Part shown: positions 1 to 64,000 of the stretch, one piece after another
Position numbering within the stretch: position 1 is the first letter of the stretch
How the letters are laid out: the number at the start of each line of letters is the position of its first letter
Assembly (NCBI GenBank): GCA_963708045.1
Contig: OY970181.1
Coordinates: 3,740 to 67,739 of the forward strand
DNA length: 64,000 bases
Direction: 5' to 3'
Source: an uncultured bacterium
GTDB lineage: Bacteria; Patescibacteriota; Patescibacteriia; CAIQCM01
The notes under the pieces: generated by a model
Databases searched by the model: none
Told to the model about the DNA's origin: nothing
The model's input: only the letters and a program-made list of their open reading frames with translations
Translations under genes and position numbers: made by a program

Positions 1-1
1 C

Positions 2-742
2 ATTAACCGCATTTGGGATCTCTTTGCGGTGAGAATTATCGCGAACAACGTCCCCGACTGTTACGCCGCTTTAGGCGTTATTCATTCGCTTTGGAAACCG
101 GTCAAAGGGCGGATTAAAGACTACATCGCTCAGCCAAAACCCAACGGTTATCGTTCAATTCATACAACCGTCTTTGCCGATGATGGAGAATTTGTTGAAT
201 TCCAAATTCGCACCAAAGAAATGCACGACGAGGCGCAATACGGAATCGCCGCCCACTGGCGCTATGACGAACTTAAAAATATCCAAGCGCCGCTTCCTAA
301 AAAACAAATCAACTGGGTGACCGAACTTGCCGCCATTCAAAAAGAAATGGAAGGCAACAAAGAATTTATGGCGACCATGGAACACCTAAAGATTGATGTT
401 TTCCACGACCGCATTTTTGTTTACACGCCACAAGGCGATGTGGTTGATTTGCCCGAAGAGGCAACGCCGATTGACTTTGCCTATGCCATTCATACCGACA
501 TTGGAAACACGGCAACGGCGGCGGCGATTAATGGAAAAAATGTCGCCTTAGATACACCACTCCAAAATGGCGATGTTGTAAAAATTGTTATTGATAAAAA
601 CCGCAAAGGCCCTTCCGCCGACTGGGCCAAATTTGTAAAAACCAGAATGGCTCGCGAACGAATTAAAGCCTACGCCCGTTCCCCGCTTCAAGACTTTATC
701 AAATCACTCGTGCCTAAGGGGAAGAAGAAAAAATTTAAATAA
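2..742 (+). CDS. relA: (p)ppGpp synthetase/hydrolase RelA/SpoT family, C-terminal part (5' end outside window)
   Basis: Translation contains the RelA_SpoT synthetase motif region (YRSIHTTV, HWRYDE) and a TGS-like segment (VYTPQGDVVDLPEEATPIDFAYAIHTDIG). The ORF is open to the window edge. Confidence 0.75.
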   Translation: MNRIWDLFAVRIIANNVPDCYAALGVIHSLWKPVKGRIKDYIAQPKPNGYRSIHTTVFADDGEFVEFQIRTKEMHDEAQYGIAAHWRYDELKNIQAPLPKKQINWVTELAAIQKEMEGNKEFMATMEHLKIDVFHDRIFVYTPQGDVVDLPEEATPIDFAYAIHTDIGNTATAAAINGKNVALDTPLQNGDVVKIVIDKNRKGPSADWAKFVKTRMARERIKAYARSPLQDFIKSLVPKGKKKKFK

Positions 743-842
743 CTTTTAACTGTTAACTGTTAACTTTTTTATTTAAAACATCCCTCAACTGCGGGATGTT
801 TTAAATAAAACCTAAAAGTTGAAAGTTAAAAGTTAAAAGTTT
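741..842. repeat. AACTTTTAACTGTTAAC-family short tandem repeats (inverted pair) flanking the relA/parB terminator
   Basis: T-rich arm at 741-767 and A-rich arm at 813-842. Other copies lie at 10325-10355, 13008-13040, 25201-25269, 40398-40427, 40527-40553 and 43453-43535. Confidence 0.8.
775..802. terminator. Bidirectional intrinsic terminator hairpin between convergent relA and parB
   Basis: AAAACATCCC-loop-GGGATGTTTT stem with an A-run on one side and a T-run on the other. It is flanked by AACTTTTAACTGTTAAC-type repeats. Confidence 0.6.
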
Positions 843-843
843 A

Positions 844-1740
844 CTAACCCCTAATCCCCAACTTAGCCACAAGCTCCCGATACTCTTCTTCGGAAAAATA
901 AGAAATTTTTATTGAACCATTTTTTCCAGCGCCGGAAATAGTAACCTTGGTGCCAAGCTTGCGTCGGAGCGCTTCGGCGTCGGCCGACGTTTGAGCATTC
1001 GGAAGCGCCGTGATTTCTTTGCGTTCGCGCGCCGCCTCTTCCGCCACGCGCACCGTAACTCCCCCGCCCAGCATCGTATTAAACATTTTTTTCTGTGCCG
1101 CAACGTCGGCAAGGCCGGCCAAAACTTTGGCTTGCGACGCGCTAATGATTCCAGAAATAATCGCCTGGCGAATTTCTTCGGGAAGCGAAAGCAAGCGCAT
1201 CATGTTAGCGATCGTTGAACGACTTTTACCTACGCGCCGACCAATATCTTCTTGGGTAAGATTAAATTCATGGGCCAGATCGGCGTACGCCGCGGCCTCT
1301 TCAAGCGCGTTTAGGTCGTGGCGATTAATGTTTTCAATGAGCGAAAGCAAAAGCTTTTCGCGGTCGTCTTTTGTTTCGCGAAGAATAACCGGAACCGTCG
1401 TCATTCCAAGCGCCTGCGACGCGCGCAAGCGGCGTTCGCCGGCAATAAGTTCATAGGTTCCGTCGGGTAGTTTATGCGCGACAAGCGGCTGAACAATTCC
1501 GTGTTCGCGAATAGAAGCAATGAGCGATTCCAATTCGGCATGATCAAAATTATGTCGCGGCTGGCGCGAATTAGGCTTGATTTTCCCAATCAAAATATTA
1601 TGAATCCGACCAAGCTCCGGCACGTCATTACTAACCGGCGCGGCAGAAATTTCTTTTTCTTTTGGAGAAAGCGCGGGAGGATGTTTTTGCGGAATGAGCG
1701 AAGAAAGTCCACGCCCCAGAGAAAAAGGTTTTGCTGGCAT
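844..1740 (-). CDS. parB: Chromosome partitioning protein ParB/Spo0J
   Basis: N-terminal LGRGLSSLI motif and ParB box (IVQPLVAHKLPDGTYELIAGERRLRAS). Followed by a C-terminal HTH and dimerisation region. Confidence 0.85.
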   Translation of the reverse strand: MPAKPFSLGRGLSSLIPQKHPPALSPKEKEISAAPVSNDVPELGRIHNILIGKIKPNSRQPRHNFDHAELESLIASIREHGIVQPLVAHKLPDGTYELIAGERRLRASQALGMTTVPVILRETKDDREKLLLSLIENINRHDLNALEEAAAYADLAHEFNLTQEDIGRRVGKSRSTIANMMRLLSLPEEIRQAIISGIISASQAKVLAGLADVAAQKKMFNTMLGGGVTVRVAEEAARERKEITALPNAQTSADAEALRRKLGTKVTISGAGKNGSIKISYFSEEEYRELVAKLGIRG

Positions 1741-1745
1741 ATTTT

Positions 1746-2516
1746 TTAAAGAGTGGTTAAGGCGTCTATTATTTCTCGCGTCAACCGGTCGTAAGCGGCG
1801 GCGGCTTTTGATCCCGGGTCGTATGACGAAATCGCTTGGCCAAAACTTGGCGCCTCGGCGAGCCGCACCGTTCGCGGAATCACTGAACGAAAAATTTTAT
1901 TAGGGAAATATTTATACAACTCTTCCAAAATTGATTGCGAGAGACGAACGCGGCTGTCAAACATCGTAATCGCCGCGCCGAGCACTTCTAATTTTGGATT
2001 AAGATTTTCTTTGACCAAAGCGATCGTTTCCAAAAGCTGGCCAAGACCTTCAAGCGCATAGTATTCGGCCTGAACCGGAATAAGGACGACGTCGGCGGCG
2101 GTAAACGCGTTTACCGTGATGAGCCCGAGAGACGGCGGACAGTCAAGAATAACAACGTCGTAGTCGTTTCGCACTTCCAAAAGCGCGTCAAAAAGACGGT
2201 GTTCGCGGCGATCAATTTCCACAAGTTCAACCTGCGCGCCGGCGAGTGCGCCGTGCGCTGGCGCAATTTTAAGTCCGGTATAAGCAGTTGGCTGGATAAC
2301 CGATCCCAAACTGGCGCGGCCGATAATCGCGTCGTAAATACTTGCTTCAAGTGACTTATGGTCAACGCCGAGTCCCGAAGTGGCGTTAGCTTGCGAGTCC
2401 AAATCGATTAAAAGCACGAATTTGCCAGCCGCGGCAAGCGAGGCAGCAACGTTAACAGCGGTCGTGGTCTTTCCCACTCCCCCTTTTTGATTAGCAACAG
2501 CAATGACAACGGCCAT
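1746..2516 (-). CDS. parA: Chromosome partitioning ATPase ParA/Soj
   Basis: Deviant Walker A KGGVGKTT at the N-terminus, ParA/MinD family length. Immediately upstream of parB. Confidence 0.85.
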   Translation of the reverse strand: MAVVIAVANQKGGVGKTTTAVNVAASLAAAGKFVLLIDLDSQANATSGLGVDHKSLEASIYDAIIGRASLGSVIQPTAYTGLKIAPAHGALAGAQVELVEIDRREHRLFDALLEVRNDYDVVILDCPPSLGLITVNAFTAADVVLIPVQAEYYALEGLGQLLETIALVKENLNPKLEVLGAAITMFDSRVRLSQSILEELYKYFPNKIFRSVIPRTVRLAEAPSFGQAISSYDPGSKAAAAYDRLTREIIDALTTL

Positions 2517-2547
2517 AGTTAATTTAGTTTATCAGCGAAAACCGCCT

Positions 2548-2576
2548 TTGACAAGGATAACAATTGCGAGTATATT
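2548..2576 (+). promoter_or_regulatory. Sigma-70-like promoter for the tRNA cluster (TTGACA-17-TATATT)
   Basis: Consensus -35 TTGACA (2548-2553), 17-nt spacer, -10 TATATT (2571-2576), lying upstream of tRNA-Leu. Confidence 0.5.
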
Positions 2577-2616
2577 ATCCTCTATGCCGATCGCGACCGG
2601 CATAGAGTTTTTTACG

Positions 2617-2699
2617 CCGCCGTGGCGGAATGGCATACGCGAAGGACTCAAAATCCTTTGATCGCAAGGTCGTGTGGGTTCAAGTCCCACCGGCGGCAA
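2617..2699 (+). tRNA. tRNA-Leu (anticodon CAA)
   Basis: GCCGCCG acceptor stem pairing with CGGCGGC. Anticodon loop CTCAAAA and a long variable arm typical of class II Leu tRNA. T-arm GGGTTCAAGTCCC. Confidence 0.75.
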
Positions 2700-2773
2700 T
2701 TTAGTAAATAGCACGTAGCAAATGGAGTGACCCATATGCCGCGAGCCACGAGCTACAAACCACGTGCAGTATA

Positions 2774-2844
2774 GCGGGGTGGAGAAGTGGCATCTCGCAA
2801 GGCCCATAACCTTGAGATCACCGGTTCAAATCCGGTCCCCGCAA
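2774..2844 (+). tRNA. tRNA with CAT anticodon (Met-type; elongator/initiator/Ile2 not resolved)
   Basis: Cloverleaf can be drawn with GCGGGG/CCCCGC acceptor, D-stem GAGA/TCTC, anticodon loop CCCATAA, and T-arm ACCGG-TTCAAAT-CCGGT. It is slightly short, so the boundaries are approximate. Confidence 0.5.
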
Positions 2845-2968
2845 GCTTGATAATGAATCAACATTCGTTATCAGACTTGCACAAGCTATAAAAAAATAAA
2901 CAACATACAATAAACGATCTGGTAAAAATTGTTCATTGTACGTTGTCCATTGTCCATAGATAAAAAAG

Positions 2969-3045
2969 GCCTGGGTAGCTCAGTCGGTTAGAGCGAAGGA
3001 CTCATAAGCCTTAGGTCGGCAGTTTAATTCTGCCCCCAGGCACCA
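2969..3045 (+). tRNA. tRNA with CAT anticodon (Met or lysidine-modified Ile2), CCA encoded
   Basis: GCCTGGG/CCCAGGC acceptor, U8, D-arm GCTC-AGTCGGTTA-GAGC, anticodon loop CTCATAA, T-arm GGCAG-TTTAATT-CTGCC. Discriminator A plus an encoded CCA. Confidence 0.75.
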
Positions 3046-3076
3046 AAAAATCTCCAAATATTTGGAGATTTTTTGT
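3046..3076. terminator. Intrinsic terminator after the tRNA cluster
   Basis: AAAAAATCTCCAAATA / TATTTGGAGATTTTTT perfect hairpin with flanking A and T runs. Confidence 0.7.
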
Positions 3077-3137
3077 TTGTCATCTTGTCTAATTTTCTCC
3101 TTGAATTTAACGCGTATTTTTGCTACATTTAAAAACT

Positions 3138-3617
3138 ATGTTTGTCACAACCCACGTTCTCATGGGCGGACTTATCGGAGAAAATGTGCCCACACCGCTT
3201 GTCGCGGCGGCGGTTGGTATTGCCTCTCATTTTATTTTAGACACCATCCCTCACGGCGATTCGTATCTTTATTATAATTATAAAGAAGGAAAAAATGTCA
3301 CCAAATCGCTTGTCTACACCGTTGTTGATGCCGTCCTCGCGGTTATTGTTCTAGTTTATATGCTTGAGATCGCACCTTACCCAAGCCGCGGCACGATGGT
3401 CGCGGCCGTGATCGGCGCGATCCTCCCCGATTTTTTGGTTGCGCTCGCCGAAATTTTTCCAATCAAGCCGCTTGCCTGGTTTGCCAAAACGCATATGCGC
3501 ATCCACGATGCCGTCTCTATTCGCATCGGGCATATTCGCCCGCGCTACGGCATGATCATTCAAGTTACTCTTTTTTGTTTTCTTTTTTTTCTCGCAACAA
3601 TCAAACCTTTAAAATAA
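3138..3617 (+). CDS. Polytopic membrane protein, possibly a membrane-bound metal-dependent hydrolase (YdjM/DUF457-like)
   Basis: Hydrophobic segments with His/Asp-rich loops (THVLMGG, ILDTIPHGD, RIHDAVSIRIGH). Start chosen at the first ATG, where the ORF track used TTG at 3120. Confidence 0.35.
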   Translation: MFVTTHVLMGGLIGENVPTPLVAAAVGIASHFILDTIPHGDSYLYYNYKEGKNVTKSLVYTVVDAVLAVIVLVYMLEIAPYPSRGTMVAAVIGAILPDFLVALAEIFPIKPLAWFAKTHMRIHDAVSIRIGHIRPRYGMIIQVTLFCFLFFLATIKPLK

Positions 3618-3618
3618 A

Positions 3619-4614
3619 CTATTTGCTCGCGGCACTAAGTTTGGCTGGCCAGCGATAATTTTCATAAGTCCAATAAGCAAGACTTTTTGCATCTTGAAAA
3701 CGCGCGTCGTCGTTAACGCTCCCAATCACGATGACGGCAATTGTACCGGCGCCATCTTTTGAAAAAGACACGGCAATATTGTGGCCGCTTTCGTCAATAA
3801 AACCGGTTTTTGCTCCCAAAATTTTATAGGGTTTTTTGTTAACAAAAGAACTTAATAATTTATCGGTCGTTAAAATTCTTACGGTTTTTCCAAAAATCTT
3901 TTTTAACTCATATGATGAAGAAAGCGTTGAGGCGACAATTTCCTTTTTTTGAATCGCGGCCTTAAGAAGTAAATAGACGTCGTGCGCTGTCGAAACATTG
4001 TCCGGACTTAAGCCGGTTGGTTCAACAAAGTGTGTGCTTGAAAGCCCAAGTCCCGCCGCCCTAGCGTTCATTTCGGAAACAAAGACGTTTTGCGAAAGAC
4101 CAACCGACGAAGCCAGTGCCACCGCGGCGGCGTTTGATGAACCAACAAGCATTGCTTGCCAAAGATCACGAACCGTCACGATGTCGCCAGGCGCAAAAAA
4201 CGGCAACCCTCCCCCGTCAACCGGCTTTTCCAAAGTAACTTTTTTATTCCAGTCAGGATGGTTTTCCAAAACCACGAGCGCCGTCATTAGTTTGGTAATT
4301 GAAGCGATCGGCGTTCGTTCGTTCGCATTCTCAGAATATAATTCTGTTCCCGTAAGAAGATCGCAAACAAAAATTTTATCGGCAGTCGTTTTCACGCCAA
4401 CGCTTTCGCGACCATTCGCGGCAATAATTTTCTTGGGCGCAACCGACGCCGCTTTGCGCAGAGCCGCGACGGTTAAACTGTTTGCGGGTACTGTCTTTAC
4501 AGGCACCGGCGCGGCATCAACAAAAGACGTCACCAACGCCGGCGCATCATAAACAACCGGCACTGCCGAAATAATTATAACCGCGACAATCGTGCCGAGC
4601 AGTCTCTTCTTCAT
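3619..4614 (-). CDS. D-alanyl-D-alanine carboxypeptidase (serine-type, peptidase S11 family)
   Basis: Signal/TM N-terminus and SxxK (ASITKLM), SxN (GSSNAAA) and KTG (GAKTGF) active-site motifs of PBP5-type carboxypeptidases. Confidence 0.75.
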   Translation of the reverse strand: MKKRLLGTIVAVIIISAVPVVYDAPALVTSFVDAAPVPVKTVPANSLTVAALRKAASVAPKKIIAANGRESVGVKTTADKIFVCDLLTGTELYSENANERTPIASITKLMTALVVLENHPDWNKKVTLEKPVDGGGLPFFAPGDIVTVRDLWQAMLVGSSNAAAVALASSVGLSQNVFVSEMNARAAGLGLSSTHFVEPTGLSPDNVSTAHDVYLLLKAAIQKKEIVASTLSSSYELKKIFGKTVRILTTDKLLSSFVNKKPYKILGAKTGFIDESGHNIAVSFSKDGAGTIAVIVIGSVNDDARFQDAKSLAYWTYENYRWPAKLSAASK

Positions 4615-5162
4615 TGCTTTTCTTCTTTTGACGCGAATTCTAAAATGTCTTCAATGCGCTTGTCCGAACGCAGGGCTTCGTAGTCAGGCAACTCAGCAAT
4701 ACTGCCAACGCCAAGAAAACGCATAAATTCCATTGACACGCGATAAATTGATAAACCGTTTTCTATTTCTTCATCAATAAGACCGCGCATCATCAAATTA
4801 CGCAAAATAATTGTACAGTTAACGCCCCTGATTTGTTCAAGCTCGGCTTTGCCAACGGGGCCGCGATACGCGATCACTGTGAGTGTTTCCAGCTGCGGAC
4901 GGGTCAGCTCGCTTGTTGTCTCGTCTTTGACGAATTTTTCCACAAGTTCGCCGGCTTCGGCGACCGAACCAAGGCGTAATTCGTCATCAACCCGAACCAG
5001 CACCAAACCGCTTCCAGACGCCTTAAGACGCTCGGCAAGATTGGCGGCCGCGAGCCGCACGTCTTCTTTGGTGGCTTCGGTTAGTTCGGATATTTTTTTT
5101 ATGTTAAGCGGCCGCGGCGAAACCGCGAGTAGCGCTTCTATTTTCGCTTCAAGATTAAGCAT
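4611..5162 (-). CDS. scpB: Segregation and condensation protein B (ScpB)
   Basis: Winged-helix ScpB-like sequence (TRPQLETLTVIAYRGPV..., SMEFMRFLG) and a 4-nt overlap with the downstream gene. Forms a pair with scpA. Confidence 0.8.
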   Translation of the reverse strand: MLNLEAKIEALLAVSPRPLNIKKISELTEATKEDVRLAAANLAERLKASGSGLVLVRVDDELRLGSVAEAGELVEKFVKDETTSELTRPQLETLTVIAYRGPVGKAELEQIRGVNCTIILRNLMMRGLIDEEIENGLSIYRVSMEFMRFLGVGSIAELPDYEALRSDKRIEDILEFASKEEKQ

Positions 5163-5832
5163 TTTGTGTTTCCGGCCGTTTTGGCGGCCGCGTTATGATT
5201 ATTTCTCCAAATTCTTCGCTTTGTTCAGCCGATAAATCGCGAGAACGAACCAGCTCTAGCAAGGCAAGAAAATTGACCACGATTTCGGTTCTATCGGTCG
5301 CGTCTGTCATTATATCGCGAAATCGCATTGTCTCAACCTTTTCCATTAGCGACCGAATATTCCCAATTTTTTCTTGGATGGAAATTTTCCGCTTAAGACG
5401 CTCTTCGGGGTATTTAATAACCGGCGTGAGACGCGTTAAAACATCAATAAACGAAGCGCGCAATTTTTCGGTAGTAACCGAGGGTGGCGGCGAAAAACGC
5501 GGCGTAAGAAGTTGCGGCAAACGATCGCGGAAAAAAATAAGTTTATTTTGCTTGAGTTTTTCCGCGAGCTTAAGCGATGCTTCATAAAAAATCTTGTACA
5601 TCTTAAGCTGAAACTCAAGCGACGGCCCGTCTTCTTCTGGAGTAGGAGCAACCGGCAGGAGCTCGCGCGATTTGATCAGCAAAAGCTTGGCGGCAACAAC
5701 TAAAAAATCAGCGAGATCGTCAGGATTTTTTTCTTCAACCAGCTTCAGACTTTCCATATAATCTTCGGCGATTTTGGAAAGTGAAATTTCGGAAATAGAA
5801 AGTTCCTTTTCTTCAATTAGCTGAAGAAGCAA
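5155..5832 (-). CDS. scpA: Segregation and condensation protein A (ScpA)
   Basis: Kleisin-like ScpA family length and sequence. Overlaps and lies upstream of scpB. Confidence 0.75.
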   Translation of the reverse strand: MLLQLIEEKELSISEISLSKIAEDYMESLKLVEEKNPDDLADFLVVAAKLLLIKSRELLPVAPTPEEDGPSLEFQLKMYKIFYEASLKLAEKLKQNKLIFFRDRLPQLLTPRFSPPPSVTTEKLRASFIDVLTRLTPVIKYPEERLKRKISIQEKIGNIRSLMEKVETMRFRDIMTDATDRTEIVVNFLALLELVRSRDLSAEQSEEFGEIIITRPPKRPETQNA

Positions 5833-5878
5833 ATCTAACGGCCCTTCAAATTTTTCCGTTTTAAAATTAATGGAAATA

Positions 5879-6478
5879 TTATTTTCTTTTCTTCGCCGAC
5901 TTTAGCGACTTCTTAAACGCCGCTTTGGTGGCAAATTTTTTCTTCGGTTTTTTCGTAACCTTTTTGGCTTTTTCCGCTTTCGGCATTTTTACCTTGCTTC
6001 CAAACTTGGCGACTTTGGCGTCTTCGGCCTTAACCAAATCTTTAATTTTTATTCGCAAAGAATCGGTCAGGCTTTCGGCGCGGACAAGTCCCTTCGTTAC
6101 GCGCGCAAGCGAATTATCAAGCAGCAGTCCGACGTCTTTATACATGGAAACAAATGGCGTGGCCGCACCCGGAAGCATTCCCGCTTTGACCATATCTTTT
6201 TCATTGGCCAATTCAACCTTAATGGCTTTCAAATGATTTTTAACAGCTTTAAGATCAATACGGTATGAAGCCGGTACGGCGACCACATAATATCGCGTTC
6301 CTTTTTTCTCAACCTTTGGCAACTCAACTTTAATGAGCAAGGTTTTGGCGATGCTTTCCAATTTTTCGCCAAGCGTCTGTGCCAAATCATAAGCCGTGTA
6401 AACAGTTTTATGCGGCACCTCTTCAAATTTAACATTAATCTTTTTTAGATGGGCGATTATTTTTTTTGGGATGGACAT
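5879..6478 (-). CDS. YbaK/ProX-like aminoacyl-tRNA deacylase domain protein with a C-terminal Lys/Ala-rich (histone H1-like) tail
   Basis: N-terminal ~150 aa resemble the YbaK/EbsC deacylase fold. C-terminal ~50 aa are KAKK/KKPKKK low-complexity. Confidence 0.5.
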   Translation of the reverse strand: MSIPKKIIAHLKKINVKFEEVPHKTVYTAYDLAQTLGEKLESIAKTLLIKVELPKVEKKGTRYYVVAVPASYRIDLKAVKNHLKAIKVELANEKDMVKAGMLPGAATPFVSMYKDVGLLLDNSLARVTKGLVRAESLTDSLRIKIKDLVKAEDAKVAKFGSKVKMPKAEKAKKVTKKPKKKFATKAAFKKSLKSAKKRK

Positions 6479-6525
6479 AAACGTAGGGGTCAGAGATTAG
6501 GGTTTAGGGTTTAGTGAAAAAATCA

Positions 6526-7908
6526 CTAGGCAATTTTTATATGCGCTTCGCGAAGCGCTTTGGCTGGAAGTTCGGACGGGGCGCCGGTCATTGGGTCGCG
6601 GGCGTCGCCAGTTTTTGGAAAGGCAATAATCTCACGAATGTTTGGTTCGTTAAGAAGCAGGGCGATAACCCGATCCAGCCCCCAAGCAATACCGCCATGC
6701 GGCGGCGCGCCAAAAGTAAACGCTTCCAGCATGTGCCCAAATTTTTCCTTAATCGCCTCTTCGGAGTGTCCCATGATTTCAAAAACCTTTTTAAGGGCTT
6801 CGGGCTGATGATTTCTAATACTGCCGCCGCCAATCTCGCTGCCATTTAAAATAATGTCGTACTGAGCAGCTTTAATTTCGGAGATATTTTCTTTGTTCAT
6901 TAACCGCTCGCGATCGTCGGGCATGGCCGCCGAAAAAGGATTATGAGTGAATGTCCAATTTCCGTCATCGGCTTTTTCAAACATCGGGAAATCAACAACC
7001 CATTCAAAGGCAAGCAAATTAGGATCATTCTTGTCTTCGCGAAGATCCGGCTTGTCAGAATTATATTTCGCCATGGCTTCGGCATAAGGAACGCGCGGAA
7101 ACGGAATTTGTTGAATGCGTTTTTCGGGAAACAGTTCTTTAACCAGCGCAATCAGCATCGCTTCGTTAAGCGCCATCACGTCTTCGCTTTCAACAAACGA
7201 CATTTCCATATCCAACTGCGTAAACTCCGGCTGACGATCACCGCGCTGGTCTTCGTCGCGATAACAACGAGCAACTTGAAAATATTTTTCCATCCCCGCC
7301 ACCATTAAGAGTTGTTTATGCTGCTGCGGCGATTGCGGCAAGGTATAAAATGTTCCCGGGTGAAGTCTGGACGGCACCATAAATTCACGCGATCCCTCCG
7401 GTGTCCCCTTTCCCAGAGACGGCGTTTCAATTTCCCAAAAACCTTCTTTGTTCAAATAATTTCTTGAGAAATTAATTATTTTGTGGCGCATCTCCATATT
7501 TTTCCGCAACCGTTCCGAACGCAAATCAAGATAACGGTATTTAAGACGCGTTTCTTCGTTAACTTCACGTGTATCGCTCGCAATAGAAAACGGCGGCGTT
7601 TGGCATTCGTTAAGAATTTCAATATTCAAAGCTTCCATCTCCACCGTGCCGGTCGGAATATTCGGATTAACCATTTTTTCTGGACGAGCCTTTACCAAGC
7701 CGTGAATGGAAACCACCCATTCGTCGCGTAAACGCGGCACAATGTCGGTAAACTTACCAGGCAGCACAACCACCTGAATAACCCCCGTCCGGTCGCGGAC
7801 GTCCAAAAACACGATTTTGCCCATATCGCGGCGCGTGTTGATCCAGCCTTTAACGGTTATTTCTTGACCGACCTCTTTAATTGAATCAATGATATTTGTT
7901 CTTTTCAT
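6526..7908 (-). CDS. aspS: Aspartate--tRNA ligase (short form without GAD insertion)
   Basis: Class II aaRS motifs: anticodon-binding OB fold N-terminus, QSPQ, and motif 2 ARCYRDEDQRGDRQPEFTQLDME characteristic of AspRS. 460 aa. Confidence 0.8.
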   Translation of the reverse strand: MKRTNIIDSIKEVGQEITVKGWINTRRDMGKIVFLDVRDRTGVIQVVVLPGKFTDIVPRLRDEWVVSIHGLVKARPEKMVNPNIPTGTVEMEALNIEILNECQTPPFSIASDTREVNEETRLKYRYLDLRSERLRKNMEMRHKIINFSRNYLNKEGFWEIETPSLGKGTPEGSREFMVPSRLHPGTFYTLPQSPQQHKQLLMVAGMEKYFQVARCYRDEDQRGDRQPEFTQLDMEMSFVESEDVMALNEAMLIALVKELFPEKRIQQIPFPRVPYAEAMAKYNSDKPDLREDKNDPNLLAFEWVVDFPMFEKADDGNWTFTHNPFSAAMPDDRERLMNKENISEIKAAQYDIILNGSEIGGGSIRNHQPEALKKVFEIMGHSEEAIKEKFGHMLEAFTFGAPPHGGIAWGLDRVIALLLNEPNIREIIAFPKTGDARDPMTGAPSELPAKALREAHIKIA

Positions 7909-7954
7909 AGGTGTAAATTGTATATAATTTAACGTATTAATTCAAGGAATAAAT

Positions 7955-7987
7955 CAGACCAAGGAGCGTTAAACGCTCCTTGGTCTG
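7955..7987. terminator. Hairpin terminator after the MFS transporter gene
   Basis: Perfect 14-bp stem CAGACCAAGGAGCG / CGCTCCTTGGTCTG with a 5-nt loop, just beyond the MFS stop. Confidence 0.6.
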
Positions 7988-7994
7988 AAACCCG

Positions 7995-9176
7995 CTAACC
8001 AGGCTTGCGATCTGGTCTTAAGAACCATAAACCAATCGCAGCAACAATAAGTCCGACGCCGCAAAAGCCAAAGACCGTAACAATAATCTCACCACCGACC
8101 GGCTTTCCTGCTACGCCCAACGCTGTCCCGACCAAAACAAACGCATAGCCAGCGCGGCCGATAAGTGATTGCAGCGATCCATAAGTGGCGCGAAAGTGTT
8201 CGCCGACATGTTGTTGAGTAAAGGTATCAACGAGCGGCGAAAAAAATCCGCGTCCCAATTCGTGCAAAACAATCAGCCCAAGCAATGGATAGACGGACTT
8301 GGTCACAAAAACAAAGCCAAGACCAACGCCGGAAATGAGAAACGACATAGCAATCATCCCTGCTTCGCGACCAACCGGTTTTTTACTTCGTCTTATGTAA
8401 AAACCAGCCAGAGCGGCAGCGCCATAAATCGGTATCCACGACCAAGCCACTCCTACGCTTCCAACCCTTTCTTTTAGAAGCGGTGTCCAGTACAGATTGA
8501 ACGGAATAACCAACCCCATGAGCATTGAAGCGGCTGATGCCCAAATTAGACTAGGCGATTTCTTTAACGCGCCAACACTTTCCTTAAGAGCGTGAAATTC
8601 GGAGACACGGTGTACTGGTTCGCCGCTGTCATTCATCACGAAAACCGCGGTAATAAGCGCCGCCGCCGCAAAAAGTGCGCCCATTGCCCAGCCAAGGCGC
8701 GGATAACTCGGGGCAAGAAAAATACCCGAGAAAAAACCACCCACAATCATCGCTAGCGACGAAGCAATTGACCCTGTGGCAAAAGCATGACGTAATTTTT
8801 CTTGCTCATTGCGGTGACGCAAAGCATCGGTAAGCCAAGCCTGGAGTGCGCCCGAAGTAAATGCATTACCGATCGCCACCAAACATTCAGCAATAACCGC
8901 CGTCCAAAAACCACGCACGCCAGCGTAAAATGCCGACCCAAAACAAAGTGCCAAAGCACCGCAACAAATAGAAAAGCGCCTGCTTCGCCCATCGGCAATC
9001 ATCCCCGTCGGAACTTCAAAGATAACGACACAGAACCAAAAGATAACATTTACCAAGGCAATGTCGGAAAGGGTAAGCCCGTTTGCAATGAGAAGCGGTA
9101 TGTAGATAACCACCGTCATACTTGTTGAGAGTCCGACGAGCAAGTTATAAAGAACGAAAACGCGTGTTGGATGCAT
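7995..9176 (-). CDS. MFS-family transporter
   Basis: About 12 predicted TM segments and the MFS motif region (GMIADGRSRRF). 393 aa. Confidence 0.7.
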   Translation of the reverse strand: MHPTRVFVLYNLLVGLSTSMTVVIYIPLLIANGLTLSDIALVNVIFWFCVVIFEVPTGMIADGRSRRFSICCGALALCFGSAFYAGVRGFWTAVIAECLVAIGNAFTSGALQAWLTDALRHRNEQEKLRHAFATGSIASSLAMIVGGFFSGIFLAPSYPRLGWAMGALFAAAALITAVFVMNDSGEPVHRVSEFHALKESVGALKKSPSLIWASAASMLMGLVIPFNLYWTPLLKERVGSVGVAWSWIPIYGAAALAGFYIRRSKKPVGREAGMIAMSFLISGVGLGFVFVTKSVYPLLGLIVLHELGRGFFSPLVDTFTQQHVGEHFRATYGSLQSLIGRAGYAFVLVGTALGVAGKPVGGEIIVTVFGFCGVGLIVAAIGLWFLRPDRKPG

Positions 9177-9199
9177 AGTAACCTCCGGTTAATAACAAA

Positions 9200-9225
9200 C
9201 CGACTCGGGAATATTCCCGAGTCGG
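9200..9225. promoter_or_regulatory. Perfect 26-bp palindrome (candidate operator) upstream of the MFS transporter gene
   Basis: CCGACTCGGGAATATTCCCGAGTCGG is fully self-complementary and sits 24-50 bp upstream of the MFS start codon. Confidence 0.4.
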
Positions 9226-9601
9226 TATAAGTTCTGAATATTTTCTAAATATTTATTTTTCAGATCTTATGTGACTCGGCAATACGAAAGCAGTCGGGCG
9301 ATCGGCGCCGACGGTATTCGTAATGGAGTAATTCATAAGATGTTTCATATCTATTAGTAGCAGTAACACGACACATTATTTCCGTCAAGGATTTTTACTT
9401 AAAAAATATAAAATTATGAAAACTAACCTCTCAATAAATTTAGCTCTGTTAAGCCAAAAAATCTATCAAGAAAACCTTGAAAGACGGAATTTTTTCGCCG
9501 AAACGGTTAAGCCCTTAATCTCAAAAAATAAAGATAAAAAAAAATAATGATGATTATTTCTAATTTTTGAGGCGAAAAAATTCCGGCTTTCAAGGTTTAT
9601 C

Positions 9602-10318
9602 TTAAACCGCCACCGGAAACCACAGCGCCGTTTCTAGCCGATAGCGCAAAAGCGGCGCGGTAAAAACCGCAAGATCAGCACCGGCGCAAATTGGCGCAAC
9701 GGGAATTGGCAAAGCCGCGTGCGCGCGAAGCAGATTAAAAGTATTTTCTGAGGCACGAATGGCAGTTGGGTCGGTTGGATGACAATGGACACAAACCGCT
9801 CCCCCGTGCGCCGCGGAAACGGCACAAATTTTTTCCGAACGGCAAATAACACATTCATCCAGTTCCGGACGATAACCGGCGTGCGATAACAGTTTTAAAA
9901 TAAACGCATCGCGAAGCGATCCAGCGTGTTCAACAGCGATCGTTTCCGCCGCACCGAGCGATTCGGAAAGCAATTCAAAAATTTCTCGGTCAACCGCTTC
10001 TGGTCGCGTCACCAGATCGACTAAACGAATAAAACAAGCGGCGTAGCGCATCCGCCAAAGTGAAAGTGAAAGCGCCGGAAATCGTTCTGCCGTTTCTACA
10101 CCAATAAGAAGTGGTCGCGAACGCCCTTCATAAATAAGCGTTCGGACGACGGCATAGTCTGAAAGCGGCGGTTGAAGTTTGGAAAGCGTTTTTCTGGCAC
10201 CGCGCACGCGTACCTCAATTTTCCCCCGCCGTTCGGTAAGGAGCGTATACAACCGGTCGTGTTCGGCAAGGTCGCGATGCCCGAGCACGATTGCTTTTGT
10301 TTGTAAGTAATTAGCCAT
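9602..10318 (-). CDS. recO: DNA repair protein RecO
   Basis: N-terminal OB-fold region plus a C-terminal Cys-rich zinc motif (CVICRSEKICAV...CVHCH) typical of RecO. Confidence 0.75.
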   Translation of the reverse strand: MANYLQTKAIVLGHRDLAEHDRLYTLLTERRGKIEVRVRGARKTLSKLQPPLSDYAVVRTLIYEGRSRPLLIGVETAERFPALSLSLWRMRYAACFIRLVDLVTRPEAVDREIFELLSESLGAAETIAVEHAGSLRDAFILKLLSHAGYRPELDECVICRSEKICAVSAAHGGAVCVHCHPTDPTAIRASENTFNLLRAHAALPIPVAPICAGADLAVFTAPLLRYRLETALWFPVAV

Positions 10319-10381
10319 TTACTAAACTTTTAACTGTTAACTTTTAACTTTTTAGAAAACACCAATACCGAGGTCGAAATT

Positions 10382-10861
10382 TTATGGACAAGCTTGAGGA
10401 ACTGGAACTGGAACATTTTGATCAACGCCAAACCATTCAACCCGTCCGGAAGTACCCTGGAATTGTCCGGGGGCAACAACCGAGAGAGCTTGACCATCAG
10501 CCGCCGTCGGAACATTTTCAATAGAAATAGTATATCTAACCGCAGGATTAGAGAAGGCGCCAAATCCACCATATTCAAAATGATAATGCCCGCCGTAAGG
10601 AGGTTTTGGCCATTTAATGTACGGCGCCGACCACGTCGTTTCCCAGGTATCAGAAAAATCATGGTCAAAACAAGGATACCCGCCATTAGTATCAACATAC
10701 ATTTGCAAGGCGGTATTAATTTGTCGCAAATCACCCAAAACGCGCGCCGCTTTCCCTTTGGTTCTTGAAACACCCAAAGACACCACGGCGATGGTTGAAA
10801 GCAGGCCGACGATAGCGATTACGACCAGTAATTCTACTAAAGTAAAAGCGCGACGAGACAT
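10382..10861 (-). CDS. Type IV pilin / pseudopilin-like protein (prepilin-type N-terminal domain)
   Basis: MSRRA|FTLVELLVVIAIVGLL class III signal. Start chosen at the internal ATG, which has an AAGGA RBS and a TATAAT box upstream; the ORF track start is 10891. Confidence 0.65.
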   Translation of the reverse strand: MSRRAFTLVELLVVIAIVGLLSTIAVVSLGVSRTKGKAARVLGDLRQINTALQMYVDTNGGYPCFDHDFSDTWETTWSAPYIKWPKPPYGGHYHFEYGGFGAFSNPAVRYTISIENVPTAADGQALSVVAPGQFQGTSGRVEWFGVDQNVPVPVPQACP

Positions 10862-10905
10862 AAGTCCGTCCTTATTATACCACTTTGACAAGACCCTGGC
10901 GCTGA

Positions 10906-11916
10906 TTAAAATTTCTTTGCCGTTGCTTTGTAATATTTTTTTATAAACTTATGAAACCGCCGGGCGGCCTCTTTTTTTCCAGCATCGGTTCGCGAAAGCA
11001 TATACAAATACGAAACCATTATTGCCGCCGCGTAAATGACGAAAAAAGAATCAAGCTCGTGATCAATTTTTGTGCCGCTACCGTCTTCATATCCGTTTAT
11101 AAAAGCGTCAAAAAGGTCGCGATTGTCGGTTAAAACCCAAATGTCGGTGCCAATCCGGTAAAGCGGCGTAAGCTCGTGTTCCACGAGCCATTCTTCCTTT
11201 GGCGGAAAGGCGTCTATTAAACAAAGCGCGCCATTAGTAAAAACAGCGTTATGGCTGTGCGCGTCGCCGCCGTGCCGAAGGGCGTCGCTTAATTTTCCTT
11301 CAAACAATTCTCTGTTTTTGTCGCGAAAAATATCTAAAAAATCACAATACTCTTTTGACTCGGCCTCATCAATATATTCGGCAACCGACTTAATCCACGC
11401 GCGCAAATCATTAATACGTCCACCGACCGTGTGGTAAAAACTTTTTCCTTTTATCTTGTGCGTATGCACGCGCTTAAGCGTTTCTGCAAGTTGCTTACCC
11501 ATGGCATACGACTCGTCTTTGGATATTTCGCCGCGCATTAATTTTTCAAACAGCACGTCTTTGGTGTCAAAACGTTTCATCACCATTACCAACTCTTCGG
11601 CTTTATCCGTTGGCTCGCAAAAATCAATATGACCATTAATTACTTTAATACCTTTTAATTCCAAATATATTGACGGACTTAAAGAATGATTCCATTCAAA
11701 GTCGCGTTTTGTAAAATCAAAGCGCGCCGACTTGGAAGAAATGTCGCGAAAACCTTTGTTAAAAAAATCATTATCATTTTTATAAAGTTTATAAACTAGA
11801 TCGCCAAAAACAAAGACGTTGGAAATAACGGTTTCAATATGCCGTGGCGGCTTACGCTCACCCAAAACCTTTCCTTGCTTAAACAAATCAATCAATTGTT
11901 TTTGCGAAGATGACAT
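10906..11916 (-). CDS. Phosphotransferase enzyme family protein (APH/choline-kinase-like fold)
   Basis: Brenner-type catalytic motif HGDAHSHN followed by CLIDAF, resembling the HGDxHxxN...IDxE pattern of aminoglycoside/choline kinases. Substrate unknown. Confidence 0.45.
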   Translation of the reverse strand: MSSSQKQLIDLFKQGKVLGERKPPRHIETVISNVFVFGDLVYKLYKNDNDFFNKGFRDISSKSARFDFTKRDFEWNHSLSPSIYLELKGIKVINGHIDFCEPTDKAEELVMVMKRFDTKDVLFEKLMRGEISKDESYAMGKQLAETLKRVHTHKIKGKSFYHTVGGRINDLRAWIKSVAEYIDEAESKEYCDFLDIFRDKNRELFEGKLSDALRHGGDAHSHNAVFTNGALCLIDAFPPKEEWLVEHELTPLYRIGTDIWVLTDNRDLFDAFINGYEDGSGTKIDHELDSFFVIYAAAIMVSYLYMLSRTDAGKKEAARRFHKFIKKYYKATAKKF

Positions 11917-11950
11917 AGAAACAGCTTAGCAATTACCCATAAAACTGAAA

Positions 11951-11998
11951 AGCGCGAACGGTTTAGGAGGCGTTATCCTCCAAAAACCGTCCGCGCTG
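11951..11998. terminator. Long hairpin terminator after the inositol monophosphatase-family gene
   Basis: GCGCGAACGGTTTAGGAGGCGTTATCCTCCAAAAACCGTCCGCGC stem-loop followed by a T-rich run on the minus strand. Confidence 0.6.
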
Positions 11999-12004
11999 GC
12001 TTGA

Positions 12005-12817
12005 TTACTTCTGTGGCTGCGATGCAAGCACCGCCTCTACAATCAGATCGTGGATCTTGCCATTCGACATGATGTGTCCCTCTATTTCACTACTGCCGCC
12101 GTAGCTGATCGGCCGACCGAAAATATCGGTCACTTTTCCGCCCGCCTCTTCAACAATCGGATGACCCGGAGCTGTATCGTGATACTTTTTTCCAGGGAAG
12201 ATAGTAGCAGCGAGTTCGCCGGTTGCGACGGCCGCCTCAAGGTAGCCAATGCTACAGAAATTGACGGTCATCACGCCTGCCGCCTCCAGACGTTTGCACA
12301 CGTCCAGAATATTGAAGGAGCATCCTGGCCAGGAAGCATAGCCGACCACTGGCATCTCCTTACCCCTGCGTTTGGCGATTTGCGAAACGTGTATCGGAAC
12401 ACCGTTCGCAAATGCCCCCTTGCCCCGTTCGGCCGAATACATCTGATGCTGGAATGGGTCGTAGATCACGCCCATCACTGGCACACAAATGTATATGAGT
12501 CCGATCATAAACGTTGAAACCGGCATTCCCCAGGTGTAAGGAAAGGTGCCGTCAATCGGATCGCAAGTGATCTGCCACGGACTGTTTGTCCGTGCGTTTT
12601 CTTCCTCGCCGATAATGTCCACGTACGTAGAGATCTTGCGAACAGCCTCAATCACAAGGCGATTGACGCTCGTATCGGCCTCTGTAAATGGCGTGGCGTC
12701 ATCCTTCACCTGACGCGCAATACCACCGCCGGGGACGAAGAGGTTGCTAATGATCGTACCGGCGTTAGTAGCAATGTTCTGTAACTCGTGGAGCTGGATA
12801 GGAGTAGGGGTTCGCAT
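12005..12817 (-). CDS. Inositol monophosphatase / SuhB / CysQ family phosphatase
   Basis: Metal-binding motifs DPIDGT and HDTAPGHPIVEEAGG (WD-x-AAG-like). Confidence 0.75.
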   Translation of the reverse strand: MRTPTPIQLHELQNIATNAGTIISNLFVPGGGIARQVKDDATPFTEADTSVNRLVIEAVRKISTYVDIIGEEENARTNSPWQITCDPIDGTFPYTWGMPVSTFMIGLIYICVPVMGVIYDPFQHQMYSAERGKGAFANGVPIHVSQIAKRRGKEMPVVGYASWPGCSFNILDVCKRLEAAGVMTVNFCSIGYLEAAVATGELAATIFPGKKYHDTAPGHPIVEEAGGKVTDIFGRPISYGGSSEIEGHIMSNGKIHDLIVEAVLASQPQK

Positions 12818-13034
12818 CTTACACGACCCTTCTTCGGCGCCAAGCCGAAAAAATTGTTGTTGATTGGTGAACTGAAAGGAACACTTTTGCCTTTAAATAA
12901 TCAAAAACAAAAGCGCATTTTCCAGTTATTTTAACTGTAAAACATACCATAAATTATCATTTTTGTCAACATCAATACCTATTTGTAAAGGTTTCGCCTC
13001 AACAAAATAAAAGTTAAAAGTTAACAGTTAAAAG

Positions 13035-13829
13035 TTATAAATTAGGCAAGGGCGTTAAAATTTCCGCGCCATCGTCCGTTACGACAATCGTCATTTCCCA
13101 ATGCGCCGCAAGCGAATGGTCGGCGGTTTTAACCGTCCAGCCGTCGGGCATAAATTTTACACGCCAAGTGCCGGCGTTAATCATTGGTTCAATCGCAAGC
13201 ACCATCCCCTTTTTTAAAATCATATCTCGCGAATTTGCATCAACAAAATTTGGCACGGCTGGTTCTTCATGCACAGCATAACCAACGCCGTGGCCAGTCA
13301 AGTCACGGACAACGCCGTAACCATTTTTTTCGGCGTGCGTTTGAACAGCACGGCTAATGTCGGAAATTCTTGAACCGGACTTAACGGTGGAAACGCCGCG
13401 TTCCAAACATTCACGCGTCACCTTAATTAGTCGTTCGGCTGGCGGCGTTATTTTCCCAACCGCCACCGTCATTGCCATATCGGTAAAAAATCCGTCTACT
13501 GCCGGATACTGCATCCCAATGTCCAAACTAATAATATCGCCGTCTTTTAAAATTCTCCCAGGATGCGCCAACCCGTGCACCACCTCGTCGTTTATTGAAG
13601 TGCAAACGGTAGAGTTATAAGCCATTTTTACGCCGCTAATTTTATAACCCTTAAAGGCAGGCTTGCCGCCGGCTTTTAATATTTCTTTTTCCGCAAGGTC
13701 GTCTAGGTCGGAGGTAGAAACTCCGGGCGCGACCCGCGCCGCCACTTTACAAAGAACACGACTAAGCAACCGTCCGCCGCGAAGGATGGCTGCAATCTCT
13801 GCCTCGGTTTTAATGATGCCGGTCTTCAT
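13035..13829 (-). CDS. map: Methionine aminopeptidase type I
   Basis: Pita-bread fold with conserved metal ligands (ISLDIG, FTDMAMT, HGVG, VLAIEPM). Position after adk as in canonical spc/alpha operons. Confidence 0.9.
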   Translation of the reverse strand: MKTGIIKTEAEIAAILRGGRLLSRVLCKVAARVAPGVSTSDLDDLAEKEILKAGGKPAFKGYKISGVKMAYNSTVCTSINDEVVHGLAHPGRILKDGDIISLDIGMQYPAVDGFFTDMAMTVAVGKITPPAERLIKVTRECLERGVSTVKSGSRISDISRAVQTHAEKNGYGVVRDLTGHGVGYAVHEEPAVPNFVDANSRDMILKKGMVLAIEPMINAGTWRVKFMPDGWTVKTADHSLAAHWEMTIVVTDDGAEILTPLPNL

Positions 13830-14496
13830 GAATTTTCAATCCTTTATCGCAAAAATTTATCATATCAATAATCCGTTTGCGCACTTCTTCAATATTTCCC
13901 TGTCCATCAACGCGGCGCAAAGCGCGACGACGCCGATAGAAACGCAAAACCGGAATTGTATCTTCGCGGTAACTCGCAAGTCGCTCCTTAATAATCGCCG
14001 GCTTATCATCGTCGCGATGAATAATCTTACCGCCGCAACGATCGCAAATTCCTTTTTTCTTTGGCCGATCAGCCTGAAGATGATAATTATGCCCGCACCC
14101 CGAACAGATTCTTCGTCCGGAAATGCGCCCAATGACTTCGTGATCGGTAATGGAAATTAAAATGGCGTGCGTAATATGAGCGACTTTTTCCAACATGCGC
14201 GCTTGAATAATATCGCGCGGACTGCCATCAATGACGATGCCGTTTTTCGCGTCGGGCTTGCCGAGGCGACGACGCAGTAGTTCAAAAGTCATATCGTTTG
14301 AAACGAGCGCGCCGGTCGCAACTGCAGCGGCCGCTTTTTTACCGATCGTCGTTCCTTTTTTAATCTCTTCGCGAAACATTTTACCGACAGAAACAAAGGG
14401 AATGCCTAAGGCATGGGCTAATGGTTCAGCCTGCGTTCCCTTGCCCGACCCGGGTTTGCCGATAAGAACAATTACTTCGCGATGAGTTTTTTGCAT
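13810..14496 (-). CDS. adk: Adenylate kinase with zinc-binding LID
   Basis: P-loop GKPGSGKGTQ and LID with CSGCGHNY...CDRCGG. Start taken at MQKTHREV; the 20-nt overlap with map is kept. Confidence 0.85.
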   Translation of the reverse strand: MQKTHREVIVLIGKPGSGKGTQAEPLAHALGIPFVSVGKMFREEIKKGTTIGKKAAAAVATGALVSNDMTFELLRRRLGKPDAKNGIVIDGSPRDIIQARMLEKVAHITHAILISITDHEVIGRISGRRICSGCGHNYHLQADRPKKKGICDRCGGKIIHRDDDKPAIIKERLASYREDTIPVLRFYRRRRALRRVDGQGNIEEVRKRIIDMINFCDKGLKIHEDRHH

Positions 14497-14562
14497 ACAG
14501 GAGAAAGTGGTTAAAAAACAAACGACTGGCGGCAAAAGTGCCGTCAGTCATTGTATCATGAA

Positions 14563-14799
14563 TTATTCAAGTGAAAAAAATGTTTCTTTAATTTCATCAA
14601 GATCAATATTTGACAGCGCGTGGTGTTCCTTAAATTCATGAAGCAAATGCCGCAGATCCGCTTCCCACAACTTTTTTCCAATATAAGGATGCAGTTTTTC
14701 TCTAAGCATTTCCCGTTGCGACTGCTGAAGCGAATGAATACCGAAAGTAATCTTTTTAAGCGATTCGCTCGTAAGTTCAACGAAGCGAGTGTTTAGCAT
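14563..14799 (-). CDS. Small hypothetical protein between secY and adk (78 aa)
   Basis: ATG sits 1 nt after the secY stop, so it is translationally coupled. No recognisable motif. Confidence 0.35.
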   Translation of the reverse strand: MLNTRFVELTSESLKKITFGIHSLQQSQREMLREKLHPYIGKKLWEADLRHLLHEFKEHHALSNIDLDEIKETFFSLE

Positions 14800-14800
14800 A

Positions 14801-16087
14801 TTATGCCGCGTCGTACTCGCGCATTATCATTTGCGCTTCTATTTGATGAACCGTTTCAATAATTACTGAGACAACGATAAGAAGCGAGGTTCCGCCAATA
14901 ACCAAATTTTGCGTTCCAGTAAACTGAGATACAGCGAGCGGCAAAACGGCAATCGCTGCAAGAAAGACAGCGCCAACGATTAAAACGCGATTAATCACGT
15001 ATTGCAGATATTGTGCCGTTGGCAGCCCGGGACGAATACCGGGAATATAACCGCCTTGTTTTTGAAGATTTTCAGCAACTTGTTCGGGGCGAAAAATTAC
15101 CGCCGTGTAGAAATAAGTGAAGAAAACAACAAGAATAAAATAGGCAATCGCGTAGAGTAGCTGATTCTTTGAAACCTCATAAACCCAGCTCGCCGCCGAA
15201 GCCAGCCACGCCGTTTTCGCGCCCAAAAGATATTGCGCAATAAGCGGCGGGAACAAAATTATGGAGATGGCAAAAATAATCGGGATCACACCACCCATAT
15301 TAACGCGCAGCGGCAAATGTGTGGTTGATCCGCCCGTTGTGGCTTGTCCGCGAACAAAACGCGCGTAGGTAACCGGAATATTTCGCTGAGCCTCGGTAAT
15401 AAAGACAACACCCGCAATCGTGATAACGCCGATGACCAGATAAGAAACAATATTGATTATCTGTGTTGCGTCAAAAGTCGTTGCCGCTTGTTGAACCATT
15501 GCCGGAAGACGAGCAACAATGCCAGCAAAAATGATAAGGGAAATTCCATTTCCAACCTTTTTTTCAGAAATTATTTCACCAATCCACATTAGGAACATTG
15601 AACCGGCTGTCATTGCGACAATAACCGTCGCGAGCTGGTAAATAGAAAGATCACCTAAAATCGCTTGACGCGAGCTTTGGTTAATAAGTTTAATAACGCC
15701 GTATGACTGAAGCGCGGCCAAAGGCACGGCCAAAACGCGCATATACTGGTTAAGCCGACGTTGTCCCGACTCCCCTTCTTTTTGAATCTCTTCAAGGCGC
15801 GGGATAACCATTGTGAGAAGCTGAACAATGATAGAAGCGGTGATATACGGACCAACACCCATCGCCGTTACGGAGAAGTTTTGGAACGTACCGCCAGAAA
15901 AAACGTTAAGCAAGCCGAGGTATTGGTTTGACGCAAAAAATTTACGAAGCGCTTCAATGTCCACGCCCGGGATCGGAATATGCGAGGTCAAACGGAAAAG
16001 AAAAAGAATTCCCAAAACCACAAGAATACTGTTACGCACTTCTTTTATCCGCCAAATCATTGCTAATTTTTTAAGATGAGTGGTCAT
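14801..16087 (-). CDS. secY: Preprotein translocase subunit SecY
   Basis: 10-TM SecY sequence. Start set at MTTHLKK to avoid a 32-nt overlap with rplO; the ORF track's longer start is 16153. Confidence 0.85.
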   Translation of the reverse strand: MTTHLKKLAMIWRIKEVRNSILVVLGILFLFRLTSHIPIPGVDIEALRKFFASNQYLGLLNVFSGGTFQNFSVTAMGVGPYITASIIVQLLTMVIPRLEEIQKEGESGQRRLNQYMRVLAVPLAALQSYGVIKLINQSSRQAILGDLSIYQLATVIVAMTAGSMFLMWIGEIISEKKVGNGISLIIFAGIVARLPAMVQQAATTFDATQIINIVSYLVIGVITIAGVVFITEAQRNIPVTYARFVRGQATTGGSTTHLPLRVNMGGVIPIIFAISIILFPPLIAQYLLGAKTAWLASAASWVYEVSKNQLLYAIAYFILVVFFTYFYTAVIFRPEQVAENLQKQGGYIPGIRPGLPTAQYLQYVINRVLIVGAVFLAAIAVLPLAVSQFTGTQNLVIGGTSLLIVVSVIIETVHQIEAQMIMREYDAA

Positions 16088-16121
16088 TTGTTTGGTTTTT
16101 AACACGGCCGACCGTTGGCTT

Positions 16122-16562
16122 TTAGCCAACAATGGAACCGCCTGCGGCTTCAATTTTTTTCTTTGCGCCTGCTGTCACACCAAGTCCTTTGATCGTAAGT
16201 TTAACATTTACTTTTCCGCCATCAACAAACTTTGCGGAACGCGCTGTCGCAGCAAGCAAATGTTCTTTTGCAAGCGTGCCGAGAGTAATTGTCGCGCCGC
16301 TTTTAAAAACATTAAGAACGTCAACCGGCAAGGCAATTGACTTTTTGTGAATAGAAGCAAAGCCGCCGAGTTTTGGCGTGCTCCGGATTGATTGCTTCAT
16401 ACCAATTTGGCGCAAATTTTTTCGTCCACCTTGGCGAGCGCGCTGTCCCTTAGTTCCTTTGCCCGCGGTTGTACCGCGACCAGACGCGTTACCGCGACCA
16501 AGTCGCTTGGTCTTTTGTTTCGCTCCGACCGCCGGACGCAAATTGTGGAGAGAGATCGTCAT
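16122..16562 (-). CDS. rplO: 50S ribosomal protein L15
   Basis: Gly/Arg/Lys-rich N-terminus (GRGNASGRGTTAGKGTKGQ) typical of L15, in operon position. Confidence 0.85.
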   Translation of the reverse strand: MTISLHNLRPAVGAKQKTKRLGRGNASGRGTTAGKGTKGQRARQGGRKNLRQIGMKQSIRSTPKLGGFASIHKKSIALPVDVLNVFKSGATITLGTLAKEHLLAATARSAKFVDGGKVNVKLTIKGLGVTAGAKKKIEAAGGSIVG

Positions 16563-16567
16563 AATAT

Positions 16568-17062
16568 CTAGCGATTTTTGAATTTAGAGAGGGCGAGCAT
16601 TGTCGCCTTGAGCATGTTAATCTTGTTCTTTCCGTTTAGAATTTTTCCGATAACGTTCGGCACGCCGCCCAGTTCCAAAACCGTGCGTACCGCGCCGCCC
16701 GCCTTAATTCCCGAGCCTTGCGGCGCCGGCTTAAGCATAACCATTGAGGCCCCAAACTTAGCACGCGTTTCGTGCGGAATTGTCCCCTTAATGATCGTGA
16801 TCGTGATCATCCGTTTTTTGGCATCGCGAGCCGCTTTGTTAACCGAAAAAGTAACATCGTTACCTTTGCCAACACCAAAACCGACGTGACCCTTTTTATC
16901 GCCAACGACAACCGTCGCGCGAAAACGCATCCGTTTTCCGCCTTTGGTTACGCGTGTGACGCGGGCAATATCCAAAATCTTCTGTTCAAATTCTTTTTCT
17001 TCGCGGATTACTTCCCCGCGTCGTGGTCCCCGGTCTTCTTTTCCTCGCATTTGTGCAGTCAT
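16568..17062 (-). CDS. rpsE: 30S ribosomal protein S5
   Basis: S5 dsRBD and C-terminal domain (VTRVTKGGKRMRF...GSGIKAGGAVR). L30 is absent between S5 and L15. Confidence 0.9.
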   Translation of the reverse strand: MTAQMRGKEDRGPRRGEVIREEKEFEQKILDIARVTRVTKGGKRMRFRATVVVGDKKGHVGFGVGKGNDVTFSVNKAARDAKKRMITITIIKGTIPHETRAKFGASMVMLKPAPQGSGIKAGGAVRTVLELGGVPNVIGKILNGKNKINMLKATMLALSKFKNR

Positions 17063-17128
17063 AGGTCTTTTTGCTATTTGCTAAAAAATGAGTCCGCCTT
17101 CGCGCGCGGCATCGGCCAAAGCCTTAAC

Positions 17129-17452
17129 TCAACCGTGATAACGATGGGCGCGGCGATCAAAAACAACGGTGGTAACGCCGGCTTTCTTTGCCTTTTCCGC
17201 GATTAATTTTCCGACCGCGGCGGCCGTTGTTACTTTGCCTTCAAGCTTTTCTTTTATTTCGTGATCACCAGCTGCAACCAAAGTGCGTCCATTTTCATCA
17301 TTAATGATCTGCGCGCGCATATGCTTTAAGCTGCGCTCCACAACCAAACGAGGGCGTCCCGCGGTGCCAAAAACAACCGCGCGTACACGCGCGATGCGGC
17401 GAGCCTTCATAAAATTATTGCGCTTCCCTTTGTTTTTTATTTTTATTCCCAT
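17129..17452 (-). CDS. rplR: 50S ribosomal protein L18
   Basis: L18 family (GTAGRPRLVVERSLKHMRAQIIND). Start taken at the ATG (MGIKIK) rather than the upstream TTG at 17479. Confidence 0.85.
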   Translation of the reverse strand: MGIKIKNKGKRNNFMKARRIARVRAVVFGTAGRPRLVVERSLKHMRAQIINDENGRTLVAAGDHEIKEKLEGKVTTAAAVGKLIAEKAKKAGVTTVVFDRRAHRYHG

Positions 17453-17481
17453 ATTCTTTTTGCTATTTGCTACACGCAAGA

Positions 17482-18039
17482 TTACTTGGCGCCAGCGGCC
17501 TTCGCTGCCTTACCAGCCTTCTGTCTAACCACCTCGCCAACATAACGAATACCCTTACCCTTATACGGTTCCGGCTTTTTAAGTTTTCTGATTTTCGCGG
17601 CGACTTCGCCAACCTGCTGTTTGTCAGAGCCAGAAAGAGTAATGACGTTCTTTTCAACTTTCGCTTCAACCCCCTTTGGAAGTTCAAAAACAACAGGATG
17701 AGAAAAACCGAGTTCAAGATTCAACTTGTTTCCGGCAAGCGCGGCTTTAAAACCAACGCCAATAAGTTCCAACGATTTGCTAAAACCAGTCGTCACGCCA
17801 TCAAACATATTCCGGATAATCTTGTGGGTAAGCCCCCAAAGCCCGCGATCCAAAAGCGTGTCTGGAAAGGCAACGCCAACGCTCACGGTCTTTTCGGCAT
17901 CGTTAACAGTAATAATGGCGTGCGGGTGGACATGAAAAACAAGTTCGCCCTTTGGCCCTTTTACGTTAACCACACCTTCGTGATATTTAACCGTAACGGC
18001 TCCTGGTATTTTAATTGGTTTTTTTCCTAAGCGGCTCAT
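17482..18039 (-). CDS. rplF: 50S ribosomal protein L6
   Basis: MSRLGKKPIKIPGAVTVKYHEGVVNVKGPKGEL is canonical L6. Confidence 0.9.
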   Translation of the reverse strand: MSRLGKKPIKIPGAVTVKYHEGVVNVKGPKGELVFHVHPHAIITVNDAEKTVSVGVAFPDTLLDRGLWGLTHKIIRNMFDGVTTGFSKSLELIGVGFKAALAGNKLNLELGFSHPVVFELPKGVEAKVEKNVITLSGSDKQQVGEVAAKIRKLKKPEPYKGKGIRYVGEVVRQKAGKAAKAAGAK

Positions 18040-18045
18040 AAAGGT

Positions 18046-18426
18046 TTAGTAAATTTCACAGACAATCTCGCCACCAAGCGACCGCATCTTGGCTTCAACG
18101 TTAGTCATTAATCCTTGTGAAGTGGAAATAATCGCAATGCCTCGTCCCGAAAGAACCATTGGCAATTCATCATGCTTGCGATAAACGCGTCGTCCAGGCT
18201 TGGAAATACGTTTAATGTCCGTAACAGCTGCAAGTCCATTCACAAAACGAATCGTAAATGAAAGCTCTTTACCGTCATTCTTAACATCTTCTAGATAACC
18301 TTCTTTTTCCAGAATTTTCGCAATCGTGAATTTAATTTTTGAATTCGGCAAAGCAACCTCGCGCTTTTTCGCGGCGGCGGCATTCCTAATTCTTGTTAAC
18401 ATGTCGGCGATAGGATCGGTCATCAT
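18046..18426 (-). CDS. rpsH: 30S ribosomal protein S8
   Basis: MTDPIADMLTRIRNA N-terminus is diagnostic of S8. Confidence 0.9.
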   Translation of the reverse strand: MMTDPIADMLTRIRNAAAAKKREVALPNSKIKFTIAKILEKEGYLEDVKNDGKELSFTIRFVNGLAAVTDIKRISKPGRRVYRKHDELPMVLSGRGIAIISTSQGLMTNVEAKMRSLGGEIVCEIY

Positions 18427-18431
18427 ATGGT

Positions 18432-18620
18432 TTACCAGCTAGCTTTAACGACTCCAGGGATTTCTCCGCGGTTGGCCAATTCACGGAAGCAAATGCGACA
18501 AAGTTCAAAGTCGCGCATGTATCCGCGTTTTCGGCCGCAACGCCAACAACGGCGAACGATCCGGGTCGTAAATTTCGGTTTGCGTTTAAAGGTTTTATTG
18601 TATTGGGAAGTCGTTGACAT
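18432..18620 (-). CDS. rpsZ: 30S ribosomal protein S14 type Z (zinc-binding)
   Basis: 61-aa S14 with CxxC...CxxC ([20 protein letters not shown]). Confidence 0.9.
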
Positions 18621-18625
18621 AGGAT

Positions 18626-19186
18626 TTATTTCTTTGCGGCTTCTTTAGCTTGAAAGGGAAAACCAATAGCTTTCCAAAGCGCCAATCCTTCTTCGCGATC
18701 TTTGGCCTTGGCGGTAAAAACCACTTCAATACCATGAAGGCGTTCAACTTCGTCCGGCCTGACTTCAGGAAAAGCGATGTGTTCCTTAAAACCAACCGAA
18801 AGATTTCCGTTCTTGTCAATTGATTTAGTGGAAAGACCGCGGAAGTCGCGCACCCGAGGAAGGGTGATGTTTACAAACTTTTCCAAAAAGTCATACATCC
18901 GCATCCCGCGCAAAGTCACTTTCATACCAACAACCATACCAGTACGGGTTTTAAACGAAGCAATGGATTGTTTGGCAAGCGTCGGTACCGGTTTTTGTCC
19001 GGAAATACGCGCGAGCGTTGACTCAATCGTTTCATTCAATTTCGGATCTTTGTTGGAAGCAGAAATGCCGACGTTCAGCGTAATCTTTTGGATGTGCGGC
19101 GCGGCCATAAGGTTAACAATACCGCGCTCTTTCATCAGAGCTGGCAAAATTTCCTTATTGAATTTGTGGCGAAAATCAGTTTGCAT
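18626..19186 (-). CDS. rplE: 50S ribosomal protein L5
   Basis: L5 family. Start set at [20 protein letters not shown], where the ORF track extends to 19246 and overlaps rplX. Confidence 0.85.
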
Positions 19187-19190
19187 AAGT

Positions 19191-19499
19191 TTACGAGAAT
19201 TGTTCCTTGCAGAGTTTGCAGACGCGGACCTTTTTTCCATCGGCAAGCGCGACGCGCCCGACGCGGGTTGGCTTCTGACACTTCGGGCAAATAAGCATCA
19301 CATTGGCTACCGAAAGCGGAGCCGAGTATTCAACTTTTTGTCCCTTGGTCTTTCCGGTCGCGCGCAAGTGACGAGTGCGGATATTTAGTTTATCAACGAC
19401 AATTTTATTTAATTTCGGGAAAACCTGAATAATCTTGCCAGTCTTTCCACGATCGGCGCCGCTGATTGCTTTTACATTGTCCCCTGTTTTTATTTTCAT
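19191..19499 (-). CDS. rplX: 50S ribosomal protein L24 with C-terminal four-Cys extension
   Basis: KOW domain MKIKTGDNVKAISGADRGKTGKI, plus a C-terminal CPKC...CKLC. Start set at the internal ATG. Confidence 0.8.
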   Translation of the reverse strand: MKIKTGDNVKAISGADRGKTGKIIQVFPKLNKIVVDKLNIRTRHLRATGKTKGQKVEYSAPLSVANVMLICPKCQKPTRVGRVALADGKKVRVCKLCKEQFS

Positions 19500-19503
19500 A
19501 TGT

Positions 19504-19875
19504 TTATACAACCTCCGGAGCAAGGGAAATAATTTTAGAAAAACCCTTGGCGCGAAGTTCACGAGCAATCGGCCCAAAAATACGCGTACCTTTTGGTTCA
19601 AGCGATTTTTTATCAACAATAACACCGGCGTTGTCGTCAAAGCGCACATACGAACCGTCTTTGCGACGGACTTCCTTATGCGTTCGGACGATAACCACAT
19701 GGACAACATCGGACTTTTTCACCATGCCGTGCGGATTGGCAGCCTTAACCACGCCAGTAATGACGTCACCAAGACGACCATAGCGTTTCTGATAACCACC
19801 AAGCACCCGGACAACCTGAATGATGCGGGCACCGGTATTATCAGCTGAAGTTAACATTGTTCTGTGTTGAACCAT
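19504..19875 (-). CDS. rplN: 50S ribosomal protein L14
   Basis: [17 protein letters not shown]... is the canonical L14 N-terminus. Confidence 0.9.
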
Positions 19876-19885
19876 ATATGTATAT

Positions 19886-20158
19886 TTAGAAGGCGATGGC
19901 TTTTTCTACTATTTTAACAACGCGCCAGCGCTTATCGCGCGAAAGCGGGCGGCATTCTTCAATAAGAACGACATCACCGGTTTTGCATTCATCTTTTTCA
20001 TCATGCGCCTTGTATTTAGCGGAAACAGAATAGCGCTTGCCGTATTTAGGATGAAGCAACGTCCGTTCAATCTTAACTGTAACCGTTTTGTCCATTTTGT
20101 CGGAAACAACGGTTCCGGTAAACTGCCTTTTTTGTACTTTCGCTTTATTATTTTCCAT
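19886..20158 (-). CDS. rpsQ: 30S ribosomal protein S17
   Basis: S17 OB fold ([18 protein letters not shown]...HPKYGK). Confidence 0.9.
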
Positions 20159-20167
20159 AGTAATTGA

Positions 20168-20392
20168 TTAAGCCTTGGCTTTTTTGACCACAGTCGTTTT
20201 TGTGGTGAGAAGGCGCATTTTAAGTTCTGTAAGCGCCCGCGCGATCGTCTTTTTCATCTCGCGAATTTCGCGAACATTCTTTACCGCGTCAGCCGAATCT
20301 TCAAAACGAAGAACGCGAAGTTTTTCGCGAAGTTCGCGATCCAACGAAACCAATTCTTTGTCAGATTTTTGTTTTAATTCTTTGATATCCAT
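20168..20392 (-). CDS. rpmC: 50S ribosomal protein L29
   Basis: Small helical protein with ELREKL...LRFE pattern, in operon position. Confidence 0.85.
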   Translation of the reverse strand: MDIKELKQKSDKELVSLDRELREKLRVLRFEDSADAVKNVREIREMKKTIARALTELKMRLLTTKTTVVKKAKA

Positions 20393-20396
20393 ATCT

Positions 20397-20810
20397 CTAA
20401 TGTTTCGTTACAAACTTTGATCGGCAAGGAAGTTTATGCGACGCAAGGCGAAGCGCTTCGCGAGCCGTGGCCTCGTCAATTCCGTCCATTTCAAAGACAA
20501 CCGTACCAGGCTTAACAACAGCGATATAGTGGTCAACCGCGCCCTTGCCACCGCCCATGACTGATTCATTACCATGGTTGGTGCGCGATTTGTCGGGGAA
20601 AATGCGAATCCAAATTTTTCCACCGCGTTTCACAAAACGTGTCATTGCGCGACGAGCAGCTTCTATCTGACGAGCGGTGATCCAAGCTGTTCCCATAACC
20701 TTAAGGCCATAGGTTCCAAAATCAACCTCGTTCTTGTCAGTCGCAACCCGCTTACCGCGAGCGCGTCCTTTGTGCCACTTTCTATGTTTTACTTTTTTTG
20801 GCATCAACAT
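20397..20810 (-). CDS. rplP: 50S ribosomal protein L16
   Basis: [19 protein letters not shown] is the canonical L16 start. Confidence 0.9.
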
Positions 20811-20821
20811 ATCTTTGCAAT

Positions 20822-21523
20822 TTAATTCGCCGCGTTAGTAGATCCCGAGGCGGCGTTATTTTCTTTTCCAAAAACTTCACCGCGATAGATCCAAACCTTA
20901 ACACCAATGGTACCGTAAATGGTTCGGGCGAAATTATTAGCGTAGTCAATGTCGGCGCGCAAATTCTGAAGCGGAACACTGCCCGAAGAAAGCATTTCAC
21001 GACGAGCAATTTCTGCGCCGTTCAAACGACCCGAAGCCATCACCTTAACACCGAGCGCTCCGGCTTTGGTTACCCGTTCAACAGCCATTTTAAGAACGCG
21101 GCGGAAAGGCATACGTTTTTCAAGGTCGGCGATCATCCCCTGCATCACAACCTCGGCTGAAAGATTCGGCCGCGAGACTTCAACAATATTCAACTTAAGA
21201 TTTGTCTTTTCGGATTTTTTTGCATTTGGTGAAAGACGCGCGACGATCTTTTTCTTAAGATCCTCAGCACCAGCGCCAGCGCGGCCAATAATAAGACCGG
21301 GCTTAGCGGTATGAATAATCACTGAGACAGCCGATGGTGTGCGTTCAATTTCAATATTATCCACCGCCGCTTCTTTAAGCTCTTTTTTAAGCCACTCGCG
21401 CAATTCTAAATCCGTCCGCAGCTGAGTTTGATAGCTGCGATCTTTTACCGGCGCAAACCACTTGGATGACCAAGTGTAGATAATGCCGAGGCGATGTGCT
21501 TTAGGATGTACTTTCTGTCCCAT
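20822..21523 (-). CDS. rpsC: 30S ribosomal protein S3
   Basis: [14 protein letters not shown] plus KH domain. Confidence 0.9.
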
Positions 21524-21524
21524 A

Positions 21525-22007
21525 CTATTTAACTATTTCTTCTTTTGTTACAGACGTTTTATCGGCCGGTTTAACCGACTTTTTAACGATTTTCTTTTTC
21601 GGTTCTACCGCCTTAACTTCATTTTTAACCGTTTCTTTTTTAATATCCTTTTCCGAAGCAACAGGCGTCCCAGACAAACCATCAGTAACAACAATTGTGA
21701 TATGGGTCGTCCGCTTCCGAATTGGTGCCGCGCGTCCCATAGCGCGAGCGCGCCAACGTTTTAGCGTCGGTCCCTGATCAGCCGTAGCTGATTTGATCTT
21801 AAGAGATTTTTCATCAAGCTTAAAATTATTTACCGCATTCGCCACCGCCGAATTAAGCGCCTTAAGAACTGGCAAGGCGGCTGACTTGTTCAAAAAACTT
21901 AGCTGCGTACGAGCGGCATCAATCCTATTGCCGACAATAAGATTAGTAACCAATCTTACTTTACGCGGCGACATTCTGATAAATTTTGCTTTGGCAAAGG
22001 CGTCCAT
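21525..22007 (-). CDS. rplV: 50S ribosomal protein L22 with Lys-rich C-terminal extension
   Basis: L22 core (RMSPRKVRLV...) plus a ~50-aa KK-rich tail. Confidence 0.85.
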   Translation of the reverse strand: MDAFAKAKFIRMSPRKVRLVTNLIVGNRIDAARTQLSFLNKSAALPVLKALNSAVANAVNNFKLDEKSLKIKSATADQGPTLKRWRARAMGRAAPIRKRTTHITIVVTDGLSGTPVASEKDIKKETVKNEVKAVEPKKKIVKKSVKPADKTSVTKEEIVK

Positions 22008-22012
22008 AGTAA

Positions 22013-22357
22013 TTATTTTTTAGCAGCCGGCGCCGGTGTTTTTGCGGCTTCGGTTGCGGCCTTAGAGGCTTCCGCCTGTTTAACTTCAAGATCCTTTTGC
22101 ATTTTACCACCATGACGGCTGAACTTCGTTGTCGGCGAAAATTCGCCCAAGCGATGACCAACCATATTTTCAATAATATAAACTGGGACATGCGTTTTCC
22201 CATTGTGCACACCGAAAGTAAAACCAACCATTTCCGGAGTAATAGTTGAAGCGCGATCCCAAGTTTTAAGAACCGTCTTGTCGCCGGAGCGTAATTTGCT
22301 TACGCGTAGAGCCAGGCGTTCATTGATGTACGGTCCCTTTTTTGTGCTTCTGCTCAT
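22013..22357 (-). CDS. rpsS: 30S ribosomal protein S19 with Ala/Lys-rich C-terminal tail
   Basis: [11 protein letters not shown]... and GHRLGEF motifs. Confidence 0.9.
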
Positions 22358-22358
22358 A

Positions 22359-23198
22359 TTATTTATTTTTCTTGCGACGCTCCGTAATCAGAGAGTCTGT
22401 CCACTTCTTAGGGTCGCGAGTCGCGACGCCAAGAGCGTGCTTGCCCCAAGGTGTTTTTGGATACTTAAGACCAATGGAGTTTCTGCCTTCACCGCCGCCG
22501 TGTGGGTGGTCAACTGGGTTCATCACTTTACCGCGAACACGTGGGCGAATTCCTTTGTTGCGCATTCGGCCAGCTTTTCCAAGACGGATCAAGCGATGTT
22601 CAGCGTTTCCAACCATCCCAATCGTCGCCGAACAATTTTTTGAAACCAAACGAGATTCTCCCGAAGGCAACTTAATCTGCGCGTAATCCCCTTCAACACC
22701 CATAAGCTGAGCACCCATTCCTGCCGAACGAACCAACTCGCCGCCGCGACCAGGGAAAAATTCAATGCAGTGAACCAACATGCCAACCGGAATATTTTCC
22801 AAACGCATGCGGTTTCCAGGTTTAGCTTCAATTTTATTTTTTGACGACATAAGAACATCGCCAACCTTAACGCCTTCCGGGGCGAGGATATAAGCTTTCT
22901 TTCCGTCTTCGTAGGAAAGAAGGACAATAAGTGCCGAACGTCCCGGGTCATATTCAACCGCGGTAACCGTCGCTGGTTTATCAAAATCAAGACGGCGCGA
23001 ATCAATGACGCGCAAAAACCGCTTGGCGCCGCCACCACGGTGGCGAATCATTATTTTGCCTTGATTGTTGCGACCGCCATGTTTTTTCTTAATCACCAAA
23101 AGCGACTTTTCCGGTTTTTTGTTGGTAAAAGTCTTGGGGTCAAGTACCGACGCGTGACGTCGGCTATTGATCGTTGATTTGTAAAGTTTGATAGCCAT
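22359..23198 (-). CDS. rplB: 50S ribosomal protein L2
   Basis: L2 signature ([25 protein letters not shown]). Confidence 0.9.
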
Positions 23199-23202
23199 TG
23201 TA

Positions 23203-23646
23203 TTAGTAAACTAGGGTTTCGCCCTTTTTAAGGGTAACGTAAGCTTTGGTCCAATCTTTGCGCTTGCCAGTAACGTGGCCACGGGTAACGATTTTGCCGC
23301 CGACCTGAACGATATTCACTTTGGCAACATGAACGCGATAATGGCGCTCTACTGACTTTTTAACTTCAACCTTGTTTGATCCGCGAGCGATTTCAAAGAC
23401 ATATTGTCCCATCGCTTCTAAGCGCGCTGATTTTTCCGAAACCACCGGACGAACCAAAACTTTGTGCGCGTCGCTTTCGCCGTGTTCAACTTTTACTTTT
23501 GACGGAGCTTTTTCCTCGGTCTTCGGAGAGGTTTTGGCTTCCAATTTTTTGGCAACACTAACTTTGGCTGGAGCGGCCGCCTTTTTGTCGTCTTCTTTTT
23601 TTTCAGTTTTTGGTTGGCCTTTTTTAAGGCGATCAAGAATACTCAT
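23203..23646 (-). CDS. rplW: 50S ribosomal protein L23 with Lys-rich N-terminal extension
   Basis: L23 core in the C-terminal 95 aa, plus a KK/AP-rich N-terminal region. Start set 1 nt after the rplD stop; the alternative start is 23664. Confidence 0.8.
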   Translation of the reverse strand: MSILDRLKKGQPKTEKKEDDKKAAAPAKVSVAKKLEAKTSPKTEEKAPSKVKVEHGESDAHKVLVRPVVSEKSARLEAMGQYVFEIARGSNKVEVKKSVERHYRVHVAKVNIVQVGGKIVTRGHVTGKRKDWTKAYVTLKKGETLVY

Positions 23647-23647
23647 A

Positions 23648-24283
23648 TTATTTTGAGAGGGCACTGGTTAGCGCGTCAACGCCCGCGACGGTCATAACGA
23701 GAAACGGACGCTTCATCACATCAACAATATTCAAGCTGTCAATGCGCGATATTTCAACTTTCGGAATATTAGCAATTGATTTCCAAGCTGTTTCCGCGAT
23801 TAAAGGCATGCTGATAAGCGTTCCTTTGCCAGCGCAAGGAAGTTTGGAAAGAATTTTTGCGACAACTTTGGTCTTGTATTCCGGCAAGTTTAGATCCGAG
23901 ACAATGATGAGATTATTATTTTTAACCTTGTCTGTCAGAATCATTCTAAGAGCCGACGCCTTGGCTTTTTTGTTTACCTTAACCGTCCAAACGCGCGTAT
24001 TCCTTGGACCAAAAGTTACGCCGCCACCTTTCCAGATCGGTGAACGAGTTGAACCATGACGAGCGCGGCCGGTGTGCTTTTGTTTCCATGGCTTTTTTCC
24101 GCCACCTCGGACTTCGGCGCGGGTTTTGGTGTGGGCAATAGATTCGCGAGCGTTTGTTTGTTGCGCCGTGACAACTTCATGAATAAGCGAAGGGTTGATT
24201 GTGACGCCAAAAACCTTCGCGTTGAGTTCGCGCTCACCGGTTACTTTGCCTTCTGTGTCGTAGATTGAAACTTTAATAGCCAT
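23648..24283 (-). CDS. rplD: 50S ribosomal protein L4
   Basis: L4 family (GGGKKPWKQKHTGRARHGS). Confidence 0.9.
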   Translation of the reverse strand: MAIKVSIYDTEGKVTGERELNAKVFGVTINPSLIHEVVTAQQTNARESIAHTKTRAEVRGGGKKPWKQKHTGRARHGSTRSPIWKGGGVTFGPRNTRVWTVKVNKKAKASALRMILTDKVKNNNLIIVSDLNLPEYKTKVVAKILSKLPCAGKGTLISMPLIAETAWKSIANIPKVEISRIDSLNIVDVMKRPFLVMTVAGVDALTSALSK

Positions 24284-24288
24284 ATAGA

Positions 24289-24915
24289 TTAGACTGGTTT
24301 GGTCCAGCTGTCTTTGCCGGATTCTTTGATAAGAAGCAGCGTACCAAAAGCACCAGGAACGGCGCCTTTTACGGCGATTTCAGCTTTTTCAATATCAATA
24401 TTCATGATTTCCAAATTTTTTATTGTTACGCGATCGGCACCCATGTGTCCGCCCATGCGCGTTCCCTTAAGAACGTGTTGGTTTCCGCCGGCGCCAATGG
24501 AACCAGGCATACGCGCGTTGTCTTTGTGACCATGTGTGCGCGGTCCGCCTTTAAAGTGGTGACGCTTAACAACACCCTGAAAACCTTTTCCTTTGGAAGT
24601 ACCAACAACATCAACTTTCTGGCCAACGGTAAATTGCGAAGCAGTGAGCTCGGCGCCGCGTTCAAGACCAGTGATATCGCGCATTTCGCGCATCACCGCA
24701 ACTGGTTTGATATCTTTAAGATATCCAGCCATTGGCTTGTTTATTTTTTTCTTTTCGCCAGCGCCAATTTGCACCGCGACGTAACCATCTGTTTCTTTCG
24801 TGCGCAGTCCGGTAACAGTATTCGGCGGAACCGAAATAACCGTAACGGGAACAACGGTTCCGTCTTCACGGAACTTTTGGGTCATGCCGATTTTTTTTCC
24901 AAGTAGAAACTTCAT
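24289..24915 (-). CDS. rplC: 50S ribosomal protein L3
   Basis: MKFLLGKKIGMTQKF start. The ORF track's upstream extension to 25044 translates a hairpin-rich spacer and is rejected. Confidence 0.85.
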   Translation of the reverse strand: MKFLLGKKIGMTQKFREDGTVVPVTVISVPPNTVTGLRTKETDGYVAVQIGAGEKKKINKPMAGYLKDIKPVAVMREMRDITGLERGAELTASQFTVGQKVDVVGTSKGKGFQGVVKRHHFKGGPRTHGHKDNARMPGSIGAGGNQHVLKGTRMGGHMGADRVTIKNLEIMNIDIEKAEIAVKGAVPGAFGTLLLIKESGKDSWTKPV

Positions 24916-25271
24916 CTTGTTTATGACTTTATCAATTATTTGAGAAGCCTTTAACGCAAAAGGCCAGAGGAAACCCGGCACGTCGCACGTTGCTCGTCGC
25001 ATGTGGATATTTCCACGTGCGACGCACGACGCGCTATTTGCCAATTTTCCTCAGGCCTCACTCGTCTTTGTGGAGTAGGGCGATTATTATGATTAATTCA
25101 ATTAACACCTCTTTGGTTTGCTTCCACTCGCGAAGGTTTTCCCCAATATCTTCCTTTGGCTTGGGACCTTTCTTCGTTGTTTCGGCGTACCCTTTTATTG
25201 AACTTTTAACTTTTAGGTTTTAACTTTTAGTCTTTTCTAAAAGTTAACAGTTAAGAGTTAAAAGTTTTATA

Positions 25272-25616
25272 CTACATTTTAATCTCAACGTCAACCCCGG
25301 CTGGAAGTGACAAACTCATGAGTGAATCAATCGTTTTTGGAGTCGGCTCAACGATATCCACAAGCCGTTTGTGCGTGCGCATTTCAAACTGGTCGCGGCT
25401 ATCTTTGTGAACAAAAGAAGAACGGTTAACCGTGTACTTTTTCTTTTCTGTCGGAAGCGGGATTGGACCAATTACCTTGGCGCCAGAACGTTCAGCGGTT
25501 TCAATAATCATCCGTGTGGATTGATCAATGATCTTATGGTCATACGCGCGAATCTTAATGCGGATTCGCGATTTGCTTTCCTCTTCTTTGGTGGTGATTT
25601 TCTTTTCTTCAGCCAT
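25272..25616 (-). CDS. rpsJ: 30S ribosomal protein S10
   Basis: [16 protein letters not shown]... S10 core with a short acidic N-terminal extension. Confidence 0.9.
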
Positions 25617-25671
25617 GTAAGTTTCAGAATCCCCACCCCGATTGTAGTCGGGGTGGGGGTCAGTATCAAAT

Positions 25672-26868
25672 TTATTTAATAATCTTCACAACAACGCCGG
25701 CGCCGACTGTTTTGCCGCCCTCGCGGATAGCAAAGCGCTGTTTCTCTTCCAAAGCAACCGGGTTGATGAGTTTGATTTTTAGGTTAACCGTATCGCCAGG
25801 CATAACCATTTCCACGCCAGCCGGCAATTCAACTTCGCCAGTAACATCGGTAGTGCGGAGATAAAATTGCGGTTTATAGCCTTTGAAGAAAGGCTTATGG
25901 CGGCCACCTTCTTCTTTGGTAAGGGCATAGACTTCGGCATCAAATTCGGTATGTGGCGTAACCGATCCCGGCTTTGCCAAAACCATACCGCGTTCAACTT
26001 CTTCCTTTTTCAAACCACGAAGAAGCAAACCAGCGTTGTCGCCAGCCTGTCCGCGATCCAATTGCTTGTTAAACATTTCAATACCGGTTACAACCGTCTT
26101 TTTGGTTTCATGCAAACCAACGATTTCAACTTCGTCGTTCAAATTGATAACACCGCGCTCAATACGACCAGTCGCGACAGTTCCACGTCCTTCAATAGAG
26201 AAGACGTCTTCAACTGGCATAAGAAACGGCTTGTCCATATCGCGAACCGGTTCTGGAATGTATTCATCCAAAGTCTTGATAAGATCAAGAATCGGCTTGG
26301 AAGCGGCTTCATCTTTCGGATTTTCCAAAGCCTTGAGCGCTGAACCACGAATGATTGGGGTGGTGTCGCCCGGATAGTGATATTTCTTAAGCAAATCGCG
26401 AATTTCTTCTTCAACAAGGTCAATAAGTTCCTTGTCTTCAACCATGTCAACTTTGTTCAAAAAGACGACAATGTGAGGAACGCCGACTTGGTAAGCCAAA
26501 AGAATGTGTTCGCGGGTCTGAGGCATTGGGCCATCAGCGGCGGAAACAACAAGGATCGCGCCGTCCATTTGCGCGGCGCCGGTGATCATGTTTTTGACAT
26601 AATCGGCGTGGCCAGGACAATCAACGTGCGCGTAGTGGCGCTTGTCGGATTCGTATTCAACGTGAGCGGTGGCAATAGTAATACCGCGAGCCTTTTCTTC
26701 AGGAGCGGCGTCAATTTGGTCAACGCTCTTATCCTGCGCCGTCATACCATGCGCTTTGAGCACTTGGAGAATTGCGGCGGTAAGAGTGGTTTTTCCATGG
26801 TCAACGTGACCAATGGTGCCGACGTTAACGTGCGGCTTAGATCGTTCAAATTTTTTAGCGTCTGCCAT
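25672..26868 (-). CDS. tuf: Elongation factor Tu
   Basis: [27 protein letters not shown]-domain motifs. 398 aa. Confidence 0.95.
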
Positions 26869-27002
26869 ATGATTTTAAGAAAAAAAAATTGGCTTGGTTA
26901 CGAATGAATTAAGCAATAATGAGTATAACAGAGGATAAAATTTCGCGCAAGTCCCCCTCCACTTGAACCATACACCATGAACCATGTACCAAGAACTACG
27001 CA

Positions 27003-27449
27003 TTATTCAATAGGCTCTAGGTAGTACTGATCGTCACCAACTTCATCATCTAAAGCGTCAGGTGGGGCTGGATTTTCACTAATTTTTTGGCTTTCTTCAG
27101 CTAATTTTTTATTGATTACTTCTACGTCTTCTTTTTCCTTAATTTCCTTTTGAACTGGTTCGGCAACTGGTTTTTTATTTTCTTCCGCAACCAATTCATC
27201 TATCTCAGCAATTTCACGGAGGACTTTATCCTCATCATCGTCTGAGATGAACGAAAAATCTTCATCATCTTCGGGGTCACATTCGCCGTCAACTAAATCC
27301 AAAAGTGACGCCTGACCGGCGGAAATTTTTTCATAGTCGTCAAAAGGCAACACCGCGTGCGCTTTGCCGCTTTCCGGATTCACAACAATCATCCTATCCC
27401 CCGTTCGTTCGGATAATCGCATTATTCGCTGAAGTAAGTTTGCATCCAT
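27003..27449 (-). CDS. Highly acidic hypothetical protein (148 aa) inserted between pyrD and tuf
   Basis: Clean ORF with a ~45-aa N-terminal globular segment, then a D/E-rich tail. No recognisable domain. Confidence 0.45.
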   Translation of the reverse strand: MDANLLQRIMRLSERTGDRMIVVNPESGKAHAVLPFDDYEKISAGQASLLDLVDGECDPEDDEDFSFISDDDEDKVLREIAEIDELVAEENKKPVAEPVQKEIKEKEDVEVINKKLAEESQKISENPAPPDALDDEVGDDQYYLEPIE

Positions 27450-27639
27450 ATTATTTATTTACCTTAGTAAAAGTTATGCAGGGCGTCAACAGCCATTACT
27501 GAACAACCAATTAACCTGCCGTCATTCCGAGCCCGTAAGGTCGTTTTGGTCAGGGCGAGGAATCACGGAGCCAGCCTTGAGACGTTGAGTTCCCTCGTTA
27601 CCACTCGGGATGACGCCGAGATGGATTAGAAATTAGGTA

Positions 27640-28731
27640 TTAGATATTTTTATAAGCAGTTCCCACCGCCTCCGAAATATTCTTGTAACCATTTTTATCT
27701 AGAAGCGCAACCAATCCGCGATTGATTTCGCCGATAAGTTGTGGGCCTTCAAAAATCATTCCCGTGATTAATTCTACAAGCGTCGCGCCGAGTTGAATTT
27801 TTCGGAACGCATCCTCGGCGCTAAAAACACCGCCACACCCAATGATAATATATTTGCCCTGCGCCTTCTTATATATATACGCAATCTGATCGTCAGAAAG
27901 TTTCTGCACCATCTTCCCAGAAAGCCCGCCCTTCAAGCGGATATCGTTCTCTTCTTTTTTCTCTTTAGTGAGATTAGTGCAAATAAAACCATGAACGCGG
28001 TGACGCGACGAAACTTCAAGAAGTGGATCTAATTTTTGCGGGGTAAGATCGGGTGATAACTTAAGAAAGACGGGCTTTTTTGTCGGAATTGCGTCAAGCT
28101 GCGTCAATAATAAATCTAACCGCACGGGATCGGTAAATGGTTCGCCGCCGTAAGCATTAGGGCAACTGATGTTCACCGTAAAATAATCACCGATGTCTTT
28201 AAACGCGTTAAACGCTTTCGCATAATCCGCGATGCCCGTTTCCGTATCCGCACATGCGACATTGTTAGTCTTGGCAATATTAATACCAACGGGGATTTTA
28301 AATTTTTTATTCGCTAGACGGACGGAGATTTTTTCGCAACCGTCATTTTTTAATCCGTAGTGCACGACTAAAGCTTTTAATTGCGGCAAACGCCAGAGTC
28401 GCGGCTTAGAATTTCCCTCACACGGTTCGCCGGTAATTGATCCGACTTCGGTGAAACCAAAACCAACCTCCAGCATTATGTCCGTCATTTTGGCATCTTT
28501 ATCAAACCCAGCCGAAAGTCCAATTGGATTTACGAATTTTATTCCCGCGACCATTTGTTCCAAGCGCGGATTTTTATAAGAAAAAAGCCTACGCGTTATT
28601 GCGCGCGTGAATTTATATTTTCCCAAAAACACGCCGACTGCCGTAAACCAATCATGAACTTGCTCAGCATCAAAAAGAAAAAGAATGGGTTTAAGCGCTT
28701 TTCTATATACCGCCCCGATGATTTTCGCCAT
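27640..28731 (-). CDS. pyrD: Dihydroorotate dehydrogenase (quinone-dependent class 2-like)
   Basis: TIM-barrel DHOD motifs (GLSAGFDKD, FTEVGSIT, NISCPN, GCGGV). Start set at MAKIIG so the gene does not overlap the fusA terminator; the ORF track start is 28878. Confidence 0.75.
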   Translation of the reverse strand: MAKIIGAVYRKALKPILFLFDAEQVHDWFTAVGVFLGKYKFTRAITRRLFSYKNPRLEQMVAGIKFVNPIGLSAGFDKDAKMTDIMLEVGFGFTEVGSITGEPCEGNSKPRLWRLPQLKALVVHYGLKNDGCEKISVRLANKKFKIPVGINIAKTNNVACADTETGIADYAKAFNAFKDIGDYFTVNISCPNAYGGEPFTDPVRLDLLLTQLDAIPTKKPVFLKLSPDLTPQKLDPLLEVSSRHRVHGFICTNLTKEKKEENDIRLKGGLSGKMVQKLSDDQIAYIYKKAQGKYIIIGCGGVFSAEDAFRKIQLGATLVELITGMIFEGPQLIGEINRGLVALLDKNGYKNISEAVGTAYKNI

Positions 28732-28759
28732 ATGGCTATACTCTATAATGGAAGTCCAA

Positions 28760-28803
28760 AAAAAACAAAAGACCTCGCGGTTGGCGAGGTCTTTTGTTTT
28801 TTT
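28760..28803. terminator. Intrinsic terminator after fusA
   Basis: AAAAGACCTCGC-GGTTG-GCGAGGTCTTTTGTTTTTTT hairpin with a U-tract. Confidence 0.7.
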
Positions 28804-28807
28804 AAAA

Positions 28808-30886
28808 TTACTTTCTCTTCCCTTCAACAATCTGCGTCTCAACATTCTTTGGAACTTCGGCGTAGTGGGAGAATTCAATGGAGTAGCTGGCGCGGCCTTG
28901 GGTCATTGAACGCAAGGAGGTCGCGTAACCGAAGAGCTCGGAAAGTGGGACGTCGGCGTCAACGATCTTCATTCCGCTACGGTCACGCATTTCTTTAATC
29001 AGCGCGCGCTTGGAGTTAAGGTCGCCAATAACTTCACCCATATAGTTTTCCGGGGTAATAACTTCGGTCTTCATAATCGGTTCAAGAATCACAATGCCCG
29101 CCTTTTTTGCGGCATCCTGAACAGCCATAGAACCGGCAATTTTGAAAGCCATTTCGTTTGAGTCAACGTCGTGATACGAACCATCGGTCACGGTAACCTT
29201 GGTGTCAATCACGGGGTAACCGGCAAGAATACCGCGTTCAAGCGCTTCACCGGCGCCTTTTTCAATCGGCTTGATGAATTCTTTCGGAATAGATCCGCCA
29301 GTGGTTTCATCTTCAAACACATAACCAGAACCAACCACACCCGGTTCAACGTGCACATAGCAGTGACCATATTGACCGCGGCCGCCAGTTTGTTTGATGT
29401 ACTTACCTTCGCCATCGGCAGCTTTTTTAATGCGCTCTTTATAAGCAACCTGCGGCTGACCAACATTACATTCAACTTTAAATTCGCGCTTCATGCGGTC
29501 AACGATAATGTCTAGGTGCAATTCGCCCATGCCGGAAATAATAGTCTGCAAGGTTTCTTCGTCGCTTCTAACGCGGAAGGTCGGATCTTCCTCGGCGAGC
29601 TTGGAAAGGGCGATGCCCATTTTTTCTTGGTCAACTTTTGTTTTCGGTTCAATGGCGAGCGAAATAACCGGTTCAGGGAAGGTGAACTTTTCTAAGAGAA
29701 TCGGATTATTCTCGTCGCAAAGAGTGTGACCGGTATAAGTATTTTTCAAACCAACAGCGGCGGCAATGTCGCCCGAAAAAACTTCTTCAATATCTTCGCG
29801 TGTGTTGGCATGAAGTCGGACAATGCGACCAACGCGCTCGCGCTCGCCAGTTGCCGTGTTCAAGACATAAGAACCAGACTTAAGCATTCCGGAGTAGACG
29901 CGGAAAAAACAAAGTTTTCCAACGAAGGGATCGGCGGCGATCTTGAACATGATGGCCGTAAGCGGTTCGCTGTCGGTAAGTTTACGTTCAATTATTTTTT
30001 CGTGATCATCTGGGTCAGTTCCTTTAATAGAACCAATGTCGGCGGGTGATGGCAAATAGTCAACAATCGCGTCCAAGAGAAACTGCACGCCTTTGTTTTT
30101 AAGCGCCGAGCCGCAAAGCACGGGCACAAATTCAAATTTACACGTTCCTTTGCGGATCAACTTTTTCAATTCTTCTTCCGAAATTTCTTCGCCGGCCAAA
30201 AATTTATTCATTGCCGTTTCGTCCTGTTCAACAATTTTTTCAACCATCTTATTGCGCCATTCTTTGGCCAAATCAACCAAGTCGTCCGGAATTTCTTCTT
30301 CGCGAATATCCTTGCCCATTTCGTCGTAATAAACAAATGCCTTCATCTTGAGCAAGTCAACAATACCCTTAAACTTATCTTCCGTTCCAATCGGAAGCTG
30401 AAGTGGGAAAGCATTCTTGGTCAGACGATCGTGGATTGATTTAAGATCTTTATAAAAATCAGCACCGGTGCGGTCAAGCTTGTTAATAAAACAAACGCGC
30501 GGAACTTTATAGTCATCGGCATAGTGCCAGTTAGTTTCGGACTGCGGTTCTACGCCAGCAACGCCGTCAAAAATAACTGCCGCGCCGTCTAGCACACGGA
30601 GTGAGCGTTTCACTTCAACGGTAAAGTCAATGTGGCCGGGTGTATCAATCAGGTTAAGGCGGTGCCCTTTCCAAAAACAAGTGGTGGCGGCGGAAGTAAT
30701 CGTGATACCGCGTTCGCGCTCCTGTTCCATCCAGTCCATTGTTGTTTCACCTTCGTGCACCTCACCAATTTTGTGTTTCTTTCCTGTGTAATACAAAATG
30801 CGCTCGGAGCAAGTGGTTTTTCCGGCGTCAATGTGGGCAATAACTCCAAAGTTACGATATTTTTCAACTGGGTATTCGCGGGGCAT
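28808..30886 (-). CDS. fusA: Elongation factor G
   Basis: [17 protein letters not shown] and five-domain EF-G length (692 aa). Confidence 0.95.
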
Positions 30887-30979
30887 AAAAAAAATAGGGT
30901 TTAGGGTAGAGGGTTTAGGGTTTAGACGTTTTGCTAACCCCTATACCCTCTACCCTAACCCTGGATATTTATATTTTAT

Positions 30980-31450
30980 TTAAAATTTAGCAAAGTGGGC
31001 AAAGGCGCGGTTAGCGTCAGCCATACGATGAACATCGGCGCGCTTTTTAACGGCTGTGCCTTCGTTATTGGCGGCAGAAACCAATTCTTCGGCGATCTTT
31101 TGCGCCATTGGTTTTCCCTTGTGCGACTTAGCCGCTTCAATCATCCAACGGAAAGCAAGCGACAAACGGCGTTCGCCGCGAACTGGAATCGGGATCTGGT
31201 AGTTGGCGCCGCCGACACGACGAGACTTAACTTCAATCGTCGGGGAAACATTTTTAATAGCTTCTTCAAAAATTTCAACAGCTGGTTTGCCGGACTTTTC
31301 GGCCATAATATCAAAAGCGTCGTAAACAACGCGAGTTGCGACGGTTTTTTTGCCACCCTCCATTATGTAATTTATAAACTTTGACACCGTTTCGTTTGAA
31401 AACTTCGGGTCAGGTTGAATAACGCGTTTTGGAGCTTTTTTATGACGCAT
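30980..31450 (-). CDS. rpsG: 30S ribosomal protein S7
   Basis: S7 family (ANYQIPIPV, RLSLAFRW). Confidence 0.9.
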   Translation of the reverse strand: MRHKKAPKRVIQPDPKFSNETVSKFINYIMEGGKKTVATRVVYDAFDIMAEKSGKPAVEIFEEAIKNVSPTIEVKSRRVGGANYQIPIPVRGERRLSLAFRWMIEAAKSHKGKPMAQKIAEELVSAANNEGTAVKKRADVHRMADANRAFAHFAKF

Positions 31451-31461
31451 ATTTTATAAGA

Positions 31462-31881
31462 TTATCCTTTGGGGCGCTTAGCACCGTAAATTGAACGGCT
31501 GCGCTTGCGGTTGGCAACGCCTTGAGTATCGTAAATGCCACGAACAATGTGATAGCGAACACCAGGAAGATCTTTAACGCGGCCGCCGCGGATCATCACA
31601 ATGGAGTGCTCTTGAAGGTTGTGTCCTTCGCCAGGAATGTAAGCCGTAACTTCAACGCCGTTGCTCAAACGAACACGAGCAATTTTTCGGAGCGCTGAGT
31701 TTGGTTTTTTCGGCGTCGTTGTCGTTACCTTAACGCAAACGCCGCGCTTAAAAGACGCTCCCTTTTTAAGGTAGGTCTTGGTGCGAGCAATCGTGTTGTT
31801 CACAAATTGCAAAGCCGGAGTCTTTGACTTATGGGGTTCAATTTTTCGTCCTTTGCGGACAAGTTGGTTAATCGTTGGCAT
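31462..31881 (-). CDS. rpsL: 30S ribosomal protein S12
   Basis: [13 protein letters not shown]... and KKPNSALRK motif. Confidence 0.95.
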
Positions 31882-31920
31882 AGTTTAGAATAAAAATAAA
31901 CGACCGTTGCGTTTGAATGG

Positions 31921-31949
31921 AGATTATCATAGCCGCTTTTTCCCGTCAA
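31921..31949 (-). promoter_or_regulatory. Candidate promoter for the rpsL-rpsG-fusA operon
   Basis: On the minus strand: TTGACG, a 15-17 nt spacer, then GATAAT/TAATCT, about 40 nt upstream of the rpsL ATG. Confidence 0.35.
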
Positions 31950-32001
31950 TACCGCACTTATCTGAATTGGGCAATATGATTTTAAGCCAAAAAACTCTTG
32001 T

Positions 32002-34515
32002 TTATTTAACAATTATCACGCCAGACCCTTTTTCAAGTTTTTTAAAAAGCAAATACTTCTCTCCAACTTTGATCCTGACAAATTTATTGTTAATAATCTC
32101 GCTTTTAGGAATATTAATTACACCGCCATATTTTTCCTTCAGGGCGTTGCCTTGTGCGAGCATCTCCCGCTCTTCCTTTCTCACAGCACTATCAAGCGCG
32201 TTAAAATCTATTTCAAACTTTCGGCCACGAAGACCAAAGTGGTCAATGATATTGCGCTGACCTTTGAGTTTGGCTTCAGTCTTCTTAAATTTTAGACCGG
32301 CATAATCTTTAACATCGATCTTATCAAGGACACTCTCCGGTGAATTGTTAAAATCGGCGACTTTTTCCAGTGTTATTACGCGCGATCGATATTCGTCGCC
32401 CTCAGCAACCTCGCCGGAATATTCATCAACGATCTTGAAACCCAACCCCTCGGCGAATTCATGAAATTTTGAAACATCACGTAGATCGAGACTATAGATA
32501 AAACTTATCACCGCTCGACCTCCCGGCTTTAAAACGCGATTGGCTTCTTTAAGCACTTCAAGACGTTCAAGCTTGCCTCTGCTTGGAACAAAGCTTGAGT
32601 AATGCAACGCCAAGGCCAGATTAAGATAATCAAACGACTTGTCCGCGAAAGGCAGCTCGCGCCAGCTGGCAACCGCGCTCTGTACTACCTGCTCCTCTTT
32701 CGCCCTTAAATGATACTTATTCGCGTCAACGCTAATTACCCGTTTCTGCAAAGCATCGCCGATATGCTGACGCAACATTTCGGGGCCGGAAGCTACGTCA
32801 AGAATACGCGTTTCTTCGGGCTTACCGCCGCGCTCTTTTAACATTGAGCCGACTAGCGTACCAGCGACACGATTAGCGTTGGCCTGATAACTGCGATTTC
32901 CAAGATCAAGATAGCAGTCGGCATAGTCCTTGCCGTACTCTGACAAAAATTCTCTGAAGCCCTCTTCTCCAATCTCTTTCACGTGCGCAAAGATCCGCAT
33001 CAGTTTATCCCACGACGAGAAATAATACTCTGCTAACTCCCTGCCAACCTCTAAATCGGGATTAGCACTTTGTTCGTCTTCTCTTAAGAGTTGCTTTTCC
33101 AGTTCTTGAATAGGAATGCCGTGAAGTAATTTTTCAATTGCCTGGTATTTCCGTCCGATATACTCGTGGATCCCCTCTTCAAGGGTATTTTTAGTAACAA
33201 AGGTGCGAACGGCGAGGTCGTGCTTCAAGCCCGGTCGGTATACTCGCGACACTTGTTGACGACGATCATATTCCGTCCATGGCTCGTTGTATGTAAAGAC
33301 AGTTTCGGCGGAAGTAAAATCAACACCAACATCGGCTGTCTGGCCGCTCACGACCAAAAGCATCTTACCGGTCGTTTCCCTGAATTTTTTTTGAATTTCT
33401 TCACGTTCGCCGCGATTGCCGCCATGAACAACCATAACCTCGACATCTTGAGGCAGACCGAATTTTGTGATGATATTATCTTTCCCACGAATAACGCCTT
33501 CAATATAACCGTTCACGAATAAAACAGCTTTGTTGTTTTTTGCAAAGCATTCGCGTAAATCATTACCAACTCTTTCAATTTTCGCACTGCGAATTCCCGG
33601 CGTGGCGTCTAATAAGTCCGGGTTCATTAGGAACTGCCGCAACATGGACATTTTCTGTGCCGCCTCTAATTCATCGTCTTCAAGGAGAACTTCATATATA
33701 TCCGTTTCCATTGGTGACAACTCGGTTTCAACTTTCTCCTCACTTAACGCAGGCATCTCCACCCCCTCTTCCAATTTCTTCGCCTGCATACGCGGCAATA
33801 ACAATGACCGCAGATCAACAAGGTCGCCTTGGATTATTTGCCGAACCAGGTCACGATCGTCCCAAGTCGCGAATTTTTCTGGATAAAGTAATTTCAAAGA
33901 GATAGCGATATCTTCGACTTTATTTGGCGCTGGCGTACCGGAGAGCAAGGCTAAATACTTACCTTCGCCTTCAACTTTTTTAGACAGTTCAATCAACTCG
34001 TTTGTCCTTTGTCCTTCCAAATTTTTCAATTTATGAACCTCATCAACAACCAGCATGTCGTATTCCAATGATGCTAGCGCTTGGCTATACCGTTCATTCA
34101 TGCGCTCTTGAGACATAAGCACATAATCGTATTGATCAGCAGTTACTCCGACTAAATCCTCAACCGAAGATACCTCCAAAACTCTCGGTGCTTCGCCGCT
34201 CTTAAAATACCCGCCGTCTTCGCCGCGATCGGACAAATACCGCCTCCAGGTAGAAACAACGTTGCTTGGCGCAACAACCAAAGCACAACCGATGCCAAGC
34301 TGTTCTTTAGCCATGATAACGGAAGCACTTTTTCCAAGACCCATTTCATCGGCGATCAAAAGCCGCCTTTTTTCCGCCAACTCCTTCATATTGATGCGCT
34401 GATTGATATCGGGAAATTCCCTGTTCGGATCAAGCGAATTGAACGAACCGCTCGGGTTTACGGAAATCTTTAAGGACGGAATCGTAATAGCGAATAACGT
34501 CTTGAATAACATCAT
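32002..34515 (-). CDS. SNF2-family helicase fused to a C-terminal class I SAM-dependent methyltransferase domain
   Basis: Helicase motifs I (ADEMGLGKSA), II (DEVHKLKN) and III-VI regions, then a Methyltransf_11-like domain (ILDVASGPEML, VLKPGGRAVISF). 837 aa. ATGA overlap with the upstream repeat-protein gene. Confidence 0.75.
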   Translation of the reverse strand: MMLFKTLFAITIPSLKISVNPSGSFNSLDPNREFPDINQRINMKELAEKRRLLIADEMGLGKSASVIMAKEQLGIGCALVVAPSNVVSTWRRYLSDRGEDGGYFKSGEAPRVLEVSSVEDLVGVTADQYDYVLMSQERMNERYSQALASLEYDMLVVDEVHKLKNLEGQRTNELIELSKKVEGEGKYLALLSGTPAPNKVEDIAISLKLLYPEKFATWDDRDLVRQIIQGDLVDLRSLLLPRMQAKKLEEGVEMPALSEEKVETELSPMETDIYEVLLEDDELEAAQKMSMLRQFLMNPDLLDATPGIRSAKIERVGNDLRECFAKNNKAVLFVNGYIEGVIRGKDNIITKFGLPQDVEVMVVHGGNRGEREEIQKKFRETTGKMLLVVSGQTADVGVDFTSAETVFTYNEPWTEYDRRQQVSRVYRPGLKHDLAVRTFVTKNTLEEGIHEYIGRKYQAIEKLLHGIPIQELEKQLLREDEQSANPDLEVGRELAEYYFSSWDKLMRIFAHVKEIGEEGFREFLSEYGKDYADCYLDLGNRSYQANANRVAGTLVGSMLKERGGKPEETRILDVASGPEMLRQHIGDALQKRVISVDANKYHLRAKEEQVVQSAVASWRELPFADKSFDYLNLALALHYSSFVPSRGKLERLEVLKEANRVLKPGGRAVISFIYSLDLRDVSKFHEFAEGLGFKIVDEYSGEVAEGDEYRSRVITLEKVADFNNSPESVLDKIDVKDYAGLKFKKTEAKLKGQRNIIDHFGLRGRKFEIDFNALDSAVRKEEREMLAQGNALKEKYGGVINIPKSEIINNKFVRIKVGEKYLLFKKLEKGSGVIIVK

Positions 34516-36392
34516 CCAGGTCTTTGTTGTTTAGGTGATGAAATTTTTCGAACGATCTCATCCAGATAATCATAAATTATATCTTGACTCGTCCTATTTG
34601 GATCTTTGCGCCGTTGTTCAAAATAATAGCTCAAACAATGCTCCTTGAGCGCTTCAAACAATCCTTCGCGCAAAGACAGGTCGGAAAGATATTCAACAGC
34701 AACTCCGATATTATCTAAGGTAAATTTTTGCGACTTGACCAAAAAATCGCCGAGGTAATCTGCCAAAATTCCTTTGACATATTCCGGCGGTAAGCCTTTG
34801 TATTCGGGACGGAATTTATAGAGAATATCTAAGGCGTGTGAGCCGCCCAGTACACCGACGAGAACTTGAAATTTTTTTGAATCCACCGATTCACCAACCG
34901 AAAGATCAGAAACAAAAGATTCAATAGAAATACTCGCATTTTTCTTTTCACTTTTTTTATAACATTCATCTTTAATCAACTCTATCAATTCTGGACTCAA
35001 AAACTCTGTGACAAAGCCGTTCCTGCGAAATTTCTTATACCATTCCTGATGTGCGGACCGATACCTGTCAGCAATTTTTTTGATTGCATCCCTCTTGGCA
35101 AAACCGATTCTACTCAACTCGAAAATATTCATCCAATCGTCTGGTGCTACCTCAAACCGTCCGAGATCCGAACGAATCGCCTCAATCAAATCGGGATGAA
35201 AATATTCAACCTTTCCACCAGCGGCTGGCCAATACTTCCTGAACCATTCCGGATGGGCCGCGCGATATTTTTCAGCTGCTTTCCATATGGATCCACGCGA
35301 CCCAATACCGGTTTTGCTTAAAGCAAATACATGCATCCACCCCTCCGGCGGCCTCTCCTTCCCCTCCAATTCATCACTGATAATTTTAACTAAATCTGGG
35401 TGAAAATATTCCAATTCAGGACTGCCAGGTGCCCAATATTTCTTGAGCCATTCCGGATTAGACACACGATACCTTTCTGCTATTGGCGTAATCACATTCT
35501 GCCCGCCGACACCAGTCTTTACGACGTCAAAAACCGTTTTCCACCCTGTGGGCGGTTTTTTCCTGCTTCGTAGTATCGCAATAATTATAGCGACTAATTC
35601 AGGGTGAAAATGTTCAATTTTTAATCCTGTTACGGTCTTGTATTCCTTGAACCATTCCGGATGACTTGTCCTATATGGCCCAACGATCCTATTTATTATT
35701 TTGTCGCCCCCTGTTTCTAAAACACTAATTTGACTCCTATTCATCCAGCCATCGGGTGCAAATTCGAATTTATTTAACTCTTGCCTAATGATTTCGACCA
35801 GATTCGGGTGCAAATATTCGCCGCTCGGGCCCTTTATAGGCCAAAACTCCTTGAACCATTCCGGATGCTCTGCACGATGCTGTTCGGCGTGTTTATTAAT
35901 CGTATCCCTGGATCCAATGCCAGTTTTACTTAAAGCAAATGCATTCATCCATCCCTCCGGTGCCCTTTCCCGTCCCTCTAACTCAGAACGAATTATCGCT
36001 ATCAGATCGGGGTGTAGATATTCGGTAGCAGAACCGGTTTCGGGATAAAAAAATTTAAACCATTCAGGGTGATCGTCCCGATATCTCGCCGCGATACTGT
36101 CAATCGTATCCCTGGATCCAATGCCAGTTTTACTTAAAGCAAATGCATTCATCCATCCCTCCGGTGCCCTTTCCCGTCCCTCTAACTCAGAACGAATTAT
36201 CGCTATCAGATCGGGGTGTAGATATTCCAAAAACCTACCTTCCTCGGTCCGAAAAAGCTTTAACCATTCTGGATGCTCTTTTTTGTATTTTTCAGCTATG
36301 TGCCTAATAACATAATCCTCTACTTTCAAGAGGCTCACCAGATCAATAAGTTTAACCCAGTCTTTGGGAACCTTGTTTGTTTCGAAAATCAT
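34512..36392 (-). CDS. Tandem-repeat protein (about seven 63-aa repeats with HPEWF...EYLHPDLIAIIRSELEGRERAPEGWMN consensus)
   Basis: Protein-level periodicity and a 189-bp DNA periodicity including two identical copies. Probably the downstream part of a longer gene interrupted by a frameshift near 36352-36392. Confidence 0.6.
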   Translation of the reverse strand: MIFETNKVPKDWVKLIDLVSLLKVEDYVIRHIAEKYKKEHPEWLKLFRTEEGRFLEYLHPDLIAIIRSELEGRERAPEGWMNAFALSKTGIGSRDTIDSIAARYRDDHPEWFKFFYPETGSATEYLHPDLIAIIRSELEGRERAPEGWMNAFALSKTGIGSRDTINKHAEQHRAEHPEWFKEFWPIKGPSGEYLHPNLVEIIRQELNKFEFAPDGWMNRSQISVLETGGDKIINRIVGPYRTSHPEWFKEYKTVTGLKIEHFHPELVAIIIAILRSRKKPPTGWKTVFDVVKTGVGGQNVITPIAERYRVSNPEWLKKYWAPGSPELEYFHPDLVKIISDELEGKERPPEGWMHVFALSKTGIGSRGSIWKAAEKYRAAHPEWFRKYWPAAGGKVEYFHPDLIEAIRSDLGRFEVAPDDWMNIFELSRIGFAKRDAIKKIADRYRSAHQEWYKKFRRNGFVTEFLSPELIELIKDECYKKSEKKNASISIESFVSDLSVGESVDSKKFQVLVGVLGGSHALDILYKFRPEYKGLPPEYVKGILADYLGDFLVKSQKFTLDNIGVAVEYLSDLSLREGLFEALKEHCLSYYFEQRRKDPNRTSQDIIYDYLDEIVRKISSPKQQRPG

Positions 36393-36480
36393 TTTTAATC
36401 AATAAAACCAGTTCAGGACTATACTCAATTCTAATCCCCCGCCCTGTTTCAATTTTACGGAACCATTCCGGATGTCCAGC
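34990..36480. repeat. 189-bp-period coding tandem repeat array; two adjacent copies share an identical ~120-bp block
   Basis: The block TCCCTGGATCCAATGCCAGTTTTACTTAAAGCAAATGCATTCATCC...GGGGTGTAGATATTC occurs at ~35909 and ~36098, offset by 189 bp. Older copies are diverged. Confidence 0.8.
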
Positions 36481-36711
36481 TCCGAGTTTATTGGCCAATT
36501 TTCCGATCGTGTAGAAATCAGAATTAAAAAACAGAGAGAGATGATAGGTCGTTTCCCATTTTTCGTTTTCACCAACTTCAACATTATTTTCTGTATTTGA
36601 AAAACCTGATTTGCCGATCTTAAAAACCGATTCATCACTCTTTTGTGGCTGCCCCGTATCGGATCCGTCGTTTTCCACGTCCGGCCGCCATTTTCCCTCA
36701 CCTTCAGACAT
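36352..36711 (-). CDS. N-terminal fragment of the same tandem-repeat protein (contains one HPEWF repeat), out of frame with 34512..36392
   Basis: Ends ...LIKNDFRNKQG while the next ORF begins ...NKVPKDWVKL. Together these restore one repeat unit across a +/-1 shift. Confidence 0.5.
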   Translation of the reverse strand: MSEGEGKWRPDVENDGSDTGQPQKSDESVFKIGKSGFSNTENNVEVGENEKWETTYHLSLFFNSDFYTIGKLANKLGAGHPEWFRKIETGRGIRIEYSPELVLLIKNDFRNKQGSQRLG

Positions 36712-36869
36712 AAAAAATATCTCATTCTTTAAGGTATATTTTTATCACGAAACCCAAAAAAACACTAGCGATTACATAAAATTTTTCCTTGCGAAGATTT
36801 GCCGGACCAGATAATCGTCAATATTTTTGTTTCTAAACCGAGCCTGGTTTTTGCCAAACAAAATTAAAT

Positions 36870-37500
36870 GAAAACCGCCAGCTAAACGCTGGCGGTTTCG
36901 TGCTTACCGGCTTAACGCCGGATTTTACTGAAGAGGCTTGGTTGCTCAAGTGTTATTTGGTGATGACTTTGATTCTGAACATATTTTTTAACCGCCTCCT
37001 CATTCACCCCAACGGTGGATACGAAGTAGCCTCTGGCCCAAAGAACACCTTTGGGAAACTTTTTGGTTTTCTTTTTTATCCAACCTGATGTTTTCGCTTT
37101 CAGAATTTGGATGACATACGCGATGGAGTATTTGGGCGGGATGCCGATGTGGAGATGGATGTGCTCATCACCAATGTGCCAAGCATAGATCTTCAAGCCT
37201 TTCCATTGGGCTATTTGGTTGAACATTCGCTTCAGCTCTTGTTTAATGAAGTTGTCCGCCAATACCTTGCCACGGTACTTTGGAGCCCAGACTATATGAT
37301 AGCTGCAGTGATATGTGCAGTGATCTAATTGGCATAGTTGATGGTTTCTGGACATAAAATCACCTCCTTTCTCGGGAGGTTATTTTATCTTATGGACAAG
37401 AGCTACGCTTTTAAACGCACTCGCCAGCTAAACGCTGGCGGTTTATCGTTTATAATGAAAAACCCCACGACTCTCTCCGCAGAGAGTCGTGGGGTTGTTG
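36870..37500 (-). mobile_element. IS200/IS605-family insertion sequence (tnpA only)
   Basis: Y1 HUH transposase ORF flanked by the same hairpin CGCCAGCTAAACGCTGGCGGTTT at ~36876-36898 and ~37422-37444. A strong hairpin (CCCCACGACTCTCTCCGCAGAGAGTCGTGGGG) at 37458-37497 forms the distal end. Confidence 0.7.
36912..37355 (-). CDS. tnpA: IS200/IS605 family transposase TnpA (Y1 HUH)
   Basis: YHIVWAPKYR, HUH motif HIHLHIGIP, and catalytic Tyr region RGYFVSTVG. Confidence 0.8.
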   Translation of the reverse strand: MSRNHQLCQLDHCTYHCSYHIVWAPKYRGKVLADNFIKQELKRMFNQIAQWKGLKIYAWHIGDEHIHLHIGIPPKYSIAYVIQILKAKTSGWIKKKTKKFPKGVLWARGYFVSTVGVNEEAVKKYVQNQSHHQITLEQPSLFSKIRR

Positions 37501-37509
37501 CGATCTTGG

Positions 37510-38598
37510 CTAGGCTATTTTTGATTTTTTCTTAAGCCCAATACACGCACGCTCGGCGTCGGCGAGACGATAGTAAAACTGCGATCTTCCTCCTTTTTCT
37601 TTTGCTCTAAACGGAACAAGGTTATGTTTATTAGCCCTGAACCGTAGCGTTATATAGCAAACACCCATTTTCCGTGAAAGAGCTTTCAACGTACCTACAA
37701 CTTCATCCTGAAAAGTGAAACAGCCGTCTTTGTCAGCTAAGTCAGTAAGCGCTATTTCCAGAACAGGAGTTGCGGCGTTTTGATTTCTCTTTCTTGACCC
37801 CACCAGATCCAAAGATGTATCAACCTCTTCCTTATCACTGTCGTCATCCCGCTCTTCGTCATCATCCACCGTTGTTTCAGTGGCCGAAAGACTTGATTTC
37901 ACTTCGGGAACAACAGCAATCATTTCCCAAGGCTCCCTCCCAACAATCAACCCCTGTTGTCTAAGCTCGTTCAAAATTACCCTACCATCCGAATGAGCAA
38001 GTCTCGCACGCGCGGAAAGAACTGTGAGTGGTGCACTAATACTTCTAAGTCTGTTCGGTAAAACAACAACATGCTCACAGAGTAGTGCAAACGACTGTTC
38101 AACGGACAACGGCTTGGGTTTGATTTCATCTTCCGGTGAAGCCGAGTGTCTCCACTTGCCTTGGTCAGGATCGATTTTCAACTGTCTGCTCCCCGCCTTT
38201 CGCATTCGCGAAGATAGCCTTTCAAGCGCAGTACCAACACTCTCAGCCGTTCTGTTTGTCTTTCTAACCGATCGTTCGTCCGGTGAACACTTGCCACACA
38301 GACACCCTTTGGTGTCTGTTATATGACCAACAACGGAGCATTTTTTACAGCGACGGGTCGCGGCGCAACAACCTGAGCATGCCCGCGGCCTCTGTTCTTT
38401 TTCGCAATCGTTAACTCCGATTAAAGCTCCCGCCAATAAACAATAGACCGTGACCAGTTCTTGATTTCCTTCCACAGGAGCCTCCTTTCTTTGGTTTGAA
38501 GTTGAACCCGGGCGCAATCGTTCTGCGCCCAGGCAAATAGGATCAACGTGCGTAAACAGACGCAACAACTTTCCCAAGACGATCAATCCTATCAACAA
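37510..38598 (-). CDS. Cys-rich hypothetical protein immediately downstream of a sigma factor (candidate anti-sigma/zinc-binding regulator)
   Basis: Long ORF with a CSGCCAATRRCKKC...GCLCGKC cluster and an acidic stretch. The true start is probably internal, because the first 56 nt overlap the sigma gene. Confidence 0.3.
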   Translation of the reverse strand: MLIGLIVLGKLLRLFTHVDPICLGAERLRPGSTSNQRKEAPVEGNQELVTVYCLLAGALIGVNDCEKEQRPRACSGCCAATRRCKKCSVVGHITDTKGCLCGKCSPDERSVRKTNRTAESVGTALERLSSRMRKAGSRQLKIDPDQGKWRHSASPEDEIKPKPLSVEQSFALLCEHVVVLPNRLRSISAPLTVLSARARLAHSDGRVILNELRQQGLIVGREPWEMIAVVPEVKSSLSATETTVDDDEERDDDSDKEEVDTSLDLVGSRKRNQNAATPVLEIALTDLADKDGCFTFQDEVVGTLKALSRKMGVCYITLRFRANKHNLVPFRAKEKGGRSQFYYRLADAERACIGLKKKSKIA

Positions 38599-39628
38599 TT
38601 CCGTCTATGTCGTCATATGTCAATCCCAACTCTTTGGACGCCACATGGATTGCTTGGAGTTCAATTTGGCGAACCCGTTCGCGAGTTATTTTAAAACGAT
38701 GCCCGATTTCTTCCAACGTTAATTGCTCGCATTCACCCAGACCGAAACGCAAATACATAATCGCTTGGGTTCGCCGACCCAACCGCCCAAACACCGCCTC
38801 AATGCGATCTAGCGCCAAAAGATTTTCCCGAAGCAAGCGACTGGCTTCAACAATTGTTTCCGGATCAGCTGACGGATCGCCCAAAACATCGCCGTAAGTA
38901 TCGCCACCCTCACCCTCATCGCCCTGCAGCCGCCGATTGAGCGACCAGTACTGTTGGATTATGTAACGCATACAGCTTGCTACCTGGCGCAGGGTTATCT
39001 GCTCATTCATCTTTCCGCCAGAGCCTCTGATTCTCGTGCATATCTGCATTGGATCAGGAAGCACTCCGCACGCTTTGTAATAATCCTCCATCGCTTTTCC
39101 AATCGTAAAAAGCGTATCTTGCAGATGGACAGGAAAACGCATCGGACGAAGTTGGCTCGTGTTTCTTATGGCTCTCGTAATCCCTTGTCTGACCCACCAA
39201 ACTGCGTAGGTGGCAAACTTGAATCCGCGTTCACACTCGTACTTTTCTGTCGCCCTCATTAGTCCAATGAATCCAGCCTGAAGCAAATCAGAAAACGAAA
39301 CGCCGCAATTTGGATACTTTTTAGCGATGTATACAACCAGCTTCATTGACCGAAGCAAGATAGTGTCGCGGATTCTTCTCTTCTCCACTTCGGACGAAGC
39401 CGCGTGCATTCGCGTAAACAATTGAACTTGTTCTTCGCGATCATCCAAAGTTGGGAGACCGCGCGCCGATGACAAAAATGCCGTCACCTCGCTTCTATCT
39501 GGGCCGCAAATTTGCGCTACCGCACTTTCAACATCACTAAAATCTATTTCTTCATTACCAACCTCAAGCTCGCTAGGCACCAAGTCGTCTAAAACAAGAT
39601 CGGTAAGTTCAGCAAGATTGTTTCCCAT
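38543..39628 (-). CDS. RNA polymerase sigma factor, sigma-70 family (RpoD-like regions 2, 3, 4)
   Basis: Region 2.x FSDLLQAGFIGLMRATEKY and YAVWWVRQGITRAI, and region 4.2 TLEEIGHRFKITRERVRQIELQAIH. Acidic N-terminal region. 361 aa. Confidence 0.75.
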   Translation of the reverse strand: MGNNLAELTDLVLDDLVPSELEVGNEEIDFSDVESAVAQICGPDRSEVTAFLSSARGLPTLDDREEQVQLFTRMHAASSEVEKRRIRDTILLRSMKLVVYIAKKYPNCGVSFSDLLQAGFIGLMRATEKYECERGFKFATYAVWWVRQGITRAIRNTSQLRPMRFPVHLQDTLFTIGKAMEDYYKACGVLPDPMQICTRIRGSGGKMNEQITLRQVASCMRYIIQQYWSLNRRLQGDEGEGGDTYGDVLGDPSADPETIVEASRLLRENLLALDRIEAVFGRLGRRTQAIMYLRFGLGECEQLTLEEIGHRFKITRERVRQIELQAIHVASKELGLTYDDIDGIVDRIDRLGKVVASVYAR

Positions 39629-39751
39629 TGTTTCCCCCTCCGCCCAAATGGACGGTTAAGACGTTTAAATTACTGCAAATTGTAAACGAACTATCGCAAA
39701 AATATACTTGTGAAAAGTATTTTTGTCAATAAGCGCTCTCACGCGGTTTGT

Positions 39752-40387
39752 TTATGAAAAAAACTTTAGGGTAAAACTAATGGCCGAAGAAAAAAGTGTC
39801 CCGAAGATATTTATACCCATAAGCCCATCTAAAACTATAATTAAAAGCAAAATAAGCGGGCCGCGCGTTTCTAGGTTGTAGCGGAATTTTTGATAACGCG
39901 GATTCGCAAGGGCGGAAAGAAGAAACTTTGACCCATCAAGCGGCGGGATTGGAATCAAATTAAAAAGACAAAGAATAAGGTTAATGACGACCAGTAACAT
40001 TAGAAATTCAGTCAGCATATTTCCAAGGGGGAAATTTGGCGCGACTAATTTAAGAACCGTTCCAAAAACAACCACCGATAAAATATTTGAAACCGGTCCG
40101 GCCGCGGCAACAATCGTGCTCCCCCACCTTGGGAAACGAAGGTTGTACGGATTGTACGGCACCGGCTTTCCCCAACCAAAACCAACAAGAACTAGCGCCA
40201 TAAAACCAAAAGGATCTAAATGTGCAAGCGGGTTTAATGTGAGCCGACCCATTCGCTTGGCCGTTTGGTCGCCAAGCAAATGCGAAGCCAAGGCATGCGA
40301 AAATTCGTGTACCGTAAGCGCAATTAAAATCGCCGCCACCCAGGCGACAAAATAGATTGGATTGGTGAAGAGAAGGTTTATTGGCAT
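39752..40387 (-). CDS. Site-2 protease family (peptidase M50) zinc metalloprotease
   Basis: HEFSHA (HExxH) in a TM helix and the downstream NLIPIPPLDG motif. Polytopic membrane protein. Confidence 0.75.
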   Translation of the reverse strand: MPINLLFTNPIYFVAWVAAILIALTVHEFSHALASHLLGDQTAKRMGRLTLNPLAHLDPFGFMALVLVGFGWGKPVPYNPYNLRFPRWGSTIVAAAGPVSNILSVVVFGTVLKLVAPNFPLGNMLTEFLMLLVVINLILCLFNLIPIPPLDGSKFLLSALANPRYQKFRYNLETRGPLILLLIIVLDGLMGINIFGTLFSSAISFTLKFFS

Positions 40388-40471
40388 TTGTTTATTGAAC
40401 TTTTAGCTGTTAACTTTTAACTTTTAATTGACTGATTAAAACCCAATCTTTAGATTACCATAGGCGGACAC

Positions 40472-40500
40472 TTGCACAAAGTTACAAAATATGATATATT
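40472..40500 (+). promoter_or_regulatory. Candidate promoter for rpmB (TTGCAC-17-TATATT), between inverted AACTTTTAAC repeat arms
   Basis: -35 TTGCAC at 40472-40477 and -10 TATATT at 40495-40500. Confidence 0.4.
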
Positions 40501-40562
40501 TGGCTCTACTTAAAACAGTCGTCAAACCTAAAAGTTAAAAGTTAAAAGTTAACACCTAATCT

Positions 40563-40775
40563 ATGTCCAGAAAATGCTCAAATTGCGATCGCCGCTATCT
40601 CGCGAGCGTGAGCCGCAGCCACTCCAACATTGCCACCAAGCGCCGCCAAAATGTTAATCTTCAAGCGCGCCGCGTGGATGGCAAATCAGTCTTGGTCTGT
40701 GCCGCTTGTATCAAAGCCGGAAAAAAGATCAAGAAAGTAAAAGTTGCCAAGGTCGCAAAAGTTTCAAAAAAATAA
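40563..40775 (+). CDS. rpmB: 50S ribosomal protein L28 with KVAK-repeat C-terminal tail
   Basis: MSRKCSNCDRRYLASVSRSHSNIATKRRQNVNLQ matches the L28 N-terminal consensus. Confidence 0.85.
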   Translation: MSRKCSNCDRRYLASVSRSHSNIATKRRQNVNLQARRVDGKSVLVCAACIKAGKKIKKVKVAKVAKVSKK

Positions 40776-40782
40776 ACGTTTA

Positions 40783-40819
40783 AAAAATACCGCCCTTTCA
40801 TCGGGGTGGTATTTTTTTA
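40783..40819 (+). terminator. Intrinsic terminator after rpmB
   Basis: AAAAAATACCGCCC-TTTCATC-GGGGTGGTATTTTTTT. Confidence 0.65.
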
Positions 40820-40833
40820 ATTGTAGAATAATT

Positions 40834-41085
40834 TTAATTCAGACCAGCAATGCCCAAATCTTTTCGTGCTTCCGCCACCGCTTGAAAAGCCTCCTCTTCG
40901 GAAGTAAACGAAATTTCGCCATATACCGTTGCCGCGCTTTCGCCTTTGGTATTTTTGGTTCCCGCGATAGGAAGGCAGGCAACAAACACGCCGTCAATCT
41001 GTTTTATCTCGTAAGGTTCAAGACCGTGGACTGACACAGGTTCTTTTTCTAATTGTTCGCTATACGCAATTTGTTCGCCGCGCAT
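40834..41085 (-). CDS. Small hypothetical protein (83 aa)
   Basis: Clean ORF with non-repetitive composition. No motif recognised. Confidence 0.3.
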   Translation of the reverse strand: MRGEQIAYSEQLEKEPVSVHGLEPYEIKQIDGVFVACLPIAGTKNTKGESAATVYGEISFTSEEEAFQAVAEARKDLGIAGLN

Positions 41086-41136
41086 ATAAATAAATTTTAA
41101 AAATTATTTATTATTAACGATATAATCAATTTTTTA

Positions 41137-41208
41137 TCGGGGCGACAGGAATTGAACCTGCTGTTTCTTGCACCCCATGCAAGCGTGATACCGGTTCACC
41201 ACGCCCCG
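41137..41208 (-). tRNA. tRNA-Pro (anticodon GGG)
   Basis: Minus-strand cloverleaf with CGGGGCG/CGCCCCG acceptor, D-stem GTGA/TCAC, anticodon loop ATGGGGT, T-arm GCAGG-TTCAATT-CCTGT. Confidence 0.75.
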
Positions 41209-41265
41209 ATAAAAAATTGGTTTTTGGTCTGTTAATTTTGTAACTCCAGATTATCCATAAAAATG

Positions 41266-41303
41266 AAAAGAGGCAAGGGTGCGAAACCACCCTTGCCTCT
41301 TTG
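41266..41303. terminator. Strong hairpin terminator (after minus-strand ORF 41318..41878, before tRNA-Pro)
   Basis: AGAGGCAAGGGTG-CGAAAC-CACCCTTGCCTCT, followed by a T-run on the minus strand. Confidence 0.65.
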
Positions 41304-41317
41304 AAAACGGCAGCCGC

Positions 41318-41878
41318 TCACACTGATGCGACAGACTCGCGAACCGGTTCGGAGGAAACAACGCGCTGAAACAGTGCGGGCAAGCCGGTTATGTTGGGCC
41401 GATCACTAGCACAGGCCTCGCTCAATCTATAAGCGACGTAGCCACCCGTAAGATTGACGAATCCCGGCATAGCCAGATACTCGGCAACGCCCGTGATCAA
41501 AATGATTCTCTGAAAACCGAGAACAGCCTCATCAACCGATAGATATGTCGGCGACCTCTCATTTAGATCTGAGAAATTGCGCGGACGAACAACGCTCTGA
41601 TCACGTGAAACGATCAAAATCCGATCGTCACGTCCACACCCCTCCCGATCACCCAAACTCGCCAAATCAGTTAGTTCACCTCCAAGGACAAAAACCGGAG
41701 ACTGGTTCGGCGCTTCGGTTTCAATGCGAGCAATTTTGCAGGTTGCTTCATTATGGCGCCACCGATACTCTTGCCCCGCTTTCTTGGCAAAAACCTCCGC
41801 CATCCGGTGAACGATACTGACTGCCCAGACATCAGACTCGAGACACGCGATCATTAGTTTTTTTGCAGCGTTTTTCAC
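41318..41878 (-). CDS. Hypothetical protein (186 aa), GC-richer than neighbours
   Basis: ORF with a 4-nt overlap with the upstream ORF. No confident domain assignment. Confidence 0.4.
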   Translation of the reverse strand: MKNAAKKLMIACLESDVWAVSIVHRMAEVFAKKAGQEYRWRHNEATCKIARIETEAPNQSPVFVLGGELTDLASLGDREGCGRDDRILIVSRDQSVVRPRNFSDLNERSPTYLSVDEAVLGFQRIILITGVAEYLAMPGFVNLTGGYVAYRLSEACASDRPNITGLPALFQRVVSSEPVRESVASV

Positions 41879-42513
41879 AACGAACCTCCTTGTTGTTCAA
41901 GTGGAGCAGGAATAACTTTTTCAAACGGTTTTCTTGGTTGCGGCCAATTCTTTGCCTTTGCCAAACCACCCAAAAGCGCGATCGCGATTTGTGTGTGGTA
42001 AAGCGAACGGTTTTCAGGACGATCAATATATCCTCGCGATATGTCGTTCACGAGAAAAATATAAGGAAAGTCGTTCAGCCGAAACCCATTACTTTGCGGT
42101 GGAATAAAGAAGTGGGTTAATTCCCCCCTCGCACCTCTCACGTCCGCAACTTCCAACCACTGCCTATGACCGGACGCCAGCGTCAAGTAGAGTACTTCGT
42201 CTCTTGTTAAATCAATATCAAGCGAGCTAAGCGCTGCTCGTTTTTTAACTCCAGTTGCGACTTCAATCAAACGCCCATTCCACACTTCTTTTGAACTACT
42301 AGAATCAATCACCGAAAAACCAGAAACTCTGCCGCCAGCACACCCGTCGCTCGCAATAAACGGCGACCATCTGATTCTTCTAATCCGATGTCTTTCGTGT
42401 CTAGTGTCATCTTCTAGCGCGGCGATTGTCTCGGCGATCAAACGGTCGCCCCAGTGATAAACTAATGCCTTAACCATGTTGCACCCCCAAAACTTTGAAT
42501 TGTTCACGAACAA
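41875..42513 (-). CDS. Hypothetical protein (212 aa), GC-richer than neighbours
   Basis: ORF forming a two-gene unit with 41318..41878. Confidence 0.4.
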   Translation of the reverse strand: MFVNNSKFWGCNMVKALVYHWGDRLIAETIAALEDDTRHERHRIRRIRWSPFIASDGCAGGRVSGFSVIDSSSSKEVWNGRLIEVATGVKKRAALSSLDIDLTRDEVLYLTLASGHRQWLEVADVRGARGELTHFFIPPQSNGFRLNDFPYIFLVNDISRGYIDRPENRSLYHTQIAIALLGGLAKAKNWPQPRKPFEKVIPAPLEQQGGSL

Positions 42514-42736
42514 AAAATCCTCGGCGATCCGAGGAGTTTTGGCACGAAAATTAATTCACGCTAAAACTCCTACGGCCCGAAGATGGTAAAGCAATATTGC
42601 CAAACAAAGTTGGCGCCGGTCGTTCCGTTAGTTTTAATGTGGCAAGTAAGCATATTTTATATATACGCCCTAAATGCTTTTTTGTAAAGACAGTAGGCGG
42701 CGCCCCCCACATCCCATGCTTCTTTATACTTAATAC

Positions 42737-42838
42737 CCCCTCCCATCTTTACGCGACCGCGTAAAGATGGGAGGGGTAAAATATTTTTAAAATAAACTAC
42801 CCCTAAGCAGAGCTCACGGGGTAGTTTATTTAATACTA
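42737..42838. terminator. Two consecutive long perfect hairpins downstream of ndk
   Basis: A 19-bp stem CCCCTCCCATCTTTACGCG/CGCGTAAAGATGGGAGGGG at 42737-42776. A 14-bp stem AAATAAACTACCCC/GGGGTAGTTTATTT at 42797-42838, with the first followed by T-runs on the minus strand. Confidence 0.6.
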
Positions 42839-42853
42839 CAACCTACAAACTGG

Positions 42854-43447
42854 TTATTGTTTCGGCAAAAACCACGTTGGGTCGTACTGCACGCGATCGT
42901 TAACGTGTTCGTACTCATAAAGCTCAACGTCGGAAAACCAGATCGGAATTTCGTATTCAGCTTCTTTGGCATTACCCGAAGCGTGAATCAAATTGCGAAT
43001 CGGACGATTCTGAGTATTAGAAAGCGCATAGCTATCATGCGAAAAGTCGCCGCGGATCGTCCCTGGAGCCGAACCAGCTGGTTCGGTCGCGCCGACAAGT
43101 TTCCTAATGAGCGAAACCGCCGCTTCCCCTTCCCAAACCATCGCGACGATCGGCGCCGACTTTAAAAAATTAACCAATTGGTCTTTAATTGACTTGCCGT
43201 ATGACAAGTGATCAGCAAAAGGAAATTTTTCGCCAAGCGAATCATATTTGGTCTTGGCTTTGGTATAGACACCCATCATCCACTCTTCGGTAAGAGCATA
43301 ATGCTTGTCCACGTCTTCGTGTGATGCGTGAACCATTTTAATCGCCGTGAGCTTAAGACCAACGCGCTCAAAGCGGCCGATGATTTCGCCGATGAGTCCG
43401 CGCTGAACACCATCCGGTTTAATTAAGACGAGAGATTTTTCCATCAT
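42854..43447 (-). CDS. ndk: Nucleoside diphosphate kinase (long form with insertions)
   Basis: LVLIKPDGVQRGLIGEIIGRFE and the active-site His region NLIHASGN. Confidence 0.75.
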   Translation of the reverse strand: MMEKSLVLIKPDGVQRGLIGEIIGRFERVGLKLTAIKMVHASHEDVDKHYALTEEWMMGVYTKAKTKYDSLGEKFPFADHLSYGKSIKDQLVNFLKSAPIVAMVWEGEAAVSLIRKLVGATEPAGSAPGTIRGDFSHDSYALSNTQNRPIRNLIHASGNAKEAEYEIPIWFSDVELYEYEHVNDRVQYDPTWFLPKQ

Positions 43448-43535
43448 ATTCGTTTAACTTTTAACTGTTAACTGTTAACTTTTAGGATCCTTGTCAAACT
43501 AAAAGTTAAAAGTTAAAACTTAAAAGTTAATTAAA

Positions 43536-44450
43536 CTACTTTACCTTCTCGCCCCTAACTTGTAAAGAATAACCATCAGTTATGACAGACACATCGCCAT
43601 CAAGATCGGTTCGGAAATATTTGACACTGGTTTTCTTTAAAAGTTCAAGCACGCGCCAAGTAGGAAAGCCATACATATTTCTCACGCCCAAAGACATTGC
43701 CGCATAAGCAGGCGCAACCGCCGCCAAAAAATTTTCACCGGTAGAATACGCGCTTCCGTGGTGTCCAATTTTTATAAAATCAGCCTTGGGGTTAATGCTG
43801 GACGCGAGTATCTCGTCTTCAACAACCGTTGTCGCGTCACCCATTAAAAGAAAATTTAAATTTTTATATGACAGCATTCCAACAATGGACGAATCGTTTA
43901 ACCCGTCGTTGCTTCCCTTGTGCTTTTTGTCCACGTCAATTTGATTTTCGTAATGCAAAACCTTAAACGACATTTCGCCAACCGCTTCCAGTGAAGCATT
44001 TGAGGGGTTAACAATCAAAATATTTTTTTCTTTGATCGTTGCGTCAAAATCGCGTTGAATCATACTTCCTGAAATCGCATCAGTTTTAAGAATTTTACCG
44101 ACGGAATATTTTTTAATTACCGCATCAAGCCCGGTAATGTGGTCTGAATGCGGGTGGGTTAAAATAATTAGATCAATCGTATTGTCCCCCGCTGGCATTA
44201 CTTCGCCGAGTTTGGCAAGAATAGATGCGTCCGGGCCGCCGTCTATTAAAATTTGCCTGTCGCCGACTTCGGCAAGAATTGAATCACCTTGTCCAACGTC
44301 AAAAACATAAAGACTCATTTCGTCGGGTTTAGGCGGCACTGGCGCGCGCGAACTTATTCTTTCAAGATACGGAACACCAAAAAGGAGCACCCCGCCCATC
44401 GCGGCTGTTAAAAAATAATGACGAAAATTTTTTCTAAAGCGTCGCAACAT
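43536..44450 (-). CDS. ComEC/Rec2-family metallo-beta-lactamase domain protein
   Basis: MBL motif HPHSDHITG and downstream Asp/His ligands. N-terminal TM anchor. Confidence 0.75.
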   Translation of the reverse strand: MLRRFRKNFRHYFLTAAMGGVLLFGVPYLERISSRAPVPPKPDEMSLYVFDVGQGDSILAEVGDRQILIDGGPDASILAKLGEVMPAGDNTIDLIILTHPHSDHITGLDAVIKKYSVGKILKTDAISGSMIQRDFDATIKEKNILIVNPSNASLEAVGEMSFKVLHYENQIDVDKKHKGSNDGLNDSSIVGMLSYKNLNFLLMGDATTVVEDEILASSINPKADFIKIGHHGSAYSTGENFLAAVAPAYAAMSLGVRNMYGFPTWRVLELLKKTSVKYFRTDLDGDVSVITDGYSLQVRGEKVK

Positions 44451-45618
44451 CTTTTTCTTTTATTTTTATATAAACGGCGACTGCAATTAAGCCAGTGGTC
44501 ATTATTATTGCCGCGGCAAAACCGGAAAATAATTGGTTTACGCCAGCAAACGGTAAGCGAGAAAACAATTTAACAAGCGAGAGGTCGTAATTGGTAAAAA
44601 TTTGTGCGACTAAACCAACCAACCTGCCCGCGGGAACAAAAATTAACGACGCTATTGCCGTTAAAAATCCAAAAAACATCGTTACCCCAATAAAAGGCAA
44701 AAGCAAAATATTAGTCGGCAAAGCGACAAACGAAAACCGGCCAAAAACAAAAAGCATTATCGGCAAAGTGGCAAAAGTGGCGGCGGTGGTCGCGACGGCC
44801 ATTTCGCGCAATTTCCATCTTTTAGTTATAAACGAAAACAGCGGCGTTAACGCGGGGCTAAAATATATAAGACCAAACGTGGCGGCAAACGACAAAAGAA
44901 AACCGACATCCGTTCCAATTAAGCGCGGTGAAATTAAAAGCATTGCCGCGGCGGCGACAAATACAGCGCGGCCGGCCTGCGACTCGCGACCAACCGCAAT
45001 GGCAATCATCATTACCATTACCATCACTCCAGCGCGGACAAGCGACGACGGCGCGCCAGTAAGAATTATAAAGATAAGGAGCGTCGCGGCAACTAAAATT
45101 TTTCTTAAAATTTTTCCAAACGGCAGTGACAAAAATATATTGTCCAAAAATTCAGAAATAACCGTCAGGTTCCAACCGGAAAGCGCCATCACGTGAACCG
45201 TCCCCGTCGCGACAAACGCTGCCTTAAGATCGGCGGGCAATTTTCCTTCGCCAACAAGCAGACCATTAATGAACGAGGCATGCGGTTCGGGAAGCGCCAA
45301 AGCAACCGCGTTCATAAAAGTTATTTTAATTTGCGGAAAAAGAACGAAATCTACAGGCACGCCGGACGACAAAAAACGACAAAAACCGCAAGCAAAAAAA
45401 GACGCCATCGCAAAAATAAATCGCCACGTTTTTCCAATCGGCAAAAAGAAAATTACTATTCCCGTTCCAAATGCGCCAATCCAGAAAGGTACGAGACTTG
45501 GAAATGTTTTTTCGGGAAAAAACAACGCACCAAAACAAATGCCAGCCACAAACGAACCAACGGCGAAAATAAAATTAGCCGAGGGCGAGGCGATAATTTT
45601 TAAAAATCCCCCTTTCAT
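44434..45618 (-). CDS. ComEC/Rec2-family competence membrane channel domain protein
   Basis: Polytopic membrane protein with competence-domain-like region. 17-nt overlap with the MBL-domain ORF, so the two together equal a split ComEC. Confidence 0.65.
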   Translation of the reverse strand: MKGGFLKIIASPSANFIFAVGSFVAGICFGALFFPEKTFPSLVPFWIGAFGTGIVIFFLPIGKTWRFIFAMASFFACGFCRFLSSGVPVDFVLFPQIKITFMNAVALALPEPHASFINGLLVGEGKLPADLKAAFVATGTVHVMALSGWNLTVISEFLDNIFLSLPFGKILRKILVAATLLIFIILTGAPSSLVRAGVMVMVMMIAIAVGRESQAGRAVFVAAAAMLLISPRLIGTDVGFLLSFAATFGLIYFSPALTPLFSFITKRWKLREMAVATTAATFATLPIMLFVFGRFSFVALPTNILLLPFIGVTMFFGFLTAIASLIFVPAGRLVGLVAQIFTNYDLSLVKLFSRLPFAGVNQLFSGFAAAIIMTTGLIAVAVYIKIKEKDVATL

Positions 45619-45679
45619 CTTTAAAAGCTAACGGGGACAGACCCCTTATTTAATGCCGATTATGGGGTCTGTCCCCTTG

Positions 45680-48088
45680 TTATTCAACAACAATATTAAC
45701 CAGCTTACCGCCGGCGACGATAATTTTAATTACTTTTTTTCCAGCTAGCCAATCAACAATCTTTGGGAGTTCAAGCGCGCGCTTTTCAAGATCAGCATCG
45801 GGAAGTCCAGCCGGCACAACAAGCCGGTCGCGCATCTTGCCGTTTATCTGAACAATAAGCGTGACTTCGTCTTCGGCCGTGAGCGACTCTTTATAGCTCG
45901 GCCAAGCGGAAAACGACAAAACTTCTTTTTGTTTTAATTTTTCCCACATTTCTTCGCCAAGGTGCGGCGCAAACGGACAAACTAATTTTACCAAACTAAC
46001 AACCGTTTCGGGACTTAGTGTTTCTCGTTTTTCCAACTCGTTTAACAAAATCATTAGCGACGAAATCGCCGTGTTAAACTTAAAAGCTTCAACGTCGGCA
46101 GACACTTTTTTAATCGTCTGGTGGAGTAGCCGCGTCAGCTTATTGTCGGTTGCAGCTTTATCATCAATCTTTTCCAAAAGCCCGTAAACGCGATCAAGAA
46201 ACCGGCGTACGCCGACAATGGAATCGGTTGACCACGGTTTGGCGTCTTCAAACGGCCCCATAAACATAAGGTAGGTGCGTAAAGCATCGGCGCCAAAACG
46301 ATCCACCATTTCGTCTGGATTCACAACATTGCCTTTTGACTTGGACATCTTTTCATTATTCTCGCCAAGAATCATTCCTTGCGAACGGAAACAAATCGCC
46401 GGTTCGTTAAAATTTACATAGCCCAAATCGCGCAAGGCTTTGGCAAAAAAGCGGACATAAAGAAGGTGCAACACGGCATGCTCAGCGCCACCGACATAAA
46501 GATCAACCGGACACCATTTTTTTAACGCCTCGGCTGAAGCAAATTGCTTTTCGTTTTTTGAATCAGCATAGCGCAAGTAATACCACGACGAGTCAACAAA
46601 AGTATCCATTGTGTCGGATTCGCGCCGTGCCGGCTTGTCGCAACGCGGGCATTTTACTTTATGAAAAGTTTTTGAATGAACGAGCGGACTTTCACCGGTC
46701 GGCTTAAAATCAACATCATGCGGCAACACCACCGGCAAATCTTTTTCCGGCACCGGAACTTCGCCGCACTCATCGCAATAAATTATTGGAATCGGCGCGC
46801 CCCAATAGCGCTGGCGAGAAATAAGCCAGTCGCGCAAATGCCAATTAACAGTTTTGTTGCCTTTTTTTATCGCAGCAAGCGCGTCAACAATTTTTTGCTT
46901 GGCATCAACCGAGGTCAGCCCATTCCATTCGCCCGAATTTACCATTATGCCAGCGTCGGTCCAAGCGCGCGTGTCGTCGTGTGGAATACCAACGGGCGGC
47001 GCAACAACAAATTTAATTTGGCAATCGTATTTTTTCGCAAAAGCAAAATCGCGATCATCATGCGCTGGAACGCCCATTACTGCGCCCGTGCCATAGCGCG
47101 GCAAAACATAATCAGCAATCCAGACGGGAATTTTCTCCCCGGAAAATGGATGAATGACATAAGCACCAATGAAGACGCCTGTCTTGTCGCCCTTTTCTCC
47201 AGTGCGTTCTAATTCATTTTTTGTCGCCGTCGCTTTTTGATACGCCGCAACTTCGGCGCGCATTTCTGGCGCTGTGATTTCGGCGACCAGCGGATGCTCG
47301 GGTGCGAGCACGACATAAGTGACGCCCATAAGCGTATCCGGCCGCGTCGTAAATACCGGCAAATTAAATTCTTTGTCGCCAAAGGTTCCACTAAAAATAA
47401 TTTCTGCACCCTCGGAGCGGCCGATCCAATTGCGCTGAGAAATAATAATCTTTTCCGGCCAATCCAAACCAACAAGCTCGTCCAATAATTCTTGTGCGTA
47501 TTCGGTTATTCTAAAAAACCATTGGCTTAACTCTTTTTGCACGACATCATTGCCACAGCGGTCGCATTTTCCACCAACTACCTGCTCGTTTGCGAGCACT
47601 GTCTGACAAGAGTTGCACCAGTTAGCTGGCGCAAAAGTTTTATAAGCCAAGCCTTTTTTATAAAGCTGCAAAAAAATCCACTGCGTCCAACGATAATATT
47701 CTGGCGACGACGTGTTCACTTCGCGCGACCAGTCATAAGAAAGGCCGATTGACTTAATCTGCTTCCGAAAATTTTCAATGGCTTTTTTTGTCGTTTCCTC
47801 GGGATGAACCTTTGTCTTAATGGCATAATTTTCCGCGGGCAGTCCAAAAGCATCCCAACCCATTGGTTGGAGTACGTTTTTTCCTTCCATCCGCCGCTTA
47901 CGAGCGATAATATCAACGGCTGTATATGAAAGCGGATGCCCAACGTGCAACCCTTGCGCCGACGGGTACGGAAACATTACGAGCGTGTAGTATTTTTCCT
48001 TATCGCTTTTCTCGTCAGCACGAAACCAACCTTCCTTTTCCCAACGCTTTTGCCACTTTGGCTCAATTTTCCGGTGGTCAAAATTCAT
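45680..48088 (-). CDS. leuS: Leucine--tRNA ligase
   Basis: Class I HIGH (HVGHPLSY), KMSKS, and CP1 editing domain. 802 aa. Confidence 0.95.
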   Translation of the reverse strand: MNFDHRKIEPKWQKRWEKEGWFRADEKSDKEKYYTLVMFPYPSAQGLHVGHPLSYTAVDIIARKRRMEGKNVLQPMGWDAFGLPAENYAIKTKVHPEETTKKAIENFRKQIKSIGLSYDWSREVNTSSPEYYRWTQWIFLQLYKKGLAYKTFAPANWCNSCQTVLANEQVVGGKCDRCGNDVVQKELSQWFFRITEYAQELLDELVGLDWPEKIIISQRNWIGRSEGAEIIFSGTFGDKEFNLPVFTTRPDTLMGVTYVVLAPEHPLVAEITAPEMRAEVAAYQKATATKNELERTGEKGDKTGVFIGAYVIHPFSGEKIPVWIADYVLPRYGTGAVMGVPAHDDRDFAFAKKYDCQIKFVVAPPVGIPHDDTRAWTDAGIMVNSGEWNGLTSVDAKQKIVDALAAIKKGNKTVNWHLRDWLISRQRYWGAPIPIIYCDECGEVPVPEKDLPVVLPHDVDFKPTGESPLVHSKTFHKVKCPRCDKPARRESDTMDTFVDSSWYYLRYADSKNEKQFASAEALKKWCPVDLYVGGAEHAVLHLLYVRFFAKALRDLGYVNFNEPAICFRSQGMILGENNEKMSKSKGNVVNPDEMVDRFGADALRTYLMFMGPFEDAKPWSTDSIVGVRRFLDRVYGLLEKIDDKAATDNKLTRLLHQTIKKVSADVEAFKFNTAISSLMILLNELEKRETLSPETVVSLVKLVCPFAPHLGEEMWEKLKQKEVLSFSAWPSYKESLTAEDEVTLIVQINGKMRDRLVVPAGLPDADLEKRALELPKIVDWLAGKKVIKIIVAGGKLVNIVVE

Positions 48089-48202
48089 AAATTATGGACG
48101 GCGAACAATTCAATATTGAAATATTCCCACAAAATCAAAGTTTTCGCAATACGCCTCGTAACAAAAAACGAGGGGTTCCACCCCTCGTTTTTTATATACA
48201 AT

Positions 48203-49285
48203 TTAAATTTTTTTAATAATCTTGATGACCCCTTGTTCCGCATCAACTTCTATTTCATCTCCATCTTTAAGAACTTTGGTGGCAATTTTGGTACCAATGA
48301 TACAGGGTTTGCCAAGTTCGCGCGCAACAATCGCCGCATGACAAGTAACCCCACCTTCGTCAGTAACGATTGCTGAGGCCGTTTTCATTGCGGGCACGAA
48401 ATCGGGTGAGGTCATCGCCGTAACAAGAATCGCATCTTTCGGAAACAACTTAATATCATCATGTGTAAATACCAGACGCACCGATCCAGTCACAGCCGGC
48501 GCTTTAAAAGCGATTGACCCCTTAAACGATTGTACTTCCTCCGTTTCCAGAAATGAATATCGGTATCCTCGTTTTCCCAACAATTCCGAAAAAGACTTAC
48601 CAATAACTAGTTCATCTCCAAACAAAACATAGCCGCTAGTCCTAGTATCAAGAATATCCTGTTTTGGCGCGACGCCGCGAACAAACATTTCCCTAAGTTC
48701 AGAAACAGTAAGGAGGTGTGCAAAACGGCGCGCGATACCAAGAGTCTCCAGTCTGGAACAGGCCATATCTCGCACAAAGGCGTCAACCTGCTCAAACAAA
48801 CCTTCCAAAAATACACGATTATCATATTGCGCCTTAAGGTATTTCTCGGCCGCTTCGCCTTTTGCTTCCTTAAACGCTTCGGCAAACGGTCCGGGAAGAA
48901 AAACCGAAAACATATAGCCGGGGTACATTGTTGCCCAAAGTTCAAGGCAGCGTTCGTACACCATAGTATATTCCGAAGACTCTACTGAGTGTTGCTTAAT
49001 AAGCTCGCGCAATTGAACTGCTGCTTTGCGGGTCTTTTCCCGAAACTCGTCAGAAAATAATTGATGATCAAAGGGGAGTTGGGCAATGTGTGCGCGCAAT
49101 GCCTCAACTTCATCGCGAACGCGATACGCTTCAAGTGCGCGTCCGTTAAAATTGCAGATTTGAATTGAAAAACTTTTGCCCCACACCTGCTTTACTTCCT
49201 GATCAAGTAACGATTTCCACCAAAACTGGGCGGTAAAAAGAGAAAAGTCCCTGGTAAATATCAAATCTAATAATTTCTTTTCCAT
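48203..49285 (-). CDS. PEP-utilizing enzyme mobile (phosphohistidine swivel) domain protein with an N-terminal helical domain of unknown function
   Basis: C-terminal GGVTCHAAIVARELGKPCIIG motif of PEP synthase/PPDK swivel domains. There is no ATP-grasp or PEP-binding domain. Confidence 0.65.
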   Translation of the reverse strand: MEKKLLDLIFTRDFSLFTAQFWWKSLLDQEVKQVWGKSFSIQICNFNGRALEAYRVRDEVEALRAHIAQLPFDHQLFSDEFREKTRKAAVQLRELIKQHSVESSEYTMVYERCLELWATMYPGYMFSVFLPGPFAEAFKEAKGEAAEKYLKAQYDNRVFLEGLFEQVDAFVRDMACSRLETLGIARRFAHLLTVSELREMFVRGVAPKQDILDTRTSGYVLFGDELVIGKSFSELLGKRGYRYSFLETEEVQSFKGSIAFKAPAVTGSVRLVFTHDDIKLFPKDAILVTAMTSPDFVPAMKTASAIVTDEGGVTCHAAIVARELGKPCIIGTKIATKVLKDGDEIEVDAEQGVIKIIKKI

Positions 49286-49316
49286 GGGTTTGTTTTGGTT
49301 ATTTTTTTATTCATTT

Positions 49317-50549
49317 TCAAACTCCTCGTGCCAACATCGTCTTCTCCAACCGACCGAGGGCAAGAATGTAAGCGGCGGTGCGCAGATTAACTTTGTATTC
49401 GTCTTTAATTTTCCAAATCGCGGCAAAATTTTCTACAATAATTGGTTCAAGTTTGGCAAGCACTTCAGCTTCTTTCCAAGAGACCCGCGCCAAGTTTTGC
49501 ACCCATTCAAAATACGAAACCGTAACCCCGCCGGCATTCGCTAAAACGTCGGGAACGACCGGAATGCCGCGCGTTTCAAAAATATTTTCCGCTTCGGTCG
49601 TTGTTGGACCGTTCGCTAGCTCAACAACCGCCTTGGTTTTTATTTTTGCCGCGTTCTCAACGGTCAAAACATTTTCCAGCGCCGCTGGCACAAGAATGTC
49701 ACAGTCAATTTCCAAAAGCTCGGCATTGGTAATTTGTTTGGCGCCAGGAAAATCAACAAGCGATCCGTGTTTCTCTTTCCACGCATGAACACTGATCGGC
49801 TCCAGGCCAGACTCGCTAAAAATTCCGCCTTTGGAATCAGAAAGAGCGACGATTTTGTATCCAGATGCGTGCGCAAGGCGGGCAAAGTGGTAGCCGACGT
49901 TCCCGATTCCCTGAACCGCCAGCCGCGTTTCGCTTGGTAATAAATTTAATTTTGTCGCGAGTTCGCGTAGGGCATAAAAACCACCTTGACCAGTCGCAGC
50001 TTCGCGGCCTTCCGAGCCATAGAGCGCGAGTGGTTTCCCCGTAAAGGCACCGAAAACATTTTCTTTAGTGATTTTGGAAAGTTCGTCCACCATCCACGCC
50101 ATTTCGCGCGGACCAGTGCCAACGTCCGGCGCCGGCACATCACGCCTTTCACCAATCACAGAACTTAACTCACGGACAAAGCCGCGCGAAAGCGCTTCTA
50201 ATTCGGTCGCCGAAAGTTTTTTCGGATCAACGGCAATACCGCCCTTGCCGCCGCCAAAAGGAATTCCCGAGACTGCGGTTTTCATTGTCATCCAAAGCGC
50301 GAGTGCCTTAACTTCATCCAAATCAGCCTGCGGATGAAAACGAATGCCGCCCTTATACGGTCCGCGTGAATTGTTCCATTGCACGCGGTAGGCGTCAAAA
50401 TCGCGCATTTCCCCGCTATCCATCACGACCGAAATTTTAAATTGAAAAATCTCGTTCGGCCGGCTTAATTTTTCTAAAACGCGGGGATCTAATTTAATCA
50501 CCGCCGCCGCGCGCGTTAATTGATCAATGGCATTTTTAAAGGTATTCAT
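49317..50549 (-). CDS. gdh: Glutamate dehydrogenase (NAD(P)+)
   Basis: GDH signature KGGIRFHP, GGGKGG, and Rossmann GxGNVG. Start set at MNTFKNAI; the ORF track start is 50630. Confidence 0.85.
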   Translation of the reverse strand: MNTFKNAIDQLTRAAAVIKLDPRVLEKLSRPNEIFQFKISVVMDSGEMRDFDAYRVQWNNSRGPYKGGIRFHPQADLDEVKALALWMTMKTAVSGIPFGGGKGGIAVDPKKLSATELEALSRGFVRELSSVIGERRDVPAPDVGTGPREMAWMVDELSKITKENVFGAFTGKPLALYGSEGREAATGQGGFYALRELATKLNLLPSETRLAVQGIGNVGYHFARLAHASGYKIVALSDSKGGIFSESGLEPISVHAWKEKHGSLVDFPGAKQITNAELLEIDCDILVPAALENVLTVENAAKIKTKAVVELANGPTTTEAENIFETRGIPVVPDVLANAGGVTVSYFEWVQNLARVSWKEAEVLAKLEPIIVENFAAIWKIKDEYKVNLRTAAYILALGRLEKTMLARGV

Positions 50550-50662
50550 AGAAGTCCAGATTATCCCACCCGCCCGGAAACTGCAATACGAAACACATGT
50601 ACCATGTACCACATACCACACACCATCCATTAATGAGTGGTTTATGGTTCATGGTACATGGT

Positions 50663-52345
50663 TCATCGCGGTGCTTTTTCCAAAATCCTAACCGTCCCGT
50701 GCAAAGCGCGGACTTCTACGAGGTCGCCGTCGTGAAGAAGTTCGGTCGCATTTTTGGTGCCGATAATACAGGGTTTACCTAGCTCGCGGGAAACAATCGC
50801 CGCGTGCGAGGTTATCCCGCCCTCGTTCGTCACAATGCCGGCGGCTTTTTTCATAAGCGGCACAAATTCCGGCCGCGTCATTCCCGTTACCAAAATTTGC
50901 CCTTCTTTAAATTTAGAAAATTCATTAACCGTTCGCACAACGCAAACGATTCCTTTAGCAAACCCCTGCGACGCGACTTTGCCCGCGATTACCGAATCAT
51001 GTTCCTTGCCGCCAATCTTATTCTCTAACTCTTTGCGAAGAGACAACGCCTCGTCGCCATAAAGCACCCGATAGTCAACCCCTTCGGCAATGTAGATGGC
51101 ACCATTGTTACGACGATCCTCTAGTGTCGCCTTGGTAAGCACACCTTTTAAAACACTGGCAACCTCATTATGATTTAGATACGATAAGCAATTTACAGGA
51201 ATACCTGTGCGCCGTTCTATTTCTTGCAAGACTCGCAAAAAAGCGACAATGCCCATTAAATTATATTTCTTTCGCGATTCGCGCCAAGCGGTTAATTTTT
51301 GAAAAAACGCCAACGGATTAACCTTAAGCCCGCGCTGTCGCAATATTTTTGTGATTATTGCTTCGCGCGTTTCGCTAAACGTTTCCAGTTCGTGAATTTC
51401 CATTTTTATAGCTTCGGGGTTGGATAAATATTTATCAAGCTCAGCCACGATTTCTTCGTTAGAGATTGAACGATAAACCGCGTAGTTTGATTGATAATAA
51501 TCAAAATGTCTGACGTAATTTTTTATATCAGTACTTTTTTCCACAAAATCTTTAATCATTTTAAGACGAGCACTACCACTCCAGCGTTTATGTAAAAGCG
51601 TTCGCGCGATTTTTAACAAAGCCAGTTTCCGCTCGCGATCAATAGAAAGCTCGTTGGTTGTCGTGAGTGCGACTGTGTCCTCAACTGAAAGATTATTTTT
51701 TTGCGCAATTCTTTTTATTTCCTCTTGATCAAAACCGGCGTCAAAAGAATCTATAAATAAACTTGCGTCCCAGAACGGATCATACGCAACTAAAATGCTG
51801 GCGGAAAATTCCGCAAGCTCGTGATCGTTTAAAGACGCGAGAATCTCACCACTGTTTTCCAAATAAATATTTTCAATTTTTGATGCCGCCCGCTCGTATT
51901 CAGCATAAAGCAAATCAAAATCCGCCATTTTTGAATATTGGCGATAAACTTGATTGGACCATTTGTTCATTTCGTCAAAATCCCAATATGCCCAAAAGTA
52001 ACCTTTCTGCGCGTAATAGATAAAATGTTTTTCAAATTTATTTCCTAGACCACAATTAATACGGACAAAAGGTGAAAAAAGCGTAAACGGCACACCTTCC
52101 CCTTCTTGACGATAGGGTTTAATTTCGTTTGATTTTTTACTCGGCTCAATTTTCATTTCAATCAACTGCGCAAGCGGAATATCGTAGGTCGTGCAAATTT
52201 TTTCTATCGTTTCAAACTTAATCCCATCCACTTTATTGTGAAAGAGAGCGGTCACCGTATTGCGATTCAAACCCGTGTCTTCAGCAATTTCCAAAATTGT
52301 CTTCCCTAATTTTTCGCTTAATTCCTTAATTTTTATTGTAATCAT
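50663..52345 (-). CDS. XRE-type HTH DNA-binding domain fused to a C-terminal PEP-utilizing swivel (phosphohistidine) domain
   Basis: N-terminal HTH (ELSEKLGKTILEIAEDTGLNRNTVTALFHN) and C-terminal GGITSHAAIVSRELGKPCIIG. Start set at MITIKIK, because the ORF track's extension to 52981 runs through the promoter and overlaps the opposite-strand gene. Confidence 0.65.
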   Translation of the reverse strand: MITIKIKELSEKLGKTILEIAEDTGLNRNTVTALFHNKVDGIKFETIEKICTTYDIPLAQLIEMKIEPSKKSNEIKPYRQEGEGVPFTLFSPFVRINCGLGNKFEKHFIYYAQKGYFWAYWDFDEMNKWSNQVYRQYSKMADFDLLYAEYERAASKIENIYLENSGEILASLNDHELAEFSASILVAYDPFWDASLFIDSFDAGFDQEEIKRIAQKNNLSVEDTVALTTTNELSIDRERKLALLKIARTLLHKRWSGSARLKMIKDFVEKSTDIKNYVRHFDYYQSNYAVYRSISNEEIVAELDKYLSNPEAIKMEIHELETFSETREAIITKILRQRGLKVNPLAFFQKLTAWRESRKKYNLMGIVAFLRVLQEIERRTGIPVNCLSYLNHNEVASVLKGVLTKATLEDRRNNGAIYIAEGVDYRVLYGDEALSLRKELENKIGGKEHDSVIAGKVASQGFAKGIVCVVRTVNEFSKFKEGQILVTGMTRPEFVPLMKKAAGIVTNEGGITSHAAIVSRELGKPCIIGTKNATELLHDGDLVEVRALHGTVRILEKAPR

Positions 52346-52360
52346 AAAATTATATGAATA

Positions 52361-52461
52361 GTGTACTAGGCACACTATATAATATCTATTCACCTTTGTC
52401 AAGATTGTGCCTAGTACACTAACCAACCACCCTTGACAAATCATTAAAAACGTGTTAGCAT
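52361..52461. promoter_or_regulatory. Divergent promoter region with a pair of 14-bp inverted repeats (candidate operator for the HTH-swivel protein)
   Basis: GTGTACTAGGCACA (52361-52374) and its reverse complement TGTGCCTAGTACAC (52406-52419). Minus-strand promoter TTGACA-17-TATAGT (52374-52402). Plus-strand promoter TTGACA-17-TAGCAT (52433-52461). Confidence 0.5.
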
Positions 52462-52519
52462 AACCTATTCCTGATGAACTTCTGAACTGGATCCAAAACC
52501 TGATACGGAGGAATGAACG

Positions 52520-53101
52520 ATGAACGACCTTTCTATTCTGTTTCTGCGCCACGGCGCGACCACCCCGCTCGACAAGACCGTTCCTGTGAGCCAAGGCGAC
52601 CCAGCTCGCGTCCTTACGAGCGAAGGCATTGCCCGCGCCGAAGAGGTCGCCACTGACCTCGCATCGCAGAGCTTCGGGCTCATGATCACGTCCGGGGTAT
52701 CTCGGACGGTTCAAACCGGCGCCATCGTCGCGGCCAAGCAGCAGAAGCTGGTTGACATCATGAGCATACGTAGCCTGTACATGCCACTCGACCAAAACGA
52801 GGTCAACAGGTTGTTCGCGCTTTTCGATAAAGCGACAACCCCACGGCTTGCCCAGGAAGTCATGGAGATCCGAAGTATGTGCGAGGCACAGGCAGAAATC
52901 ATTCTCGCCGAGTGTAAACTCCGCAGCAACCCATATACGCTGGCCGTGAACCATATGGTTCTGATTCAACTCATCGCCCACGCAATGGGCGCCTCGGAAA
53001 ACGTCCTCGACGCGAAACTGGAGCCTTGCGACGGACTCTGGGTCAATATCACAGCCGAGGGGACAACCTGGCTCCGCTACTCAGCCCCCAAGGCGGCCTA
53101 G
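52520..53101 (+). CDS. Histidine phosphatase family protein (phosphoglycerate mutase-like)
   Basis: RHG motif (LFLRHGAT) at the N-terminus. Strong GGAGG RBS and noticeably higher GC than the surroundings. Confidence 0.65.
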   Translation: MNDLSILFLRHGATTPLDKTVPVSQGDPARVLTSEGIARAEEVATDLASQSFGLMITSGVSRTVQTGAIVAAKQQKLVDIMSIRSLYMPLDQNEVNRLFALFDKATTPRLAQEVMEIRSMCEAQAEIILAECKLRSNPYTLAVNHMVLIQLIAHAMGASENVLDAKLEPCDGLWVNITAEGTTWLRYSAPKAA

Positions 53102-53212
53102 TCCAACAACCCTAACATCCAACCCCGGATCTGCACGAAGCAGTCCGGACGCGAAATACCCGACGTGTACGTTTGGCCGAAACCAGACAACAAACGCCGG
53201 GTATTCTTGTAT

Positions 53213-53890
53213 CTACTCATTTTTGTCGAGGCGAAACCTCGGCCAATCAGAATCTATGCGCTTTTTCCCAATCAACCCTAACACAAAATCGCGGTATTTC
53301 TTTTTATTTTTAAATTGATTTAATACTATTTCTGAATTATCTACAATACTCTCTCCTTGTCTAATACCGATGTAATCAAAGTAACTAGACCATTTAAATT
53401 TATTGAGTAAACGATTTAATAGTTGCATATCGTGGCAATTGGGCGTAATTGCTTCCACTGGATTTAAGTGAATATAGCGCGTTAAATGAAGTAAGTATGA
53501 ATTATCTTTGATATGTTTGCTTTTAAAAACTCCTTGGAACAATACTCCCGATCTTTCATAACGCTTATTAAAATACATAGTGTACCCAGTTAATAATTTT
53601 TGAATATATTTTGATATCCCGTTTTCTTGTACCTGCTCCAGTATCAAATGAAAATGATTTGGCATTAAACAATATGCGACAATTTTAACCAAAGCCTCTG
53701 GCCGATTTGGTCGAGGCGAAACCTCGGCCAAAAGACGATTAAAATGATTAATTGGTTCAAGCGAGTTAAATAATTTCATACCAAGAATGAACCGCTCATA
53801 ATCTTTGTTTTGTAAAAAGACACGCCTTTTATCTGTCCCCCTATTATAAATGTGATAAAATTCACCATTAGTAAAAACCAGGTTACGCAT
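53213..53890 (-). CDS. REP-associated tyrosine transposase (RAYT, IS200-like Y1 transposase)
   Basis: YHIYNRG, HUH motif NHFHLIL, and conserved Tyr region. Flanked by REP hairpins. Confidence 0.7.
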   Translation of the reverse strand: MRNLVFTNGEFYHIYNRGTDKRRVFLQNKDYERFILGMKLFNSLEPINHFNRLLAEVSPRPNRPEALVKIVAYCLMPNHFHLILEQVQENGISKYIQKLLTGYTMYFNKRYERSGVLFQGVFKSKHIKDNSYLLHLTRYIHLNPVEAITPNCHDMQLLNRLLNKFKWSSYFDYIGIRQGESIVDNSEIVLNQFKNKKKYRDFVLGLIGKKRIDSDWPRFRLDKNE

Positions 53891-54113
53891 AATTTTTTTA
53901 AAAACTTAAGACTTATGATCCAACCTAGGCTCGACATAATTAATTCTCAATAAATGTGTCCGTTGTGGATAACACCCCTATTTTGTTGAGGCGAAACCTC
54001 GACAAAATAGGGATTTCCAAGAGTCTCAAGTGTTAGTCATCACCAACACCCGCTTTAACAAAACATCAAATGAATTAGAAATTGGTCTTTGGCCGAGGTT
54101 TCGCCTCGGCCAA
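53222..54113. repeat. REP-like palindromes (GGCCGAGG-TTTCG-CCTCGGCC type) around and inside the RAYT gene
   Basis: Four copies at ~53222-53243, 53708-53740 (inside the RAYT CDS), 53979-54010 and 54089-54113, in both orientations. Confidence 0.7.
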
Positions 54114-54187
54114 TCGCCTTGGTCAATTATTTTAAATAGCCGCCCCGATAGTAATCGGGGCGGCTATAATGCTTCATGTTCGATGTT

Positions 54188-55093
54188 TCACTTCGAGAGG
54201 TATTTCTCGGCTTCCAGTGCGGCCATACAGCCGGTGCCGGCGGCGGAAATTGCTTGGCGATAACGCCAGTCGGCAACGTCGCCGCAAACAAAAACACCGG
54301 GAAGTGCCGTTCGCACAAAACCCTCGGGGACGATGTAACCTTTTTCCATTGTTAACTGCCCTTCAAAAATTTTCGTATTTGGACTGTGGCCGATTGCTAC
54401 AAAAACTCCGTCAATCGGCATTTCCTCTTCAGCACCAGTTACGTTATTTTTTACGCGAACGCCGGTAATTTTTTCCTCACCAAGATAACCGACAACGCTA
54501 GCACTAAAAACAAATTTTATTTTCGGGTTAGCTTCGGCGCGCTCCTGCATTATTTTTGAGGCGCGCATCGCTTCGGAGCGAACCAGAATAATTACTTCAC
54601 TCGCGAATTTAGTCAAAAAATTTGCTTCTTCAAGCGCCGCGTCCCCCGCGCCGACGACGATTACTTTTTTGTTCTTAAAGAAGAACCCATCGCAGGTGGC
54701 GCAAGCAGAAAGTCCTTTGCCGTAATATTTATTTTCACCCGGAAGATCCAACCGTCGCGCCGAAGCGCCGGTCGCAATAATTACTGATTCGGCTTCAAAA
54801 ATTTCGTCGCCAATAAAAACTTTTTTCGGTTCCGACTTAAGATCAACAGCCGTCACCGTTTTTTCAACCACCCGCGTGCCAAATTTTTCCGCTTGTTTGC
54901 GCATCGCGGACATCAAATCCGAACCGAGTATTCCTTCGGGGAAACCGGGAAAATTTTCAATTTCGGTCGTGGTGATTAATTGTCCGCCAATTTGCTCGCC
55001 GCAAAAAACCAATGGTGCCAGTTCCGCGCGCGCCGCATATATTGCCGCCGTGTATCCAGCCGGACCCGAGCCGATGATGATGACTTTTTCCAT
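54188..55093 (-). CDS. trxB: Thioredoxin reductase
   Basis: FAD motif GSGPAGYTAA, redox CATCDGFF, and NADPH motif GAGDAALEEA. Confidence 0.9.
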   Translation of the reverse strand: MEKVIIIGSGPAGYTAAIYAARAELAPLVFCGEQIGGQLITTTEIENFPGFPEGILGSDLMSAMRKQAEKFGTRVVEKTVTAVDLKSEPKKVFIGDEIFEAESVIIATGASARRLDLPGENKYYGKGLSACATCDGFFFKNKKVIVVGAGDAALEEANFLTKFASEVIILVRSEAMRASKIMQERAEANPKIKFVFSASVVGYLGEEKITGVRVKNNVTGAEEEMPIDGVFVAIGHSPNTKIFEGQLTMEKGYIVPEGFVRTALPGVFVCGDVADWRYRQAISAAGTGCMAALEAEKYLSK

Positions 55094-55158
55094 AGTTTTA
55101 GGTGTTAGGTGTTAGATGTTAGGTATTAGGTTCCAACGAAACCTAATACCTTGAACCT

Positions 55159-55488
55159 TTAACCTAAAACCTTTTCTAATTTCTTAGCCACTTCTTCTTT
55201 TCCAAGCGCGCCGACCCATTTGTCAACGACAACGCCGTTTTTAAAAATGAAAAAAGCAGGAATGGATTGCACGCCCATTTTTTCAGCAACAGAAGTTCCC
55301 TCTTCAACATTATATTTTCCAACAATCGCTTTGCCGTCGTACTCATGTGCCAATTCTTCAACAATCGGACCCATTAAGCGACAGGGCGGACACCACGACG
55401 CCCAAAAGTCGGTAAGAACGGGCATTGTCTTGGACGCCTCAATCACTTCGTTATTAAAATTATTATCATTTAATACAACCTCGGACAT
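55159..55488 (-). CDS. trxA: Thioredoxin
   Basis: WCPPC active site in a thioredoxin fold. 109 aa. Confidence 0.85.
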   Translation of the reverse strand: MSEVVLNDNNFNNEVIEASKTMPVLTDFWASWCPPCRLMGPIVEELAHEYDGKAIVGKYNVEEGTSVAEKMGVQSIPAFFIFKNGVVVDKWVGALGKEEVAKKLEKVLG

Positions 55489-55579
55489 ATTGTTCGTTGT
55501 TTAAATATCTAATTTCTAATGTCTAATATCTAATCCGACGACGACCGTCATTAGACATTAGGTATTAGATATTAGGTAT

Positions 55580-57574
55580 TTACGTAAACTGTATCTTCCT
55601 CTCCTTCTTTTCAATATTCAAGAAAACCAGTTCGTCGCCAACTGCGAGAACGGGGCGAATTTTTATTTTACAACCAAACTCGGTGCCAGCGCGAACTTCT
55701 TTGACGGCCGCTTTCATTGATTGCAATTCCACAATTTCTCCAGTTTCCAATTCCGCACCCTCGCGATAAACGCGCACCGAGGCGGTCTTGGTTACTTTTC
55801 CATCTTTGACCACACCACCCACGATCATTGAACTTTTTTCCGTGCGGAAAATTGCCAAAATCTGACCGCGACCAAGTTCGGTTATAATAACCTCTTCAGG
55901 AAGCAATTCTTGAAGCGCGGCTTTGACATCGTCTAAAATATCGTAAATGACTTTGGCTTTTTTAACAACCACCTTTTTGTCACGCGCCAAATTTTCTACC
56001 GGCGTCGGCACCAAAACGTTAAAACCATAAACAACGGCGCCCGATGCTTCGGCGCGGATAATATCGGATTCGTTAACGTTCCCGAGTCCGCGCGAAACAA
56101 TTTCTACGCCCACCTCGGGGTTGCGGAATTTTTCTAGTGATGAAGAAAGCGCTTCAAGTGAACCAAGCACGTCAGTCTTAAGAACCACCTTAACCATTTT
56201 CTTGGTTTCTTTTTCTTCGCTTGTCGCGGCCACGGCTGAAACTTTGGTCATTGTTGCGCGACCAGCTTCTTTCACGTCCTTTTCTAATCCTTTAATGGTT
56301 TCCGGAACAATAATAACATCGCCGACCGACGGTGCCGCTTTTAATCCCAATATTTTAACCGGCATTCCCGGCAACGACTCTTTAAGCGCGCGATTGTTCC
56401 AATCGCGCATTGCGCGCACTCGTCCGTAAAGCATATTGCCGATCGCGAGATAGTCATTTACCTTAAGCGTGCCACCAGCAATGAGTACCGTCGCGACCAC
56501 GCCTTCGTTTTTGTCTATGTGCGACTCAACAACCGTTGCCACAGCGCGACGAGCCGGATTGGCCAGCAATTTTTCTTTATTAAGATCAGCGACGAGCAAA
56601 ACCATTTCCAAAAGCGCGTCAATGTTTTTTCCTTCTTTGGCCGAAACTGGAACAAAGGGAATTTTTCCGCCCCAATCTTCAGCTTGAACGTTATGCTCGG
56701 CAAGCTGGCGTTTTACTTTTTCTGGATCAGCGTCCGGCTTGTCAATTTTATTCATCGCCACCACAAAAGGGATTTTGGCCGCTTCAATAATTCCCAAGGC
56801 TTCCAAGGTTTGTGGTTGAACGCCGTCGTCGGCCGCAACAACCAAAATTGCAACGTCGGCAATTCGCGCGCCGCGCGAGCGCATTGTCATAAAAGCTTCG
56901 TGGCCGGGCGTATCAATAAAAGTAATTTTACGATCCCGTTTTTCCACCTGATAAGCGCCAATGTGCTGGGTAATACCGCCGGCTTCGCCGCCCATTACGT
57001 TTGTCGCGCGAATCGCGTCCAAAAGTTTTGTCTTGCCGTGGTCAACGTGACCCATCACAACGACAACCGGCGGACGCGGGGTGGTTGCGTTCGCGTCATT
57101 TCCCAAAATTCCTGCCAATTTTTCTTCCATTGAAGCACTGCCGCTTTCAACTGTTTCCGACTCAACTTCCGGTTCGGTCTTAAAACCAAGATCTTCGGCG
57201 ACGATCGTTGCTGTTTCAAAATCAATCCGTTCATTCATTGAAGCCAGAATTCCATTTTTCATCAATTCCGAAATAACCCGCGTGACCGGCAAATTTAAGC
57301 GTCCGGAAAAATCTTTAACTGTCACGAGTTTGGGAAGCTTAATTGAACCGCCCGAAACAGCCATAGCTTTTTCAACTTCAATCTTTTCTTTGGAAAGCTT
57401 GGTCATTCGCTCGCGCTCTTGGCGCCAGCGCGGCCATTCGCGAACAACGCGAGCAGCGAGCTGATCGTCAATTTTGATCGCCCGTTTGCCAATATCAAGT
57501 CCATGCTCTGGGAGCACAACAAAAAGTTCAGCCGTGGTGGTGCGTAATTTTCGCGCAAGTTCGGTTATATTCAT
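55580..57574 (-). CDS. infB: Translation initiation factor IF-2
   Basis: G-domain [21 protein letters not shown]. 664 aa. Confidence 0.9.
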
Positions 57575-57581
57575 GTTTCCT

Positions 57582-57610
57582 TACTTTATGCGGAATTTGC
57601 CTTTGTGTCA
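57582..57610 (-). promoter_or_regulatory. Candidate infB promoter (TTGACA-17-TAAAGT) with AAGGA RBS
   Basis: Minus-strand TTGACA at 57605-57610 and TAAAGT at 57582-57587, about 8 nt before the infB ATG. Confidence 0.45.
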
Positions 57611-57644
57611 ATTATTTTGACCGAAAATTAAGAAAGAATTTATA

Positions 57645-57682
57645 AAATAAAAAACACCCCTAAGGGTGTTTTTTATTTTAAT
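57645..57682. terminator. Intrinsic terminator after the pilin gene / before infB
   Basis: AAAAAACACCCCTAAGGGTGTTTTTTATTTT. Confidence 0.7.
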
Positions 57683-57685
57683 TGA

Positions 57686-58135
57686 CTAGCGAGTCATGCT
57701 GATCGCTTCGGAAAGTTCAGCACCAGGAGCGGCTATTGTAATGCGGCCAGAGGTTTCATCGCGCATAATTGTGTAACCGCTATTGTATTCGGTCGTGCTT
57801 GTCCAACCAGCACCAGCGGCCGATGGGTCAAACGGCAAGGAGGCGGCGTAAGTCGGAACCAAACAAGGACCAATATCATAACCAGTATCGGAATCCATAT
57901 TGGTAGCGGTTGTCGGAATAACGCCAGCGACACAAGTAAAGGTTCCGCGGTTATCGGTTGTGTTGGCAATAACCGAACTCATTATCGTGTCCATATTATT
58001 CCAGCGCTGGGCGTTTCTGGCTTGCGAGAATTGGCGCGCCGGGTTAAGAGCAACAATGAGGACGCCAGCCAAAACGGCGATAAGACCGATAACGATCAAG
58101 ATTTCAATGAGTGTAAAAGCTTTATTTTGTTTCAT
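57686..58135 (-). CDS. Type IV pilin (major pilin candidate), copy 1
   Basis: MKQNKAFTLIEILIVIGLIAVLAGVLIV prepilin signal. Start set at the internal ATG. Near-identical N-terminus and C-terminus to copy 2. Confidence 0.75.
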   Translation of the reverse strand: MKQNKAFTLIEILIVIGLIAVLAGVLIVALNPARQFSQARNAQRWNNMDTIMSSVIANTTDNRGTFTCVAGVIPTTATNMDSDTGYDIGPCLVPTYAASLPFDPSAAGAGWTSTTEYNSGYTIMRDETSGRITIAAPGAELSEAISMTR

Positions 58136-58295
58136 ATTGATTAATGAACTTAATTTTTTTAATACATTTATCACCACATCTTTGCCCATTAACTTATTAA
58201 AGTTGCAGGGACATCCGCTGTTTCGACCTTTATGCGGCAGAGGAAACAATGAAAAATGTTTTTTAGATAATCAATGGATGATTATCTTTTTTTAT

Positions 58296-58751
58296 TTAGC
58301 GAATCATATTAATTGACTCCGAAAGTTCGGCGCCAGGAGCGGCAATTGTGATACGACCAGTTGTTGCGTCGCGCATAATGGTGTAGTTCAGATCGTAATC
58401 GGCCGAAGTCGTCCAGTGTGCGCCAGAAGCAGAAGGATCAAACGGCAAAGAGACGGCATAGGTTGGAGACAAACAAGGACCAATGTCGTAGTTCCCAACA
58501 CCATTTGCCATTTTGGTAGCAGTGGCAGGAATGGCGCCGGCACCCGTGCAAGTGAAGGTTCCGCGATTATCAGTCAGGTTAGCGATGGTCGCACTCATAA
58601 TCGTGTCAATATTATTCCAGCGTTGTGCGTTCCGAGCTTGCGAGAACTGACGTGCCGGATTAAGAGCGACAATGAGGACGCCAGCCAAAACGGCGATAAG
58701 ACCGATGACGATTAAAATTTCAATGAGTGTAAAAGCTTTATTTTGTTTCAT
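58296..58751 (-). CDS. Type IV pilin (major pilin candidate), copy 2
   Basis: Same prepilin signal and same C-terminal RITIAAPGAELSE motif as copy 1. A tandem paralogue. Confidence 0.75.
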   Translation of the reverse strand: MKQNKAFTLIEILIVIGLIAVLAGVLIVALNPARQFSQARNAQRWNNIDTIMSATIANLTDNRGTFTCTGAGAIPATATKMANGVGNYDIGPCLSPTYAVSLPFDPSASGAHWTTSADYDLNYTIMRDATTGRITIAAPGAELSESINMIR

Positions 58752-58855
58752 ATTAATTAATGAACTATTTTAATAATTTTTTATGTAGGTGGAATTTCCG
58801 TCCACGAATTGAGGTAAAACTGACTCGTGTTGATTCCGGTGAAATCAACCTTTAT

Positions 58856-59281
58856 TCAACTAGTAAAGCCGTTAACTGTTGCTTGGGCGTAAAGAGTGCG
58901 CGCGTTTCCATTAATAACGGTGGCACCAATTGAACACACTACCTTGTCCACAGAGATATTCTCATTACCAGTATAACTGGTATTCTTCTTTAGACGCAAT
59001 ACGGCAATATTGGCGCACGAAAAAGCTGAGGATCGCGCTTGCACAGCAGAGGCGCGATTATTTATTTCTCGGCTTTCAATTAAATAATCAGCAGCCAAGC
59101 TAAGGCTGGAAATAAGAGCGATGCCGCTAATTAAAACAACGCTAGTAATCGCGGCAAAGCCGGAACGAACGTTGAGACCCCTCGTTGCGCTCGGGGTGAT
59201 TTTTGCGGTTTTGCCGCAAAAATCAATTTTGTCGGGGGACGGTGGCTGTACCATATAATGTAATTGACGACGAATAATCAT
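58856..59281 (-). CDS. Hypothetical pilus-associated protein with N-terminal hydrophobic segment
   Basis: Sits in the pilus gene cluster. Divergent prepilin-like N-terminus (GFAAITSVVLISGIAL). 24-codon overlap with the upstream ORF. Confidence 0.4.
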   Translation of the reverse strand: MIIRRQLHYMVQPPSPDKIDFCGKTAKITPSATRGLNVRSGFAAITSVVLISGIALISSLSLAADYLIESREINNRASAVQARSSAFSCANIAVLRLKKNTSYTGNENISVDKVVCSIGATVINGNARTLYAQATVNGFTS

Positions 59282-59942
59282 TCATCACGGTTCCCGTTGG
59301 AGGCGCCGAAACAGTTAGAACAATTCTGATAACTGACTTCGCGGCCGTGGACTGCAAACACGATCCAAGCTTGGCTTGACCCAGCAAAAGATCAAGAAGT
59401 AATCTTAGCCACCCCCCGCTAAGGTAGCCGGGGTATTTATCCCAACAATAATCCGTCTGATTGCTCTTTTTGCAAATGATGCAGTACCAGCTGCCACTAT
59501 GTTCACTCTCATTACATGGAACCCAGCCCGGCGATGTCCGCGCGTGAGCGACCGGATCAACCAAATTGGTAAAAGTCAAACTAGCTACTTTTACGCCAGC
59601 TGAAGTCAGCGGCACAGCCGCGCCAGCCCCCTGCTTCATTGTTAACACGCCGTTTGTTACCTGAAAAACCGTCGGCGACACCGCGGCACTCGGCATCGTT
59701 AGCGTTAGCGAACTTCCGCTCGTTCCATCGCTTGGCGAGGTCGCGTCTTTTGAATTTCTTATTGTTGAAACCATTTTTTCAACGGCAAAACGGGCGTTCT
59801 GATTAACTTCAAGCACGGTTGCAACTTTAGCTTCGCGACGCACGAGATTTACCATAAAACTCATAAGCGTTGCCATAATTATTACAAGAATGGCAACGTA
59901 AAGCATCGTTTCCAACATTGTTGAGCTGCGGCGAATCATCAT
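59223..59942 (-). CDS. Minor pilin-like protein (PilW/PilX-like candidate)
   Basis: N-terminal TMLETMLYVAILVIIMA hydrophobic helix preceded by a short leader, in cluster context. Confidence 0.45.
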   Translation of the reverse strand: MMIRRSSTMLETMLYVAILVIIMATLMSFMVNLVRREAKVATVLEVNQNARFAVEKMVSTIRNSKDATSPSDGTSGSSLTLTMPSAAVSPTVFQVTNGVLTMKQGAGAAVPLTSAGVKVASLTFTNLVDPVAHARTSPGWVPCNESEHSGSWYCIICKKSNQTDYCWDKYPGYLSGGWLRLLLDLLLGQAKLGSCLQSTAAKSVIRIVLTVSAPPTGTVMNDYSSSITLYGTATVPRQN

Positions 59943-60361
59943 ATAAATGGCCAGTCAGTGATAAGGAGTTGTTCGTTAACCGTTGCCGTCCGATTTGGCG
60001 CCGGATTCCAACTCACCGTAACGTCAATCTTTTTTGTGTCAGCGTCAACTGTGCTCACCGTTACAACTCGCGTCATCCCGTTTAACGTGTCCGAAGTGCC
60101 GCTAAAAATCCACATCAAAGGTGACGCTTGCGTTCCAAGACCATGCGTTCCAACGGCAAGCGCCGTCCATGAACGATCGCTTATAGAAATTGAGGCTTGA
60201 ATCCCCTCCTCGGCAAAGAAAACTGCCTCCATTTCCCTAGACGTCTGTGACACACCCGATTCAACAACTGTTAATATGGAAATAGAGGCGGTGATGCCAA
60301 TAGTCATTACGCCGATGGCGATAAGTATTTCTACCATTGATTGTCCGCAGCGTTTTTTCAT
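59939..60361 (-). CDS. Prepilin-type N-terminal domain protein (minor pilin)
   Basis: GQSMVEILIAIGVMTIGI class III signal-like N-terminus. Confidence 0.55.
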   Translation of the reverse strand: MKKRCGQSMVEILIAIGVMTIGITASISILTVVESGVSQTSREMEAVFFAEEGIQASISISDRSWTALAVGTHGLGTQASPLMWIFSGTSDTLNGMTRVVTVSTVDADTKKIDVTVSWNPAPNRTATVNEQLLITDWPFI

Positions 60362-60795
60362 TGTTTTGAAATTCTCCCAACTGAATTAATAACAATCGTC
60401 ACGGTTTTTATTCCATTTGTGACGGTTATTGTCCCGGTTACCGAAGGCGTACCGGTTTGTTTGGCAAAAACCACTTCGGAAATTCCAGAAAATTGAAAAT
60501 AATTTCCATAAGGACGAGTCAGATCGTAAACAGTTTGTTTTAGGGCGTAAGAATTTCCACTAAAGAGAGTTATTTTTCCATCCACCGTAGAAACGCCGTG
60601 ACTTATGTTCCTCTCGCTTTGAAGCGAACGGGTTTCGGCCGCGCGTAAATATGTCATGAGCGCCCCCGACACCGCCTCAAGCTCGCGATTTTTCATAAAA
60701 TTTACCGTGGTGTAAACAGCGAAACCAAGAACGATCAAACCGACGCAGGTCGCAACAACGGTTTCAATAATCGTAAACCCGTTTCTTTGGCGCAT
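60358..60795 (-). CDS. Prepilin-type N-terminal domain protein (PilV/GspH-like minor pilin)
   Basis: NGFTIIETVVATCVGLIVLG prepilin motif. Confidence 0.65.
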   Translation of the reverse strand: MRQRNGFTIIETVVATCVGLIVLGFAVYTTVNFMKNRELEAVSGALMTYLRAAETRSLQSERNISHGVSTVDGKITLFSGNSYALKQTVYDLTRPYGNYFQFSGISEVVFAKQTGTPSVTGTITVTNGIKTVTIVINSVGRISKQ

Positions 60796-60798
60796 AAA

Positions 60799-61956
60799 TT
60801 AACGGTGAATACCTTCCGTTATTTTATAGATCGGAGTAATAACCGAAACCGCGACAAAACCAACAACCAAACCCATAATGAGTAGGAGCACCGGCTCAAT
60901 AATTGTTGTCATATTATTAACCGTGTCGTCAATTTCCTTGGTTAAGAAATCGGAAATATACCGAAACGAATCATCAAGCTTGCCGGTTTTTTCGCCAACG
61001 CGAATCATCTGAATAACAATCGGCGGAAAATATTTTGTGTTTAAACAATCGGCAATGTTCACCCCCTGGCGACTTACTTCGTTTGCGATTGCCAAAAGTT
61101 CGCGTTGAAAAACAAGGTTGCTTAAACTTTGCGAGGTAATATTTAACGCCCGAACGACGTCTACCCCAGCATCAAGCAGTGTCGCCAAAACCTGTGCCAA
61201 ACGAGTAATTTGCGCGTCGCGAAGCAATGGTCCAAAAACGGGAATCATCAGTTCGGTTTTGTGCAAAAAATATCTAAATTTTTTGTTAAGGAGCAATAGA
61301 CGAATAGAAATAATTAAAGCGGCAATTATTAACCCGATATAAACAACATTGGAAGAAACAAAGTGTGAAAAATCAAACAGGAATTGCGTGGTCGGCGGCA
61401 AAGAAACCTTTAGCGAAATAAAGATCGGCAAAAGCTGGGGCAAGGTAACAAAGCAAAGAAAGCCGGTGATACCAAAAACGCCAGCCAAAATAATCGCCGG
61501 ATAAATTAGAGCGCCGCGAACTTTTTTCCTGAGCGTATCGGCGCGTTCTATTTGCACAGAAATATAATTTAGATTTTCCGAAAGCTGGCCGCTTTCTTCA
61601 CCAACTCTGACCAAATTTACAAAAAGGTTATCAAAGATTTTTGGAAATTTACTGAGCGCGAGTGAAAGATATTGTCCATTCTCAACTTCACAAATTACGT
61701 AATCAAGAATTTTAGCAAAGCGCTTAATTTTGGTTTGCCCCCTGATCACGTCCAACGATTCCCGAAGTGGAATCCCCGCATTGGTCATAATAGAAAGATG
61801 TTTGGCAAAAAATATCTTTTGTTTGGTGGGAATATTGCCGTAGACTTTTATTTCTGGACATTGTTCCGTTATCTTGGCCGGCTTTTTTTCTATTTTTTTT
61901 ATGGACGCTGGAGGCATAAAATATTTATTCTTGAATAACACGCAAGACCTCGGCAA
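60799..61956 (-). CDS. pilC: Type IV pilus assembly platform protein PilC / GspF family
   Basis: Two GspF-like repeats with three TM helices. 385 aa. Confidence 0.8.
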   Translation of the reverse strand: MPRSCVLFKNKYFMPPASIKKIEKKPAKITEQCPEIKVYGNIPTKQKIFFAKHLSIMTNAGIPLRESLDVIRGQTKIKRFAKILDYVICEVENGQYLSLALSKFPKIFDNLFVNLVRVGEESGQLSENLNYISVQIERADTLRKKVRGALIYPAIILAGVFGITGFLCFVTLPQLLPIFISLKVSLPPTTQFLFDFSHFVSSNVVYIGLIIAALIISIRLLLLNKKFRYFLHKTELMIPVFGPLLRDAQITRLAQVLATLLDAGVDVVRALNITSQSLSNLVFQRELLAIANEVSRQGVNIADCLNTKYFPPIVIQMIRVGEKTGKLDDSFRYISDFLTKEIDDTVNNMTTIIEPVLLLIMGLVVGFVAVSVITPIYKITEGIHR

Positions 61957-63076
61957 TGGAGGTCATTCCTGAACCAGCTTTGGCAAAACCGTCTTCAAGC
62001 ATTGTCGTCATCCCGTTTTTTACAGCTGCGTCCAAAATATTTTCGGACGATGCTTTGCTGACAATGAGATCACGGATGTTTCCAAAAACTTCTAATACTT
62101 CATAAATACCAATCCGACCCTTGTAACCGGTTCCGCCGCAAGTTTTACAACCGCCGCCGATCCAAAAATTTTTATACATCCCGATGAGACGTTCAGAGAT
62201 AACGGATTTGAGGCGTTCGGTTTCGGCAGCAGTCGGAAGATATTCTTTTTTGCAATCCGGACAAATTTTTCTAACCAAACGCTGGCCAATAGCAATGTTA
62301 ACCGTTGAAGCGATGAGAAACGGCTCAATACCCATATCAATAAGCCGTGGCAGAGTCGTTGCCGCATCGTTTGTGTGGATTGTGGACAAAAGAAGGTGGC
62401 CTGTGAGCGCGGCATTAACGGCGATGGAAGCAGTTTCGTCGTCGCGAATTTCGCCGACCATTATCACGTTTGGATCCTGACGAACGATTGAGCGGAGGCC
62501 TTTGGCAAAAGTTAGATTGGTCGCGGTGTTAACTTGAATTTGCGTCACGCCATCCATTGAGTATTCTATCGGATCTTCAATGGTGGTGATAGAGACTTCG
62601 GGCGTATTCAACATTTGAATGAGCGTATAAAGTGTTGTTGTCTTGCCTGATCCGGTCGGTCCGGTCGCGAGAATCATTCCATGCGGACGATGAATATATT
62701 TTTCAATTAATTCTTTGTCACGCTTAGCAAAACCAAGTTCAGTAAGCGTAAACGCTTTAACCTGCGAAACCAAAAGACGAAGCACGGCGTCTTCGCCATG
62801 ATAAGACGGAATAATTGAAACGCGCAGGTCAACCGGCGTTTCGTTAAACGTAACCCGAAAGCGCCCGTCCTGAGCGGCCTGGTGTTCGTCGGTTCGGAGG
62901 CCGCAATTTACTTTTATCGTCGTGATGATTTGGTTAAGCAATACTTTGGGCAAAGAAAAAACTTTATTCATTACCCCGTCAATGCGAAAACGAATATCCA
63001 CTTGTTTTTCCGCCGGGTCAATATGCACGTCGGAGGCATGCATCAAATACGCCTGCTCAATCATATAGTCAACCAA
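61925..63076 (-). CDS. pilB: Type IV pilus assembly ATPase, PilB/GspE family
   Basis: Walker A GPTGSGKTT, Asp and His boxes, and a tetracysteine CPDCKK...CKTCGG motif. The N-terminal domain may continue upstream in another frame. Confidence 0.8.
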   Translation of the reverse strand: MVDYMIEQAYLMHASDVHIDPAEKQVDIRFRIDGVMNKVFSLPKVLLNQIITTIKVNCGLRTDEHQAAQDGRFRVTFNETPVDLRVSIIPSYHGEDAVLRLLVSQVKAFTLTELGFAKRDKELIEKYIHRPHGMILATGPTGSGKTTTLYTLIQMLNTPEVSITTIEDPIEYSMDGVTQIQVNTATNLTFAKGLRSIVRQDPNVIMVGEIRDDETASIAVNAALTGHLLLSTIHTNDAATTLPRLIDMGIEPFLIASTVNIAIGQRLVRKICPDCKKEYLPTAAETERLKSVISERLIGMYKNFWIGGGCKTCGGTGYKGRIGIYEVLEVFGNIRDLIVSKASSENILDAAVKNGMTTMLEDGFAKAGSGMTSIAEVLRVIQE

Positions 63077-63349
63077 TTTGTTGATGGAGACGTCTTTTTC
63101 GGTAAATTTTTCAAGTTCACTTTGTTTAAGCCCAACCTCTTTGGCAAAATCAGTTTTTTCTTTTTTTCTTCTTTAACTTCGGCAACTTCGGTTTTTTCTT
63201 CTTTAATGTCAACCACAGCCTCTTCTTTTGCGGGCTTAGAAACTTCTTTAATTTCTTTTTTAACGCGAGGAGGCATATAGTGTCTAAAGCATACCATTTT
63301 TTTATTCATTTTATAAGCGCTGGAACCAAATCGCCGCGCTTTCAAAGCT

Positions 63350-64000
63350 ATGAACGGTTTTTTACTGATAAATAAACCTATTGGCCCAACCTCGCATGAT
63401 ATTGTTGACCGCGTGAGAAGGGCGACCGGCGTAAAAACGGTTGGCCATGCCGGAACGCTTGACCCTTTTGCCGAAGGATTGCTTATTGTCGGCGTTGGCC
63501 GCGAAGCAACGCGCGAATTTCCACGCCTGGTTGGTTTAGACAAACACTATGTCGCGACTTTGCGCCTTGGAGCGACTTCGGACACCGATGACAGGACTGG
63601 CGTTATTAGCGCGGGGCAAATGGCAAATGGCAAATGGCCGACGCTTGAAAACATGAGTGCCGTATTAAAAAAATTCACTGGCAAAATAATGCAGCTTCCG
63701 CCGGTGTATTCGGCAAAAAAAATTCATGGCAAAAAAATGTATGAATTGGCGCGCGCGGGTTTGCAAGTGGCACGTAGCCCGTCGCCCGTGGAGGTCTATG
63801 GTCTGCGCATTCTAGACGACGTGCCACGCGCTACGTGCTACGAGCTAAGGCTAGATGTCCACTGTTCCTCTGGCACATATATTAGAGCCCTAGCTCGCGA
63901 CATTGGGGAGGAATTAAAAACCGGCGCTTACCTTGAAGAGCTTAAACGCACCGCCATCGGCCCGTTTACTCTTGAAGAGTCGGTTAGGCTTGATGATCTG
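63350..64000 (+). CDS. truB: tRNA pseudouridine(55) synthase TruB (3' end outside window)
   Basis: MNGFLLINKPIGPTSHDIV...GHAGTLDPFAEGLLIVGVG...QLPPVYSAKK translated by hand. It is not in the ORF track because there is no stop before the window edge. Confidence 0.8.
   Translation, partial: MNGFLLINKPIGPTSHDIVDRVRRATGVKTVGHAGTLDPFAEGLLIVGVGREATREFPRLVGLDKHYVATLRLGATSDTDDRTGVISAGQMANGKWPTLENMSAVLKKFTGKIMQLPPVYSAKKIHGKKMYELARAGLQVARSPSPVEVYGLRILDDVPRATCYELRLDVHCSSGTYIRALARDIGEELKTGAYLEELKRTAIGPFTLEESVRLDDL

Follow-up and report, generated by a model that had tools for sequence, protein, structure and literature searches.

Within the 64-kb stretch of DNA analysed here (the window), a sigma-70-family gene and the gene that directly follows it encode what we read, with a probability of roughly 0.6, as an RpoD-like and probably principal sigma factor together with a dedicated sigma-associated accessory protein, both apparently of a type belonging to the CPR/Patescibacteria. 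This reading draws on the adjacency of the two genes, the existence of fusions, a sigma C-terminal extension shared between separate and fused forms, the predicted DNA-binding character of the partner, the match to principal sigma factors and the signals that delimit the operon. A search of the literature found no description of this sigma-partner pairing.

The sigma factor and the layout of the two-gene unit

The sigma factor gene (38543..39628, minus strand) was assigned by matches to Pfam and to solved structures. It encodes a protein of 361 residues whose N-terminus is acidic and in which regions 2 to 4 are followed by a C-terminal extension of 33 aa. The Pfam domains Sigma70_r2 (5.4e-18) and Sigma70_r4 (3.8e-11) both score over their gathering cut-offs, and the recognition motifs of region 2.4 (YAVWWVRQGITRAI) and region 4.2 (TRERVRQIE) are conserved, confirming the sigma-70 assignment of the original prediction and the motifs quoted there. 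The same Pfam search did not detect region 1.2 (r1_2) or region 3 (r3). Residues 47-328 align with solved structures (E about 1e-40), the SigA alignments covering the region-3 segment, and the best matches are all principal SigA/RpoD factors. The protein scores under every NCBIfam RpoD cut-off (178 versus 555 bits for NF004208, 171 versus 354 for TIGR02393). No second sigma-like ORF was found within the window, which covers 64 kb of a contig of 1,188,223 bp. Judging by these sequence comparisons, the protein is probably the RpoD-like, principal-type sigma factor of the organism.

The sigma protein also gave matches to MzaA, from the MZA anti-phage system, the PADLOC one spanning residues 88-181. 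We rejected this assignment: the matches cover the generic sigma core only (194.8 bits for a cut-off of 800). NCBIfam and PADLOC gave no Mza matches in the partner or the neighbouring genes. A broader reading of the region as a defence system was likewise set aside, PADLOC having returned just generic sigma and SNF2 matches.

A promoter-like site (TTGACA-17 nt-TATATT; 39701..39729, minus strand), identified by consensus match only (11/12 positions), is located ~70 nt 5' of the sigma start codon. Downstream of the sigma gene, the partner gene (37510..38475, minus strand) encodes 321 aa from a GTG codon at position 38475. This codon is almost certainly the true start because it is preceded at 5 nt by the strong Shine-Dalgarno sequence AAAGGAGG, lines up with the ATG at which three homologues start and agrees with an independent gene call, which also gives a protein of 321 aa. 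The same evidence rules against a 362-aa ORF with a TTG start (37510..38598), which is merely the longest possible reading frame. The two genes are co-oriented on the minus strand, as originally described; the overlap reported between them proves to be an artefact of that longest ORF, the GTG start leaving a spacer of 67 nt.

The spacer contains a stem-loop without a T-run (38506..38534, minus strand; 12-bp stem, -28.9 kcal/mol, z = -2.6). An intrinsic terminator with a 16-bp stem and T5 (37461..37496, minus strand; -31.4 kcal/mol, z = -6.9) closes the unit and is kept with compensatory changes in two related contigs, L001 and L002. As sequence signals, the promoter-like site, the spacer hairpin and the strong terminator frame the sigma factor and its partner as a two-gene unit. 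At the position equivalent to the spacer, L001, L002 and a third related contig, L003, carry a terminator-like hairpin with a T-run followed by a separate promoter-like site. Strict co-transcription of sigma and partner is therefore not universal.

Domain architecture of the partner

From N- to C-terminus, the partner is made up of a Cys8 module, a winged helix, a linker of acidic character and an HTH-like domain. Its 14 Cys include CxxC motifs at residues 33, 43 and 60, and its low-complexity linker (37801..37890, minus strand), defined by composition, holds 14 D/E in 30 residues; the CxxC-rich protein with an acidic stretch announced by the original prediction is thus present. Several homologues and fusion proteins have comparable acidic tracts after the winged helix.

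The N-terminal Cys-rich module spans residues about 8-66 (38278..38454, minus strand) and was delimited from an alignment of 23 sequences, in which eight Cys, among them the three CxxC pairs, are invariant or nearly so. Its conserved residues are C12, C24, E27, Q28, C33, G35, C36, R41, R42, C43, C46, C60 and C63. AF2 models the module with moderate confidence (pLDDT 54-81), and a weak profile match (E 0.19) relates it to the zinc knuckle found in the ribosomal protein uS14 type Z. The conserved Cys spacing suggests zinc binding, and the module may hold two Zn ions.

Residues about 121-190 (37906..38115, minus strand) are confidently predicted by AF2 and Foldseek to adopt a winged helix-turn-helix fold. 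The model has a pLDDT of 92-97 and, as expected for a wHTH, an H-b-b-H-H-b-b topology. The top Foldseek matches are the wHTH domains of CRP/FNR, IclR and MarR (probability 0.9-1.0, with E values of only 0.01-0.07).

The C-terminal domain ('Crep'; 37531..37734, minus strand), delimited using AF2, Foldseek and composition, is about 68 aa long and basic, with 17 K/R versus 7 D/E. Its model comes from an AF2 run on 4 sequences with a mean pLDDT of 38.7, in which the domain itself reaches 70-80 with the topology bb-HH-bb-H and the rest is unusable. Foldseek relates it to pSK1 Par, BldC, Xis, RacA and members of the MerR family, all weakly (E 0.3-1.5, TMt 0.5-0.6). Pfam MerR_1 is found under its cut-off (E = 0.15), the only match of the partner in Pfam (E <= 10), NCBIfam and PADLOC. 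Crep domains also occur in many other CPR proteins, helicases among them, as tandem arrays of 3-11 copies. Two further candidates were discarded. A PDB profile match to 8VD6, a 'CAP repeat' (E 0.003), is to a de novo designed repeat protein and adds up five HTH-like matches that are each very weak, which makes it uninformative. A neighbouring 626-aa protein has seven 68-aa repeats, which were compared with Crep, with negative HMM searches and an hhalign probability of 1.2%. The predicted folds suggest that the partner binds DNA.

Conserved pairing and fusions with sigma

A profile search with the partner retrieved 267 relatives. The three closest homologues (40-45% identity) each directly follow an orthologue of the sigma gene. 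L001, L002 and L003 all keep sigma and partner, two of the three just upstream of rpsL-rpsG-fusA: in L001 the pair is flanked by an M50 peptidase gene and the str operon, and in L002 rpsL follows it directly. The M50 gene (site-2-protease family) is directly upstream of sigma both in the window and in L001. More distant homologues (about 25-30% identity) also follow a sigma gene directly, with different flanking genes, RNase III replacing the M50 peptidase upstream and helicases replacing rpsL downstream. In the closest relatives rpsL comes directly after the partner, and the SNF2-methyltransferase block of the window is more likely a local insertion. We considered this SNF2-methyltransferase as an instance of the helicases found downstream elsewhere and rejected it, the helicases of the CPR loci being RadD/XPB-like SF2 enzymes, another family.

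Loci were also searched for with a hand-made degenerate DNA pattern built from the Cys motif alone. With this pattern, reference genomes yielded 12 loci and metagenomes 5, two of the latter on contigs already identified. At every locus a sigma ORF is found just upstream on the same strand (12/12 in the reference genomes), often overlapping. Viral contigs contained no match to the Cys motif. A word-indexed search for homologues that used only the partner as query returned nothing but the partner itself, and a protein pattern of the close family found nothing in the reference genomes.

Among the top 150 representative clusters, 12 are fusions in which sigma and the winged helix form one protein that lacks the Cys module; proteins of Candidatus Uhrbacteria and Candidatus Magasanikbacteria are among them. 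MBI2551875.1 is one such natural fusion. Other members of the partner family carry HU, DnaA-C HTH or sigma region-4 domains.

Split and fused forms share the same C-terminal extension of sigma. In the window this extension follows region 4.2 at residues about 329-361 (38546..38644, minus strand), as delimited by comparison of sigma tails, and it is conserved with respect to L001. All partner-coupled CPR sigma factors have it, with a length of 33-38 aa and the pattern LG[IV]T..[EQ]I..I[IV]...EL..I. In the fused proteins the extension (about 35 aa) precedes the linker to the winged helix.

Because the pair is kept at all related loci examined and is fused in sister lineages, comparative sequence evidence identifies the sigma factor and the Cys-rich protein as a functional pair. 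The fusions demonstrate functional coupling and do not tell whether the effect is positive or inhibitory; a domain fused in cis can be autoinhibitory too.

Proposed role of the partner, alternatives and related systems

In sister lineages the winged helix belongs to the sigma polypeptide, and these fused proteins have no Cys module. We therefore propose that the partner acts as a detachable C-terminal module of sigma and not a classic anti-sigma factor. The Cys/zinc module, possibly together with the helix that follows, would dock the partner onto sigma or RNA polymerase, and the winged helix and HTH would contact additional DNA close to the promoter or influence promoter binding in some other way. 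Such an action would be akin to that of RbpA, GrgA or an appended DNA-binding domain and unlike that of an anti-sigma factor sequestering sigma. We infer both the docking on sigma and an effect that is positive rather than inhibitory.

An alternative that the evidence largely refutes, and to which we give very little credence, is that the pair is a horizontally acquired island brought in with an IS200 element and coding for a second, specially regulated sigma factor. An IS200/IS605-family element does adjoin the block, as the original prediction stated (36871..37444, minus strand). Its tnpA gene (36912..37355, minus strand) encodes a Y1 (HUH) transposase (Pfam Y1_Tnp 1.6e-33; NCBIfam IS200 5e-36, with 123.6 bits for a transpos_IS200 cut-off of 55), has atypical codon usage (z = 2.6) and lies between two identical 23-nt palindromic hairpin repeats in subterminal position (36876-36898 and 37422-37444). 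The element is inserted just past the terminator of the sigma-partner unit, outside the operon, and the sigma block lies outside its flanks; the same spot carries no insert in L002 and a different one in L001, and by this sequence comparison is an insertion hot spot. The island reading could also appeal to the GC content of 0.50 between 38001 and 39000 against a mean of 0.456 for the whole window, but several other 1-kb windows equal 0.50. Compared with the 53 genes of the window, the GC of sigma (0.483, z = +0.54) and of the partner (0.473, z = +0.25) is typical, as are their GC3 and codon-usage distance (z between -0.8 and +0.3). The 'GC-richer block' seen earlier thus dissolves into a contrast between coding and intergenic DNA. 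Horizontal transfer is not supported, because composition is typical and the same pair occurs in three related contigs, in L001 and L002 at the str-operon position described above; the viral contigs, which lack the Cys motif, also speak against an island. The notion of a second, regulated sigma runs counter to the best matches, which are principal sigma factors.

Two other explanations accept the gene pair and differ on what the partner does; we consider each of them unlikely. The partner could be an anti-sigma factor other than of the ZAS type, in which the Cys/zinc module inhibits sigma as in CsfB/Gin or acts as a redox switch as in RsrA, the DNA-binding domains being secondary. Some anti-sigma factors, such as the small CsfB, bind zinc and do not have the ZAS fold, and the strict adjacency, the Cys-rich and probably metal-binding N-terminal domain and the site-2-protease-family peptidase gene that closely precedes sigma in the window and L001 would fit this idea. 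Like the ZAS anti-sigma factors (RsrA, RslA, ChrR; Pfam zf-HC2) and RskA, the partner is Cys-rich and encoded directly after sigma. Unlike them, it has no HxxxCxxC motif (regex search), no predicted helical anti-sigma domain and no membrane anchor: the maximum Kyte-Doolittle mean over 19 residues is 1.45, and a moderately hydrophobic N-terminal stretch aligns with a hydrophilic Cys-containing segment in homologues. Anti-sigma models in Pfam, NCBIfam and PADLOC gave no match, and the bulk of the protein is predicted to consist of DNA-binding-type folds instead. The M50 neighbour is not conserved beyond the closest clade, 12 clusters have the winged helix joined in cis to sigma, and the target resembles a housekeeping-type sigma, for which a constitutively paired inhibitor would be unusual. 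Of the sigma/anti-sigma pair initially suggested, the functional pairing is upheld by adjacency and fusions and the ZAS/RsrA/RskA mechanism is not. The partner could instead bind DNA independently, as a transcription factor or nucleoid-associated protein, and share a conserved operon with sigma but no physical link to it. The predicted winged-helix and HTH folds, the paralogues with HU or DnaA-C domains, the arrays of the C-terminal module on many unrelated proteins including helicases, and the separate promoter-like site for the partner in relatives all favour this explanation. Against it, the winged helix on the C-terminus of sigma in 12 clusters points to action within one complex, the Cys module occurs solely beside sigma genes at all loci examined, and the sigma extension is conserved alongside either partner or fusion.

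Being always beside an RpoD-like sigma and part of sigma in sister lineages, the partner is a strong candidate for a lineage-specific basal component of transcription. CPR bacteria have tiny genomes with very few regulators, and to our knowledge almost nothing has been established experimentally about their transcription. A more far-reaching possibility, which we hold only tentatively and would not presently favour, is that CPR/Patescibacteria use a composite initiation factor, in which the housekeeping sigma obligatorily works with an extra winged-helix module, either fused or supplied in trans through docking of the zinc module. Throughout this large radiation, promoter recognition would then include a further element or contact that textbook sigma-70 promoters lack, and the Cys module might render this contact redox- or metal-sensitive. 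The accessory-module reading makes the testable prediction that the partner docks on sigma and supplies DNA contacts. Three domain families that are as yet uncharacterised come out of the analysis, comprising the Cys8 module, the winged helix linked to sigma and the repeat of 68 aa. The analysis also indicates that a sigma gene followed by a Cys-rich ORF is not automatically a sigma/anti-sigma pair.

The sigma factor itself shares regions 2 and 4, the 2.4 and 4.2 motifs and the extensive structural alignment with principal RpoD/SigA, and differs in being short, in falling under the RpoD cut-offs and in its additional C-terminal extension. For the partner, the MerR, Xis and BldC proteins offer a similar predicted topology, the top fold matches of the C-terminal domain being pSK1 Par, BldC, Pukovnik Xis and RacA, and the tandem Crep arrays recall the head-to-tail multimers that BldC and Xis form on DNA. 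These matches are weak, and the domain differs in having an additional beta hairpin at its N-terminus and a conserved Cys at its C-terminus. The delta subunit of Firmicutes (RpoE) resembles the partner in that a strongly acidic tract comes after a winged-helix-type domain, and the helicase genes near the partner in other CPR loci recall the partnership of delta with HelD. However, delta binds core polymerase, is not encoded beside sigma and has neither a Cys module nor a C-terminal HTH, whereas the partner has both a Cys module and a C-terminal HTH-like domain and gives no HARE-HTH match. RbpA of Actinobacteria and GrgA of Chlamydia are accessory factors that make contact with DNA as well as binding the principal sigma, and RbpA of Streptomyces also binds zinc. 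Comparison with Pfam and PDB profiles detected no relationship of the partner to either protein, in sequence or in fold, and its architecture is different; the link to sigma comes here from gene order and fusions. What the partner would have in common with RbpA and GrgA is the proposed logic, in which the housekeeping sigma has a dedicated, lineage-specific protein that adds DNA contacts.

The sigma gene and its operon

The 361-aa ORF at 38543..39628 on the reverse strand encodes a sigma-70-family protein in which Pfam detects region 2 (5e-18) and region 4 (4e-11); both motifs quoted in the original prediction are present. Regions 2.4 and 4.2 of sigma-70 proteins hold the residues that read the -10 and -35 elements, and these residues are kept here. 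Among solved structures, its top matches are the principal SigA/RpoD factors of cyanobacteria, clostridia, E. coli and Thermus (E about 1e-40, residues 47-328), with RpoS and SigB ranking behind. RpoD-type models also rank high in NCBIfam, every one of them under its curated cut-off, and MzaA, the top NCBIfam and PADLOC match, covers the generic sigma core only. The distinctive feature of the protein is a 33-aa tail behind region 4.2; an extension of about 35 aa is common to all sigma factors compared, split and fused alike. The 64-kb window holds no second sigma-like ORF.

As predicted, the ORF immediately downstream (the partner, 37510..38475) runs in the same orientation, is rich in Cys and includes an acidic tract. 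The claimed overlap between the two genes is an artefact of choosing the longest ORF, which opens at a TTG at 38598. The start is almost certainly the GTG at 38475, which has AAAGGAGG 5 nt ahead of it; in three homologues an ATG aligns with this GTG, following an invariant leader, AACTTCAAACCAAAGAAAGGAGG, and an independent gene call of the identical protein also gives 321 aa. From its sequence, the region looks like a single unit running from promoter to terminator. On the reverse strand, a promoter-like site (TTGACA-17-TATATT, 11/12 consensus matches) precedes the sigma start by about 70 nt. Sigma and partner genes are separated by 67 nt, within which lies a stem-loop of 12 bp that lacks a T-run (-28.9 kcal/mol, z = -2.6), and the partner gene ends in a terminator with a 16-bp stem and T5 (z = -6.9).

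The partner 5' leader (AACTTCAAACC-AAAGAAAGGAGG, 38476-38500) is invariant across contigs, although the proteins are only 45% identical. The three contigs with the closest partner homologues (L001-L003) have a terminator-like hairpin and a TTGACT-17-TAAATT site ahead of this leader, both missing from the window. Partner and sigma expression may be tuned independently of each other. Immediately upstream of sigma, the window and L001 share a gene (window 39752-40387, reverse strand) for a small 211-aa peptidase of the M50/site-2-protease family, a position occupied by RNase III in other CPR lineages. The partner is not an obvious substrate of this peptidase because it has no membrane segment.

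The block had also been described as GC-richer than its surroundings. Against 53 window genes, the GC contents of sigma (0.483, z = 0.54) and partner (0.473, z = 0.25) are typical, their GC3 and codon usage are ordinary, and other 1-kb windows equal the GC of the stretch. Elsewhere on the reverse strand, the ORF at 12005-12817 has the top GC3 of the window (0.605, z = 3.3), and the ORF at 53213-53890, the second with a Y1_Tnp match (partial, 1.4e-08), has by far the lowest GC (0.335, z = -3.6) and could represent an IS200-like element that is degraded or foreign. Two further reverse-strand proteins (48203-49285 and 50663-52981) carry a terminal PEP-utilising-enzyme mobile domain without the usual enzyme body; the larger (772 aa) also bears a Cro/C1-type HTH, an unusual architecture.

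Insertions behind the partner terminator

The IS200-type Y1 transposase gene (tnpA, 36912..37355), whose codon usage is atypical (z = 2.6), lies downstream of the partner, in an element that starts just past the partner terminator and is bounded by a 23-nt palindromic repeat in two identical copies, 546 nt apart. We aligned the partner-to-rpsL intervals of the window, L001 and L002. The terminator is kept in all three, with compensatory changes. L002 represents the empty site, with TTTTTGGCT and the rpsL promoter directly behind the terminator. L001 carries a non-coding insert of ~430 nt (about 6440-6870) at exactly the site that the IS200 occupies in the window (site at 37400-37450), opening with the left-end sequence of that element, TATAAACGATAAACCGCCAGC.... 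In the window, about 5.4 kb separate the terminator from the rpsL landmark, comprising IS200, a frameshifted repeat-protein gene and an SNF2-methyltransferase gene. Because the L001 insert shares both site and left-end sequence with the window IS200, the position behind the terminator is a repeated target of IS200-type elements or their miniature derivatives. The IS200 does adjoin the operon, but the three states of the interval indicate that it marks an insertion hot spot rather than the boundary of a sigma island. Given this and the typical composition, the proposed horizontal acquisition of the block is essentially excluded.

The repeat protein (34512-36711, reverse strand) is encoded by a 626-aa ORF in which a 68-aa (204-nt) repeat with a conserved HPEWF motif occurs seven times in tandem and accounts for most of the length. 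An overlapping upstream ORF of 119 aa (36352-36711) holds an eighth copy, spaced by 199 nt instead of 204, so the two look like one gene split by a frameshift. The 626-aa protein has no Pfam family, and kinship with the C-terminal repeat of the partner was rejected (hhalign probability 1%). Overlapping it by 4 nt is the gene (32002-34515, reverse strand) for an 837-aa fusion of an SNF2-family helicase and a class I SAM methyltransferase (Methyltransf_11), with generic SNF2 matches only, to the defence helicases ZorD, DrmD and DpdE and to RapA. This gene is missing at the equivalent position in L001 and L002 and therefore probably belongs to the local insertion.

Partner domains and gene context in relatives

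No Pfam, NCBIfam or PADLOC family is assigned to the partner; its sole Pfam match at E <= 10 is MerR_1 (E 0.15), in the C-terminal domain, and a word-indexed homology search returned only the partner itself. The contig that carries the one close sigma relative (59% identity) also encodes, directly behind it, a partner homologue of 45% identity, and a profile of the two partner sequences yielded two further homologues. A profile built from the four sequences together matched 267 proteins at E <= 1e-3 in a full HMMER scan of 1.84 billion representatives.

AF2 modelling from a 23-sequence alignment gives residues 121-190 the order H-b-b-H-H-b-b (pLDDT 92-97), a predicted winged helix for which Foldseek leads with the DNA-binding domains of CRP/FNR, IclR and MarR (probability 0.9-1.0, E 0.01-0.07). 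The C-terminal domain is strongly basic, and its shallower AF2 model (pLDDT 70-80) has as best but weak matches pSK1 Par, BldC, Xis, RacA and MerR-family domains. The N-terminal Cys module, modelled with moderate confidence only, has a weak match to the uS14 type Z zinc knuckle as its sole sequence hint. Its eight invariant or near-invariant Cys (C12, C24, C33, C36, C43, C46, C60 and C63), together with an accompanying EQ...GC...RRC signature, suggest two four-Cys zinc sites.

Domain HMMs were used to sort 146 newly found representatives into four groups. The Cys module is present in about 35, mostly followed by the winged helix; an RpoD-like sigma is joined directly to the winged helix, without the Cys module, in 12 clusters; four proteins combine the Cys module with sigma region-4-like HTHs; and in about 90 the C-terminal 68-aa module was detected in 2-8 tandem copies, with a few single-copy matches (the four-homologue profile search itself counted up to 11 such stretches per protein). 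Some other family members finish in HU or bear a DnaA-C HTH. In the fusions, whose named bearers are Candidatus Uhrbacteria and Candidatus Magasanikbacteria, a short acidic linker joins the sigma C-terminal extension to the winged helix.

Gene context provides the strongest evidence for coupling. The closest clade has the order M50 peptidase, sigma, partner, rpsL, rpsG, fusA, with one additional region-4-only protein gene between peptidase and sigma in L001. Distant members (25-30% identity) have changed flanks, with RNase III upstream and RadD/XPB-like helicases downstream, and keep sigma followed by partner, with 4-11-nt overlaps in two lineages and a small opposite-strand gene between them in another. 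A degenerate DNA pattern of the Cys motif alone (about 0.03 chance hits expected) found 12 loci in GTDB representative genomes, 5 in metagenomes (two being contigs already found) and zero in the viral contigs scanned; a sigma ORF lies just upstream on the same strand at every locus. The context around the sigma-winged-helix fusions is equivalent.

Outside this region, the window contains str and ribosomal-protein operons, type IV pilus genes, ComEC and the like, almost all on the same strand, a gene content that fits a small-genome CPR-type bacterium. The helicases encoded past the partner in other CPR lineages (L004 9240-11528; L006 10099-12417; also L013, L015 and L018) are RadD/XPB-like SF2 proteins whose C-termini are arrays of the 68-aa domain, present as one C-terminal copy in the window partner. 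In P0177, a representative from the partner-family profile search, an array of this kind is joined to a ResIII/SNF2 helicase. These arrays and this fusion suggest a wider sigma-partner-helicase module in CPR lineages. Additional small proteins beside sigma, absent from the window (L001 3179-3928; L008 9402-10322; L004 5461-5868), have a sigma region-4-like HTH and/or a DnaA C-terminal HTH. Four reference-genome contigs with the CPR-type pair (L012, L014, L015 and L019, from co-assembly MAGs) are titled 'uncultured Gammaproteobacteria bacterium', probably a placeholder or error since one of the four, CAYHDY010000002.1, has otherwise CPR-like gene content.

Role of the partner

Because sigma and partner stay adjacent although their flanks change, and because fusions recur, the two are very likely coupled in function and probably also physically. 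DNA binding is suggested by the kinds of folded domain in the partner and by those that take their place or accompany them in paralogues; a DNA-binding protein merely co-located with sigma is an improbable alternative. The Cys module is confined to cases in which the winged helix is separate from the sigma polypeptide, which makes it most economical to see the module as a device that would dock the partner onto sigma or RNA polymerase. We therefore favor, with a probability of about 0.6, a model in which the partner is an accessory factor.

A zinc anti-sigma factor had been proposed instead. The partner has neither an HxxxCxxC motif nor any match to an anti-sigma family in Pfam, NCBIfam or PADLOC, leaving an inhibitory, possibly redox-sensitive factor of non-ZAS type. 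The fusions are silent on whether the effect is positive or negative, and the closest clade has an M50 gene upstream; on the other hand, a membrane anchor is absent from the partner, and outside that clade the M50 neighbor is not kept. We consider this inhibitory role unlikely. Past gene order and fold, our functional statements on the pair are inferred. Neither our literature searches nor the profile libraries yielded a description of the partner family or of its pairing with sigma. Under the accessory-factor model, we class the pair with sigma-associated accessory factors or with sigma factors that carry appended domains.

Follow-up and report, generated by a model that had tools for sequence, protein, structure and literature searches.

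The locus analyzed here raises the question of what a single protein can be that begins with a DNA-binding domain, ends in a phosphohistidine swivel domain, and has neither of the other domains expected of a dikinase. The gene lies at positions 50663–52345 (minus strand) of the window, the 64-kb stretch of DNA examined in this work, which comes from a bacterium of the small-genome, Patescibacteria type, and encodes 560 amino acids. A reading of this DNA from sequence alone had proposed a regulator switched by a phosphorelay. Our analysis points elsewhere: we put the odds at slightly better than even (about 55%) that the protein is an enzyme and a repressor in one polypeptide, namely, the H component of a split RPH-type ATP-dependent dikinase.

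Domain architecture of the 560-aa protein

The protein is laid out as an XRE helix-turn-helix (HTH), a 370-aa central domain, and a phosphohistidine swivel domain, and its AF2 model has a pLDDT of 91 and a pTM of 0.82. The DNA-binding domain (XRE/HTH_26, residues 1–66; 52148–52345, minus strand) matches HTH_26 (PF13443) in Pfam over residues 6–64 (E = 1.2e-11; 45.1 bits against a cutoff of 22). Its helical fold superposes on known XRE repressors, and a short linker, modeled with low confidence (residues 67–73, pLDDT <50 in the AF2 model), joins it to the enzyme part.

The deposited annotation runs this gene on to position 52981, giving a protein of 772 aa. The promoter of the gene falls within that extension, and the start methionine used here is common to 44 homologs of 552 to 588 aa. 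The concern, raised with the sequence-only reading itself, that the HTH might be an artifact of a wrong start is therefore ruled out, as is an artifactual fusion. Pfam finds both the HTH and the swivel domain, and the union of the two that had been noticed earlier is conserved in homologs: the architecture occurs in about 45 sequence clusters, every one of them from Patescibacteria-type metagenome assemblies. This HTH clade has its own set of 20 invariant positions (among them Y161, F197, Y277, D282, N343, P344, Q460, and Y462), a pattern that would fit selection of these orthologs for a single ligand.

As first claimed, both this protein and its 360-aa paralog lack the ATP-grasp and PEP/pyruvate-binding domains, since neither gives a Pfam match to PF01326 (PPDK_N) or PF02896. 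Membership in better-known families was considered and rejected. The swivel domain alone matches the PEP synthase/PPDK models (NCBIfam, 113 to 130 bits against cutoffs of 598 to 740), and it alone aligns with PTS Enzyme I (TIGR01417, 38.9 bits against a cutoff of 341.7). The PADLOC defense models give one weak generic HTH match (E = 1.6e-4) and no match for the 360-aa or His_Phos proteins, so the protein was not placed among anti-phage systems. The supposition that no known regulator is built from an HTH and a swivel domain held up, as neither the literature nor the curated NCBIfam models yielded a characterized example. The combination of a DNA-binding head with RPH-like substrate-binding and phosphate-carrying parts is thus a regulator design without earlier description.

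Swivel and central domains

The swivel domain (residues 450–556; 50678–50998, minus strand) matches PEP-utilizers (PF00391) over residues 479–549 (E = 8.4e-26) and PEP synthase 8a8e (E = 7.5e-26). Both paralogs carry the motif GG[IV]T[SC]HAAIV, in which the conserved histidine is His514 in the 560-aa protein (codon 50804–50806, in GGITSHAAIV) and His316 in the 360-aa protein. A missing phospho-accepting histidine, a further doubt attached to the earlier proposal, was not found: the residue of GGxT[SC]H is kept in 43 of the 45 members of the 560-aa (A1) family and in 11 of 12 A2 members, that is, in all that have a swivel domain, the sequence of P0195 ending before it. The complete motif GGxT[SC]HAAIVSRELGKPC is near-identical in 43 of the 45 family members, and such a degree of sequence constraint indicates purifying selection on a phosphocarrier function. 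The two A1 exceptions, P0041 and P0045, imply that phosphotransfer is dispensable in some lineages. Also retained is Thr512, two residues before His514, which corresponds to the Thr through which PEP synthase and PPDK are regulated.

The 370-aa middle of the protein is not a spacer but an RPH-type substrate-binding domain (residues 77–445; 51011–52117, minus strand), homologous to the rifampin-binding, or second substrate, domain of RPH. Profile alignment pairs R355-E356-S-R358-K359 (51269–51283, minus strand) with R666-E667-Y-P-K670 of RPH-Lm, the second phosphotransfer site. RPH no longer phosphorylates rifampin once R666 or E667 is replaced by alanine (PMC4844700). Within the HTH clade, R355 and K359 are invariant and E356 is 98% conserved, and [ED]-x-R-K is kept in 186 non-HTH paralogs. 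Since the central domain keeps these residues, the 560-aa protein resembles a repressor to which a functional kinase subunit has been fused. Of the phosphorelay-switched regulator first proposed, the HTH-swivel fusion stands, whereas a bare phospho-receiver seems unlikely.

The strictest form of that proposal is a pure phospho-switch, in which His514 is a mere receiver, an upstream donor toggles DNA binding, and the central domain serves as a scaffold or dimerization module. We consider it unlikely. The strong conservation of His514 and its surrounding motif agrees with such a switch, as do the linked histidine-phosphatase-family genes and the retention of Thr512, unlike the situation in HpeH and RPH; VadK offers a precedent for a swivel-domain protein acting as a regulatory autophosphorylating kinase (PMC13400623). 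Yet R355, E356, K359, E394, and R411 are conserved as strongly as the histidine, pocket-side residues are invariant within the HTH clade, and a scaffold role does not readily explain why 370 aa of enzyme domain should retain an intact active site.

The ATP-grasp partner and paralog arrays

The absence of an ATP-grasp domain from the 560-aa protein would be accounted for by a split enzyme, and relatives carry a stand-alone PPDK_N gene in the same operon. Locus L084 has one tight operon encoding HTH-H, HD, PPDK_N, H, and GDH proteins, and the first three occur in the same order in L006. In L001, the HTH-H gene is followed by that of a PPDK_N-swivel protein, and a PPDK_N gene adjoins the HTH ortholog in L002. 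Stand-alone ATP-grasp proteins are among the most conserved proteins of the 83 loci compared, in which we counted 333 swivel ORFs. As many as 12 swivel-domain (H-type) genes occur in one locus of ~20 kb, some fused as giant multi-swivel proteins. In CPR bacteria and DPANN archaea, the non-HTH paralogs are arranged in large arrays, accompanied by the ATP-grasp gene and by linked histidine-phosphatase genes, and the HTH clade heads paralog arrays in L001, L007, L012, L018, L022, and L046.

No ATP-grasp (PPDK_N) gene was found in the 64-kb window by tblastn and HMM searches or in the syntenic L083 contig, and none of the best 120 PPDK_N homologs lies on the 1.19-Mb contig of the source genome. 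The orthologs in L004, L008, L009, and L011 stand alone, without a dikinase neighbor. These solitary orthologs, the lack of a partner gene in the window and in L083, and the two family members without the histidine are what one would expect of a ligand-sensing repressor built on a retired enzyme module, comparable to the ROK proteins NagC and Mlc, in which a metabolite frees the DNA and the swivel is idle in vivo. Such a history seems improbable to us, given the near-identity of the swivel motif across the family and the PPDK_N genes that sit within the operons of L084, L006, and L001.

Predicted operators and probable autoregulation

The sequence-only reading had described matching 14-bp inverted repeats at the promoter of the 560-aa gene. 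The repeat is real and is in fact a perfect one of 16 nt (52359–52374 and 52406–52421), with a 14-nt core that has no other exact copy in the 64 kb; its arms, however, are each an 18-bp palindrome, TGnCTAGT-NN-ACTAGnCA, present in two copies around the promoter, at −80 and −27. The promoter itself is of the sigma-70 type (TTGACA-17-TATAGT; 52374–52402, minus strand) and matches 11 of 12 consensus positions. Predicted operator O1 (TGCCTAGTACACTAACCA; 52408–52425), centered about −80 from the ATG, abuts the −35 box of the HTH gene and sits between two divergent −35 boxes, the other belonging to a promoter-like site with a TG extension (TTGACA-17-TAGCAT; 52433–52461, plus strand) upstream of the His_Phos_1 gene. 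Predicted operator O2 (TGAATAGTGTACTAGGCA on the plus strand; 52355–52372), about −27 from the ATG, follows directly on the −10 box and spans the position where transcription is expected to start. Two 18-bp palindromes would fit binding by HTH dimers.

Of 16 distinct ortholog loci, 12 carry the palindrome at about −80, and a second copy at −27 to −29 is present in the window, L083, L001, L011, L012, and L046; the orthologs in L008, L009, L018, and L022 have no clear copy. Related loci totaling 1.38 Mb contain 18 matches, 17 of them directly upstream of HTH genes, against 3 to 8 randomly scattered matches in mononucleotide shuffles. A search for further sites in the window gave one weak match, at 23200 inside a gene cluster, which we judged to be due to chance. 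Autoregulation is supported by this recurrence of the motif at ortholog promoters and almost nowhere else, and, on the evidence of these predicted sites, the 560-aa protein appears to repress its own promoter. The least probable of the alternatives is an uncoupled bifunctional protein, whose HTH would only adjust the dosage of an ordinary dikinase subunit with no signal from enzyme to HTH: the near confinement of the motif to the gene's own promoter in ~1.4 Mb and the short, low-confidence linker agree with it, but it leaves unexplained why one clade among hundreds of paralogs carries an HTH and sits poorly with the place of that clade at the head of paralog arrays in several loci.

Proposed mechanism and relation to known systems

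In the split-dikinase reading that we prefer, the HTH would bind at O1 and O2 and repress its own gene, and it could also affect the divergent histidine-phosphatase-family gene. The helical central domain would bind a small-molecule substrate, with His514 of the swivel carrying phosphate. If the system works as RPH, HpeHI, and PpsAB do, His514 would be pyrophosphorylated from ATP by an ATP-grasp protein encoded on its own (PPDK_N, ~311 aa); the swivel would then return to the central domain, where R355, E356, and K359 would help to hand phosphate to the bound ligand. More speculatively, HTH dimers may hold or leave the operators according to whether the ligand pocket is filled, whether His514 is phosphorylated, or both, in which case expression of the dikinase subunit would track the supply of substrate or ATP. 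The 360-aa protein would be a second, shorter H-type subunit, cotranscribed with gdh and sharing the same ATP-grasp partner.

One-component regulators are classed by their sensor domain. If our reading is correct, an RPH-type substrate pocket combined with a phosphohistidine swivel that receives its phosphate in trans from an ATP-grasp protein would constitute a new sensor module, one that might register a metabolite and the energy state simultaneously. The system is tractable, with a defined candidate operator, a single conserved histidine, and a known type of partner.

The closest match among described systems is the H/A subunit of the two-component small-molecule dikinases HpeHI, CreHI, and PpsAB (the last a phenylphosphate synthase), enzymes divided between an ATP-grasp protein and a second chain with the substrate-binding domain and the swivel (PMC12167813). 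In both cases, an RPH-type substrate domain precedes a C-terminal swivel, the catalytic histidine and acidic/Lys phosphotransfer residues are conserved, and the ATP-grasp is encoded separately (here, in relatives). The corresponding subunits of those dikinases have ~600 to 650 aa, whereas the H part here has 480 or 360 aa, with a PEP synthase-like swivel that keeps the Thr two residues before the histidine. In addition, one orthologous clade here bears an N-terminal XRE HTH, and the genes lie in large CPR/DPANN paralogous arrays rather than in aromatic-catabolism clusters. RPH itself (PDB 5HV1 and 5FBS; identity of 17 to 21%) carries its ATP-grasp at the N terminus of one continuous chain, which has no DNA-binding domain. 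We found no evidence for rifamycins as a substrate here; resistome surveys list such genes merely as “rph-like” (PMC8651080).

BirA, NadR, PutA, and the ROK kinase-derived repressors likewise join an enzyme module to a DNA-binding domain that acts at their own or a pathway promoter, and the catalytic state could be the signal here as it is, through biotinoyl-AMP, in BirA. Their folds and chemistry are unrelated, however, and they have no phosphohistidine swivel or trans-acting ATP-grasp subunit. The PTS-controlled PRD regulators (LicT, MtlR, and LevR) and VadK share regulation via histidine phosphorylation within the PEP-utilizing/dikinase world. Yet the former carry PRD and EII-like domains, not a swivel, and VadK, a PPDK-derived regulatory histidine autokinase of M. 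tuberculosis (PMC13400623), has its own ATP-grasp and no DNA-binding domain and works through protein contacts.

Our results indicate that split dikinases have undergone a large expansion across CPR and DPANN genomes, one that has apparently gone unstudied. Given the minimal metabolism and host dependence of these organisms, a multicopy family of this kind probably bears on acquiring or neutralizing host molecules. It is possible, though we remain doubtful, that the HTH fusion is the transcriptional output of an undescribed hub-and-spoke phosphohistidine network of these ultrasmall symbionts, with one ATP-grasp protein charging many H subunits. Each H subunit may then phosphorylate, and so trap or inactivate, a different host-derived molecule, the linked His_Phos_1 and HD phosphatases may reset or process the products, and the HTH paralog may signal to the promoter how far the network is charged or how much substrate it carries. 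Functionally, such a network would correspond to the PTS in organisms without one.

Genes surrounding the HTH gene

The His_Phos_1 gene (193 aa; 52520–53101, plus strand; Pfam E = 1.6e-10) is divergent from the HTH gene, an arrangement also seen in L083, and linkage statistics associate histidine-phosphatase-family genes with these swivel-domain genes. Its product has no NCBIfam assignment to a specific family, with scores far below the cutoffs (SixA, E = 5e-4).

On the other side, the glutamate dehydrogenase gene gdh (410 aa; 49317–50549, minus strand; Pfam and NCBIfam, start at 50549 confirmed) stands between the two paralogs, as the sequence-only reading had observed. The arrangement does not extend to the family as a whole: gdh is a neighbor in only 3 of 19 HTH loci, those of the three closest genomes (the window, L083, and L084), which rules out a family-wide link. 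The bracketing of gdh by two paralogs is specific to the lineage of the window, and in the syntenic L083 a bAvd-like gene occupies the position of the 360-aa gene. A long RNA hairpin with a U-rich tail (50585–50669, minus strand; ΔG of −49 kcal/mol, z = −4.1) lies over the stop codon of the HTH gene, and its equivalent in L083 shows compensatory stem changes. It probably acts as a terminator or attenuator separating gdh from the HTH gene; a dispersed repeat was rejected, as one arm matches only itself and the opposing arm within the window. The gdh leader contains a conserved promoter-like sequence (TTGCAG-N15-TGgGATAAT), and together with the hairpin it suggests that the regulator's operon does not simply include gdh and the 360-aa gene here.

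The short H-type gene (360 aa; 48203–49285, minus strand; His316 codon at 48338–48340) starts 31 nt after gdh and encodes a helical N-terminal domain followed by a swivel, with a PEP-utilizers match in Pfam over residues 281–352 (E = 2e-27). Its 43% identity to the 560-aa protein is confined to the last 169 residues, and profile comparison pairs residues 376–558 of the longer protein with residues 178–360 of the shorter. Local profile-profile alignment of its N-terminal domain with the central domain gave nothing before residue 178; a forced global alignment is no more than suggestive and places R157 at either R355 or R358. There is moderate evidence that this domain is a shortened relative of the helical domain of the 560-aa protein rather than the different one it was first taken to be. 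An intrinsic terminator (A-tract, CGAGGGG-loop-CCCCTCG, and U-tract; 48160–48192, minus strand; ΔG of −25.8 kcal/mol, z = −6.5) closes the transcription unit of gdh and the 360-aa gene.

Domain composition and start of the 560-aa protein

The first gene in transcription order of the region (52345-50663, minus strand) encodes a 560-aa protein in which Pfam detects an XRE-type helix-turn-helix (HTH_26, residues 6-64, E = 1.2e-11) and a phosphohistidine swivel domain (PEP-utilizers, residues 479-549, E = 8.4e-26). The same swivel domain ends the 360-aa protein encoded nearby (residues 281-352, E = 2e-27), and neither protein has a Pfam match to the ATP-grasp (PF01326) or the PEP/pyruvate-binding domain. 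These results bear out the sequence-only reading, which had described an N-terminal XRE HTH in the longer protein, a C-terminal swivel in both, and the absence of the other two domains. In NCBIfam and PDB sequence searches, matches to PEP synthase, PPDK, Enzyme I, and rifampin phosphotransferase (RPH) were confined to the swivel and fell far under every family cutoff; no curated NCBIfam model covers the 560-aa protein.

Both the deposited annotation and the mechanical ORF list extend the HTH gene to 772 aa (50663-52981, minus strand). The additional 212 N-terminal residues would span the promoter and operators and overlap the divergent His_Phos_1 gene, and 44 homologs of 552-588 aa share the Met start of the shorter form. 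The 772-aa start is therefore ruled out as mis-called, and the 560-aa reading with its N-terminal HTH is correct; a wrong start had been named as one way in which this HTH might prove to be an artifact.

The central domain carries a second set of catalytic residues. The family profile “LtyWReeRKk” aligns with “fIGYREYPKY” of RPH-Lm, so that R355, E356, and K359 fall on R666, E667, and K670. The second transfer in RPH relies on these residues to hold the phosphate, and rifampin is no longer phosphorylated by the R666A and E667A variants (PMC4844700). Within the HTH family, R355 and K359 never vary and E356 is 98% conserved; the [ED]-x-R-K core, together with E394, R411, and the His, is also retained by 186 paralogs lacking the HTH. 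Since the second-transfer residues align with those of RPH and are strongly conserved, we read the 560-aa protein as an XRE HTH joined to what is known in the literature as the H (or A) component of a two-component dikinase. HpeHI, CreHI, and PpsAB divide the enzyme into an ATP-grasp protein and a second protein with the substrate-binding domain and swivel (PMC12167813); the 560-aa protein likewise pairs a substrate-binding domain with a swivel and has no ATP-grasp in its chain. Its swivel is of the PEP-synthase type, with Thr two residues before the His, whereas HpeH and RPH have Met there. Twenty clade-specific invariant positions in the HTH clade argue for one conserved ligand.

The 360-aa protein

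The 360-aa gene (49285-48203, minus strand) is followed by a strong intrinsic terminator (48192-48160, minus strand; dG -25.8 kcal/mol, z -6.5). Its product is 43% identical to the 560-aa protein across the C-terminal 169 residues, and profile-profile alignment of the two families matches residues 178-360 with 376-558. A forced global alignment pairs the N-terminal domain with the C-terminal half of that protein's central domain, and residues 51-352 align at 31% identity with a single-chain PPDK_N-X-swivel protein from locus L001. This N-terminal domain had been described as different and helical. Helical it is, but the alignments point to a shortened H-type subunit rather than an unrelated domain, weakly so for the first 177 residues. 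The family is small (12 clusters).

The last ~45 swivel residues of the 360-aa protein (48203-48340) share roughly 85% identity with those of a 464-aa H protein in the close relative L084 (4203-5597), and the N-terminal domains of the two cannot be aligned, which suggests domain shuffling among paralogs.

Predicted operators at the HTH promoter

A 174-bp region separates the HTH gene from the divergent His_Phos_1 gene and contains two promoter-like sites, TTGACA-17-TATAGT for the HTH gene and, on the opposite strand toward the His_Phos_1 gene, TTGACA-17-TAGCAT with a TG extension. The inverted repeats noted at this promoter are present, though not as 14-bp arms: they form a perfect 16-mer pair, and comparison with orthologous upstream regions shows each arm to be one copy of an 18-bp palindrome, TGnCTAGT-NN-ACTAGnCA. 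The first predicted operator, O1, lies at -80, abutting the -35 box and between both divergent -35 boxes; the second, O2, lies at -27, over the expected transcription start.

The palindrome recurs at -79 to -93 in the window and in L083, L084, L001, L002, L004, L006, L007, L011, L012, and L046; in L035 it is at -53. The window, L083, L001, L011, L012, and L046 have a further copy at -27 to -29. At the chosen threshold, 17 of the 18 motif matches in 83 loci are immediately upstream of an HTH gene, versus 3-8 matches in shuffled sequence. This comparison gives good support to the prediction that the 560-aa protein binds its own promoter; repression is favored because O2 covers the expected transcription start. 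No further strong operator site occurs elsewhere in the window. A weak operator-like sequence, GTATTAGTAAACTAGGGT (23200-23217, score 10 of 13), at the junction of the minus-strand genes 22359-23198 and 23203-23664, is probably a chance match.

Conservation and transcription of gdh

The gdh gene (50549-49317, minus strand; 410 aa) lies between the HTH gene and the 360-aa gene. The sequence-only reading took this bracketing as a hint of control of N/C metabolism. The bracketing itself stands, but in our survey of related loci gdh is near the HTH gene only in the three closest genomes (window, L083, and L084), and the remaining 16 HTH loci lack it. Among these three the neighbor is conserved, since L083 is syntenic with the window and the L084 operon ends in a GDH gene whose product is 76% identical to that of the window. 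L083, whose HTH protein is 65% identical to the 560-aa protein, has the order His_Phos_1 (divergent), HTH-H, GDH, bAvd-like, LeuRS and lacks the 360-aa gene.

Overlapping the stop of the HTH gene is a long hairpin (50669-50585, minus strand; dG -49 kcal/mol, z -4.1) with a U-rich stretch after it. A hairpin also occupies the equivalent place in L083; its stem differs in sequence, with changes that are compensatory. The 50 nt after the hairpin (50550-50600, minus strand) are identical at 46 of 50 positions between the window and L083 and include TTGCAG-N15-TGgGATAAT about 10 nt ahead of the gdh ATG. Hairpin and leader (7690-7822 in L083) could represent a terminator followed by an independent promoter for gdh, or else an attenuator. 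Because the conserved leader holds this promoter-like sequence, gdh and the 360-aa gene 31 nt downstream may have their own promoter; read-through into gdh from the regulated HTH promoter may also occur.

An IS200-like Y1 transposase-family gene (53213-53890, minus strand; 225 aa) occupies the identical syntenic position in L083; it looks resident, and possibly domesticated, more than recently inserted. The flanking gene content (42854-45618 and 55580-63076) fits a CPR-type genome and includes an NDK with an N-terminal extension, a metallo-beta-lactamase-fold protein, ComEC, LeuRS, IF2, thioredoxin reductase, two N-methyl pilins, and the type IV pilus genes T2SSF and T2SSE.

Candidate dikinase partners and linked phosphatase genes

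Orthologs of the HTH protein often head co-directional dikinase gene sets. The order is HTH-H, HD, PPDK_N, H (464 aa), GDH in L084 (55% identity to the 560-aa protein; gaps of -4 to 30 nt), HTH-H, HD, PPDK_N in L006 (42%), and HTH-H, PPDK_N-swivel, H, H in L001 (42%). PPDK_N, the separate ATP-grasp, was not found within the 64-kb window.

His_Phos_1 genes show significant linkage to swivel or PPDK_N genes, with 17 of 21 found within 300 bp of one, versus 4.9 expected by random placement. Members of this superfamily are found in the window (52520-53101, plus strand), L001 (14740-15342), L002 (11697-12569 and 14775-15410), and L083 (5244-5837), and HD, LMWPc, and metallophosphatase genes also recur near swivel or PPDK_N genes. 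These phosphatases may act on the product or on phosphohistidine.

A proposed combined enzyme and repressor

Domain identities, conserved catalytic residues at both phosphotransfer sites, conserved operators at its own promoter, and ATP-grasp partners in orthologous operons provide in silico support for a model in which the 560-aa protein is both enzyme and repressor. HTH dimers would repress their own promoter, a trans-acting ATP-grasp would charge His514, and the phosphate would pass from His514 to a ligand bound in the central domain, with the ligand or the phosphorylation state setting DNA binding by the HTH. We assign this model a probability of about 0.55. Three alternatives each account for part of the same data: a regulator that is purely a phospho-switch, which we consider unlikely; a sensor of the ligand only, its enzyme activity retired, which seems similarly improbable; and autoregulation uncoupled from the enzyme, to which we give equally little weight.

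Distribution of the family and swivel arrays

Proteins with the HTH fusion are rare, but the fusion is conserved. Clustered at 90% identity, the matches of a word-indexed search form 45 clusters, of which 42 have both domains (no HTH match in P0042 and P0044, no PF00391 match in P0045). When 1.84 billion representatives were searched exhaustively with phmmer, the central domain alone retrieved 41 representatives at E ≤ 1e-30. Named sources are Patescibacteria, Uhrbacteria, Magasanikbacteria, Falkowbacteria, and Paceibacterota, with a few MAG records whose taxon labels look unreliable. In line with the statement that no characterized regulator of this build is known, our literature search brought up no account of an HTH joined to a dikinase H component; the family is rare, and no curated NCBIfam model covers the protein. 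Split RPH-type dikinases and enzyme-repressor fusions are each already known ideas.

The central domain and swivel without the HTH are far more widely spread, in CPR bacteria and DPANN archaea (for example, Woesearchaeota, Micrarchaeota, and Nanoarchaeota). Our sample of 83 related loci (L001-L082 and the window; 1.38 Mb) contains 333 swivel ORFs, with a mean of 4 and a maximum of 12 per locus, a modal length of 470-520 aa, and three or more in 45 loci; 281 of 310 N-terminal domains belong to one BLAST-linked family. PPDK_N occurs in 36 of the 83 loci and in most cases stands alone, at 311-330 aa. This form is very abundant (>7,592 clusters at E ≤ 1e-40) and very conserved: the best 120 of these clusters are 66-87% identical to the 311-aa query, unlike the H-type proteins, which are 25-45% identical. 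The contrast would fit one ATP-grasp serving many H subunits.

Close PPDK_N relatives are present in archaeal loci (HMM E-values 1e-108 to 1e-140). Together with the spread of the arrays and the conservation of PPDK_N, this may point to transfer between the domains of life or to very strong constraint. Swivel arrays reach 12 genes per 20-kb locus in CPR bacteria and DPANN archaea alike; beyond “rph-like” counts in a resistome survey (PMC8651080), we found nothing on them in the literature. A fused version of these arrays is seen in giant ORFs, the longest of 3,761 aa, in which an N-terminal PPDK_N ATP-grasp precedes up to 8 swivel modules in one chain, several with a central domain before them (L055 3926-15211, from a Woesearchaeota MAG; L043 1662-6050; L021 8783-12484; L017 1-3501).

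Follow-up and report, generated by a model that had tools for sequence, protein, structure and literature searches.

A Y1/HUH transposase-like gene with its cognate hairpin repeated upstream of, inside and at the end of its coding sequence, in a layout conserved across a large clade of mostly Patescibacteria-type genomes

The window, which is the whole 64-kb stretch of DNA analysed, carries a single gene for a Y1/HUH transposase-like protein together with four copies of a short palindrome distributed over the gene and the region upstream of it, and a fifth, degenerate copy elsewhere. The features are as follows.

53213..53890, minus strand: Y1/HUH (RAYT/TnpA-REP-like) gene, ORF intact, 225 aa
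53222..53246, no strand assigned: C-terminal hairpin, in-frame, encoding aa 215-223 (DWPRFRLDK), with the stop 2 codons on
53706..53732, no strand assigned: internal hairpin, in-frame, encoding aa 53-62 (LLAEVSPRPN)
53976..54012, no strand assigned: proximal upstream hairpin, centre about 104 nt before the ATG, CCCTATTTTGTTGAGG-CGAAA-CCTCGACAAAATAGGG
54089..54113, no strand assigned: distal upstream hairpin, centre about 211 nt before the ATG, TTGGCCGAGG-TTTCG-CCTCGGCCAA
12980..13009, no strand assigned: fifth, degenerate copy, TATTTGTAAAGGTTTCGCCTCAACAAAATA, in a 217-nt intergenic gap 40 kb off

The predicted 225-aa product matches Pfam Y1_Tnp [PF01797] with 35.3 bits (cutoff 23, E 1.4e-8) and contains MPNHFHLIL, in which H79 and H81 form the HUH motif (NHFHLIL). 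The catalytic tyrosine is Y139 (RYIHLNP), and the spacing from H81 to Y139 is 58 aa. Alignment of 31 sequences, including the window protein, gave 26 invariant columns, with H79, H81 and Y139 among them. All 26 residues are kept in the window protein, and the catalytic residues singled out in the first-pass annotation are thus in place. The length of the protein is normal (homologues 217-236 aa), and a database search retrieved 5,836 relatives. Its AlphaFold (AF2) model has a mean pLDDT of 84, and the top Foldseek match in the PDB is 4er8_A, the E. coli TnpA-REP with a REP hairpin (E 3.3e-6), followed by the TnpA proteins of IS608 and ISDra2, all with probability 1.0. The score against the NCBIfam REP_Tyr_transpos equivalog, 45.3 bits, is under the cutoff of 80. 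It is through the fold search, and not through sequence, that the protein is linked to TnpA-REP, as a profile search of PDB sequences returned nothing significant. By its predicted fold the protein is a Y1/HUH transposase-like protein of the REP-associated kind, and the assignment to this type made earlier from the sequence agrees with the 4er8_A match, the Pfam match and NHFHLIL.

The GC content of the gene is 33%, compared with 46% across the window, and an AT-rich block of about 900 bp is bounded by the hairpins at 53222 and 54113. Low GC was found in 81 of 81 members of the protein family, and is thus a family trait rather than a sign of recent arrival. There is no tnpB, and no second Y1 gene was found within the 64-kb window. 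Weak tblastn matches at 11.5 kb were considered as a candidate for one, and were rejected as chance matches inside an unrelated 336-aa ORF.

Exact matches to the 13-mer GAGGCGAAACCTC are found at 53228, 53713 and 53988 on the plus strand and at 54095 on the minus strand. These four copies within 900 bp compare with 0.07 expected by chance, a count that was reached in 0 of 100 shuffles, and every core is embedded in a longer palindrome. The distal upstream hairpin has a perfect 10-bp stem (DNA fold -13.3 kcal/mol, z -5.7) and a loop in the opposite orientation to that of the other three. The proximal upstream hairpin has a 16-bp stem with one G.T pair (-15.1 kcal/mol, z -7.9), the internal hairpin an 11-bp stem, also with one G.T pair (-10.6 kcal/mol, z -3.4), and the C-terminal hairpin a 7-bp stem that includes a G.T pair (-5.3 kcal/mol). 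In the orientation of the gene the order is a hairpin at about -211, a hairpin at about -104, the ATG, the copy at aa 53-62, the copy at aa 215-223 and the stop. The first-pass annotation had described hairpins on both flanks. Copies do surround the gene, but the one at 53222 lies inside the last codons and the true flanking copies are both upstream. Likewise, the repeated 21-mer that it reported, GGCCGAGGTTTCGCCTCGGCC, is exact at 54091-54111 only, and the other copies are variants.

Two further interpretations of the upstream region were tried and set aside. The two upstream copies fold separately and do not form a single long REPIN-type hairpin, and a tandem duplication of the upstream module is unsupported by similarity beyond the hairpin itself. 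Inspection of all copies in the window and in relatives revealed no conserved 5' guide tetranucleotide (GTAG/GTGG foot) at any hairpin copy, and the hairpin feet are T-rich/A-rich extensions of the palindrome. Rfam predicts only tRNAs in the window, with no match at the hairpins.

Arm variants GTCGAGG/CCTCGGC and GTTGAGG/CCTCGAC are found among the window copies, which are mosaics of an old arm, GTCGAGG/CCTCGAC, as in the homologous loci L081 and L084, and a new arm, GGCCGAGG/CCTCGGCC. The same arm change is found in three window copies, suggesting that the copies may have changed in concert.

As first noted, the internal copy is in-frame and encodes L53-L-A-E-V-S-P-R-P-N62 without breaking the ORF. 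Low pLDDT in the AF2 model is confined to residues 51-60 (mean 55) and 212-225 (<50), and both stretches are the hairpin-encoded peptides. The internal peptide is located in a predicted disordered loop between a helix (50-56) and a strand (68-75), immediately before the HUH strand. The internal copy therefore spares both the reading frame and the catalytic residues.

The closest homologues, at 49-61% identity, carry VEAKPR, VEVSPRP, VEASPR and AEASPRR in the same alignment column as the internal peptide, a pattern of E-[AV]-[KS]-P-R. Their C-termini are SRFRLDK or SRFRLDQ, with the hairpin present in the DNA, and the homologue peptides are translations of one hairpin in either loop orientation. 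At the DNA level, L081, L084 and L086 (about 55-61% identity) have the hairpin core, or a relic of it, at the window's four places. The distal upstream copy is orthologous in all three; the proximal upstream copy is orthologous in L084 and L081, and degenerate in L086. The internal core is invariant across the window, L081 and L084, and the adjoining codons vary.

L086 is also syntenic with the window, the shared neighbourhood consisting of genes for IF2, thioredoxin, thioredoxin reductase, Y1, His-phosphatase, HTH/PEP-utiliser and glutamate dehydrogenase. The neighbour proteins are 68-90% identical to those of the window and the Y1 protein 57%, indicating that the Y1 gene has held its chromosomal position through substantial divergence. 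With one copy in the 64-kb window and this shared neighbourhood, the window gene is probably single-copy and is vertically inherited. At the outer sites L086 now has a variant hairpin instead, TCGAGG-CCGAG-CCTCGA, in the form of doublets; the proximal upstream and internal sites still have relics of the older type, which are decaying. Hairpin turnover is thus under way at this locus.

These comparisons bear on the proposal made in the first-pass annotation, that the internal copy is a REP newly inserted into its own RAYT gene, perhaps inactivating it. In isolation the internal copy does look recent, as it is nearly identical to the flanking copies of the window locus, and the GC content of the gene is unlike that of its surroundings. 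However, low GC is common to the whole family, and homologues at about 55-61% identity, including the syntenic L086, have this site occupied too, so the copy is not recent. The AEVSPRPN segment, which had been suspected to be an insertion relative to homologues, is conserved among the orthologues. Nor is there any sign of inactivation, since the ORF is full length, the invariant residues, HUH and Tyr included, are kept, and the loop is of low pLDDT and away from the core strands. A recent jump is accordingly scarcely credible.

A scan of species-representative genomes detected at least 80 loci encoding proteins with 36-48% identity to the window protein. Among the matches listed, the hosts are almost all labelled as Patescibacteria/CPR-type MAGs, and a few carry other labels. 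Two criteria were used to score hairpins. Under the strict one (perfect stems of at least 7 bp, 87 loci), a repeated locus-specific hairpin was found at 62 of the 87 loci among the matches listed, and was in-frame inside the gene at 34. An upstream copy is present at 59 loci, usually 15-60 nt before the start, and a copy at or just past the stop at 54. Under the relaxed one (a 15-17-nt core matched with no more than 2 mismatches, 84 loci after removal of duplicates), and again among the matches listed, a repeated locus-specific hairpin was found at 73 of 84 loci and an in-frame copy inside the gene at 44. An agreement of this kind would be expected by chance at about 1e-3 per locus, as calculated for an ORF of 600 nt and a 15-mer in which up to 2 positions may mismatch. 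The internal copy had been thought unusual for the gene family, a view at odds with these counts and with published examples in tnpA-REP genes (PMC6006769).

In the coordinates of the window protein, the internal copies fall at aa 51-63 (37 copies) and aa 148-164 (13 copies). The first site is just before the HUH strand and is occupied at 37 of the 84 homologous loci among the matches listed; the second is just after the Tyr helix. The density of the cognate hairpin is 4.1 per kb beside the gene, 1.44 inside it and 0.076 in distant flanks, and the gene interior is thus enriched about 19-fold over the distant flanks. The clade is large and consists mostly of Patescibacteria-type genomes, and in it gene and cognate hairpin come together in one constant arrangement, with copies upstream, in a surface loop at aa ~51-63, sometimes at aa ~148-164, and at or past the stop.

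The sequence of the hairpin varies by genome, e.g. TACAAGGTTCAACCTTGTA, ACTTGGAGGCTCGGCCTCCAAGT and ACTTAGAAGCTTAGCTTCTAAGT, but is uniform across the sites of one locus. Distances between hairpin stems correlate with distances between the proteins (Spearman 0.45, a value reached in 0 of 2000 permutations). In two MAGs, paralogue pairs within the same MAG bear different hairpins (L023/L043 and L063/L065), from which it follows that the hairpin belongs to the gene and not to the genome. The hairpin is gene-specific and co-diverges with the protein.

It could be argued that the peptide is what is conserved and not the DNA, for example as a functional loop of the QGSTL or EVSPRP type, and that the extragenic hairpins were copied from the gene. 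Some homologues do retain HGKTL or QGKSF with non-palindromic codons, and the internal hairpins have one preferred reading frame in 34 of 50 cases. However, the peptides of different lineages are wholly unlike each other (EVSPRP, EAKPR, LGGSASK, LRSLASK and QGSTL), and each corresponds to the local non-coding hairpin. The window hairpin is itself translated in different frames depending on the site (AEVSPRP and PRFRLD), and the region concerned is one of low model confidence. Conservation of the peptide is therefore highly improbable as an explanation.

When mapped on an NJ tree of the 84 proteins, the copy at aa 51-63 changes state at least 20 times (random mean 27.6, minimum 21) and is only weakly clustered. 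With this number of changes, the copy could also have arisen by insertion more than once, each time into one permissive loop. No clean empty sites were found, and loops with and without a recognisable hairpin average 29.3 and 26.3 aa, a difference of about 3 aa. Loci scored as lacking the copy keep decayed remnants in place, such as CATGGTAAGACACTG (HGKTL) where relatives have CAAGGTTCAACCTTG (QGSTL), and decay of the internal copy can be followed in L086, L012 and L008. These observations fit an old site that has decayed repeatedly and been re-perfected from neighbouring copies.

Loop orientation between sites is close to 50:50 across loci (24 same, 25 inverted), and there is no strand bias in stem mismatches (G.T 11, A.C 7). 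Random loop orientation and unbiased mismatches indicate no specific active strand, and neither feature carries strand or RNA-versus-DNA information.

Selection for a function of the internal and upstream hairpins has to be weighed here. They could form a cis-regulatory site at which the protein binds the DNA or mRNA of its own gene and limits expression, or at which programmed self-cutting occurs. Such a role would suit the retention of position between deeply diverged members whose hairpin sequences turn over together with those of the flanks, the invariant internal core beside varying codons in the window, L081 and L084, the 19-fold enrichment inside the gene, and the typical location of an upstream copy 25-60 nt before the start codon. 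Set against this, about half of the homologues have no recognisable internal copy, and it is decaying in the three loci named above; gains and losses on the tree number at least 20, and loop orientation is random. A promoter/terminator scan around the gene gave results no better than shuffles, with no U-tract or promoter logic. A selected cis-regulatory site is possible but rather unlikely. It overlaps with the explanation preferred below, and selection for function is the sole difference between the two.

A further alternative is that the locus is an autonomous insertion sequence of the IS200/IS605 type, its hairpins being the LE/RE structures and the internal copy the relic of a nested or rearranged end. 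The window protein resembles the TnpA of IS608 and ISDra2 in fold, in catalytic motifs and, presumably, in single-strand chemistry. The gene is bracketed by hairpins, which lie at both ends of the AT-rich block from 53222 to 54113, and the GTAG foot is absent. However, the chromosomal position is conserved with L086, there is no second copy of the unit in 64 kb, and tnpB is missing. The same palindrome is found at both ends in random relative orientation, whereas the LE and RE of IS200/IS605 elements are distinct and co-oriented. Relatives moreover have solo hairpins and inverted doublets without the gene. An autonomous insertion sequence is thus very unlikely.

We consider it very probable that the gene is a resident, single-copy and vertically inherited REP-associated HUH/Y1 gene, and that the internal hairpin has long belonged to the gene's module, where it is tolerated and maintained. 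TnpA-REP and IS608 TnpA bind single-stranded DNA hairpins, cleave beside them and rejoin the strands. By analogy with these enzymes, the window protein may bind and cut its hairpin in single-stranded DNA. It would act mainly beside its own gene, and because of this the local copies, including the translated ones, could be renewed or homogenised by hairpin-to-hairpin strand transfer or short-patch conversion. Any copy missed by such renewal would decay in place, as may be the case for those in L086, L012 and L008.

A broader proposal, which is advanced tentatively and is on balance doubtful, is that the very large RAYT-like clade (>5,800 relatives) is built to act on its own gene, with hairpins that bracket the catalytic core in-frame at two or three fixed positions, are present in the 5' and 3' flanks too, and are renewed along with the specificity of the enzyme. 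Self-targeted cleavage or strand exchange could then serve autoregulation or a cassette-like exchange of gene segments. To our knowledge, no clade-wide self-acting arrangement is on record among REP/RAYT systems.

The foremost case of a transposase that has been domesticated and lives beside a population of mini-elements of its own is the REP/RAYT system. The E. coli-type TnpA-REP/RAYT with its flanking REPs, the 'REPtron' (PDB 4ER8), was reportedly described by Nunvar in 2010 and by Ton-Hoang and Messing in 2012. The window gene shares with it the HUH/Y1 fold, for which 4er8_A is the best structural match, and the HUH and Tyr residues. It is likewise single-copy, within the 64-kb window, and stable in chromosomal position. 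A short GC-rich palindrome flanks the gene and in relatives also occurs elsewhere, sometimes as inverted doublets, and the pairing of hairpin and protein is gene-specific. The differences are that the protein has about 15% identity to 4ER8 and is under the NCBIfam RAYT cutoff, that it is longer (225 aa) with extra helices, that the family has no GTAG/GTGG foot, that copy number in the window is very low, and that hairpins are found inside the coding sequence at fixed positions.

In-frame REPs within tnpA-REP genes are a predominant and unique trait of subclass 2.4 (Quentin et al. 2018, PMC6006769), which is equivalent to RAYT group 4, is found mainly in Cyanobacteria and Bacteroidetes, and has REPs with GT[AG]G feet (PMC6006769). 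REPs in-frame in their own transposase gene are thus not new as a phenomenon, being known in another subclass. As with the REPs of subclass 2.4 (PMC6006769), the hairpins of the window family preserve the frame of their own gene and lie in peripheral variable regions. Measured against the description of that subclass (PMC6006769), the window family is set apart. Its HuH-Y spacing is an ordinary 58 aa, its hairpins lie N-terminal to the HuH (aa 51-63), beyond the Tyr helix (148-164) and at the C-terminus, it has no GT[AG]G foot, and its hosts are mainly Patescibacteria-type MAGs.

Other genes, too, are known to contain REPs and RPEs in-frame (Di Nocera et al. 2013, PMC3733652). Like the Rickettsia RPEs and intragenic REPs (PMC3733652), the window hairpins are short palindromes translated in loops or termini of functional proteins. 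Unlike them, they are not scattered over many unrelated genes; the preferred host is the cognate transposase-like gene, at conserved positions and about 19-fold above nearby DNA. A full-text literature search, of incomplete coverage and so amounting to absence of evidence, returned no paper tying RAYT/TnpA-REP to Patescibacteria. What is new here is that the positions are fixed, that turnover is concerted and that the arrangement extends over a very large, Patescibacteria-centred clade.

The family provides a compact readout of co-evolution, as the same hairpin is present in the flanks and in the reading frame of the enzyme and changes with the protein. The rules of pairing, i.e. which protein residues track which stem bases, could be mined from sequence. 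A unit this small (about 900 bp, three to five sites) could also serve as an experimental system for action in cis on the gene itself and for homogenisation of copies. The family extends REP/RAYT biology to Patescibacteria-type genomes, and for annotation it means that a REP within a RAYT gene is not to be taken as a signal of a pseudogene.

Outside the gene, dispersal differs between the window and relatives. The first-pass annotation had allowed for copies being restricted to this locus. This is nearly so in the 64-kb window, where hairpins are all but limited to the gene and no dispersed copy was detected beyond the degenerate one at 12980-13009, which has the right arm CCTCAACAAAATA in common with the proximal upstream copy. 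It does not extend to relatives, which have dispersed copies and inverted doublets. L081 has extra intergenic copies, an inverted doublet 1.4 kb upstream and another copy 6 kb downstream. A metagenome scan for RYCGAGGCGAAACCTCGRY gave at least 120 contigs and is used qualitatively, as many of the single matches are probably unrelated (recurring coding context). Among the matches listed, 7 contigs carry a Y1 gene, and about 12 lack the gene but have inverted doublets spaced 8-30 nt apart. In relatives, then, the element behaves like a low-copy REP/REPIN family.

Protein identities were compared between the window (49320-57574) and L086, a relative with the same gene order around the Y1 transposase gene. 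The neighbouring proteins share 68-90% identity with their counterparts whereas the Y1 proteins share 57%, and the Y1 protein is therefore evolving faster than all of the proteins that surround it.

Protein identity between the window and L086.
IF2, 90.5%
TrxR, 86%
Trx, 80.6%
GDH, 77.6%
PEP-utiliser, 70.7%
His-phosphatase, 68%
Y1 protein, 57%

The GC content of the Y1 gene is below that of its flanks in all 81 loci for which it was calculated (window 53213-53890 and the gene regions of homologous loci L001-L086), with means of 35% for the gene and 45% for the flanks, and values of 33% and 46% in the window. As all 81 loci share the property, low GC is a compositional trait of the whole Y1 family and does not point to recent transfer.

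The site equivalent to aa 51-56 of the window protein was compared in five homologous loci, L002, L005, L012, L008 and L011. Here, the palindrome CAAGGTTCAACCTTG is translated as QGSTL, and relatives that lack a perfect hairpin carry the related peptides HGKTL, QGKSF and QGTTI, encoded by non-palindromic codons, indicating that the hairpins have decayed in place. A homologue with 43% identity, L113, includes an inverted hairpin doublet within the gene (positions 878-913, about aa 58-66), as well as hairpin copies upstream and downstream of it. Two MAGs each contain two paralogous Y1 genes (L023/L043 and L063/L065), and each paralogue is associated with a distinct hairpin.

Two further hairpins lie outside the Y1 gene in the window.

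12980-13009, degenerate solo hairpin copy (TATTTGTAAAGGTTTCGCCTCAACAAAATA), intergenic
54136-54167, perfect 14-bp hairpin (ATAGCCGCCCCGAT-agta-ATCGGGGCGGCTAT), directly after the thioredoxin reductase stop codon

The solo copy is in a 217 nt gap with a minus-strand ORF on each side, and belongs to the same subtype, with a long AT-stem, as the proximal upstream copy (53976-54012). The perfect hairpin, which stands between the thioredoxin reductase gene and the hairpin module, is probably the terminator of that gene. After each upstream hairpin comes a set of small motifs of GTGTT...AACAC type (54030-54049 and ∼53956-53976). These motifs are retained in the close homologues L081, L084 and L086 as GTGTTGGC..GCTGACA and GTGTTA..TAACAC. 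They can form short stems and may be promoter or 5′-UTR elements. Whether the entire upstream module had been duplicated was also tested, with a negative result.

The 772-aa ORF at 50663-52981, taken from a mechanical ORF listing, is over-extended and runs into the His-phosphatase gene on the plus strand (52520-53101); homology places the start of this HTH/PEP-utiliser gene near 52345. In L086, glutamate dehydrogenase is followed by a bAvd/23S-rRNA-IVP-type gene (9077-9427) of 35% GC.
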